A stretch of DNA of 32,000 bases from Arthrobacter globiformis. Lineage in GTDB: Bacteria > Actinomycetota > Actinomycetes > Actinomycetales > Micrococcaceae. The notes under the pieces are model-generated. The model saw nothing but the letters and a program-made list of their open reading frames with translations. It was not told the DNA's origin and searched no databases. The DNA lies in contig NZ_JAUSYZ010000001.1 in NCBI RefSeq assembly GCF_030817195.1, positions 974,007 to 1,006,006 of the forward strand. The letters run 5' to 3'. Below are positions 1 to 32,000 of this stretch, piece after piece; position 1 is the first letter of the stretch, and the number at the start of each line of letters is the position of its first letter. The position numbers and the translations under genes are program-made.

Positions 1-380
1 ACGACGACTTCGGCACCGCCAAACAGGCCGCCCTCGAAGGCGCTATCGGCCCGGTTCCACAGATTGTGCTTGCCTCGCTCCTTGCGTTCTTCGCCGGGCA
101 GACCATCAACTCGTGGATCCTGGTCCGGATGAAGGCCCGCACCGGGGAGAAGTCGCTGTGGGCCCGCATCATGAGCTCGTCCGTGGCCGGGGAATTCGTG
201 GACACGCTGATTTTCTGCAGCATCGCGGCCTCGGTGATCGGCATCAGCGACTTTGGCATGTTTGCGAACTACGTGCTGGTGGGCTTCCTCTACAAGACCC
301 TCGTGGAGTTCCTCTTCGTCCCCGTGACCGCCTTGGCCATCGGCTGGGTCAAGAAGCGCGAACCGAGCTACGGGGCGTAG
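1..380 (+). CDS. yhhQ: Queuosine-precursor (preQ0/preQ1) transporter, YhhQ/DUF165 family; 5' end lies outside the window
   Basis: The frame is open from nt 3 (DDFGTAKQAALEGAIGPVPQIVLASLLAFFAGQTINSWILVRMK...). The hydrophobic C-terminal half follows the E. coli YhhQ pattern (P-[RQ]-I-x-LAS-x-x-A-[FY]-x-x-G-Q ... S-D-T-L-I-F). It sits convergent to tgt. Confidence 0.75.
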   Translation, partial: DDFGTAKQAALEGAIGPVPQIVLASLLAFFAGQTINSWILVRMKARTGEKSLWARIMSSSVAGEFVDTLIFCSIAASVIGISDFGMFANYVLVGFLYKTLVEFLFVPVTALAIGWVKKREPSYGA

Positions 381-455
381 GAACCCCGGGTAGGCTATGC
401 GTGGGCCCGCCCAGCCCGGCCGCCGCGAAATCGCCGGAGCCGCGGCTCAGGAGCT

Positions 456-1763
<1,308 letters not shown>

Positions 1764-1793
1764 TCAAGTGTGCCAGCTAACAGCGGCGAACCT

Positions 1794-2519
1794 TCACTGG
1801 ATGGGTTCTGATGTGGGGTAGTTCTCAGAGCGCCAGTCGTCCCAGAGGGAGCGGATCGTTTCCATGCTGTGGGCGCCCAGATCGTAGAGCGAGATGATCA
1901 CCATCGAGCCGCCGTCGGGCCTTTTCTCGGGGATCACGGGCTGGTCAGCCACAATCAGCAGGCCCTCCCCGTGCTCCGCGTAGCTGTGTACGGTGATCCC
2001 CACCTGGTGGTTGGTCTTGTGCCAGACCCTGCCCGAGACCTCCTCGCCGGTGCCCAGGGTCAGCGAGTACTCTTCACCGGGGGCGGGGATGTCCTTGAGC
2101 CCGAGTTTCTCGATGGCGGAGCCGCCCGAGCCGGGGACGGAGAAGTAGCAGGTGCGGCGCTTCCCGTGGGGATGGCGCTCCACCGCGAACCGCAGCTGCT
2201 GCAGGAAGATCAGCCACCCCTGGGTGATGTCCTCGTCCCACGCGGCCCATTCGGAGTTGTGGTCCACACCGGCGCGGGTGACGCTGACCTCAGTTCCCGT
2301 GGGGACGGGCTTCAGCGTGAAGATGTCGCCGTTGTTGACCGTCAGGGAGGTGTGGTCCGGCCCTTCGACCACGTTCTTGCTGAAGTAGATCTCATTGATT
2401 TCTGCCGCCAGCTCGTCGGCTTCCCAGCCGTGCCATTGCGCAACTTTTGAGGGTTCACGCAGCATCGTCCAAATCTGTGGGGCGTCGGAATTGATCACAA
2501 CGCTGAGATTGTTGGTCAT
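1794..2519 (-). CDS. Hypothetical protein, probably SRPBCC (START/Bet v1/AHSA1-like) fold
   Basis: 241-aa ORF with high third-position GC. The N-terminus (SVVINSDAPQIWTMLREPSKVAQWHGW) resembles SRPBCC/AHSA1-type openings. The assignment rests on pattern memory only. Confidence 0.45.
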   Translation of the reverse strand: MTNNLSVVINSDAPQIWTMLREPSKVAQWHGWEADELAAEINEIYFSKNVVEGPDHTSLTVNNGDIFTLKPVPTGTEVSVTRAGVDHNSEWAAWDEDITQGWLIFLQQLRFAVERHPHGKRRTCYFSVPGSGGSAIEKLGLKDIPAPGEEYSLTLGTGEEVSGRVWHKTNHQVGITVHSYAEHGEGLLIVADQPVIPEKRPDGGSMVIISLYDLGAHSMETIRSLWDDWRSENYPTSEPIQ

Positions 2520-2597
2520 GGCCTGAATCTACAACTTGGGCGCGACCCGGGCTAGAGGAATTTCCGGCGGAAACGGGCAGCCGTACCGCAGGGCCGC

Positions 2598-3719
2598 TTA
2601 GCCCCGCACGGACTCCAGTTCGTTCGCAATCCGCCGCTCCAGCTCCGATGCGCTGATGGTCTGCGATCCGCCGTGGGCGCGCAGGAACAGCAGCGATTCC
2701 AGCCGCAGCAGCCGCCACTCGCGCTCGGCCTCGTGGTTGGAGTTGTCGATGGAGCGGAAAATCTCTTTGTCGTACAGGTTCGGCTCGTTCAGTGAGCGCT
2801 GGCGGACCCGGGCCTGCATCCGCGCCTTGAACGGGTCCGTCTCCTGGTTGTCCGGCGCCCGAAGCAGCTTCTCATACACTGCGGCGCGGTCCTTCTGGCC
2901 CGTCTGCCGGCACACGTAGCTGGACAGCGCGAGCGACGCCTCCACCGACCCCCAGCGCCCCGGGTTGCCGTCGAAGGGAAGGACGTTCAGCAGGTCGGCC
3001 ACGGCCAGCGACGCCTCGGCGTCCTTGAGCATGACGAACAGCTCATGCGCGAGGTCGCTCAGGTCCTTGAGGCAGCTGCCGGACTTGGTGTTGATGCCCT
3101 TGACCAGCTTGTCGGCCAGCAATTGCACGCCCACGGAGTCCGGATGGGCCTCCGCCACGGCTTCCACCACGGATTCAGGCGTTCCGGAGGGCACCGGGAT
3201 CAGGGCCAGGTCCTCCGCGCTGGGGCCGACCACCGCCGGGGTGGTGGACGGCAGCGGAGGGACGACGACGGCGGCAGGCGCCGTCCGCGCAGTCTCCCCA
3301 ACTGCTTCGTTCCCCACGACGGAAAGGGGAGCGCCGGCGTCGGACGCCTGGGCATCCGCCCTTTGGGCGCCGCCGTCCGCCTCTTGGGGGGCGCCGTCCG
3401 CGCCGGCGCCGTCTGCGGTGGCGGCATCTTCGACGACGGCAGCAGTCTTTACAGCGGCAGTGGCGGCGGCTTCCGGGGACGCGAAGTCGTCAACCGCGGG
3501 TCCGGGGATGCGGACGGACGAGCCGGCAGCGATGCGCAGCGTGCCGCCGCCGGTGAGGGTCGCAAGGATGATGGCGGGGCTGCCGAAATCATCGGTTTCG
3601 ACTTCCACGGAGTGGATTTCCGCGGACCGCTCGCCGTCCGGCAGGAGAAGGTGGTCGCCCGCCCGCAGAGAGCCCGCCTGCTGTTCACGGTAGGTCTTGG
3701 CAGCTGCAGGGTGGTTCAT
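2598..3719 (-). CDS. Hypothetical three-part protein: small N-terminal beta-rich domain, about 110-aa Ala/Asp/Gly/Pro-rich linker, helical C-terminal domain
   Basis: 373-aa ORF whose ATG at 3719 is preceded by TAAGGAC. Composition changes sharply along its length. I recognise no catalytic motif. Confidence 0.6.
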   Translation of the reverse strand: MNHPAAAKTYREQQAGSLRAGDHLLLPDGERSAEIHSVEVETDDFGSPAIILATLTGGGTLRIAAGSSVRIPGPAVDDFASPEAAATAAVKTAAVVEDAATADGAGADGAPQEADGGAQRADAQASDAGAPLSVVGNEAVGETARTAPAAVVVPPLPSTTPAVVGPSAEDLALIPVPSGTPESVVEAVAEAHPDSVGVQLLADKLVKGINTKSGSCLKDLSDLAHELFVMLKDAEASLAVADLLNVLPFDGNPGRWGSVEASLALSSYVCRQTGQKDRAAVYEKLLRAPDNQETDPFKARMQARVRQRSLNEPNLYDKEIFRSIDNSNHEAEREWRLLRLESLLFLRAHGGSQTISASELERRIANELESVRG

Positions 3720-3804
3720 CGGGAGTCCTTAAGTTCTCTTGCGGTCCGCCCAACAGTCTACAAAGGAGAGGGTGCGAAGTCCGGGAGGCGCGGGCGCCCG
3801 GGCG

Positions 3805-4344
3805 TCAGCTGCCGACGCCGGCGTAGGCCAGGGCCTGCCGCACAAGGGCACCGCGGCCGCCGCTGAACTCCAGCTGCACGCCGTCGCTAAGCACTTCCTG
3901 GGGCGTCATCCAGGTCAGCTCCAGCGCGTCCTGGCGGGGTTCGCATTCACCGGTCACGGGGATGATGTAGGCCAGTGATACGGCGTGCTGGCGGTCGTCG
4001 GTGAACCCTGTGTGGGAGGGGGCCGGGAAGTATTCGGCCACGGTGAACGGCGCCGGGCTGATGGGGAGCTGGGGGAATGCCAGCGGGCCGAGGTCCTTTT
4101 CCATGTGGCGCAGCAGGGCAGCGCGGATGGTCTCGCGATAGAGCACCCGGCCGGAGACGAGGGACCGGACCATGGTGCCGTCCTCGTCCGCCTGCAGGAG
4201 CGTGCCCACCTCATTTACAAACCCGAGTGGATCCAGCCGGACCGGCACCGCCTCCACATAGACCATCGGGAGCCTGCCTCTGGCTTCGAAGAGATCCTCG
4301 TCCGAAAGCCAGCCGGGGTTGGGGTCAGGGGTGCGCACGTTCAT
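3805..4344 (-). CDS. Nudix-fold protein with a degenerate Nudix box
   Basis: 179 aa. GRVLYRETIRAALLRHMEKDLG fits G-x5-E-x7-R, but the REUxEE core reads RHMEKD. Confidence 0.6.
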   Translation of the reverse strand: MNVRTPDPNPGWLSDEDLFEARGRLPMVYVEAVPVRLDPLGFVNEVGTLLQADEDGTMVRSLVSGRVLYRETIRAALLRHMEKDLGPLAFPQLPISPAPFTVAEYFPAPSHTGFTDDRQHAVSLAYIIPVTGECEPRQDALELTWMTPQEVLSDGVQLEFSGGRGALVRQALAYAGVGS

Positions 4345-4467
4345 GAGTCATTTTTACCCCATCGCCACAGGTCCGGCCGCCGAGGCGTGGGATCGCGGCC
4401 CTTGGCGGCGGGCAAAACGACGAGATCCTGCCACTCGATTTGCCGCTCCGCGCCGCCTCTCTGCGCC

Positions 4468-4506
4468 GCAGCGGCGCGCCGCAGCGGCGCGCCGAAGCGG
4501 CGCGCC
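4468..4506. repeat. Three tandem 13-bp units (GCAGCGGCGCGCC, GCAGCGGCGCGCC, GAAGCGGCGCGCC), each carrying the palindrome GGCGCGCC
   Basis: Read directly from the sequence, in the intergenic DNA between the VOC-fold gene stop (4515) and the Nudix-fold gene start (4344). Confidence 0.9.
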
Positions 4507-4514
4507 GCCCGGGG

Positions 4515-5243
4515 CTACGACGGGCGCCGGGCGGAGATCCAGAGCGGTGCCCGCTGTGCCGCCGCGCCGTCATTGTCCGGGTGCGGCACATGAAGGGTGC
4601 GCCCGAACGCCTCCTCGGTCAGCGTCACTTCGTGGCCCGCGGCTGTGAGGCGGTCCCGCAGGGCGTCAAGGTCCCCGGCGTACTCGAACCCGAGTCCTGC
4701 GTGCGCCGCGCCGGTGCCGGGCCGCGCCATCAGCACACCGCCGTTCTTGGCGGTGAAGTCGGCAGTTTCGTCGTCGTCCGGGACGGGCCGGAACCGTGCT
4801 CCAATGTCCCGCAGCGCCTGGGCAGCGGCCGTCACGTCCTCGCTGAACCAGACCTCCACCACGGCCAGCGCCGGATCCGCATCCGCACAGCCGGCCCCGT
4901 GGGCGGCCTTGTCGGCGAAGAAGCTGAAACCGTCCGCGCCCGTGATCCGGCAGGAGTCGCCGTGGTCCGCGCGGACAAGCTCGGCGGACGAGGAGTCAGA
5001 TTCCGCGCCGGACTGGTTGGTGCGCCGGGCAAACTCCTCGAGGTCGCCGACCTCCACGCCAAAGTGCGTGACGCCGTCTTCCGCAGCGCCCGGTTCGGCC
5101 TGGTGCAGCGCCAGTCTGCCGGCTCCGGCGTCGTACTCCCGCCAGGAGCCCTCGTCGGTGGTTTTTATCATCCCCAGGTCGGTGAGGAGCCGCTCCCAGG
5201 GGTCAACCCGGGACGTGAAGTGGATGGGGCGGACACGAAGCAT
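4515..5243 (-). CDS. VOC (glyoxalase/bleomycin-resistance fold) family protein, tentative
   Basis: The track ORF 4515..5489 is trimmed to the ATG at 5243, which follows GAGGAGAG. The longer form would cross the divergent ydeI-like gene. The product is 242 aa with repeated beta-alpha-beta-beta-beta-like modules (HFGVEVGDLEEF..., GLGFEYAGDLDAL...). Confidence 0.5.
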   Translation of the reverse strand: MLRVRPIHFTSRVDPWERLLTDLGMIKTTDEGSWREYDAGAGRLALHQAEPGAAEDGVTHFGVEVGDLEEFARRTNQSGAESDSSSAELVRADHGDSCRITGADGFSFFADKAAHGAGCADADPALAVVEVWFSEDVTAAAQALRDIGARFRPVPDDDETADFTAKNGGVLMARPGTGAAHAGLGFEYAGDLDALRDRLTAAGHEVTLTEEAFGRTLHVPHPDNDGAAAQRAPLWISARRPS

Positions 5244-5364
5244 GCTCTCTCCTCGAACTCGAAACACCTGGATCCCGAAAACGGCGCCGACATGGCCATG
5301 ATGCCACGTCTTGAATCGCGCGGCACCGGGTTGAATCACGCAGCGCTGGAGGCAGAATAGGCGC

Positions 5365-5973
5365 ATGGCCGTTGAACTCGAGGAACTGCTGGTGACCGAT
5401 GCCGCCGCATGGCGGACATGGCTGGAATCCCACCACAGCGACAGCCCCGGCGTCTGGCTGGTCCTGCACAAGAAGGGCGGCAACGTCACTGAACTCGATT
5501 ACGACGCCGCCCTGGACGAGGCACTCTGCTTCGGCTGGATCGACGGCCAGGTCAAAAAGCGCGACGGCGGCAGCTACCTCCAGCGCATGACCCGCCGGGG
5601 GCCCAAGAGCCCCTGGTCGGAACGGAACGTGGGCAATGTGGCCCGGCTTGAGGCAGAAGGGAAGATGACGGTCCCGGGACGTGCCGCCGTCGACGCCGCC
5701 AAGGCCGACGGCCGCTGGGAGGCCGCCTATTCAGGACAGGCGACGGCGGAGGTCCCGGCGGATCTGGCCGCCGCCATTGCCGCCGTGCCCGAGGCACAGG
5801 CCATGTTCGACGTGCTGACTTCGGTGAATCGCTACGCGCTGATCTACCGCACCAATTCGGTCAAGCAGGCCTCCACAAGGGAGCGGAAGATCGCCGGATT
5901 TGTCGAGATGCTGGCCCGCGGCGAGACGCCGTACCCGCAGAAGAGGCGCCCGGTGCAGAATCCCGCTGGTTGA
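5365..5973 (+). CDS. YdeI/OmpD-associated (bacteriocin-protection, DUF1801-related) family protein
   Basis: 202 aa with GGAGGC upstream of the ATG. Family-typical blocks: WRTWLESHH, GVWLVLHKK, ALCFGWIDG, and a C-terminal YALIYR...RERKI. Confidence 0.7.
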   Translation: MAVELEELLVTDAAAWRTWLESHHSDSPGVWLVLHKKGGNVTELDYDAALDEALCFGWIDGQVKKRDGGSYLQRMTRRGPKSPWSERNVGNVARLEAEGKMTVPGRAAVDAAKADGRWEAAYSGQATAEVPADLAAAIAAVPEAQAMFDVLTSVNRYALIYRTNSVKQASTRERKIAGFVEMLARGETPYPQKRRPVQNPAG

Positions 5974-6094
5974 GCTTGTCGCTTCATTCCGCTGGTTGAG
6001 CCTGCCGAAACCCGGCGCCGAGCGTCCTGGTAAGGGGCATCGAAAAGGCCGCCCGCGCTAAAATTGGGAGCAACTCCCAACACGAACGGCGAAC

Positions 6095-7786
6095 ATGCAG
6101 CGGTTTTCCCTACGCACGCCCGGCCCCCGCGCGCGGTGGATTGCGGTGGCCGTGGCCCTGGCTCTGGTGCTCGCCGCGGCCGCGGTGATCGGCCTGGCCG
6201 GGCGTTCGGGCGACGGCGGAACGCAGGGCGGACTCCAAGGCGGTGGCACCCAAGGCAGCAGCACCCAGAGCGCAGCTCCGAAGTCGTTCACCCGGCCGGA
6301 GGGCACGTCGCAGTTCAGGCCCTCCTATCACCTCACTCCGGCCAAGGAATGGATGAACGATCCGCAGCGGCCGTTCCTGCTGGACGGGGTGTGGCACTAC
6401 TACTACCTCTACAACGCGGACCACCCCGAGGGGAACGGCACCGAATGGTTCCACGTCACCAGCACCGATCTGGTGCACTGGAAGGACGAAGGCGTGGCCA
6501 TCGAGAAGTTCAAGAACGGCCTCGGGGACATTGAGACCGGCAGCGCCGTGGTGGACCAGGACAACACCGCCGGCTTCGGCAAGGGCGCCGTGGTCGCCGT
6601 CATGACCCAGCAGGACAAAGGGGTGCAGCGGCAGTCCCTGTTCTACTCCACGGACAAGGGCTACACGTTCAAGGCCGCTGACGGGAATCCCGTGATGGAC
6701 AACCCGGGCAAGGAGCACTGGCGCGACCCGAAAATCATCCGCGACGAGGCCCGGGGACAGTGGGTCATGGCGTTGGCCGAGGGGGAAAAGATCGGCCTGT
6801 ACACCTCGCGGGACCTCAAAGACTGGCGCTATGCGTCGGGCTTCGAGCGGAAGGGCCTGGGGATCCTCGAATGCCCTGACCTCTTCCAGCTCGATGCCGA
6901 CGGCGACCCCGCCAAGCGGACCTGGGTCCTGGCAGCCAGCGCGAACGGCACCGCGGAAGGCCGGACCACCGGGGTGGCCTACTGGACCGGGGCCTTTGAC
7001 GGGACCACGTTCACCCCCGCGGATGACAAACACCAGTGGCTCGACGCCGGCGCCGACTTCTATGCAGCCGTCACCTGGGACGATCCCCGGCTGCCGGAAA
7101 ACGAACGGATGGCGTCCCGCCACGCGATCGGCTGGATGAACAACTGGACTTATGCCCGGCAGCTGCCCACGACCGACTGGCAGGGCGGTGCCGACTCCAT
7201 CGTCCGGGACATCCGGCTGAAAACCGTGCAGGGCCGGCCCACGCTCGTCTCCACCCCCACTCCCGCCCTGTCGGCGCTGGACGGCGAAGCCAAGACGGTA
7301 GACGGCAGGGCGCTGACCCCGGAGGCCGCCGGCGGGCTTCCCGAGCCCGCAGGTGGTGCCTACCGGCTGGACGTGACCCTGGAGCGTGCAGCGGGCGACG
7401 ACGGCACGGAGGCCCTGCTGAAACTGGGCAGCGGCGGCTCGGACTTCGCCACGGTGGGCTACAACTTCGAGGCAGGCACGGCATGGGTGAGCCGGACGGC
7501 AGTGGTGCCCGGCGCTGATGCCCTCGGACCTGTGTTCACGGACCGGCGGAGCGCGCAGAGCCCGCCCCGCAACGGCAGCGCGCCGGCGAGGGGCAGCGTG
7601 GACCTGACCATTTTCGTCGACTATTCCTCGGTGGAGGTCTTCGTGAACGGCGGCGAGCAGACCCTGACGTCCGTCGTGCTGCCCAGGTCAGGCCAGCCGG
7701 CGGCCAGCGCCGCCACCGCCGGCGGAAAGCTGACACTGAAGTCGTTCAAGTACACCCCGCTGGCCACCGTGCTGACGGCGCGGTAG
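6095..7786 (+). CDS. Glycoside hydrolase family 32 (beta-fructofuranosidase/levanase/inulinase type) with an N-terminal membrane anchor or signal
   Basis: 563 aa. The GH32 catalytic blocks occur in order: WMNDPQRP (nucleophile Asp), WRDPKI (RDP) and LECPDLF (acid/base Glu). A hydrophobic N-terminus (WIAVAVALALVLAAAAVIGLAG) is followed by a Gly/Gln/Thr-rich linker. Confidence 0.85.
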   Translation: MQRFSLRTPGPRARWIAVAVALALVLAAAAVIGLAGRSGDGGTQGGLQGGGTQGSSTQSAAPKSFTRPEGTSQFRPSYHLTPAKEWMNDPQRPFLLDGVWHYYYLYNADHPEGNGTEWFHVTSTDLVHWKDEGVAIEKFKNGLGDIETGSAVVDQDNTAGFGKGAVVAVMTQQDKGVQRQSLFYSTDKGYTFKAADGNPVMDNPGKEHWRDPKIIRDEARGQWVMALAEGEKIGLYTSRDLKDWRYASGFERKGLGILECPDLFQLDADGDPAKRTWVLAASANGTAEGRTTGVAYWTGAFDGTTFTPADDKHQWLDAGADFYAAVTWDDPRLPENERMASRHAIGWMNNWTYARQLPTTDWQGGADSIVRDIRLKTVQGRPTLVSTPTPALSALDGEAKTVDGRALTPEAAGGLPEPAGGAYRLDVTLERAAGDDGTEALLKLGSGGSDFATVGYNFEAGTAWVSRTAVVPGADALGPVFTDRRSAQSPPRNGSAPARGSVDLTIFVDYSSVEVFVNGGEQTLTSVVLPRSGQPAASAATAGGKLTLKSFKYTPLATVLTAR

Positions 7787-7801
7787 GCAAAGCGGCGCAG
7801 G

Positions 7802-8965
7802 TCAGTCCGACTCGAGCGGGAAGGCCACCGCTTCCCCCACCACGCGCAGGCACAGTTCCGTGCCTGGCTGCGCAATGGACGCATTCCAGTGGCGGATGGT
7901 GATCACCTCACCGCCGCCGGGATAGCGGTGGTCGGGCATGGCACCGGCCAGCTTGGGCGGCACCGCGAGCTTCAGCCGCACGGTGGTTTCGGGGCCGAAG
8001 TAGTCGGTATCCACCACCACGCCGCGGATCGGCCCGTCCTCGGCGATCCGGATCTGCTCCGGACGCAGCATGAGCTGGACGCGGCCCTGCGCGGGCGGGC
8101 GCCGGACGGGGATCCCACCCAGCGAGCAGGTGGCCAGCGAGCCCTCCATCCACGCATCGAGGATCACCGCATCGCCCAGGAACTCGGCCGTGGCACGGTC
8201 CGCCGGCCGGGTGTACACCACGAACGGGTTGCCGATCTGTGCCAGCTTGCCGCCCCGCATGACGGCCACCTGGTCCGCGAAGGAGAGCGCCTCGGCCTGA
8301 TCATGGGTGACGAGGATGGTGGTCACCCCGGCCTCGTTGAGGACCTTGGCCACCGCCCGCCGGGTGGCGACGCGCAGCCCGGCATCCAGGGCGGAGAACG
8401 GCTCATCCAGCAGCATCAGTTCGGGCTCGCGGGCCAGCGCCCGGGCCAGGGCGACACGCTGCTGCTGGCCGCCGGAAAGCTGGTGCGGCCGGCGCTTGGC
8501 CATGGCCGTGTCCAGCGACACCATCTCGAGGAGTTCGTTGACCCGGGCGTTGACCGCGCGCCGGCCGCCGTCGAGCTTTGCGGCACTGAGTCCGAACGCG
8601 ATGTTCTGTCCGACGGTCAGGTGCGGGAACAGGGCGCCGTCCTGGGCCACGTAGCCGACGTGGCGCTTGTGCGCCGGCTTCCACACACCGTCGCCTGCCA
8701 CCGGGGATCCGTTCAGCGAGATGCTGCCGGTGCCCGGGTGTTCAAAGCCGGCGATAAGCCGGAGCAGGGTGGTTTTTCCCGAACCCGAGGGGCCCACGAT
8801 CGCGGTGGTTCCGCCCTTGGCCACGGACAGGTTCACGCCCTTGAGGACGGCCTGCGAGCCGAAGTTCTTGGTGACGGCGTCGATCTCCAGGTGGCTGTTG
8901 GTGCTCGGCGCCACGGACGGTGAGATGCGTGGTTCCGGGAGCCTGGACGGGGATTGTTCGGTCAC
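7802..8965 (-). CDS. fbpC: Fe(III) ABC transporter ATP-binding protein with a C-terminal TOBE-like domain
   Basis: Walker A GPSGSGKT, signature LSGGQQQRVALARAL, Walker B LLLDEPFSALD. The GTG start overlaps the permease stop (GTGA). Confidence 0.8.
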   Translation of the reverse strand: MTEQSPSRLPEPRISPSVAPSTNSHLEIDAVTKNFGSQAVLKGVNLSVAKGGTTAIVGPSGSGKTTLLRLIAGFEHPGTGSISLNGSPVAGDGVWKPAHKRHVGYVAQDGALFPHLTVGQNIAFGLSAAKLDGGRRAVNARVNELLEMVSLDTAMAKRRPHQLSGGQQQRVALARALAREPELMLLDEPFSALDAGLRVATRRAVAKVLNEAGVTTILVTHDQAEALSFADQVAVMRGGKLAQIGNPFVVYTRPADRATAEFLGDAVILDAWMEGSLATCSLGGIPVRRPPAQGRVQLMLRPEQIRIAEDGPIRGVVVDTDYFGPETTVRLKLAVPPKLAGAMPDHRYPGGGEVITIRHWNASIAQPGTELCLRVVGEAVAFPLESD

Positions 8966-10554
8966 TGTCCCGCTACTTTCTTGGACTGCTGGAAGAGCAA
9001 ATAGGTCATGGGCGCCGAGATCACGATCATGAGCAGCGCGTACGGCGCCGCGCCCGCGTAGTCGATTTCGCTGCTCTTGCTCCAGAACTCGGTGGCGAGG
9101 GTCCTGGTTCCGTTGGGGGAGAGCAGCAGAGTGGCGGTCAGCTCGTTGGCGATGGCGAGGAAGACCAACGCCGCACCGCCGGCCGCCGCGGGGGCGGTGA
9201 GCCGGAGCGTCACGCGGATGAAGGACAGCAGGGGAGGCGTGCCCAGGGCCTGGGCGGCCTCATCCAGTTCCTTGGGGGCCTGGGCCAGGCCGGCGCGGAT
9301 ATTCACCAGCGCGCGCGGCAGGAACAGGAGGACGTAGGCGGCGATCAGGACGCCCGCCGTCTGGTAGACGCCAGGGACCAGCCGGATGCTGACGGTGACG
9401 AAGGCCAAGGCCACCACGATGCCCGGCATGGAGCTGGTGACGTAATTGGAGAGTTCAAGTGCCTTGCTGAACCAGCTGGCGTGGCGAACGGCGAGGTACG
9501 CCATGGGGAAGGCGACAACGGTCGTGGCCGCCGCGCCGGCCAGCCCGTACAGCAGGGTCTGCCAGAGGGCCGGAACGAACTCGTCGGCGGCCCAGATTTC
9601 CGCCCCGCCGGCAAGGATCCAGCGCAGCACGAACAGCAGCGGGAGCCCGAAGGCAAGCAGGGTCAGCGCGAGCAGAGCCAGCTGGGCCGGCGCCTGGTAG
9701 CTGTGCAGGGGCAGGCGCAGGGCCTTTGCCTGTGCGCCGGATCCAACGCGGGCGTACCGGGCGGTGCCGCGGCTGCGCACCTCAACGAGGAGCAGGACCA
9801 GGCAGAAGAACACCAGCACGCTGGCCAGCATGGTGCCCGCCGCGCCGTTGAACGTGGACTGGTACTGCACCATGATGGCGGTGGTGAACGTGTCGAAGCG
9901 GATCATCGCGAAGGCGCCGTACTCGGCCAGCAGGTGCAGCGCCACCAGCAGTCCGCCGCCCGTCATCGCAATCCGGAGCTGCGGCAGGACCACCCGGAAA
10001 AACGCCCGCCAGGCTCCCAGTCCAAGGGACGCAGCCGACTGCTCCACGGCAGGATCCAGCCGGCTGAGCGTCGCGGCAGCGGGAATGTAGACCAACGGGA
10101 AGTAGGAGAGCGTGGCGATGAGCACGCCCGAAAACAGGCCGTGCAGGGACGGCACGGCGGAAACCCACGCATAGCTGTTGACGAACGCGGGGATGGCCAG
10201 CGGCGCCGCGAGCAGCACCGCCCACACCTTCTGCCCGCGCAGCGTGGTCCGTTCCACGAGCCACGCCCCGCCCACACCCAGGATGAGGCACAGCGGCACC
10301 GTGAGCACTATCAGGAGCACGGTGTTGAGCAGCAGTTCGCCAACGCGCGGCCGCACGATCAGTTCAAGGGCGGTGTCCCAGCCCGTGGCCGCGGTCATGA
10401 CCGCGACGTAGCCGAGCGGGACGAGGGCGAACAGGGCGATCAGCATCGCCATGACGGCTACCGCGGAAACGCCGAAAGGCGGGCGGGGGCGCTTGCCCCG
10501 GCCCGCCGTCGTCGTGCTTCCGGATGTCTCCGGCGCCGATACTTGCGTGGTCAC
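8962..10554 (-). CDS. fbpB: Fe(III) ABC transporter permease with duplicated transmembrane halves
   Basis: 530 aa, polytopic. Two EAA-type loops are present (EQSAASLGLGAWRAFFRVVLPQL and DEAAQALGTPPLLSFIRVTLRL). It lies between fbpA-like and fbpC-like genes. Confidence 0.8.
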   Translation of the reverse strand: MTTQVSAPETSGSTTTAGRGKRPRPPFGVSAVAVMAMLIALFALVPLGYVAVMTAATGWDTALELIVRPRVGELLLNTVLLIVLTVPLCLILGVGGAWLVERTTLRGQKVWAVLLAAPLAIPAFVNSYAWVSAVPSLHGLFSGVLIATLSYFPLVYIPAAATLSRLDPAVEQSAASLGLGAWRAFFRVVLPQLRIAMTGGGLLVALHLLAEYGAFAMIRFDTFTTAIMVQYQSTFNGAAGTMLASVLVFFCLVLLLVEVRSRGTARYARVGSGAQAKALRLPLHSYQAPAQLALLALTLLAFGLPLLFVLRWILAGGAEIWAADEFVPALWQTLLYGLAGAAATTVVAFPMAYLAVRHASWFSKALELSNYVTSSMPGIVVALAFVTVSIRLVPGVYQTAGVLIAAYVLLFLPRALVNIRAGLAQAPKELDEAAQALGTPPLLSFIRVTLRLTAPAAAGGAALVFLAIANELTATLLLSPNGTRTLATEFWSKSSEIDYAGAAPYALLMIVISAPMTYLLFQQSKKVAGQ

Positions 10555-10558
10555 AGAA

Positions 10559-11605
10559 TTAGAGCAGTCCTGCCTTGGTCATCAGTTCGGTGACCTTCTC
10601 GGAGTTCAGCTTGGCGGGGTCCACGGCGGGAGCCTCGAGTTCCTTGACGGGAACCAGCTTCTCGTTGGCGGGGACGCCGGAGGCGATGGCGTATTCGAAG
10701 GACGTGCCCTTCTGCAGGACTTCCTGGCCCTTCTTGCCGGTGATGAACTTCAGGAAGGCCTGGGCGTTTTCAGCGTTCTTCGAGGACTTCAGCACGCCGC
10801 CGCCGGAGACGGACAGGAACGCGCCCGGGTCCTGGTTCTTGAAGTAGTACGGCGTGACGTTCTTGGAGTTCTCGCCCGTCTTCGCCTGGTCGCCGTAGTA
10901 GTAGTAGTGGTAGATCAGCGCGGCGTCGACCTCGCCGGCGTTCACCGCCTTCATGGCGGTGCTGTTGCCCTTGTAGGCAGTGAAGTTTTCCTTCATGCCC
11001 TTCAGCCATTCCTCGGCAGCGGCTTCACCCTTGAGCTCAACGAGCGCGGAGACGATGGCCTGGAAGTCAGCGCCGCTGGGGGAGGCTGCCCACTTGCCCT
11101 TCCACTCCGGCTTGGCCAGGTCAAGCATGGACTTCGGCAGCTTGTCCTCGGTCAGCTTGGACTTGTCGTAGACCAGGACGGTGGAACGGGCTGCAATGCC
11201 GGTCCACTTGTTCGTGCTGGGGCGGAACTCCGCCGGAACCTGGGCGATGGTGTCCTTGTTGACGTCGGCGAACAGGCCGGCGTTCTCCACCTGCGCCATT
11301 GCGGGGGAGTTTTCAGTGAGGAAGACGTCCGCCGGTGAGGCCGCGCCTTCCTGGACGATCTGGTTGGACATCTCGGTGTCGTCACCTTGGCGGAGCGTCA
11401 CCTTGATGCCGGTTTCCGCCGTGAAAGCATCCACCCATTCCTTGGTGAGGCTTTCGTGCTGGGCGTTGTAGACCGTGATCTCGCCCTTGGAGGCGTCAGC
11501 GGAAGACGTGGCAGCGGGGGAGGTGCTGGAGCCGCAGGCCGAGAGGCCGAGGGCTGCGGTGGCGGCAATCGCGATGCCGGCCAGCGCGTTGATGCGGATC
11601 TTCAT
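10559..11605 (-). CDS. fbpA: Fe(III)-binding periplasmic-type lipoprotein, FbpA family
   Basis: Lipobox LSAC. The sequence is collinear with Haemophilus/Neisseria FbpA as I remember it (ITVYNAQHE, SPADVF, LKGEAAA..WLKG, a Tyr cluster YHYYYY at the position of the Tyr-Tyr iron ligands, DPGA..SGGGVLKSS). Confidence 0.85.
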   Translation of the reverse strand: MKIRINALAGIAIAATAALGLSACGSSTSPAATSSADASKGEITVYNAQHESLTKEWVDAFTAETGIKVTLRQGDDTEMSNQIVQEGAASPADVFLTENSPAMAQVENAGLFADVNKDTIAQVPAEFRPSTNKWTGIAARSTVLVYDKSKLTEDKLPKSMLDLAKPEWKGKWAASPSGADFQAIVSALVELKGEAAAEEWLKGMKENFTAYKGNSTAMKAVNAGEVDAALIYHYYYYGDQAKTGENSKNVTPYYFKNQDPGAFLSVSGGGVLKSSKNAENAQAFLKFITGKKGQEVLQKGTSFEYAIASGVPANEKLVPVKELEAPAVDPAKLNSEKVTELMTKAGLL

Positions 11606-11662
11606 CGGGGTGCTTCTTTCTGCAAAAGTCTCGTGGGCGAGGCCCTTCGTGAGCTGGGGAAG

Positions 11663-11681
11663 TTAGGTAAAGCTCACTCGA
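11663..11681 (+). promoter_or_regulatory. Possible second, weaker iron-box half-site
   Basis: TTAGGTAAAGCTCACTCGA matches the consensus well in the left half (TTAGGTaAaGC) and poorly in the right half, about 12 of 19 overall. Confidence 0.3.
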
Positions 11682-11687
11682 AAAACT

Positions 11688-11706
11688 GTAGGTTAGCCAA
11701 ACCTAA
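11688..11706 (-). promoter_or_regulatory. IdeR/DtxR-type iron box upstream of fbpA
   Basis: The minus strand reads TTAGGTTTGGCTAACCTAC, which matches 17 of 19 positions of the IdeR consensus TTAGGTTAGGCTAACCTAA. It lies 83-101 nt upstream of the fbpA ATG, in an AT-rich island. Confidence 0.7.
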
Positions 11707-11769
11707 GCACCAAGCGATAGTGGCGTTTAAGTGAGGAGGATCACATCAATTACGACACTGTTGCGTGTC

Positions 11770-13023
11770 CTATTTACCTGATTGCCGCACGTTACCTGAT
11801 TGCCGCACGTTCGCTGACGCGGACGCCGCGGCTTCCAGTGCCATCCAGGCCTGAAGCTGGGTGGAAAGTTCGACGGCGGCACCCCGCGGGTAGGTGCCGC
11901 CCGCTGGCCGCCTCGGTTCGAAAGAGAAGATGGGGTCCCCCGCCCGGCCGTGCCGGGCCAGCGGCTCGCCTGCCGCAATCGGCCGGCGGCCGGACCAGAG
12001 GGCGCCGGCCGTTCCGGTGACCAGCCCGGCGGCGGCGGTCCGGACTTCCCGCGGCAGCCGTTGGTCGTTGGCGGCCAGCGCCAGGTAGCCGGTGAGGATG
12101 CCGGTAAACAGCCCGCCATCGCCGGTACCGTCGCAGCGGAGGACCATGGGGTTGGCGGGGTTGGCGGCGGCAGCCTCCGGCAGGGTGAGGTGTGTTGCCA
12201 CGGCGCGGACCACGGTTGCGGCGCGTTCCAGGTTGGCGGTGCCGCCGAGTTCCAGCAGGGCGCCCAGGACGGGCCCCTGGTTGTACGTGTAGATGGCGTC
12301 CTCCAGCACGGTCTCCCCGGTGTTGCGGACCCGGATCCCGTCCAGGTAGAGCCCGCGGGCGGGGTCGAACAGCCGCGCATCCAGCCAGTCGAGCAGGGCC
12401 TGCGCCTTGGCGGTGTTGCCCGTGCGTGCATAGTAGAGCGCCACCGGTGCCGTGGCGGGGGTGTTCTTGAAGTCCCGCTTGGTGCTCCAGAACGTGCCGC
12501 CGCCCAGGTCGTCGGTGGATGCCGAGTCGAACTGCAGCGTCAAACTCTTGCGGATTCTCTCCTGCCGCCGGGGGCTGGGCCTGCGGCTCTCCTCGGCCAG
12601 CCCCTCCAGCCGGAGCGTGGACAGGGCCAGCCAGGCCATGTCGTCGTAGTAGTGGTTGACGAACGTCAGGAAATTCCGCAGCCGGATGCCGGTGACCAGC
12701 CGTGACGCGAGCTGGCCGGCGCTGGGGCGGCTGGCGCCGTCGAACTTTTCCGGCGGGCGCCCCGCCCTCCCAAGTTCCCGAAAGCCGGCGTCTACCAGGC
12801 AGTCCAGGTAATGTGCTTGCCACCAGTAGTGCCATGGGCGGCGGAGGTTCTCGATGCGGCCGGACGGCCGGGCGGTGGCGGCGATGTGTGTCCCGGGCAG
12901 GAAGAACAGCCGCTGGCCGAACAGGTGCGTTACCGACCGTGCGGCAACGTCGGCCCGCTCTGCCCAAGCCGTCGCAGAGGCGGGCATGGCATCCGGGGTG
13001 GCGTCAGCATCTGGCTGGGTCAT
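11770..13023 (-). CDS. Glycoside hydrolase family 76-like protein, no signal peptide
   Basis: 417 aa. Blocks I associate with GH76: WHYWWQAHYLD, YYDDMAWLAL, GGTFWS. The C-terminus carries a perfect 18-bp in-frame duplication (NVRQSG twice). Confidence 0.6.
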   Translation of the reverse strand: MTQPDADATPDAMPASATAWAERADVAARSVTHLFGQRLFFLPGTHIAATARPSGRIENLRRPWHYWWQAHYLDCLVDAGFRELGRAGRPPEKFDGASRPSAGQLASRLVTGIRLRNFLTFVNHYYDDMAWLALSTLRLEGLAEESRRPSPRRQERIRKSLTLQFDSASTDDLGGGTFWSTKRDFKNTPATAPVALYYARTGNTAKAQALLDWLDARLFDPARGLYLDGIRVRNTGETVLEDAIYTYNQGPVLGALLELGGTANLERAATVVRAVATHLTLPEAAAANPANPMVLRCDGTGDGGLFTGILTGYLALAANDQRLPREVRTAAAGLVTGTAGALWSGRRPIAAGEPLARHGRAGDPIFSFEPRRPAGGTYPRGAAVELSTQLQAWMALEAAASASANVRQSGNVRQSGK

Positions 13024-13195
13024 GCGGCCAGCCTAGCGAACTGCCTGGCGGCGGGCGTGGGGCATGGAGGTGGGCGGCCTGGCGGACCATGCGCCGAGGG
13101 ATGCATCCGCCGCCCATTTCAGTTAACATTCACTAACTAACGTTCGCGGCCGGGATCCGGATCCGCATCGACCGGTTCCGCATCAAGGAGGATGT

Positions 13196-14014
13196 ATGGA
13201 AATCGAGGGTTCCGTCGCGCTCATCACGGGCGGTGCATCCGGCCTGGGCGCTGCCACGGCCCGGCGGCTGTTCGACGCCGGCGCTTCGGTGGTGCTAGCT
13301 GACCTCGGTTCCTCGGCCGGTGCCGCCTACGCCGACGAGCTGAACGCGGCCGGCCCGCAGAACCTTGCGGGCCATCAGGCGGCAGCCCCCAAAGCCGTTT
13401 TCATTCCGGCGGACGTGACCAGCGAGGAGCAGGTGCAGGCCGCCGTCGACGCAGCCGTCGGGCTGGGACCGCTGCGGATCGTGGTTAATTGCGCCGGCAT
13501 CGCCACGCCGGGCAAGGTCCTGGGGCGCGACGGCGTGCTGCCGCTGGAGACCTTCCAGCGCGTCATCCAGATCAACCTGGTGGGGACCTTCAACGTGGTC
13601 CGGCTGGCCGCCGCCGCGATGGCCGCCACCGAGCCCGCTGCTACCGAGCTCGGCGGGGAGGAGCGCGGAGTCATCATCAACACCGCCTCGGTGGCCGCGT
13701 TCGACGGACAGATCGGCCAGCCTGCCTACGCCGCGTCCAAGGGCGGCGTGGCCGCCATGACCCTGCCGCTGGCCCGCGAACTGGCCCGGTCCCTCATCCG
13801 TGTGGTGACGATCGCGCCCGGGATTTTCGAGACCCCGATGATGGCCGGACTGCCCCAGGATGCCCAGGAGTCACTGGGCCGGCAGGTGCCGCACCCGTCC
13901 CGCCTTGGCCGGCCCGCGGAGTACGCCAACCTCGCCGCGCACATCGTGGAGAACGCCATGCTCAACGGCGAAACCATCCGCCTCGACGGCGCCATCCGGA
14001 TGGGCCCGAAGTGA
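13196..14014 (+). CDS. Short-chain dehydrogenase/reductase, 3-hydroxyacyl-CoA dehydrogenase type-2-like
   Basis: AAGGAGGA lies upstream of the ATG. Cofactor motif TGGASGLG and catalytic Y-x3-K (YAASKGG) are present. The stop overlaps the next gene's GTG. Confidence 0.8.
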
Positions 14015-15216
14015 CACAGGCCACCGGGGTTCAGGCCCTGCCCACCGCCGACTTTTTCGGCTACGAGTCCCTGCTCAACGACTCCGAGCAGCGGAAGCTG
14101 GGCGAGCTGCGGGAGTTCCTGGCCGTGGAGATCGCGCCGTTCGCGGGGGACTGGTGGAACAAGGCCGAATTTCCGGGGCACATCCTCCCCAAGCTCGCCG
14201 CCCTGGAGCTGAGCACGCCCGCCCAGCGCGGCTACAGCCACCTGTTCGCCGGGCTGGTGATCGCGGAGATGACGCGCGTGGACACGTCGATCGCCACGTT
14301 TTTCCTGGTCCACCACGACCTCTTCGTCGAGTCGCTCTACCGCTTCGGCTCCGAGGACCAGCGCACCCGGTACCTCGACGACGCCTCGAACCTCAGGACG
14401 ACGGGCGCGTTTGCGCTGACCGAACCCGGTCACGGCTCGGACGTCGCCGGCGGCATGGAGACGCGGGCGCGCCGGATATCGAGCCGTACCGGAGAAGCCG
14501 ACGCCGGCGGGGACTGCTGGGTGCTGAACGGCGCCAAGCGGTGGATCGGCAACGGGACGTTCTGCGACTACATGCTGGTGTGGGCGCGGGATGAAGCCGA
14601 CGGTGCGGTCCGCGGCTTCATTGTGGACGCCAGCCTGCCCGGGGTGGGCCGGAGCCGGATCGAGAACAAGATCGCGCTGCGCACCGTCCAGAACGCGGAC
14701 ATCGTTTTCGAGGACGTCCGGGTGGCCGAGACCGACCGCTTTGCCGGCATCGGCAGTTTCGAGGACACCAATGAGCTGCTCCGCGGCTCACGCATCATGG
14801 TGGCGTGGCAGGCGGTGGGGCAGCAGTTGGCCGCGTTCGACGTCGCCCGGCAGTACGCCGTCGAACGCCAGCAGTTCGGCCGTCCGCTGGCGAGGTTCCA
14901 GCTCATCCAGCAGCAGCTGGTGTCCATGCTGGGCAACGCCGTGGCGAGCATGGGCATGATGGTCCGGATCGCGCAGCTGCAGGAGCAGGGTGCCGGGATG
15001 GCGCAGGTGGCGTTGGCCAAGTCCTACACATCGGCGAGGATGCGCGAAACCGTGGCGATGGGCCGGTCCATCCTGGGCGGCAACGGCATCGTCACGGACT
15101 ACCGGATGGCCAAGATCTTCGCCGACGCCGAGGCCATTTACACCTACGAGGGCTCGTACGAGATCAACACGCTGATCGTGGGCCGCGCAGTCACGGGTGT
15201 CTCCGCGATCGCCTGA
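14011..15216 (+). CDS. Acyl-CoA dehydrogenase, glutaryl-CoA-dehydrogenase-like
   Basis: The track ORF 13489..15216 is trimmed to the GTG at 14011 (GTGA overlap with the SDR stop), because its upstream part overlaps the SDR gene in another frame. Diagnostic blocks: [38 protein letters not shown]. Confidence 0.85.
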
Positions 15217-15266
15217 CGCATCTCCCGCAGCGTTCGGAGCGCGAACGAACACTTGAGGCCCTGCGG

Positions 15267-15322
15267 AGCGCGAACGAACACTTGAGGCCCTGCGGTGCGG
15301 GGCTTAAGTGTTCGTTCGCGCT
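15267..15322. terminator. Long hairpin between convergent genes, likely a bidirectional factor-independent terminator or RNA-stabilising stem
   Basis: 15267..15290 pairs with 15299..15322 over 24 positions: 22 Watson-Crick pairs, 1 G-U pair and 1 mismatch. The loop is 8 nt and there is no U-tract. Confidence 0.6.
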
Positions 15323-15348
15323 TGTGGCTGGGCTGAGGGAAGGCCGGC

Positions 15349-16167
15349 TCAGGAAACGGGCTGCTTCTCCCCGGCTTCGATCCGGGCGTCGAGGCTGTTG
15401 TTCCTCACGGGCATCGGGCAGGTGCCGTACGGCGTGAAGGCACTGGGGTAGTTGATGGCGCGGTTGAAGTCCAGGACCACGGAGCCGTCCGGCCGGGGAC
15501 GCGCGGTGGACACCTTGCGCCACTCGTCGGTCGATTCGCCGTTGGTTTCGTCGTGGAACGTGACCGTAAGGGCGCCGAGCTTCTCTTCTTCAGCATGAAG
15601 CCGGTACTCGTGGTCCTTGCCGGGCAGCCGGAAGACCAGTTCCCCGACGCTGCGGTGCACCCCGTCCACCAGCGGGTTCGCGGTTGCAATCGGAACGTCC
15701 TCCGGCTCGGGAAACGCCTCAAACCGTGCTTCAACCACCAAGTCGGGCCGGTAATCGAAGGTGGGCACGCCGTCGAACTCGGTGAACACCGGCGACGTCG
15801 AATCGCGGGTACGGACCGCATACCTGTCGGCGCGCATCGCCAGCTCCACCACTACCTGTTTGCCGTCCTCGCCGCCGAACTGCACCCACATGAGGGACTC
15901 CTCGTTGGCGAGCACTGCCGTGATCGTCCCGTCCACCGGTTCCCCGGTTTCCACGAGTGTCAGCCCGTCGGACGCCGCGGCGGTGAGCGTCGCCGTCGTT
16001 ACGTCCGCTGACCACAGCCCGGGGACGAGGTCGACAGCGGCCGGCTGACTTTCCAGCCACTGGAACGACGTGAGGGTGAGCCAGCCGTGTTCGGCCGCGA
16101 GGGCGGTATTGCGGCCTTTGCGGAAGCGGAGCCAGCGCTCCAGCTGGGCGTCTGCTGCGGTGCTCAT
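15349..16167 (-). CDS. DUF1684-family protein
   Basis: The track ORF is trimmed to the ATG at 16167, which follows GGAGGA. Family-like blocks include HGWLTLTSFQWL and a C-terminal YPSAFTPYGTCPMPVRNNSLDARIEAGEK. Confidence 0.65.
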   Translation of the reverse strand: MSTAADAQLERWLRFRKGRNTALAAEHGWLTLTSFQWLESQPAAVDLVPGLWSADVTTATLTAAASDGLTLVETGEPVDGTITAVLANEESLMWVQFGGEDGKQVVVELAMRADRYAVRTRDSTSPVFTEFDGVPTFDYRPDLVVEARFEAFPEPEDVPIATANPLVDGVHRSVGELVFRLPGKDHEYRLHAEEEKLGALTVTFHDETNGESTDEWRKVSTARPRPDGSVVLDFNRAINYPSAFTPYGTCPMPVRNNSLDARIEAGEKQPVS

Positions 16168-16335
16168 GTGTCCTCCATACCGCGACCGGCTGTTCGGGTT
16201 CAAGGGCGCGACAACATCTGAGACATATTCCCGGCTCCGGCCTGCTGCGGGTAACATCCCATAGGAACAGTAACCCGGCTCACAGTATCCAGCGCAGTGT
16301 ACGAGCCAAAGTCGAACACTCGAAAGATAGTTTCC

Positions 16336-19146
16336 ATGGCTGACACTGCAATGAATTCAGAAACAGATCTCGCCGCCGAACTCCGCGCCGATGTGCGCCG
16401 CGTTTCCACCCTGCTGGGTGAATCGCTGGTCCGCCAGCACGGACCCGAACTCCTTGACCTCGTGGAGCAGGTGCGCCTGCTCACCAAGGAATCCAAGGAA
16501 GCCGCCCGGGGCGGCGCGCACGCCACAGGTCCGTGGAGCGCGCACGACGTCGTTGCCCAGGTCCGCGAGCTGCTCGCCTCCCTGCCGCTCGAGCAGGCGA
16601 CCGACCTGGTCCGCGCCTTCGCCTTCTACTTCCACCTCGCCAACGCCGCCGAGCAGGTCCACCGGGTCCGCCGGTTGCGCACCCGGCAGGAGAAGGACGG
16701 CTGGCTGGCCAAGGCCGTCGAGGACATCGCGGGGCAGGCCGGCCCGGCGGTGCTGCAGGAAGTCGTCAACGAACTGGATGTGCGGCCGATCTTCACTGCG
16801 CACCCCACCGAAGCCTCCCGCCGTTCCGTGCTGGACAAGATCCGCAAGCTCTCGGACGTCCTGGCCCAGCCCACGGAGGAGGGCACCAGCGCCCGGCGCC
16901 GGCAGGACCGCCAGCTGTCGGAGATGATTGACCAGATGTGGCAGACGGACGAGCTGCGCCAGGTCCGGCCAACTCCCGTGGACGAGGCCCGCAACGCCAT
17001 CTACTACCTCAACAGCATCCTGACGGACGCGCTGCCGGAGATGCTCACGGATTTCTCGGAACTCCTCAACGAGCACGGTGTTGCGCTGCCGGCCCACAAC
17101 GCCCCGATTCGGTTTGGTTCCTGGATCGGCGGTGACCGCGACGGCAACCCGAACGTCACCGCGGCGGTGACCCATGAGATCCTGCAGCTCCAGAACCAGA
17201 ACGCCGTGCGGATCAGCATCGCCATGATCGACGAGCTCATCTCGATCCTGTCCAACTCCACGGCCCTCGCCGGCGCCGACCAGGCACTGCTCGATTCGAT
17301 CGACGCCGACCTCGCGAAGCTGCCCGGACTGGACCGCCGCATCCTGGAGCTCAACGCCCAGGAGCCCTACCGGCTGAAGCTGACCTGCATCAAGGCCAAG
17401 CTCATAAACACCGGCAAGCGGGTTGCGTCCGGAGCCAAGCACCAGCCCGGCCGCGACTACACCTCCACCGAGGAGCTCATCGGCGAACTCGAGCTGCTGG
17501 AACTGTCCCTGCGCAACCACTCGGCGTCCCTCGCCGCGGACGGCGCGCTGGCCCGTGTCCGCCGGGCCATCGCCTCCTTCGGCCTCCACCTCGCCACCCT
17601 CGACATCCGCGAGCACGCAGACCACCACCATGACGCCGTCGGGCAGCTCATGGACCGCCTCGGTGGTCCCGGCATTCGCTATGCCGAGCTGACCCGGGGC
17701 GAGCGCCTCGAGGTCCTCAGCGCGGAGCTCGCCTCCCGCCGTCCGCTGTCCGGCCACCCGATCAAGCTCGACGGCGCCGCTGACGGAACGTACGACGTCT
17801 TCCGGGAGATCCGCCGTGCCCTGCGCACGTACGGCCCGGACGTCATCGAGACCTACATCATCTCCATGACGCGCGGCGCCGACGACGTCCTGGCCGCCGC
17901 CGTGCTGGCGCGCGAGGCCGGCCTGGTCAGCCTCTTCGGCGATGCGCCGTACGCCAAGATCGGCTTCGCGCCGCTGCTGGAAACGGTTGAGGAGCTGCGG
18001 GCCTCGGCGGAAATCGTGGACGAGCTGCTGTCCGACCCGTCCTACCGCGAGCTGGTCCGGCTGCGCGGGGACGTCCAGGAAGTCATGCTCGGCTACTCGG
18101 ACTCCAACAAGGAATCCGGCGTGATGACCAGCCAGTGGGAAATCCACAAGACCCAGCGCAAGCTGCGCGACATCGCCGCCAAGCACGGCGTCCGGGTGCG
18201 CCTGTTCCACGGCCGCGGCGGTTCCGTGGGCCGGGGCGGCGGACCCACCTACGACGCCATCATGGCGCAGCCCAACGGCGTCCTCGAGGGCGAAATCAAG
18301 TTCACCGAACAGGGCGAGGTCATCTCGGACAAGTACTCCCTGCCGGAACTTGCCCGCGAAAACCTGGAGCTGTCCCTGGCCGCCGTGCTGCAGGGGTCTG
18401 CGCTGCACCGCACGCCGCGCACATCCGAGGACCAGCGCGAGCGTTTCGGGCACGTCATGGAGACGATCTCCGACGCCGCGTTTGCCCGTTACCGCAGCCT
18501 TATCGACCACCCGGACCTGCCCGCGTACTTCCTGGCCTCGACGCCGGTGGAGCAGCTCGGTTCGCTGAACATCGGCTCCCGCCCGTCCAAGCGCCCGGAT
18601 TCCGGTGCGGGGCTGGGCGGCCTGCGCGCCATCCCGTGGGTGTTCGGCTGGACCCAGTCGCGGCAGATCGTGCCGGGCTGGTTCGGCGTCGGCTCCGGGC
18701 TGAAGGCGGCGCGTGAAGCAGGCAACTCCGCCCAGCTTGTGGAGATGATGCACGGCTGGCACTTCTTCCGCTCCGTGCTTTCCAACGTGGAGATGACCCT
18801 GGCCAAGACGGACATGGAGATCGCGGGATACTACGTTGACACCCTGGTCCCGGCGGAACTGCACCACCTTTTCCGCGCCATCCGTGACGAGTACGAACTC
18901 ACCGTCGCCGAGATCCAGAACCTCACCGGCGAGAACGTGCTCCTGGATGCCCAGCCCACGCTCAAGCGGTCCCTGGAAATCCGCGACCAGTACCTCGACC
19001 CGATCAGCTACCTCCAGGTGGAACTGCTCCGCCGCGTGCGTGCAGAGGGTGCCAGCATTTCCGGCGGCGAGATCGACGAGCGCCTGCAGCGGGCCATGCT
19101 CATCACCGTCAACGGCGTAGCAGCAGGCCTCCGCAACACCGGATAG
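16336..19146 (+). CDS. ppc: Phosphoenolpyruvate carboxylase
   Basis: About 936 aa with classic PEPC blocks: [42 protein letters not shown], and the C-terminal [11 protein letters not shown]. Start is ambiguous (16297, 16336 or 16351). Confidence 0.93.
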
Positions 19147-19162
19147 CCCGCCCAGGCACCGG

Positions 19163-19414
19163 ACGCGTCCTCACGTTTGGTCGCTTCATTCCAGACGCTT
19201 CCTCACTTTTGGTCGCCTCATCCCGAACGCTTCCTCACGTTTGGTCGCTTCATCCCAGACGCGTCCTCACGTTTGGTCGCTTCATCCCGAACGCGTCCTC
19301 ACTCTTTGAGGAAGCGTTTGGCGTGGGGCGACGGGATCTGAGGAAGCGTCCGGCGTGGGGAGGCAGGACCTGAGGAAGGGTTGGTGGAATCGGTGCGAAA
19401 CGTGAGGAAGCGTC
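19163..19414. repeat. Mirrored tandem-repeat array with a 32-bp period: 4.5 direct units followed by 3.5 inverted units
   Basis: Units start at 19163, 19195, 19227, 19259 and 19291 with the core ACGC[GT]TCCTCA. The inverted core TGAGGAAG[CG]GT occurs at 19307, 19339, 19371 and 19403. The symmetry centre is near 19304. The array fills the gap between the ppc stop and the ABC ATPase stop. Confidence 0.9.
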
Positions 19415-20171
19415 AACTGCCGTAGTGGACCACGATGGTCCGGCGGGGCGTGCTGCTGGGGAAGCCGTCGCCGTCGTCGGAGTAGGCCACGGTGCTCACG
19501 CGCACACCGTAGAGGGCTGACAGCTGGGCGTCGGTCAGGAGCTCCGCTGCCGCGCCGGTCCGCACCCCAGCGTGGCCCAGCAGGACCACGCGGTCGGCCA
19601 GGTGCAGGGCGTGGTCGGGATGGTGGGTGCTGAGGAGCAGGGCCATTCCGTCCGCCATCAGTTCACGCAGCAGCGTCAGGACGCGGGCCTGGTTCTTGAG
19701 GTCGAGGCCGGTGGCGGGCTCGTCCAGCACCAGGACGGGCGAGCCGGCGGCAATGGCCCGGGCGATCAGGATCAGCTGCTGCTCGCCGCCGCTGAGGGTG
19801 GGGAAACGCCGGTCCCGCAGCCCGGCCGCGCCCACCCGTTCCATCGCCTCCAGAGCTGCCTCATGGTCGGAGGGCCCGGGTGTCCGGAACACTCCAACGT
19901 GCCGGGCGCGCCCCATCAGGACCATGTCCAGCGCCCGGTAGGCAAAGGCGCTCCCATGCGCCTGCGGAACGTACCCGGCGCTCTCGCTGAGCCGGACCGT
20001 TCCCTCCTGCGGGTCCAGCAGTCCCGCGGCGCAGCGCACCAGCGTGGTCTTGCCGCTGCCGTTCGGGCCCAGCACGGCGGTGGCGGTTCCCGGCGGCACG
20101 CGGAAGCTGACGCCGCGGAACACCCAGTCCCGGGGCGAATAACAGAAGCCCACGCCGTCGAGTTCAAGCAC
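19413..20171 (-). CDS. ABC transporter ATP-binding protein, FecE/BtuD type
   Basis: Walker A GPNGSGKT, signature LSGGEQQLILIARAI, Walker B VLVLDEPATGLD. The GTG start overlaps the permease 3' end by 8 nt. Confidence 0.85.
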   Translation of the reverse strand: MLELDGVGFCYSPRDWVFRGVSFRVPPGTATAVLGPNGSGKTTLVRCAAGLLDPQEGTVRLSESAGYVPQAHGSAFAYRALDMVLMGRARHVGVFRTPGPSDHEAALEAMERVGAAGLRDRRFPTLSGGEQQLILIARAIAAGSPVLVLDEPATGLDLKNQARVLTLLRELMADGMALLLSTHHPDHALHLADRVVLLGHAGVRTGAAAELLTDAQLSALYGVRVSTVAYSDDGDGFPSSTPRRTIVVHYGS

Positions 20172-21300
20172 TGTCCCAGACCTTCTCGCGGTTCCGGCGC
20201 AGGAGCAGGAAAAACACGGGTGCGCCGATCAGGGCCGTCAGGACGCCGAGCGGGATCTCTCCGGCGGTTGCTGTGCGGGCGATGGTGTCCACCAGGACGA
20301 TGTAGGCGCCGCCCAGCAGGAACGACACGGGCAGGAGGACACGGTGGTCCGGGCCCACCCACATCCGGGCAAGGTGGGGGATCACCAGGCCAACCCAGCT
20401 GACGGCGCCGCTGACGGCCACAGCGCCGGCCACGATCAGCGCCACGGACACCAGCACCACCCACCGGAGCGGGCGCGCGCGCACACCCAGAGCCGCCGCG
20501 TCCTCGTCTCCGAGTGACAGCACGTTGATCCGCCAGCGCAGGGCAACGAGGACGGCGGCTCCACCGAGGACGGGGATGAGGGCCACCGCGACTTTGGTGA
20601 AGGTGGCCGTGGACACGCTGCCGAGCAGCCAGAAGACGATGGCGGGCAACGTGGTGTTGGGGTCCGCAATGTAAGTCACCAGGGCAACCAGGGCGGAGAA
20701 GAAGGACCCCGTGACCACGCCGCCGAGCACGATCATGAGCATCGGCGTCCCCGCCCGGCCCGAGGTGATCAGGAACAGGGTTCCGAGGGCCAGCAGCCCG
20801 CACGCAAAGGAGCCGCCCACCAGGAGGAACGGACCCAGGCCGAGCAGCAGCGCCACGGCACCGCCGAAGGATGCGCCGGCGGAGACACCGATGATCTCGG
20901 GGCTGACCAGGGGGTTGCGGAAAATGGCCTGCAGCGCTGCGCCGCCGATGGCCAGGCCGCCGCCCACCAGCAAAGCGAGCAGCACCCGGGGCAGCCGGAC
21001 CAGCAGCACCACATTTAATTCGGTGCCGCTGGCCTGAACCGGGATCGGCCCGATTTGTGCGGTCAGGATCTGGACCACGTGGTCCAGCGGCACGCTGTAG
21101 CGCCCCACCGCCAGTGCCAGCACCGTCACCGCGGCCAGGAAGCAGGCACTAAGGGCAACGGGAACGACGACGGCGGGTTCCCGCCGTCGTGCCGTCGCCT
21201 TTCGTTCCACCGCCCCGGCCGGGGCGGAAGCCGGACCCGCCCGGGGCAGTGCCGGCCGCACCCGCCTTCGCAACCGTGGAGCGCCGGCCTCATCAAGCAT
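20164..21300 (-). CDS. FecCD/BtuC-family ABC permease (metal-chelate type)
   Basis: Polytopic, 378 aa. It carries the family C-terminal signature GEIPLGVLTALIGAPVFFLLLRR. The Arg/Pro-rich N-terminal 50 aa may be an over-extension. Confidence 0.8.
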   Translation of the reverse strand: MLDEAGAPRLRRRVRPALPRAGPASAPAGAVERKATARRREPAVVVPVALSACFLAAVTVLALAVGRYSVPLDHVVQILTAQIGPIPVQASGTELNVVLLVRLPRVLLALLVGGGLAIGGAALQAIFRNPLVSPEIIGVSAGASFGGAVALLLGLGPFLLVGGSFACGLLALGTLFLITSGRAGTPMLMIVLGGVVTGSFFSALVALVTYIADPNTTLPAIVFWLLGSVSTATFTKVAVALIPVLGGAAVLVALRWRINVLSLGDEDAAALGVRARPLRWVVLVSVALIVAGAVAVSGAVSWVGLVIPHLARMWVGPDHRVLLPVSFLLGGAYIVLVDTIARTATAGEIPLGVLTALIGAPVFFLLLRRNREKVWDSA

Positions 21301-22426
21301 TGAACTGACGGTAGTTGGCGGACGGCCCGTTCTCCGCGGTCCGGAGAATCTTGTCTAGTTCAGCCTTCGTGAGCTCGTGGTTGTACAGGAACCTGAAGTA
21401 TTCGGACGCCTTGTCCCGCACCGCCGACCTCTGCTGCGGGAAGGCGATGTCGCCCAGCCAGTGCCACATCAGCGGCGACTCCTGCCCGGGCGGATCCCAG
21501 CGGTAGCCGCCCAGCGGGACCTTGTAGACACGCTTCGAGCGGACCGCGGACACGTTTTGCCACACCGGGTCCGAGTAGATGTCCTGCGGCATGGCGGCGT
21601 CGAAGTTGCCCAGCAGGATGACCTCAGGATCCCAGCGCAGCACCTGCTCAATGTCCACGCCCACCATGCCGGAGCCGGTCAGCGGATCCTTGCCTGTTGG
21701 AGGGTTCGAACCTCCCACCAGCTTGATGTAGAAGTCGTTGTAGCTGTTGGCGCCGGCAACCTTGAGCCCGCCGGTGAAGCGGTTGAAGTACAGGATGCTC
21801 GGACCCTGGGCCGCCCGCCCGGATGCCAGTGTCTTGACCTCGGCGAGCTCCCGGTCGCTGCGCGTCTTTAGCTCGGTGGCACGTTCCGGCTTGCCGAGCA
21901 TGGCGGCAAACATGGCCACCCAGGCGTCCACGTCCTCCTGTGTGCCGGAGTTTTTCAGCCCCAGAACCTGAAGCCCGGCCTTCTCGAGGGGCTCGATGAG
22001 CTGCGCGTCCGACCATTGGACCACCACGTCCGGGTTGAGGGCCCGGATACTCTCAACGTTGGCGGTGAAGTCCTGGGTGGCGATGTCGTGCGGGAGGTCC
22101 AGGGCGGCGGGAAACATGGCGCCCATGATGCCGTCGCGCATGGCCGCCCAGGAGGCGTTGTGCATGGCGGTGAGATGGTCGGCGCTGCGGTCGACGGCCA
22201 CCAGCAGGGACGCCGACGGCATCGGGATCGTCACCACCCGCGCCACCGGCCGGGCAAAGGACAGGGTCCTGCCGCGCTGGTCCGTGAGGCTGATGCTGTT
22301 GGTGCTGCCCGCAGGGGACGACGGCGGGGCGCTGCCGGATGCGCCGCATCCGGCCAGCACGGCGGCGGAGCCGCCTGCAATGAACACCTGTAGGGCGGCG
22401 CGGCGGTTTAGGTCTGCAGCTGTCAT
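21293..22426 (-). CDS. Metal-chelate-type substrate-binding lipoprotein (FecB/BtuF/CeuE class) with a Tat-like signal
   Basis: The N-terminus has NRRAALQVF followed by the lipobox LAGC. Class III binding-protein blocks are present (RVVTIPM, LNPDVVVQW, WDPEVILLGNF). Confidence 0.8.
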   Translation of the reverse strand: MTAADLNRRAALQVFIAGGSAAVLAGCGASGSAPPSSPAGSTNSISLTDQRGRTLSFARPVARVVTIPMPSASLLVAVDRSADHLTAMHNASWAAMRDGIMGAMFPAALDLPHDIATQDFTANVESIRALNPDVVVQWSDAQLIEPLEKAGLQVLGLKNSGTQEDVDAWVAMFAAMLGKPERATELKTRSDRELAEVKTLASGRAAQGPSILYFNRFTGGLKVAGANSYNDFYIKLVGGSNPPTGKDPLTGSGMVGVDIEQVLRWDPEVILLGNFDAAMPQDIYSDPVWQNVSAVRSKRVYKVPLGGYRWDPPGQESPLMWHWLGDIAFPQQRSAVRDKASEYFRFLYNHELTKAELDKILRTAENGPSANYRQFNA

Positions 22427-22575
22427 CGTTGACTCCCTGCGCGTGGGTCTTCACAGCATCCGCTTCAAGGACAGGGCTGTCAACGCCTTCTCGGGTGTCC
22501 CGCGAAGGGCCGTCCCTTGTCCGCGCCATGGGCCGGTGCTACTTTCAGAAGACGCTCGCAGAAGGTGGCCACGGG

Positions 22576-23349
22576 ATGGTTATCGATGGTGCCCAGTTGT
22601 TTGTCCGCTATGCCTATCCGCCCAATTCACGCGGGAGTTGCGGGCCGCCGGACAGTGACGCCCTGCTGCACTACGGGCAGTCCGGCGTCACGGACCAGGG
22701 ACTCCGTGAACTGGCCAAGGGCTTCGCCGGCGCCTGGCCCTACCTCGAACTGATCGCGGGATCGCACCGCATTGCCGATCCGCTGGACGCCCGCGTGGTG
22801 GAGGCCTACTGGGTGGGCAACAGCCTTCTGGATACCGTCGGCATCACCAACATCGGCAATTCCATGGAGGACCGCTTCCGGGCCCGCACCGGGCGGCAGT
22901 TCCCGCATCTGGTGGAAGGCGTGCTGGCCGGCGGGGTCCCGCACCACAGTTTCCACGTGTTTGAGATCTACCCGTGGCTGGGCCTGCTCCGCGACGAACG
23001 CCGGCACGCCACCGCGCTGAACGTGCTGGACAGGTGCCGGATCCGCTGGGGACAGGTGCTCGCGATCACCGGGGACGACGCCGTCGTGCGGTCCCGGCCG
23101 CTGGTCTGGGACGGCACAGCCCTCGACATCGGCGAACCCGCGGTGGAGTCGGCCAAGTTCGCGGTGAACGGAACCGGCTTCGTGGAAGGGCTGGCCGTGG
23201 GCGACGTCGTGTCACTGCACTGGGACTGGGTGTGTGACCGCCTCTCGGCGCACCAGCTCCAGCAGCTGAAGCACTTTACTGCCCGGCATCTCCGCATCGC
23301 CAACAGCGGCGTCGAGCACCGCGGCGCCGCCATAGCGCTCGAACATTAG
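22576..23349 (+). CDS. Conserved hypothetical protein; the C-terminal 75 aa or so may be HypC/HupF-like
   Basis: The track ORF 22429..23349 is trimmed to the ATG at 22576, which follows GAAGGTGG. The product is 257 aa with YAYPPNSRGSCGP near the N-terminus. See the findings for the C-terminal similarity. Confidence 0.6.
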   Translation: MVIDGAQLFVRYAYPPNSRGSCGPPDSDALLHYGQSGVTDQGLRELAKGFAGAWPYLELIAGSHRIADPLDARVVEAYWVGNSLLDTVGITNIGNSMEDRFRARTGRQFPHLVEGVLAGGVPHHSFHVFEIYPWLGLLRDERRHATALNVLDRCRIRWGQVLAITGDDAVVRSRPLVWDGTALDIGEPAVESAKFAVNGTGFVEGLAVGDVVSLHWDWVCDRLSAHQLQQLKHFTARHLRIANSGVEHRGAAIALEH

Positions 23350-23374
23350 CCCCGAGCACCAGCCCCGCGACTGC

Positions 23375-23725
23375 CTACGGTGACTGCGGCGCCGCGCCGT
23401 CGGGGTGTTCGGGGGTCTTGACGGCGGTGGCATCGCGGGCCGACGACTCGCCGGCCGGCCGGCCGGCAGGTGATTCATCGGTGCCCGTGTGCTCGCGTCC
23501 CGGTTCGGTGCCCTCCTCCTTGATGACGTCCTCGCCCCTGCGGGTGGTGCTGACGCCGACGCCGGCGGGAGCCGGGGCCGCGTCCTCCGGGGTTTCGTCT
23601 GCTCCGGGCTGGGCGGGTTCCTTCAGCGGCGGTTCACTGCCGAAGGCCCGCGCCGTGCCTGGTGCGGTGCCCTGCGTGGCGCCCTTTTCCGTGTCGTCGG
23701 GATCAGGCTGGTTTGTGGGTGACAT
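23375..23725 (-). CDS. Small acidic Pro/Gly/Glu/Thr-rich, probably disordered protein; last gene of the hydrogenase operon
   Basis: 116 aa. A strong SD (AAGGAGGG) lies 5 nt upstream of the ATG, embedded in the hypC 3' end with a 23-nt overlap. Third-position GC is high in this frame. Confidence 0.55.
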   Translation of the reverse strand: MSPTNQPDPDDTEKGATQGTAPGTARAFGSEPPLKEPAQPGADETPEDAAPAPAGVGVSTTRRGEDVIKEEGTEPGREHTGTDESPAGRPAGESSARDATAVKTPEHPDGAAPQSP

Positions 23726-24008
23726 GCTGCCCTCCTTGTGGTGGTTGTGCAGGTTGGGATCCGGGTCCGCTGTCCGCCGGGCGGCCCATCAGTTCCAGTC
23801 CATCCATGGCCTGTGCTGCGCCCGCGGCGTCCACGCGTTCCAGCGCGAAGCCCATGTGGATAAGGACCCATGTCCCGGGTTCGAGAGGGCCCTCATCCAG
23901 CAGCCCGATGTTAATCTTCCGCTGCACTCCGGCCACGTCGACGAGCGCGAGCTGGCCGCCGTAGCCCTCGAGGAGTTCGACGACCCTGCCGGGTATTCCG
24001 AGGCACAT
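23703..24008 (-). CDS. hypC: Hydrogenase assembly chaperone HypC/HybG/HupF family, with a C-terminal extension of about 25 aa
   Basis: The N-terminus is MCLGIPGRVV and the family motif GTWVLIHMGFAL is present. AAGGCGG lies upstream of the ATG. Confidence 0.9.
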   Translation of the reverse strand: MCLGIPGRVVELLEGYGGQLALVDVAGVQRKINIGLLDEGPLEPGTWVLIHMGFALERVDAAGAAQAMDGLELMGRPADSGPGSQPAQPPQGGQHVTHKPA

Positions 24009-24022
24009 GTACGGACACCGCC

Positions 24023-24604
24023 TTAGCTTGCAGTGGAGGAGCTTGGAGTGGAGGTCTGCTGGCCGAGCAGGGACCCGACGGCGGCGGCCGCCTCGGGCAC
24101 CGCCGCGGCCACCGCCGGCGAGAGACCGATGCCCTCGGACAGGTCGGCGGGGACACAGCCCACCACATACGTGGCAGGCAGGCTGCCGCCCATGGACCGA
24201 AGCCTGCCCAGCACGGCCGCCGGGTCCATGCCGTGGGGATCGAGCACGGCCCTGCCGTCCAGGTCCGCCGCGCTGACCTGCAGCACGCGGATGCTGCCGG
24301 GGGCCGAGTTCGCGTCCGGGGGCACCGTGTCCACGAGGACCAGGATGTCGACGCCGGCGAGCAGGTCGTAGGCCAGATGCATGCCGCGGATGCCGTAGTC
24401 CACCACTCGGACGCCGGGGTCCAGCGGCTGCGGGTGGGCGGCGAGGTGCCGCGCCACCTCGGGACCGAAGCCGTCGTCGTGCAGGAACATGTTCCCGACG
24501 CCGGCCACGAGGACGCCGCCGGTGCGCTCGCCGGACTCATGCGCGCCGGAACCCTGCGCGGCAAACTTCTGCGGGGCGCTCCCGGCCCTGCTGGCGGCGG
24601 TCAC
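24023..24604 (-). CDS. [NiFe]-hydrogenase maturation endopeptidase (HyaD/HybD/HoxM family)
   Basis: Diagnostic blocks: VAGVGNMFLHDDGFG, LVLVDTV and DPHGM. The track ORF runs to 24793. I place the start at the GTG at 24604 because it overlaps (GTGA) the stop of the micro-ORF and avoids overlapping the upstream gene. The start remains uncertain. Confidence 0.8.
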   Translation of the reverse strand: MTAASRAGSAPQKFAAQGSGAHESGERTGGVLVAGVGNMFLHDDGFGPEVARHLAAHPQPLDPGVRVVDYGIRGMHLAYDLLAGVDILVLVDTVPPDANSAPGSIRVLQVSAADLDGRAVLDPHGMDPAAVLGRLRSMGGSLPATYVVGCVPADLSEGIGLSPAVAAAVPEAAAAVGSLLGQQTSTPSSSTAS

Positions 24605-24720
24605 ATCCGCCGCACTTTCATGTACCGCCGGATATCCGGAACTGCGCGGATCCCGGCGTAGATGCCCCAGAGGGCCATCGCCGCCAGCACCGAAACAGTG
24701 GCCATTCCTATTGCCTTCAT
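24601..24720 (-). CDS. 39-aa single-pass membrane micro-protein, not in the supplied ORF track
   Basis: Hand translation gives MKAIGMATVSVLAAMALWGIYAGIRAVPDIRRYMKVRRM. The ATG overlaps the TGA of the 466-aa gene (ATGA) and the TGA overlaps the protease GTG (GTGA). A purine-rich GGAGGGAAAGGAAAA lies upstream. Confidence 0.65.
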   Translation of the reverse strand: MKAIGMATVSVLAAMALWGIYAGIRAVPDIRRYMKVRRM

Positions 24721-26117
24721 TGCGGGTTTTCCTTTCCCTCCAGCGGTTCGAGCTCGTCGGGCGCGTAGTAGAAGGACCGGCCGTAGCCCTCATGGAGATC
24801 GGCCGCCGGATCCTGCTCCAGGACGAGCCCGACGTGGGTGCCGCCGTCGACGTCGAAATGTACGCTGGTGACCCGCCCGGTCTGTCCGCCGAAGAACAGG
24901 TCCTGGGCGTCGGCGCGCCGTTTCGGGTGCACCCTCACCCGGCTGCCGCGCGCCACTGCCACACCATTGATCACGACGGCGTCCTCGTCCGGCCGGACAC
25001 CGGCCTCCGCCTCAGGATTCCACCAGGGAACGTCCTGACCGGCTGTGCTCCATGCTTCGGCGGGATCCGCGGCGAACGCGTGCGGGTTCCGCAGAGCGCC
25101 GTGCAGCTGCTGGAGGTCCTCCGGCGACATCGCCTCGCAACGGTCGATGACGGCGGCGGCGCGCGGGTCCGTGGCCCGCGCCTCGGCCTTTTCCTCATCG
25201 GTCAGCGTGAGCACCCGCAGTGTCAGGATCTCGTCGATCTCGGTGGAGTCGTACAGCGCCACCGAACTTTCCGGGGCGACGGCGGGATGGTCGTACAGGA
25301 TGATGGGCGAGATCAGCAGCACGTCGGTCTGGCCTTCCGGACCCGCCAGCACGGGCCAGCAGCGGTGCTGGGAACACCGCCCGGCTGCGGGCTGTGCCCA
25401 CTCCGGCGGGTCCAGCAGCGAGACGAAGTCGCCGTCCCGCACGCCGAGCAACACGTGTGCGCCAATGAAGGAGACCGCGGTGGCGTCCTGCCGGTTCCCG
25501 GCAGGCAGCGGACGCGCCGGCAGCGGACGGGCAGGCAGGAAATCGGCCGTGTTGGCCGCGGTGACGCTGAGCCGCAGCAGCCCGCCGGAGTCTTCGGCGG
25601 CGCTGAGCCGCAGTTCGCCGCGGAGAGCCCGACGGCGGCGCACCAGTCTGCCGGCCGGCCTCCCGGCGTCGTTCTTCAGTTCCTCCACGTCGAGTCCCTC
25701 CGGGACCTCCACCGGCAGGACCAGTCCGGTCCGGAGCTGGGCCACGGAGAAGGGCCCGAACGCCGCTTCCTGTTCGACGGCCTCGTCCCAGCTCAGCCAG
25801 TTCGCACCGCCGACGGCGAGGCTGTCCACGGGAGTGAACCCGCCGCCGTCGTCCGCTTTTTCTGCCGTGCGCGCCTGCAGCTGCAGAAAGCGGAAGTGGA
25901 TTTCGAGCCCGGCCTGGGCTCCCGGGGCAAGCAGGCAGTCGGCGGACATGGACGGCTCCTCCCCGCTGCCGTCCGCGGCGGCCCCCTGCGGACCCAGGAT
26001 CCCGAACTGCCACCGGGCCTGGTTCTTCTGGGCCGAGGCGCGGTAGGGGTAGAGCAGGTAGCCCTCGTAGAGGACGGCGTCGGCGACGGCGCGGGCAAGG
26101 GCCAGGCTGGTGTTCAT
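24717..26117 (-). CDS. Conserved hypothetical protein of the hydrogenase operon, 466 aa
   Basis: The track ORF 24717..26249 is trimmed to the ATG at 26117, which overlaps the upstream stop (ATGA). The N-terminus reads MNTSLALARAVADAVLYEGYLLYPYR. I recognise no motif. Confidence 0.7.
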   Translation of the reverse strand: MNTSLALARAVADAVLYEGYLLYPYRASAQKNQARWQFGILGPQGAAADGSGEEPSMSADCLLAPGAQAGLEIHFRFLQLQARTAEKADDGGGFTPVDSLAVGGANWLSWDEAVEQEAAFGPFSVAQLRTGLVLPVEVPEGLDVEELKNDAGRPAGRLVRRRRALRGELRLSAAEDSGGLLRLSVTAANTADFLPARPLPARPLPAGNRQDATAVSFIGAHVLLGVRDGDFVSLLDPPEWAQPAAGRCSQHRCWPVLAGPEGQTDVLLISPIILYDHPAVAPESSVALYDSTEIDEILTLRVLTLTDEEKAEARATDPRAAAVIDRCEAMSPEDLQQLHGALRNPHAFAADPAEAWSTAGQDVPWWNPEAEAGVRPDEDAVVINGVAVARGSRVRVHPKRRADAQDLFFGGQTGRVTSVHFDVDGGTHVGLVLEQDPAADLHEGYGRSFYYAPDELEPLEGKENPQ

Positions 26118-26767
26118 GGCAGCTCCCCGGACACGTCGGCGGTGGCCTGGGCGAGCAGCTTCTCCACGGCGGCCTCCCAGGACGTGAGGCCCCGTGAGGA
26201 CTTGTACCGGGCGAGTGCTGCCAGGACGTCCCGGTCCAGGCGGATCCATCCGGTGTTGGGGAAGTACTGGTCCATCAGGCTGCGCCAGGCGGCGACGGGC
26301 AGCTGGTAGGACGCCTCAAGGTCCCAGGGCACCTGTTCCACGGTGAACCCCGTCTGCCCCCTGGTGAACACCGTGCCGGAGAACAGCAGCTCCAGCGGTA
26401 TCTCGCCGTCGTGCAGGGCATGCAGGTATTTGGCGGCGGCAACGTCGAAATCAAACGTGCAGGGCAGCGGGAGGTCCACCTCGGTGCTGCCCGTGAAACC
26501 CTGCACCATGGTGCTGCACTGCATCCAGACGAACGACTTCAGGGTGGTGGGCCAGCGCCCGCGGTCGCCGAAGAGGTCCAGCAGGCCGGTCTCCTCCCCG
26601 GACGAGTAGCCGCGGCGCTGCGGCAGGATCCGGACCTGGCAGCGGAGCGCCACAGCGTGCACCACGGCACCCGTGCCCTCCGTCACCTGGAGCCTGGCGG
26701 TCAGCTGCGGGGCGGCGGCGTAAGGTTCGGGCCGGATCTCCAGCACGGCGAAGGAAAGTTCGGTCAC
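26114..26767 (-). CDS. Conserved hypothetical protein of the hydrogenase operon, 217 aa
   Basis: The GTG start overlaps the upstream stop (GTGA) and the stop overlaps the next ATG. I recall such genes annotated as a DUF (possibly DUF6084) in Hhy loci, but this is unverified. Confidence 0.7.
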   Translation of the reverse strand: MTELSFAVLEIRPEPYAAAPQLTARLQVTEGTGAVVHAVALRCQVRILPQRRGYSSGEETGLLDLFGDRGRWPTTLKSFVWMQCSTMVQGFTGSTEVDLPLPCTFDFDVAAAKYLHALHDGEIPLELLFSGTVFTRGQTGFTVEQVPWDLEASYQLPVAAWRSLMDQYFPNTGWIRLDRDVLAALARYKSSRGLTSWEAAVEKLLAQATADVSGELP

Positions 26768-27549
26768 CGGAAGCCTCCAGTGCCCGACGGGCGGCTGGTG
26801 GACGCCGTGCTGCCGGATGCCGCGCCGCCTGATGCCTCGCCGCCTGATGCCTCGCCGGCGGGATCTGCCGGTGCCGGAACGCTGCGGCGGCCAATCCGGT
26901 CGAAGAAGGCGGTGAGCTCATCGCGCGCCTCCTGGCCGCCGTCGAACCCCCGCCAGAGACGGCGCAGCCGGCCCACCAGCTCGTAGCAGGCGTCCACCGG
27001 AACGAGGTGGCAGTCCGCGGCGGCCCTGCCCGGACTCGGGCCGCGGATCAGCAGAGCCTCGGTGTCCGGCGCCGCGAGGCCGAGGGCAGGATTGCGGGCC
27101 AGCACGCCGTCCCAAGCGGCGAGGGGCAGTTCCGATTCCGTGGCCCCGGCCGGGCCCGGGTAGAACGCCACCGTGCGGCCGAGCCTGGAGCTGCGGAAGA
27201 AGAATGCCAGGCCCACCGGAATTTCCAGTTCGTCCCACTGCCCCGGACCGAGATCGAAGTCGGGGAAGGAGAGATATCTGTCCGGCACCGAGCGGTAGCG
27301 CATGTGGGCGGTGGCATCGGTGAAGAGGAGGTAGCAGGGCCGGCAGGTGCACATCATCGCGTGGCTCTCCAGGTCCACCACGTGCTGGTGTGCGTCGGGA
27401 ATCGGTTCGCCGCACATTTCGCAGCATTCCCCGGCGGCGGGAGCGGGCCGGTTCGCGGAAATCCGCCGCAGTAGGGCCACCGGCAAGGCGCCGCTGGCCC
27501 GGCCGGTCCCCGCGCCGCGCCCTGTACCTCCTCCGTTCTCCACGTTCAT
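26764..27549 (-). CDS. Conserved hypothetical Cys-cluster protein of the hydrogenase operon, 261 aa
   Basis: The track ORF 26764..27708 is trimmed to the ATG at 27549, 1 nt after the upstream stop. It contains the motif CCEMCGEPIPDAHQHVVDLESHAMMCTCRPC (C-x2-C ... C-x-C-x2-C). It may be the family annotated DUF5947, unverified. Confidence 0.7.
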   Translation of the reverse strand: MNVENGGGTGRGAGTGRASGALPVALLRRISANRPAPAAGECCEMCGEPIPDAHQHVVDLESHAMMCTCRPCYLLFTDATAHMRYRSVPDRYLSFPDFDLGPGQWDELEIPVGLAFFFRSSRLGRTVAFYPGPAGATESELPLAAWDGVLARNPALGLAAPDTEALLIRGPSPGRAAADCHLVPVDACYELVGRLRRLWRGFDGGQEARDELTAFFDRIGRRSVPAPADPAGEASGGEASGGAASGSTASTSRPSGTGGFR

Positions 27550-27550
27550 G

Positions 27551-28801
27551 TCAGCTGTCCTGTCCCGCGGCTGCCTGCAACGCCGGTGCCATGGCGGCTG
27601 CCGGCGCAGATGCGGGCACCGAGGCCGCTGGCGCGGACAGCGCAGCTGGCGCAGACACCGGGGCCAGCCCGGACAACGGGGCCGGTTCCGCCGCAGGCAC
27701 TGCGGCATGGGCCGGTGCTGCAGCCGGGGCTTCCGCCGGCTCTGCCGTTTCGTGGACCGCGGGGACCTCCAGGCCGGCCGGCGTCACCAGCGGGAGTGCC
27801 TGCACCGGCGTCACCTCGGCAGGGGCCACCGGTACCGGCGGAGCCGGCAACGGCGCGGACTGCACGGACACTGTCGGAACCGCCACGGACATGACTCCGT
27901 TCCGGACCAGCAGCGGCAGCGGCTCCAGGTGCAGGTCCTTGTCCTCAAGGCAGGCACCCGCACGCCTTACGTCAAAGTGCCCGCGGCAGGTGGGGCAGCG
28001 CAGCAGGCCCCCATCGGCAGGCGCCGCGAGGGCGCGCTGCAGTACGGCGCCGGCCATGGAGCCGGTGCAGCGCGGGCAATAGTCGCGGTAGGCGTAGATG
28101 TCCTGACCGGTGCGGCAGGCCAGCACCGGATAGCCGCCGACCAGGAAACCCGCCACCTCGCCGGCTTCGAGCCCGGCGACCTCCGGAAGCGGTTCCCACG
28201 TGCCGCCGGACATGTCGTGCCAGGATTCCGCCGGCGTTCCGCCCGCCGGATTGTTCACTCGGACCAGCAGTGAGTCCACCGGAATCAGCGCCGGTGAGCC
28301 TGGCTGCTTTTCCGCCTCGACGACGTCGATGGCCGTCACTTCCGGCGCGGCGTTCTGGATGGCTTCCTCAACGGCGTATTTGAGGGTGACGGACGACGAC
28401 GGGCACCCCTGGCAGGTGCCCAGCAGCTTGAGCCGGACCACGCCGTCGGGGCTGATGCCTTCCAGTTCCACGTCGCCGCCGTGCGATCCCAGGTAGGGCC
28501 GGACGCTGTCCAGCGCCGCCGCCACCCGTGCCTCCATCGAATGGGGGTGCAGCCCGTGGATCACCAGGAGGCCGGCCACCAGGCTGTCAGCGGTGAGCGC
28601 TTCCAGAGTGGCGTCGTCGAGCTTTCCCTGGGCCTGCAGGATCTCCATGATCCGCTGCAGTCCGGCGCCGTAGAGGTCTGTCACCTGCCGGACCAGGTCC
28701 TCGGCACGGCCGCGGGCCACCGCCCCGCCGGCGCCGAGGGCGTCAAGGAGTGTGCCGATTTGGTCGCCGTTCTGCAACGGCGGCCGGTCCCCGCCGAGCA
28801 T
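27551..28801 (-). CDS. NifU-domain iron-sulfur protein (HhyE-like) with a Rieske-like all-Cys domain and an Ala/Pro-rich tail
   Basis: 416 aa. A NifU C-terminal-type block is present (VRPYLGSHGGDVEL...LLGTCQGCPSS). A second domain carries CPRC ... CPTCRGHF. The last 110 aa or so are Ala/Pro low-complexity. The ATG lies 3 nt after the hhyL stop. Confidence 0.8.
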   Translation of the reverse strand: MLGGDRPPLQNGDQIGTLLDALGAGGAVARGRAEDLVRQVTDLYGAGLQRIMEILQAQGKLDDATLEALTADSLVAGLLVIHGLHPHSMEARVAAALDSVRPYLGSHGGDVELEGISPDGVVRLKLLGTCQGCPSSSVTLKYAVEEAIQNAAPEVTAIDVVEAEKQPGSPALIPVDSLLVRVNNPAGGTPAESWHDMSGGTWEPLPEVAGLEAGEVAGFLVGGYPVLACRTGQDIYAYRDYCPRCTGSMAGAVLQRALAAPADGGLLRCPTCRGHFDVRRAGACLEDKDLHLEPLPLLVRNGVMSVAVPTVSVQSAPLPAPPVPVAPAEVTPVQALPLVTPAGLEVPAVHETAEPAEAPAAAPAHAAVPAAEPAPLSGLAPVSAPAALSAPAASVPASAPAAAMAPALQAAAGQDS

Positions 28802-28804
28802 GGC

Positions 28805-30598
28805 CTACTCGCCGGTCAGGGTCTGGGTGGGGGAGTGCAGCATATCCAGCGTCTGCCCGTTGCCCAGGTACATGTGGACGCCGCACGGCAGGCAGGGGTC
28901 GAAGCTGCGGACGGTGCGCATGATGTCGATGCCTTTGAAGTGCTCCCGGTCGTTCTCCTCGAAGATGGGCTGCCCCTGGACCGCGTCCTCATAGGGCCCG
29001 GACACGCCGTTGGAATCGGTGGGGCTGGCGTTCCAAGGGGTGGGCGGGTAGGGATGGTAGTTGGCGATCTTGCCGTCGCGGATCACCATGTGGTGGGACA
29101 GGACCCCGCGGACCGCCTCGGTGAAGCCGCAGCCGATACCTTCATCGGGGACCTCGAAGGTTTCCCACGTCTTGGTGCGGCCGGCCCGGATTTCCTCGAG
29201 GGCCTTTTCCGCGAAGTGCAGCGCAGCAGCCGCGGCGTACGCCTGGAAGTAGGTGCGGGCGCGGTTGCGTTCGAGCGTGTTGCTCCACTGCGGGATGTTC
29301 CACTCGAAAGTCACGGGCCCCTTCAGCGCGGTCTTGGGCAGGTTGATCTGGACGCTCCTGCCGGTGGCCTTGATATAGCCAATGTCCACGAGTCCGGCGA
29401 GCGCCGTGGCCCAGAGGCGGGCCAGCGGGCCGCCGCCGGTGTCCAGGGCGAGGTTGTCCTGGCCATCGAACCAGCGCGGGGACATGACCCAGCTGTACTT
29501 GTCCGAAAGGTCGCGCTTCTGCGGCCGCGGGTTGGTGTGCTGGTTCCAGGGATGCCTGCGGTCCACAGGGTTGCCCAGGGGGTCGTGGGTGACGAACATT
29601 TCCTGGTCTTCCCAGTCCTCGTAGTACGAGGAGCCCAGCATGATCCGCAGGCCCAGGTTGATCCGCACCAGGTCGGTGGTGACCAGCTTGCCGTCCACCA
29701 CCACGCCCGGGGTGACGAACATCTTCCGGCCCCACTCGGTCATGTCCTTGTACTCGAAGTTGCAGTAGTCCGGGTCCTGCAGGGATCCCCAGCAGCCCAG
29801 CAGCGTGCGGCGCAGCCCCACCTGCTCGTAGCCCGGCAGCGCCTCGTAGAAGAAATCGAACAGGTCGTCGTGCATCGGGACGACCTTCTTCATGAACTCG
29901 ACGTAGCGCATCAGCCGGGTGAGGTAGTCCGTCATCAGTTGGATGGTAGCCACCGTCCCCACGCCGCCCGGATAGAGCGTGGAGGGGTGAACGTGGCGGC
30001 CCTCCATGAGGCAGAACATTTCACGGGTGAGGCGGCTGACCTGCAGCGCTTCCCGGTAGAACTCGCCGGTGAACGGATTCAGCGAGCGCATGATGTCGGC
30101 GATGGTGCGGTAGCCGTGGTCGCCCTCGTGCGGCGCCCTGGTGTTCTCGGCCTTGGCCAGGACGCCGGGGTTGGTTTCGGAGACCATCTTTTCGCAGTAG
30201 TCCACGCCGACGAGGTTTTCCTGGAAGATGTTGTGGTCGAACATGTACTCGGCCGCTTCACCCATGTTGACGATCCACTCGCCCAGGTTTGGCGGCTTCA
30301 CGCCGTAGGCCATGTTCTGCGTGTAGCAGGAGCAGGTGGCGTGGTTGTCGCCGCAGATCCCGCAGATACGGCTGGTGATGAAGTGGGCGTCCCGCGGATC
30401 CTTGCCCTTCATGAAGATGGAGTAGCCGCGGAAGATCGAGGAGGTGCTCTTGCATTCCACCACCTGGTTGTTCTCGAAGTCGATCTTTGTGTAGATGCCG
30501 AGGCTGCCGACGATCCTGGTGATGGGGTCCCAGTTCATCTCCACCAGGTTGTTGTTGCCCGTTCCGGCTCCGGAACCCATGGGAATTGTGGACGTCAT
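28805..30598 (-). CDS. hhyL: [NiFe]-hydrogenase large subunit, group 1h (formerly group 5, high-affinity Hhy type)
   Basis: 597 aa. The N-terminal site is TSRICGICGDNH and the C-terminal site is SFDPCLPCGVH. As I recall them, these are the L1 and L2 signatures that define group 5/1h. Confidence 0.92.
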   Translation of the reverse strand: MTSTIPMGSGAGTGNNNLVEMNWDPITRIVGSLGIYTKIDFENNQVVECKSTSSIFRGYSIFMKGKDPRDAHFITSRICGICGDNHATCSCYTQNMAYGVKPPNLGEWIVNMGEAAEYMFDHNIFQENLVGVDYCEKMVSETNPGVLAKAENTRAPHEGDHGYRTIADIMRSLNPFTGEFYREALQVSRLTREMFCLMEGRHVHPSTLYPGGVGTVATIQLMTDYLTRLMRYVEFMKKVVPMHDDLFDFFYEALPGYEQVGLRRTLLGCWGSLQDPDYCNFEYKDMTEWGRKMFVTPGVVVDGKLVTTDLVRINLGLRIMLGSSYYEDWEDQEMFVTHDPLGNPVDRRHPWNQHTNPRPQKRDLSDKYSWVMSPRWFDGQDNLALDTGGGPLARLWATALAGLVDIGYIKATGRSVQINLPKTALKGPVTFEWNIPQWSNTLERNRARTYFQAYAAAAALHFAEKALEEIRAGRTKTWETFEVPDEGIGCGFTEAVRGVLSHHMVIRDGKIANYHPYPPTPWNASPTDSNGVSGPYEDAVQGQPIFEENDREHFKGIDIMRTVRSFDPCLPCGVHMYLGNGQTLDMLHSPTQTLTGE

Positions 30599-30626
30599 TG
30601 TCTTCGCCTGTCTGGAAGTGGGTGGG

Positions 30627-31685
30627 TTACCAGGTGCGCCGGGCCCCGGTGAGGAGCTCGGTTCCGGGCCGGCGCCACTTGGGCTCCTGGTCCAGCGTGT
30701 GCGTCGTGATGCCTCTCAGGGCCCGGATGGCGGATCCGTAGGGGCGGATGGTGCTGGTGGAAAGCTTGCCGCCGGGAGGCTCATCCATGAAGGGCATGAA
30801 CTTGTCCGGGAAGCCCGGCATGGTGCAGCCGATGCAGATGCCGCCGACGTTGGGGCAGCCGCCGATGCCGTTCATCCAGCCGCGCTTGGGCACGTTGCAC
30901 TTCACCACGGGACCCCAGCAGCCGAGCTTGACGATGCACTTGGGGGAACCGTACTCGGTGGCGAAGTCACCCTGCTCGTAGTAGCCGGCCCGGTCGCAGC
31001 CCTCGTGCACCGTCTTGCCGAACAGCCACGTCGGGCGCAGGTTTTCGTCCAGCGGAATCATCGGGGCCTGCCCCGTGGCCTGGTACAGCAGGTAGGTCAT
31101 GGTTTCGGAGAGGTTGTCGGGCTGGATCGGGCATCCGGGCACGCAGACAATGGGAATGCCGGCCTTGGACTTCCAGTCGTAGCCGAGGTAGTCCGGCACG
31201 CCCATGGCCCCGGTCGGGTTGCCTGCCATGGCATGGATGCCGCCGTAGGTGGCGCAGGTTCCCGCGGCGATGATGGCGGTGGCCTTGGGCGCCAGACGGT
31301 CCAGCCACTCGCTGGTGGTTATGGGCTGGCCGGTCTCGACGTCGTTGCCGAACCCGCACCAGTAGCCGCCGGGCTCATGGAGTTTCTCGTTGGGGATGGA
31401 TCCCTCGACCACCAGCACGAACGGTTCCAGTTCGCCCCGGTCCGCCTTGCGGAACCATTCCAGGAAATCGTCGGCCCCTTCTTGGGGACCGCATTCAAAG
31501 TCGATCAGTGGCCAGTGCATGGCGATCTTCGGCAGGCCGGGCAGCGCGCCGAGGGCGATTTCCTCGACGCTCGGCTGGGTGGCCGCCGTCAGGGCGACCG
31601 AATCGCCGTCACAACTGAGCCCTGCGTTGATCCACAGCACGTGGATGAGGGCTTCTTCGGCCTTAAGGGAAGTTTCCGTAGGCAT
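30627..31685 (-). CDS. hhyS: [NiFe]-hydrogenase small subunit, group 1h, no Tat signal peptide
   Basis: 352 aa. It begins MPTETSLKAEEALIHVLWINAGLSCDGDS with no RRxFxK leader. Cys-rich Fe-S binding blocks follow (GTCATYGG, CVPGCP, CIVKLGCWGP, GGICIGC). GAAAGAGG lies upstream of the ATG. Confidence 0.9.
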   Translation of the reverse strand: MPTETSLKAEEALIHVLWINAGLSCDGDSVALTAATQPSVEEIALGALPGLPKIAMHWPLIDFECGPQEGADDFLEWFRKADRGELEPFVLVVEGSIPNEKLHEPGGYWCGFGNDVETGQPITTSEWLDRLAPKATAIIAAGTCATYGGIHAMAGNPTGAMGVPDYLGYDWKSKAGIPIVCVPGCPIQPDNLSETMTYLLYQATGQAPMIPLDENLRPTWLFGKTVHEGCDRAGYYEQGDFATEYGSPKCIVKLGCWGPVVKCNVPKRGWMNGIGGCPNVGGICIGCTMPGFPDKFMPFMDEPPGGKLSTSTIRPYGSAIRALRGITTHTLDQEPKWRRPGTELLTGARRTW

Positions 31686-31715
31686 CGTTGCCTCTTTCAG
31701 TGCCCCTTGCGGAGC

Positions 31716-32000
31716 TCAGTGTGCTTCTGTCAGGGAGCCGGTCAAGGGTTCTGGCCGGGCTGCCCCGGGGGTTGGCGCCGCCGCCGGGGAGGTGGCGCCG
31801 TCGAGCCAGCCGTACCAGTCGGCGAGGCCTTCGCCGGTGGTGGCGGACAGCGTGATGAATTCGGCCCGCGGATTGATCTGCCGGATGCGGCGCAGGCACT
31901 CGTCGACGTCGAAGTCGACGTAGGGGAGCAGGTCCGACTTGTTGACGATCACGAGGTCGGCTGCCATGAACATGTGCGGGTATTTCTGGGGTTTGTCATC
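31716..32000 (-). CDS. hypB: Hydrogenase nickel-incorporation GTPase HypB, C-terminal part (5' end outside the window)
   Basis: The frame is open to the window edge. It reads DDKPQKYPHMFMAADLVIVNKSDLLPYV..., which includes the NKxD G4 motif. Confidence 0.85.
   Translation of the reverse strand, partial: DDKPQKYPHMFMAADLVIVNKSDLLPYVDFDVDECLRRIRQINPRAEFITLSATTGEGLADWYGWLDGATSPAAAPTPGAARPEPLTGSLTEAH

Follow-up and report, generated by a model that had tools for sequence, protein, structure and literature searches.

Much of the biological sink for atmospheric H2 is attributed to group 1h [NiFe]-hydrogenases (Hhy), and the questions of how these enzymes attach to the membrane and how they are wired to the quinone pool have been stated as unresolved since 2014. 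The sequence-only reading of the locus analyzed here had described these enzymes as membrane-bound without a known anchor, and the literature agrees with this description (bioRxiv 10.1101/769216, PMC6883350, PMC7174314). Hhy was found only in the membrane fraction, where it withstands 5% cholate though it has no obvious transmembrane regions, and its activity is obligately tied to the respiratory chain (bioRxiv 10.1101/769216). A cytochrome b was not detected in the Hhy operon (PMC6883350), and the Hyd-1h enzyme of Methylacidiphilum was reported as membrane-associated with no membrane anchor (PMC7174314). Published operon analyses report no transmembrane protein in these operons; in the operon examined here, the only membrane-grade element that we found is a 39-residue peptide of the DUF6893 family. 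Across the loci surveyed, this catalogued but unstudied family of micro-proteins proved to be near-universal and strongly selected in these operons.

The DUF6893 gene and its place in the hhy operon

The window (the whole stretch of DNA that was analyzed, 32,000 nucleotides from Arthrobacter globiformis) carries the following features of the operon, given in the direction of transcription:

30627..31685 (-), HhyS, hydrogenase small subunit
28805..30598 (-), HhyL, [NiFe] large subunit
27551..28801 (-), HhyE-like NifU and Rieske-like iron-sulfur protein (cf. PMC6883350)
26764..27708 (-), DUF5947 protein
26114..26767 (-), DUF6084 protein, joined to each neighbor by a -4 overlap
24717..26117 (-), conserved protein of hhy clusters, 466 aa (WP_307099667.1), its TGA overlapping the peptide ATG
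24727..24741 (-), Shine-Dalgarno-like tract rich in purines, GGAGGGAAAGGAAAA, within the 466-aa gene at its 3' end
24601..24720 (-), gene for the DUF6893 small protein MKAIGMATVSVLAAMALWGIYAGIRAVPDIRRYMKVRRM, 39 codons and a TGA stop
24023..24604 (-), maturation protease of the HycI/HupD family for [NiFe]-hydrogenase, 193 aa, with a GTG start that overlaps the peptide stop
23703..24008 (-), HypC/HupF chaperone

Across taxa, the cluster order is hhyS-hhyL-NifU-DUF5947-DUF6084-466aa-protease-hyp. No Pfam or NCBIfam match to a cytochrome b was obtained in the operon. The true start of the DUF5947 protein probably lies further downstream, because the open reading frame is matched by Pfam only from residue 96 onward. 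The 466-aa protein matched no Pfam family; it consists of a beta-sandwich core followed by a C-terminal SH3-like domain with a PetP-like fold, and ends in a conserved acidic PDELEPL. The PetP-like match of this domain had no sequence-level support and may serve as a fold-level lead only, and the top Foldseek match, DrmAB, is meaningless at a TM score of 0.22. An ABC importer is encoded at positions 19413-22426 of the window, and a nickel permease gene flanks the cluster of plasmid pHG1.

The translation of the 39-codon frame is identical to the peptide originally read from the DNA. It matched Pfam DUF6893 (PF21833) with 34.9 bits (cut-off 24.6, E=1.5e-8) over profile positions 3-32 of 32, and the suggestion in the initial reading that such small frames carry a DUF label was right. 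The frame had also been called hidden, which it is not: an identical sequence is on record as RefSeq WP_373460082.1, 'DUF6893 family small protein [Arthrobacter globiformis]', this being the routine NCBI name for family members, and the peptide, the protease and the 466-aa protein bear the consecutive public accessions MDQ0863361 to MDQ0863363. In Cupriavidus necator, the orthologue (AAP85824.1) bears the name 'hypothetical protein PHG071', and the family comprises 2,748 clusters in a 5.8-billion-protein database. DUF6893 is thus a catalogued family with no assigned function, and neither it nor PHG071 was mentioned in the literature that we searched. A hydrophobic peptide of 4 kDa would probably escape standard proteomics and purification.

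The family is defined by its architecture: chains about 32-40 aa long have a single hydrophobic helix and then, as their extreme C-terminus, the motif [PKR]-D-x-x-R-Y-[LI]-[KR]-x-[RKT]-x-M. The window peptide conforms to this architecture; its alignment with 148 non-redundant members of 39 aa is gapless, and it has all the invariant residues. A single-sequence phmmer search of 1.84 billion representatives returned only five true 39-aa matches, the rest being low-complexity noise; retrieval of members by their genomic context yielded far more.

Both overlaps that had been proposed for this gene are present. Its ATG shares bases with the TGA of the 466-aa gene (caATGAag), and its TGA shares bases with a GTG in the frame of the maturation protease (atGTGAcc), each over 4 nt. 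The argument that chance would rarely produce two such exact couplings is weak, because overlaps of -4 are usual in this operon, where they occur at four successive junctions (DUF5947>DUF6084>466aa>DUF6893>protease), and because the downstream one is clade-specific: a -4 GTG was found in about 12 loci only, mostly of Micrococcaceae, and the peptide ends in TAG at 40 loci, TGA at 29 and TAA at 11. The proposal that the GTG over the peptide stop is the protease start fared better for this clade, since it is the sole candidate start in three loci (L004, L005 and L021). Public annotation uses it too, as the resulting 193-aa product is on record exactly (WP_307099666.1) and the 161-aa alternative is not. 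The purine-rich tract noticed ahead of the peptide frame is also there, with its AAGGA core about 9 nt 5' of the ATG; a core of this kind lies at -18 to -5 in 79/79 orthologous loci, versus 13.8/79 control windows. These features show that the peptide gene is translationally coupled within the accessory-gene block, and for this reason the peptide is presumably made in step with its neighbors.

Conservation and selection across hhy loci

At the equivalent position, the DUF6893 profile matched in all 80 genome loci examined, and an intact frame of exactly 39 codons follows the 466-aa gene in 78 of them. Selection acts on this frame specifically, with a pN/pS of 0.55 versus 1.12 and 1.27 in the alternative frames, and the variability of the peptide gene is concentrated at third codon positions. 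The residues that never vary are G5, P28, D29, R32, Y33 and, at the C-terminus, M39; a tag placed at the C-terminus of the peptide would destroy this terminal methionine. By these comparisons, the 39-codon frame is confirmed as a real, selected protein-coding gene.

In Actinomycetota, the peptide gene adjoins the 466-aa gene or the protease gene. In Burkholderiales, Methylocystis and Streptomycetaceae plasmids, a version of 32-38 aa lies directly after the protease gene. The peptide was found in 6/6 Burkholderiales-type loci and in 7/8 plasmid loci, including those of Streptomycetaceae plasmids, Methylocystis and Cupriavidus pHG1; a tblastn search of plasmids with the peptide overlooked nearly all of these relocated copies. 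The peptide had seemed to be missing from loci of Cupriavidus and Kitasatospora in which the 466-aa gene overlaps the protease gene, an interpretation that was rejected because its gene has moved across the protease gene. The Cupriavidus enzyme was purified as a soluble protein (PMC7174314), but peptide absence as a correlate of this solubility was likewise rejected, since the Cupriavidus locus does encode the peptide. In a metagenome sample collected with the peptide itself, 78/80 loci had hydrogenase (hhy) neighbors. A few family members lie outside hydrogenase clusters (L163, L171 and a 63-aa paralogue, L001). Overall, about 170 loci were examined, all from outside the Acidobacteriota, Chloroflexota and Verrucomicrobiota, three groups whose enzymes are likewise reported to be membrane-associated. 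Judged from sequence, DUF6893 is a near-universal and essentially cluster-specific component of group 1h loci among the taxa surveyed.

Frames that looked like natural fusions of the peptide to the 466-aa protein were rejected because, at all loci, the upstream stop is in a different frame; they represent long stop-free alternate frames in high-GC DNA, and one of them (P0133) is a frameshift artefact.

The size of the frame is by itself uninformative, because the window, with 68% GC, holds 267 open reading frames of at least 39 aa. This abundance, together with the fact that -4 overlaps are the operon norm, would fit a chance frame or a pure translational-coupling spacer whose translation matters but whose product does not; the conservation analysis rules out this reading, to which we assign a negligible probability, given the invariant residues across phyla, the fixed length, a pN/pS below 1 in the peptide frame only, the family HMM match and the retention of the peptide after its move to the other side of the protease gene.

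Predicted membrane helix and cytoplasmic tail

The peptide can be divided into two segments:

24646..24717 (-), hydrophobic helix, predicted transmembrane segment, codons 2-25
24604..24645 (-), basic tail S-x-P-D-x-x-R-Y-[LM]-K-x-R-x-M-COOH, codons 26-39, predicted cytoplasmic amphipathic helix

This division into one hydrophobic helix and a basic tail, already perceived in the initial reading, was supported by the hydropathy profile and by the AF2 model, which is a helix-break-helix with helices at residues 2-25 (pLDDT 93) and 27-38. With a threshold of 1.6 for a transmembrane-grade segment, the KD19 maximum of the peptide (1.75) is the only value above the threshold from hhyS to hypC; by Kyte-Doolittle, the claim that the operon has no other membrane segment therefore holds over this interval. 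The Hessa sum was below 0 in 64/79 orthologues. It was +1.25 in the window peptide and, with K, P and N in the segment, +3.6 in Cupriavidus; by this measure, some lineages have only a marginal hydrophobic segment. The tail has a mean net charge of +3.9 among orthologues. From the hydrophobicity and the positive-inside rule, residues 2-25 would form one membrane-spanning helix that leaves the short N-terminus outside.

Conservation along the helix has a periodicity of 100 degrees and defines a face of small residues, G5, A/G19, G23 and S26. The conservation of this one face (with A/G19-xxx-G23) suggests tight helix-helix packing. The tail is under stronger constraint than the transmembrane helix (pN/pS 0.34 vs 0.70). 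The alignment columns contain no conserved His or Cys, and because of this the peptide cannot carry a cofactor.

Possible roles in the Hhy system

The best-supported reading of these sequence features is that DUF6893 is a membrane tether for Hhy, although we would place its likelihood somewhat short of even. An anchor or quinone-site function, put forward in the initial reading, would be compatible with the data. The invariant cytoplasmic tail, P-D-x-x-R-Y-L-K-x-R-x-Met-COOH, would dock a cytoplasmic protein of the Hhy system, and through the tail a cytoplasm-facing hydrogenase complex lacking a Tat signal would be held at the membrane near the menaquinone pool. The orientation of the enzyme follows from HhyS, in which neither a twin-arginine (Tat) signal nor a C-terminal anchor helix was found. 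As its partner, the most economical candidates would be the 466-aa protein, which is co-translated and has an SH3-like domain and an acidic C-terminus, or else HhyS, HhyL or HhyE. The function of the peptide would be that of a tether or adaptor and not that of an electron-transfer site.

In the periplasmic [NiFe]-hydrogenases of groups 1b-1d (E. coli HyaA, HybO), the small subunit has a C-terminal anchor helix and is accompanied by a cytochrome b subunit. Like that anchor, the single hydrophobic helix of DUF6893 could hold a [NiFe]-hydrogenase near the quinone pool; unlike it, the helix is a separate 39-aa gene product and not part of HhyS, and, unlike the periplasmic enzymes, Hhy faces the cytoplasm and has no Tat signal. 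A single helix without conserved His or Cys does not correspond to an anchor of the cytochrome b type (HyaC/HoxZ), which is a multi-helix membrane protein with conserved histidines as haem ligands. Neither a cytochrome b nor haem ligands are present that would provide an electron route to quinone.

A precedent for the tether is offered by the related groups 1l and 1m, whose clusters encode small single-TM proteins, HylTM1-5 in group 1l and two of 82-92 aa in group 1m (PMC9561532). These are likewise short predicted transmembrane proteins of unassigned function, and both groups are, like Hhy, high-affinity group 1 hydrogenases whose clusters lack a cytochrome b (PMC9561532); by their published description, size, number and cluster position differ from those of DUF6893. 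CydX of cytochrome bd and PetG, PetL, PetM and PetN of cytochrome b6f are, as is predicted for DUF6893, single-TM proteins of 30-40 aa that are co-encoded with a redox enzyme and were long overlooked. However, these subunits pack on co-encoded large integral-membrane subunits, whereas DUF6893 loci encode no such partner, and the best-conserved part of DUF6893 is its cytoplasmic tail. In group 2a Huc, the membrane-associated scaffold HucM, which is not catalytic, was proposed to link an atmospheric-H2-oxidizing hydrogenase to membrane menaquinone (PMC10017518); HucM is larger than DUF6893 and forms a stalk and a hydrophobic chamber, and no homology is implied.

A more specific proposal, which is possible and which we advance tentatively, is that DUF6893 supplies the membrane subunit that has been missing from group 1h, with the helix oligomerizing or packing via G5/A19xxxG23/S26 and the tail clamping a cytoplasmic Hhy-cluster protein. 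The Met-COOH tail would possibly clamp the SH3-like C-terminal domain of the 466-aa protein or its acidic C-terminus, and the membrane-docked complex would pass electrons from atmospheric H2 to menaquinone. If true, this would account for the resistance of membrane-bound Hhy to cholate and perhaps also for the affinity gap between the membrane-bound enzyme and the Cupriavidus enzyme purified in soluble form.

Against the tether count the positive Hessa sums of the window peptide and of Cupriavidus, and the rare family members outside hydrogenase clusters (L163, L171, L001). In addition, the peptide gene invariably adjoins maturation genes (protease, hypC, hypF), a position that a role in maturation fits equally well. 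The main rival is accordingly a maturation or assembly factor that works with the protease, HypC, HypF and possibly the DUF5947, DUF6084 and 466-aa proteins and stays outside the mature enzyme, for example by siting large-subunit processing or metal delivery at the membrane, or by holding the pre-enzyme until assembly. We consider it less likely than the tether, but it has several observations in its favor: the peptide gene is 5' of the protease gene in most Actinomycetota (within 120 nt in 64/79) and between the protease gene and hypF in Burkholderiales, Methylocystis and Streptomycetaceae plasmids; some clusters have a nickel permease gene (pHG1) or an ABC importer (window 19413-22426) beside them; and the purified Cupriavidus enzyme was soluble and without the peptide (PMC7174314). 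On the other hand, in 12/79 loci another open reading frame separates the peptide from the protease while the junction with the 466-aa gene is kept, and other hydrogenase groups that use the same Hyp machinery mature without such a peptide. To our knowledge, canonical [NiFe] maturation has no membrane step, which also counts against this role.

The peptide might instead modulate another membrane complex, such as a nickel importer, a terminal oxidase or a quinone-handling protein, in the manner of CydX, AcrZ or MgtS, in which case co-regulation with hhy would be its sole link to the hydrogenase. The small-xxx-small face implies a transmembrane-helix partner, and no other transmembrane protein is encoded from hhyS to hypC; in one locus (L178) a DUF1440 membrane protein and a YceI-like protein come after the peptide; and the obligate link of Hhy activity to the respiratory chain would be in line with such a function (bioRxiv 10.1101/769216). 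However, no conserved gene for a membrane partner emerged across the approximately 170 loci examined, and the small-residue face is equally suited to homo-oligomerization. The stronger constraint on the tail than on the helix points to a soluble or peripheral partner, which also speaks against this alternative, and we regard it as improbable.

A poor prospect as well, by our estimate, is that DUF6893 is a non-membrane subunit whose hydrophobic helix is buried in a soluble Hhy assembly, for instance lining a quinone chamber as in Huc, which has an internal hydrophobic chamber in place of transmembrane helices (PMC10657181). The buried helix would agree with a hydrophobic stretch that is short and Ala/Gly-rich in several lineages, with 15-18 apolar residues and a positive Hessa sum in Streptomyces L086 and Cupriavidus. 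Nevertheless, the segment is insertion-competent in 64/79 orthologues and the charge asymmetry of the peptide follows the positive-inside rule. Moreover, Huc is freed from membranes more easily than Hhy, which resists the cholate extraction that Huc does not (bioRxiv 10.1101/769216).

Annotation and conservation of the small ORF

The minus-strand genes around the micro-ORF form a group 1h [NiFe]-hydrogenase (Hhy) cluster.

Genes of the hhy cluster (window positions)
30627-31685 (-), hhyS, small subunit
28805-30598 (-), hhyL, large subunit
27551-28801 (-), NifU+Rieske protein (HhyE-like)
26764-27708 (-), DUF5947 protein
26114-26767 (-), DUF6084 protein
24717-26117 (-), 466-aa protein without family
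24601-24720 (-), micro-ORF (DUF6893)
24023-24604 (-), maturation protease (HycI/HupD family)
23703-24008 (-), hypC

The sequence-only reading had proposed an ORF running on the minus strand from 24720 (ATG to TGA), and its translation, MKAIGMATVSVLAAMALWGIYAGIRAVPDIRRYMKVRRM (39 aa), matches exactly. As claimed, the ATG has bases in common with the upstream TGA, and the TGA with a GTG in the protease frame. These 4-nt overlaps had been considered special, which does not hold, given that four consecutive junctions of the operon are all −4 overlaps. The micro-ORF alone is also unremarkable, as the window contains 267 ORFs of at least 39 aa at 68% GC. Nor is it hidden: an exact-sequence look-up retrieved the GenBank and RefSeq entries MDQ0863362.1 / WP_373460082.1, named "DUF6893 family small protein [Arthrobacter globiformis]", with a 193-aa protease (MDQ0863361.1) on one side and the 466-aa protein (MDQ0863363.1) on the other. 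Since public records annotate these same products, the gene model proposed from the sequence is correct, and so is its GTG start for the protease. The peptide matches Pfam DUF6893 (PF21833) with 34.9 bits (gathering score, 24.6); no NCBIfam model was found for it. A profile search revealed 2,748 clusters among 5.8 billion proteins, and of the 120 best, nearly all have a length of exactly 39 aa and the name DUF6893 family small protein. As an object, the peptide is thus already known, belonging to a catalogued family and having its identical sequence annotated.

We examined 80 loci from named genomes, retrieved through the adjacent 466-aa protein and including Arthrobacter, Cryobacterium, Mycobacterium, Mycolicibacterium, Nocardia, Rhodococcus, Streptomyces, Nocardioides, Frankiales and Micromonosporaceae, among others. 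The peptide HMM matched all 80, on the same strand and directly 3' of the 466-aa gene, and an intact ORF of exactly 39 codons was present in 78; the remaining two were a frameshifted copy in a long-read MAG and one without a canonical start at codon 1. Six residues do not vary in this set: G5, P28, D29, R32, Y33 and, at the C-terminus, M39. Codon-position entropy was 0.99, 0.68 and 1.44 (positions 1, 2 and 3), and pN/pS was 0.55 overall (0.70 in the helix, 0.34 in the tail) versus 1.12 and 1.27 when the two other frames are read. A Shine-Dalgarno-like core precedes the start in 79/79 loci, versus 13.8/79 control windows. The junction with the 466-aa gene is mostly overlapping (−4 in 25 loci, −13 in 21, −10 in 11). 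The stop codon of the peptide gene varies (TAG 40, TGA 29, TAA 11), so coupling to the protease through GTGA is clade-specific. M39 is retained with all three stop codons and is therefore under selection at the protein level. The peptide gene is real and, in all likelihood, translated.

Downstream of hypC, on the same strand, lies an ABC importer (19413-22426; Peripla_BP_2 binding protein, FecCD permease and ABC ATPase), through which metal for the hydrogenase may be imported. Between hypC and the importer, ~1.3 kb is taken up by small unassigned ORFs; at 22968-23725 (-), three mutually overlapping candidates (116, 88 and 121 aa) gave no Pfam match, and no NCBIfam match for the two checked. 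Two very long antiparallel ORFs also overlap, 16297-19146 (+, 949 aa) and 16357-18867 (-, 836 aa), the latter without a Pfam match.

Distribution and cluster architectures

The 466-aa gene directly adjoins the protease gene in Streptomycetaceae plasmids, Methylocystis parvus and Cupriavidus necator pHG1. Absence of the peptide from these loci was rejected, as a 32-38-aa version lies directly 3' of the protease gene. The Cupriavidus peptide is MKGFLKYLVLPALVVALLANIKDIRRYIRIRSM, with AGGAGG upstream, and that of Methylocystis is MGLFEIILGLLILALIAFNFRDIVRYIKITMM; the former is annotated as hypothetical protein PHG071 (AAP85824.1). In further Burkholderiales-type loci, the peptide is 3' of the protease in 6/6. 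Conversely, when 80 metagenome loci were found by the peptide motif alone, 78 had hhy-cluster neighbours. The peptide gene is specific, nearly exclusively, to group 1h clusters. The two exceptions are genuine members outside hydrogenase clusters, with STAS- and sensor-kinase-like ORFs (L163, 1153-1266) or DinB-like ORFs (L171, 3439-3543) as neighbours.

Comparison of loci L082-L089 and L173-L178 with the window and L002-L081 distinguished two architectures. In most Actinomycetota, the peptide precedes the protease and HhyE is a long NifU+Rieske protein (about 300-416 aa), whereas in Burkholderiales, Methylocystis and Streptomycetaceae plasmids it follows the protease, and the protein encoded there is NifU-only and short (176-210 aa). 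Among the hhy-type plasmid loci, only that of Streptantibioticus cattleyicolor pSCAT (L088, 8348-9949 and 13205-13351) has no clear DUF6893 copy; there, the 466-aa homologue is followed by an apparent further hydrogenase small-subunit gene, and 5 kb downstream is a weak ORF with a transmembrane segment plus basic tail (…IPGLIREIRIWRM…). M. intracellulare plasmid NZ_CP012886.2 carries an extra 63-aa paralogue (L001, 9001-9192), in which the DUF6893 core is extended by 24 aa at the C-terminus and the Met has thereby lost its terminal position. Its gene follows that for phosphoribulokinase in a region of Calvin-cycle, hyp and NDH-1 genes, ~20 kb away from the hhy operon of the same plasmid; that operon retains a normal 39-aa copy (L084, 8335-8454). 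In a divergent metagenomic hhy cluster (L178, 5998-7356), the DUF6893 gene is followed by two further genes, one for a membrane protein with DUF1440 and one for a YceI-like protein, whose family is known to bind polyisoprenoids and quinones; this arrangement may hint at a quinone-handling module.

The gene at the hhyS position (about 352-362 aa, directly 5' of the large subunit) is named 'hydrogenase expression protein HypE' in RefSeq and PLSDB at L082 (2187-3242), L083 (2260-3339), L084 (1933-2988), L085 (2228-3289) and L087 (2107-3195). The misannotation is systematic, and PMC13332983 comments on it as well.

Predicted membrane topology and possible role

Hhy has been found only in the membrane fraction, resisting 5% cholate "despite lacking obvious transmembrane regions" (10.1101/769216), and its operon encodes no cytochrome b equivalent (PMC6883350). 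Small transmembrane proteins are present in clusters of the sister groups 1l and 1m (PMC9561532). From hhyS to hypC, the peptide is the sole product with a 19-residue Kyte-Doolittle mean >1.6, in agreement with the earlier statement that the operon has no other membrane segment. The Hessa insertion sum was favourable in 64/79 orthologues and marginal for the window peptide (+1.25). The neutral N-flank and the charged tail (mean charge +3.9) predict an outside N-terminus and an inside C-terminus. AlphaFold with 120 homologues modelled helix 2-25, a break, and helix 27-38 (pLDDT 93). Along residues 5-27, the periodicity of conservation is strongest at exactly 100° (4.2 times the mean), and G5, A/G19, G23 and S26 lie on one helix face, a GxxxG-like packing surface. 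HhyS lacks both a Tat signal and an anchor helix at its C-terminus, which places the enzyme on the cytoplasmic side, that predicted for the conserved tail.

The best-supported reading, which we put forward tentatively, is that the peptide would act as a bitopic tether or adaptor in the membrane, docking a Hhy-cluster protein through its invariant cytoplasmic tail. With no His or Cys conserved, the peptide itself cannot serve as the site of quinone reduction. The main rival, a role in maturation or assembly, is consistent with the constant adjacency of the peptide to the protease and with the soluble, two-subunit Cupriavidus preparation; we consider it somewhat less likely. Less probable still, the peptide would modulate another membrane complex, or would lie buried as a hydrophobic subunit within a soluble assembly. 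That the ORF arose by chance or serves purely as a coupling device is excluded. Overall, the observation of the sequence-only reading is confirmed and its interpretation partly supported. No mention of DUF6893 or PHG071 was found in the searchable library, and both the near-universal, nearly exclusive tie of the peptide to group 1h clusters and its being their only membrane-grade element appear unreported in the literature searched. Together, these two features make the long-standing question of Hhy at the membrane directly testable.

One candidate partner of the basic tail may be the 466-aa protein, for which no Pfam family was found despite >8,000 homologues. In its model (pLDDT 68.5), the core is a confidently predicted β-sandwich, and ~70 residues at the C-terminus form an SH3-like barrel. 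The barrel resembles PetP, a peripheral cytoplasmic subunit of cytochrome b6f, by fold only (prob 1.0, TM 0.62-0.76), sequence methods giving no support. At the C-terminal end of the protein is an acidic motif, …PDE[LIV]EPL (…APDELEPLEG in the window), which is also kept in the Cupriavidus, Kitasatospora and M. intracellulare homologues.

Follow-up and report, generated by a model that had tools for sequence, protein, structure and literature searches.

The three genes at the core of the operon that encodes a group 1h [NiFe]-hydrogenase in the window, by which we mean the whole 32,000-nucleotide stretch of Arthrobacter globiformis DNA analysed here, are the hhaABC genes of group 1h operons, matched to that label by operon position. 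We consider it the probable, although far from settled, explanation that their products are 1h-specific assembly or maturation proteins that stand outside the catalytic and electron-transfer core, and we favour this role over one in electron relay or membrane coupling.

The locus is set out in Table 1. The three ORFs of 261, 217 and 466 aa lie on the minus strand with the coordinates and sizes that a sequence-only reading of this DNA had given them, and their neighbours are those it had described: upstream lies a NifU and Rieske-like protein, downstream a protease of the HycI type. The junctions that it claimed are all read directly from the sequence: TGAcATG between hhyE and hhaA (the hhyE stop, one nucleotide and the hhaA ATG), a GTGA overlap between hhaA and hhaB, and an ATGA overlap between hhaB and hhaC. 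The sequence ATGA is also common to the hhaC stop and the start of the micro-ORF, which is the fourth link of the coupled chain in Actinobacteria, and Shine-Dalgarno sequences of the GGAGG/GGGGAG type are located 5-6 nt upstream of the hhaB, hhaC and micro-ORF starts. The start assigned to hupD is a putative GTG that overlaps the micro-ORF stop. The overlaps suggest that HhaA, HhaB and HhaC may be produced stoichiometrically. The translation of hhyL contains TSRICGICGDNH as its L1 motif and SFDPCLPCGVH as its L2 motif, in agreement with the motifs given for group 1h/5 (PMC5364354), and after L2 it continues for another 22 aa as a C-terminal extension. The Rieske_2 match of HhyE in the Pfam search is below the cut-off.

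Table 1. Genes of the hydrogenase operon, with positions in the window
Feature	Position	Strand	Basis
hhaA (261-aa DUF5947 protein)	26764..27549	-	ATG start; PF19372 244 bits
hhaB (217-aa DUF6084 protein)	26114..26767	-	GTG start; PF19562 325 bits
hhaC (466 aa, without Pfam family)	24717..26117	-	ATG start; AF2, Foldseek, fusions
micro-ORF (39 codons, DUF6893 single-pass membrane)	24601..24720	-	PF21833 34.9 bits vs cut-off 24.6
hhyE (416-aa NifU-domain + Rieske-like protein)	27551..28801	-	PF01106 79.7 bits
hupD/hycI-type maturation endopeptidase	24023..24604	-	TIGR00072 113.6 bits; PF01750 43.7 bits
hhyL (group 1h [NiFe]-hydrogenase large subunit)	28805..30598	-	translation; L1/L2 motifs
hhyS (small subunit)	30627..31685	-	translation

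The hhaABC label, which the earlier reading had mentioned, is in published use for three conserved hypotheticals associated with a hydrogenase that lie directly after hhySL in Thermomicrobium roseum (trd_1876-1874). The equivalence of these genes and of M. smegmatis MSMEG_2717-2715 to the window trio is based on synteny and the literature. In Cupriavidus necator H16, the plasmid pHG1 carries an actinobacterial-type (group 5/1h) cluster with the trio directly after the 1h structural genes, and the order around PHG067-069 is the same as in the window: a NifU-family gene, DUF5947, DUF6084, a 476-aa hypothetical and the protease. The identities to the window proteins are approximately 39%, 43% and 35%, respectively; for HhaB, tblastn gave 42.7% at E 2e-52 with 97% of the query covered, and HhaC aligns with its homologue from end to end. 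The window proteins are putative orthologues of PHG067-069 as judged by these alignments. One difference is that C. necator and Methylocystis have a short, NifU-only HhyE, whereas HhyE in the window combines NifU and Rieske-like parts. The hhaABC genes are not a new kind of system but a named, uncharacterised set that was already known; MSMEG_2717/PHG067 has been discussed as an uncharacterised candidate (PMC6883350), and no functional study or structure of hhaABC was found in the literature searched.

A search for confident homologues among characterised maturation factors found none, which agrees with the claim that the trio has no known function. In Pfam and NCBIfam, none of the three proteins matched at E <= 0.01 any model of the known [NiFe] maturation factors HypA-F, HupH/HoxQ, HyaE/HoxO, HupK/HoxV and the HoxR rubredoxin, and no consistent weak match to these appeared among 26, 42 and 75 family members of HhaA, HhaB and HhaC. 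Against all PDB sequences, phmmer and family profiles yielded nothing below E 0.2. Neither Pfam and NCBIfam nor the PDB-sequence and Foldseek searches linked any of the three to known redox proteins or maturation factors. Because homology to known maturation factors is not detectable, it is the genomic context and the gene fusions that carry the assembly role. The further claim that, one Cys cluster apart, the proteins contain no assignable motif is now narrower, because two of the three fall in curated DUF families.

The context is first of all one of strict co-occurrence. We surveyed 301 genomes of Actinomycetota, the sole phylum sampled systematically, in which 1h-type HhyL (at least 63% identity) was present in 36 genomes and the other [NiFe] large subunits had at most 43% identity. 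DUF6084, DUF5947 and HhaC were each found in 35 genomes, all of which have a 1h-type HhyL, so that 35/36 genomes with the 1h large subunit carry the trio. The trio was found in 0 of the approximately 92 genomes that have only other [NiFe] hydrogenases (large subunits of ~40-43% identity, with no subgroup assigned), and DUF6084 was also missing from all of the remaining genomes sampled. Among the genomes sampled, the trio is therefore confined to those with a 1h large subunit. Absence from most 1h loci had been named beforehand as evidence against a role in this system; essentially all sampled 1h loci have the trio. In Methylacidiphilum, outside this phylum, hhyS, hhyL and hupD have consecutive locus tags in the literature (PMC5364354).

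The arrangement of the genes is equally constant and is not by chance. In 80/80 related actinobacterial loci, within contig reach, the order is hhyS-hhyL-hhyE-A-B-C-(micro)-hupD, and 4-nt overlaps occur at the three junctions in 56/79, 58/79 and 62/76 loci. Gene order and start/stop overlaps are also found on two proteobacterial plasmids (the C. necator and Methylocystis loci), with annotated overlaps of 4, 8, 4 and 4 nt on pHG1, and in all of these loci the trio lies between hhyE and the endopeptidase/hypC. This fixed position, the overlaps conserved across phyla and the 1h-only co-occurrence are reasons for favouring an assembly role, as is the rate of divergence. Across the 80 loci, HhaA, HhaB, HhaC, HupD and HhyE show 48-94% identity compared with 83-99% for HhyS/HhyL (84-99% for HhyS alone); HhaABC diverge at the same pace as HupD and HhyE and far faster than HhySL.

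The micro-ORF introduces a different explanation. It lies directly 3′ of hhaC in 73/74 actinobacterial loci, mostly with a 4-nt overlap, and has the conserved motif SIPDIxRYLKxRxM. HhaABC, joined in Actinobacteria by this DUF6893 micro-protein, might be partners of the mature HhySL that act as a membrane tether and/or an electron relay, which we regard as possible but rather unlikely. The overlap of the hhaC stop with the start of a membrane peptide fits such a coupling role and speaks against the assembly reading, as does the tight membrane binding of Hhy, which is strongly membrane-associated but has neither a transmembrane segment nor a signal peptide (bioRxiv 10.1101/769216). Translational coupling also suits subunits of fixed ratio, and in one variant locus (genome G264) a gene for a membrane Rieske protein is followed directly, in the same orientation, by an HhaC-like gene that lies just upstream of hhyS. 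However, C. necator and Methylocystis keep HhaABC although the annotation of their loci has no micro-ORF between HhaC and the protease, and the three proteins evolve much faster than HhySL. The C. necator enzyme purified and crystallised by Schafer et al. in 2013/2016 reportedly consists of the two structural subunits only, which also counts against a coupling role. Moreover, Hhy activity of M. smegmatis migrates on native gels as a low-molecular-weight species (bioRxiv 10.1101/769216). In carbon-limited T. roseum, hhaABC is upregulated 4.8- to 6.5-fold along with hhySL; these published native-gel and expression data are further reasons for preferring assembly.

One form of the coupling explanation is that HhaABC and the 39-residue DUF6893 peptide are the missing membrane-docking, quinone-coupling module of the 1h enzyme, a non-homologous counterpart of HucM, and this we consider improbable. 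If true, it would explain both how the 1h enzyme is held tightly to the membrane without a transmembrane segment and how electrons from atmospheric H2 are fed into the respiratory chain. The group 2a hydrogenase Huc has in HucM a membrane-associated scaffold that also serves as its quinone conduit (PMC10017518). If the coupling reading holds, HucM would be the analogue of the trio, as a non-catalytic protein of the operon that connects an oxidiser of atmospheric H2 to the membrane. However, no homology between HucM and the trio was detected, and HucM co-purifies with its enzyme, which the trio is not known to do.

The properties of HhaA are relevant to both explanations. Its PF19372 match (cut-off 25 bits) spans 43-222 of the protein and 2-176 of the 177 profile positions. 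The cysteine cluster ascribed to this protein is present as described (CCEMCGEPIP at 42-51, MMCTCRPC at 65-72 and histidines at 54/56/62), except that C42 is variable and thus outside the conserved set. All aligned sequences, from Actinobacteria to Proteobacteria, share C43, C46, H54, H56, C67, C69, C72 and C188, and the motif C43-x2-C46...H54-x-H56...C67-x-C69-x2-C72 looks like a C4 zinc finger rather than a ferredoxin motif. Weak zf-dskA_traR matches appeared in 7/26 family members in the profile search (best E 0.012), and the predicted architecture is an N-terminal C4 zinc-ribbon-like module, an alpha/beta domain with C188 and a low-complexity tail. The proposal of a metal site is therefore backed by this signature and the invariant Cys/His, with the identity of the metal left unspecified. 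According to the relay version of the coupling explanation, electrons would pass through an Fe-S or Fe site of HhaA and the HhyE clusters to menaquinone, which would make the proteins a functional counterpart of HucM of group 2a. The six Cys and two His that are invariant across phyla could bind an Fe-S cluster, a point against the assembly reading, and PHG067 has been proposed as an electron acceptor with a possible Fe-S cluster (PMC6883350). However, HMM searches and motif inspection revealed no ferredoxin or rubredoxin family signature or canonical motif in HhaA, and HhaB and HhaC are without cofactor motifs. The lack of such motifs in HhaB and HhaC and the zinc-finger-like motif of HhaA are further reasons for favouring assembly.

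HhaB matches PF19562 (cut-off 25 bits) over residues 2-211, profile positions 2-211 of 213, and an alignment of 42 sequences contains no conserved Cys/His metal-ligand cluster. An A-B single-ORF homologue (P0244) was used purely as a vehicle for folding HhaA and HhaB in one job (AF2 pLDDT 88.7, pTM 0.58), and a model with this pTM does not speak for a fixed interface between A and B. HhaB is predicted to form an Ig-like beta-sandwich followed by helices, for which Foldseek returned only generic Ig-like sandwiches (Kir cytoplasmic domain, factor XIII barrels and TMEM106B; TM <= 0.43). The Kir channel, factor XIII and GH3 matches of the A-B model, being of this generic kind, permit no deduction about function.

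HhaC has no family above the cut-off in Pfam or NCBIfam, although its own family comprises 3858 representatives at 50% clustering. It begins with a conserved N-terminal helix, AVLYEGYLLYPYR. The predicted fold then has a beta-rich core (~56-270) and a helical stretch (294-343, DSTEIDEILTLR...), and it ends in an SH3-like barrel (~380-458). In the family alignment there is no conserved Cys/His cluster, and C248 is the sole invariant Cys/His. With the AF2 model (pLDDT 81.8, pTM 0.68), Foldseek matched only the C-terminal barrel (PetP, TMt 0.64-0.70). Whole-chain matches to DrmA and nitrile hydratase beta were rejected (TMq <= 0.20, rmsd 17-23 A), and our guess is that the nitrile hydratase matches may be due to the barrel alone. 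Phage_TAC_7 matched 55/75 members at 290-339, always below the cut-off (best E 2e-4), and a Foldseek search against viral models, which followed the lead to phage tail assembly chaperones, matched only the small C-terminal barrel; the signal is treated as a likeness of the helical segment and not as homology.

The fusions provide a further reason. Seven of ten over-long HhaC representatives consist of a complete HhaC and a complete HycI-type endopeptidase in one frame. They are known as cluster representatives, their linkers are variable and their mutual identity is 41-52%; in one of them (P0413), the end of HhaC leads almost without a linker into the protease N-terminal motif. There is also one clean HhaB-HhaC fusion. 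We favour an assembly role because of these fusions, and the fusion of HhaC to a maturation protease in seven lineages is hard to square with a permanent subunit of the coupling kind. Against this it must be said that adjacent genes with 4-nt overlaps fuse easily, and a fusion is a sign of compatibility and not of a common step. Fusions of HhaA and HhaB were not relied on as evidence of a complex, although two loci (L065 and L076) and more than 50 database clusters have both domains in one ORF. Because of a scrambled GFDGG region and an origin in single long-read MAG contigs, many of these are frameshift artefacts; a few appear clean, none of them from a named isolate. Open-frame length was not counted towards fusions, since DNA of 70% G+C has long stop-free frames by chance.

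With their zinc ribbon, Ig-like sandwich and SH3-like barrel, the predicted folds resemble those of adaptors and would also suit a module for stability or quality control. As a scaffold or chaperone, such a module would protect or store the finished hydrogenase in dormancy, or set its oligomeric state, and would be needed for neither cofactor insertion nor electron transfer. The trio has no catalytic motifs, and published work places the induction of the operon in stationary phase and persistence. However, strict cross-phylum conservation and tight coupling inside the structural operon suggest an essential step, and the protease fusions point specifically to maturation. We consider such a module quite improbable.

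Under the assembly reading, HhaA, HhaB and HhaC would be produced jointly from a single transcript, through translational coupling, and would act during the assembly of HhySL; a complex of the three, its step of action and its metal are what we infer. The HupD endopeptidase would remove the C-terminal extension of HhyL as the last maturation step of the large subunit, and HhaC would most likely work at or beside this step, either holding or presenting the HhyL precursor or escorting the processed subunit to its partner or the membrane. HhaB would serve as a beta-sandwich adaptor, and HhaA would supply the Cys/His metal site, which may be structural Zn or an Fe site for redox protection similar to the rubredoxin HoxR of membrane-bound hydrogenases. 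The accessory genes of the O2-tolerant membrane-bound hydrogenases (HoxL/O/Q/R/T/V of C. necator and HyaE/F of E. coli) offer a parallel. Like the trio, they are specific to one hydrogenase and are located between the structural genes and the protease/hyp genes, and they are needed for aerobic assembly; nevertheless, the trio has no sequence or profile match to them. HoxO and HoxQ chaperone the signal peptide. This cannot be the task of the trio because the small subunits of group 1h reportedly have no signal peptide (bioRxiv 10.1101/769216). HoxR is a small Cys4 metal protein, as cited in PMC6883350. In M. smegmatis, Hhy activity depends on a homologue of HhyE, whose gene precedes the trio (PMC6883350).

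Group 1h hydrogenases are regarded as a major biological sink of atmospheric H2 and as a support for dormant soil bacteria, and the trio is the largest uncharacterised part of their operon. It bears on the questions of how the enzyme is assembled in air, how it is attached to the membrane and where its electrons go. Our study adds numbers for the co-occurrence with the 1h enzyme, descriptions of the three proteins at fold level, the invariant candidate metal ligands of HhaA and the confirmation of a repeated fusion of HhaC with the maturation protease. Taken together, these four lines lead to a preference for an assembly role that can be tested. Because the trio travels only with the 1h enzyme in the sampled genomes, a role for it would fill a real gap.

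The hydrogenase genes from hhyS to hypC form a single compact operon on the minus strand of the window, which has a G+C content of approximately 68% and whose proteins have their closest relatives in Arthrobacter and Pseudarthrobacter. In the large subunit HhyL, the motifs TSRICGICGDNH and SFDPCLPCGVH are those that PMC5364354 gives for group 1h/5. The sequence-only reading described three consecutive ORFs of this operon, hhaABC, as joined by a 1-nt gap, a GTGA overlap and an ATGA overlap. These junctions are borne out by the sequence, which reads TGA-c-ATG, GTGA and ATGA, and a further ATGA overlap joins hhaC to the following micro-ORF. In addition, a Shine-Dalgarno-like GGAGG/GGGGAG lies 5-6 nt 5′ of the hhaB, hhaC and micro-ORF starts. 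The products of this gene chain are probably made in fixed proportion.

Coordinates of the hydrogenase operon and adjoining genes (window positions)
Feature	Position	Strand
hhyS, small subunit	31685-30627	-
hhyL, large subunit	30598-28805	-
hhyE, 416-aa NifU + Rieske-like protein	28801-27551	-
hhaA, 261 aa	27549-26764	-
hhaB, 217 aa, GTG start	26767-26114	-
hhaC, 466 aa	26117-24717	-
micro-ORF, 39 codons	24720-24601	-
hupD, HycI-type endopeptidase	about 24604-24023	-
hypC, chaperone	24008-23703	-
116-aa ORF 3′ of hypC	23375-23725	-
convergent 306-aa ORF (longest reading)	22429-23349	+
FecBCD-type ABC importer (binding protein 377 aa, permease 378 aa, ATPase 252 aa)	19413-22426	-

Among the neighboring genes, the FecBCD-type importer, which borders directly on the hydrogenase locus, may have a role in metal supply. 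The convergent ORF near the operon end belongs to DUF6390 (303.7 bits), another uncharacterised family next to hydrogenase maturation genes, and the 116-aa ORF has no Pfam match.

HhaA belongs to DUF5947 (PF19372, 244 bits) and HhaB to DUF6084 (PF19562, 325 bits). No Pfam or NCBIfam model matched HhaC above its cut-off, and its family is very large, with 3858 representatives at 50% clustering (E ≤ 1e-3; 1089 at E ≤ 1e-30) and more than 8000 matching clusters at 90% identity. No PDB chain was similar to any of the three proteins by sequence or profile search.

In a scan with one genome per species, HhaA relatives occurred in at least 594 species. The best 80 loci are all from Actinomycetota, and all 80 keep the order hhyS-hhyL-hhyE-A-B-C-hupD as far as their contigs extend, with 4-nt overlaps at the three junctions in 56/79, 58/79 and 62/76 loci. 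Beyond Actinomycetota, our view comes from two plasmids and the literature. The operon order is kept on pHG1, a megaplasmid of Cupriavidus necator H16, and on a plasmid of Methylocystis parvus, and the window proteins align end to end with their proteobacterial counterparts at 35-43% identity. On pHG1, a NifU-family gene is followed by DUF5947, DUF6084, a 476-aa hypothetical protein and the protease, with annotated overlaps of 4, 8, 4 and 4 nt; their placement behind the two structural genes identifies them as PHG066-PHG070.

The co-occurrence with group 1h loci that the sequence-only reading proposed to map holds within Actinomycetota. In one even set of 301 genomes, HhaA, HhaB and HhaC were each matched in 35 (HhaC with one additional weak partial match), and a 1h-type HhyL of at least 63% identity was matched in 36. 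Every genome with any member of the trio also has the 1h large subunit, and the trio was found in none of the roughly 92 genomes with only remoter [NiFe] large subunits (≤43% identity). These data show that the gene chain is specific to 1h hydrogenases, with four genes in Actinobacteria and three elsewhere. There are two exceptions to co-occurrence. One genome (G108) is a contig-end case, and the other (G264) keeps HhaA and HhaC while DUF6084 is absent from the whole genome. In its divergent, 1h-like locus (L084/L085; contig C1, 4394000-4414500; HhyL 72% and HhyS 64% identical), HhyE is short and NifU-only, and an HhaA-like gene lies 3′ of hhyL. Upstream of hhyS is the HhaC-like gene, which immediately follows a same-strand gene for a 443-aa membrane Rieske protein with the motif CSHESGP...CPWHG and membrane segments.

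HhaA shows a candidate metal site, possibly two, whichever the metal may be. The proposal of such a site is backed by residues C43, C46, H54, H56, C67, C69, C72 and C188, which, unlike C42 and C180, are invariant across Actinobacteria, Alphaproteobacteria and Betaproteobacteria, and by a weak C4 zinc-finger match, the protein's sole outside signal. HhaA and HhaB were folded together by means of a natural single-ORF homologue (P0244, locus L076) and a cleaned alignment built from separate A and B sequences. In this model (pLDDT 88.7, pTM 0.58), confidence extends to the predicted domains but not to their relative placement; for HhaA the prediction is an alpha/beta domain preceded by a short beta-hairpin metal module. 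The low-complexity tail of HhaA, whose length differs widely between homologues, contains a duplicated GEASG unit (26790-26860, residues about 232-245) just 5′ of the GTGA junction.

The 39-residue micro-ORF peptide is a member of DUF6893, with one hydrophobic helix and a nearly invariant C-terminal SIPDIxRYLKxRxM in which Met is always last. Of 74 actinobacterial loci, 73 have its gene directly 3′ of hhaC, in most cases overlapping it by ATGA; the gene is absent from the Cupriavidus necator and Methylocystis loci. Published work shows that Hhy is held more tightly by the membrane than the group 2a hydrogenase Huc (bioRxiv 10.1101/769216). The DUF6893 membrane peptide, the G264 locus and the HhaA ligand set favor a membrane tether or electron relay as the role of the trio, a serious rival that we nevertheless judge rather unlikely.

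Among ten over-long HhaC representatives (599-765 aa) that were scanned, seven (P0369, P0371, P0383, P0413, P0419, P0422 and P0432) consist of a complete HhaC followed by a complete HycI-type endopeptidase domain. Because their pairwise identity is only 41-52% when aligned, their linkers vary from almost none to about 45 residues, and each frame runs directly into the protease motif LVAGIGNxFLGDDGFG, these sequences look more like inherited, functional fusions than like artefacts of sequencing. One clean HhaB-HhaC fusion (P0468) was also found. HhaA-HhaB fusions were discounted, as many are frameshifted genes of long-read MAGs in ENA (P0246, P0252, P0254, P0256, P0260, P0264, P0269, P0273, P0335; L038), in which the conserved WRGFDGG region of the single "DUF5947+DUF6084" protein is replaced by out-of-frame Arg/Pro-rich text. 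Therefore, domain-fusion counts from such sources are unreliable.

Family alignments revealed no conserved ligand cluster in HhaB or HhaC, and C248 is the only invariant Cys of HhaC. The HhaC model (75-sequence alignment, pLDDT 81.8, pTM 0.68) comprises an N-terminal helix, in which the motif AVLYEGYxLYPYR is invariant, a beta-rich core at residues 56-270 or so, a helical segment (294-343) with the most conserved stretch, DSTEIDEILTLR...TD, and a small C-terminal barrel. In the Foldseek search that had also been suggested, only this barrel matched PDB structures (SH3-like, including PetP, TMt 0.64-0.70), with no credible match for the core, and a viral structure library gave the same outcome. 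HhaB, a predicted beta-sandwich with C-terminal helices, had only generic Ig-like sandwiches as neighbours. Separately, HhaC residues 290-339 (window 25100-25250), in its most conserved helical stretch, gave a sub-threshold match to the phage tail assembly chaperones Phage_TAC_7 in 55 of 75 family members (best E 2e-4); no structural support was found for this resemblance in the viral library.

We rank assembly or maturation first, as somewhat better than an even chance, because of the repeated HhaC-endopeptidase fusions, the lack of cofactor motifs in HhaB and HhaC, a rate of evolution in the trio that resembles that of HupD and HhyE and not that of HhySL, and the small apparent size of the active enzyme on native gels, where Hhy gives low-molecular-weight activity (bioRxiv 10.1101/769216). 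A role purely in stability or as a scaffold ranks third; we consider it minor and improbable.

The label hhaABC given in the sequence-only reading is indeed used in the literature, and the three genes are up 5.1-, 4.8- and 6.5-fold together with hhySL in carbon-limited Thermomicrobium roseum cells. Methylacidiphilum papers apply "hha" to hyp-type genes, and the label is therefore ambiguous. In the literature searched, we found no functional or structural study of hhaABC, and hypothetical proteins are still listed for the group 1h cluster in a comparative paper of 2026. The trio is already known, comprising two catalogued DUF families, named in papers and annotated in public records. The finding is correct, though the problem it raises had been recognised before, and the window copy has no distinguishing feature; the question of the trio's role is still worthwhile.
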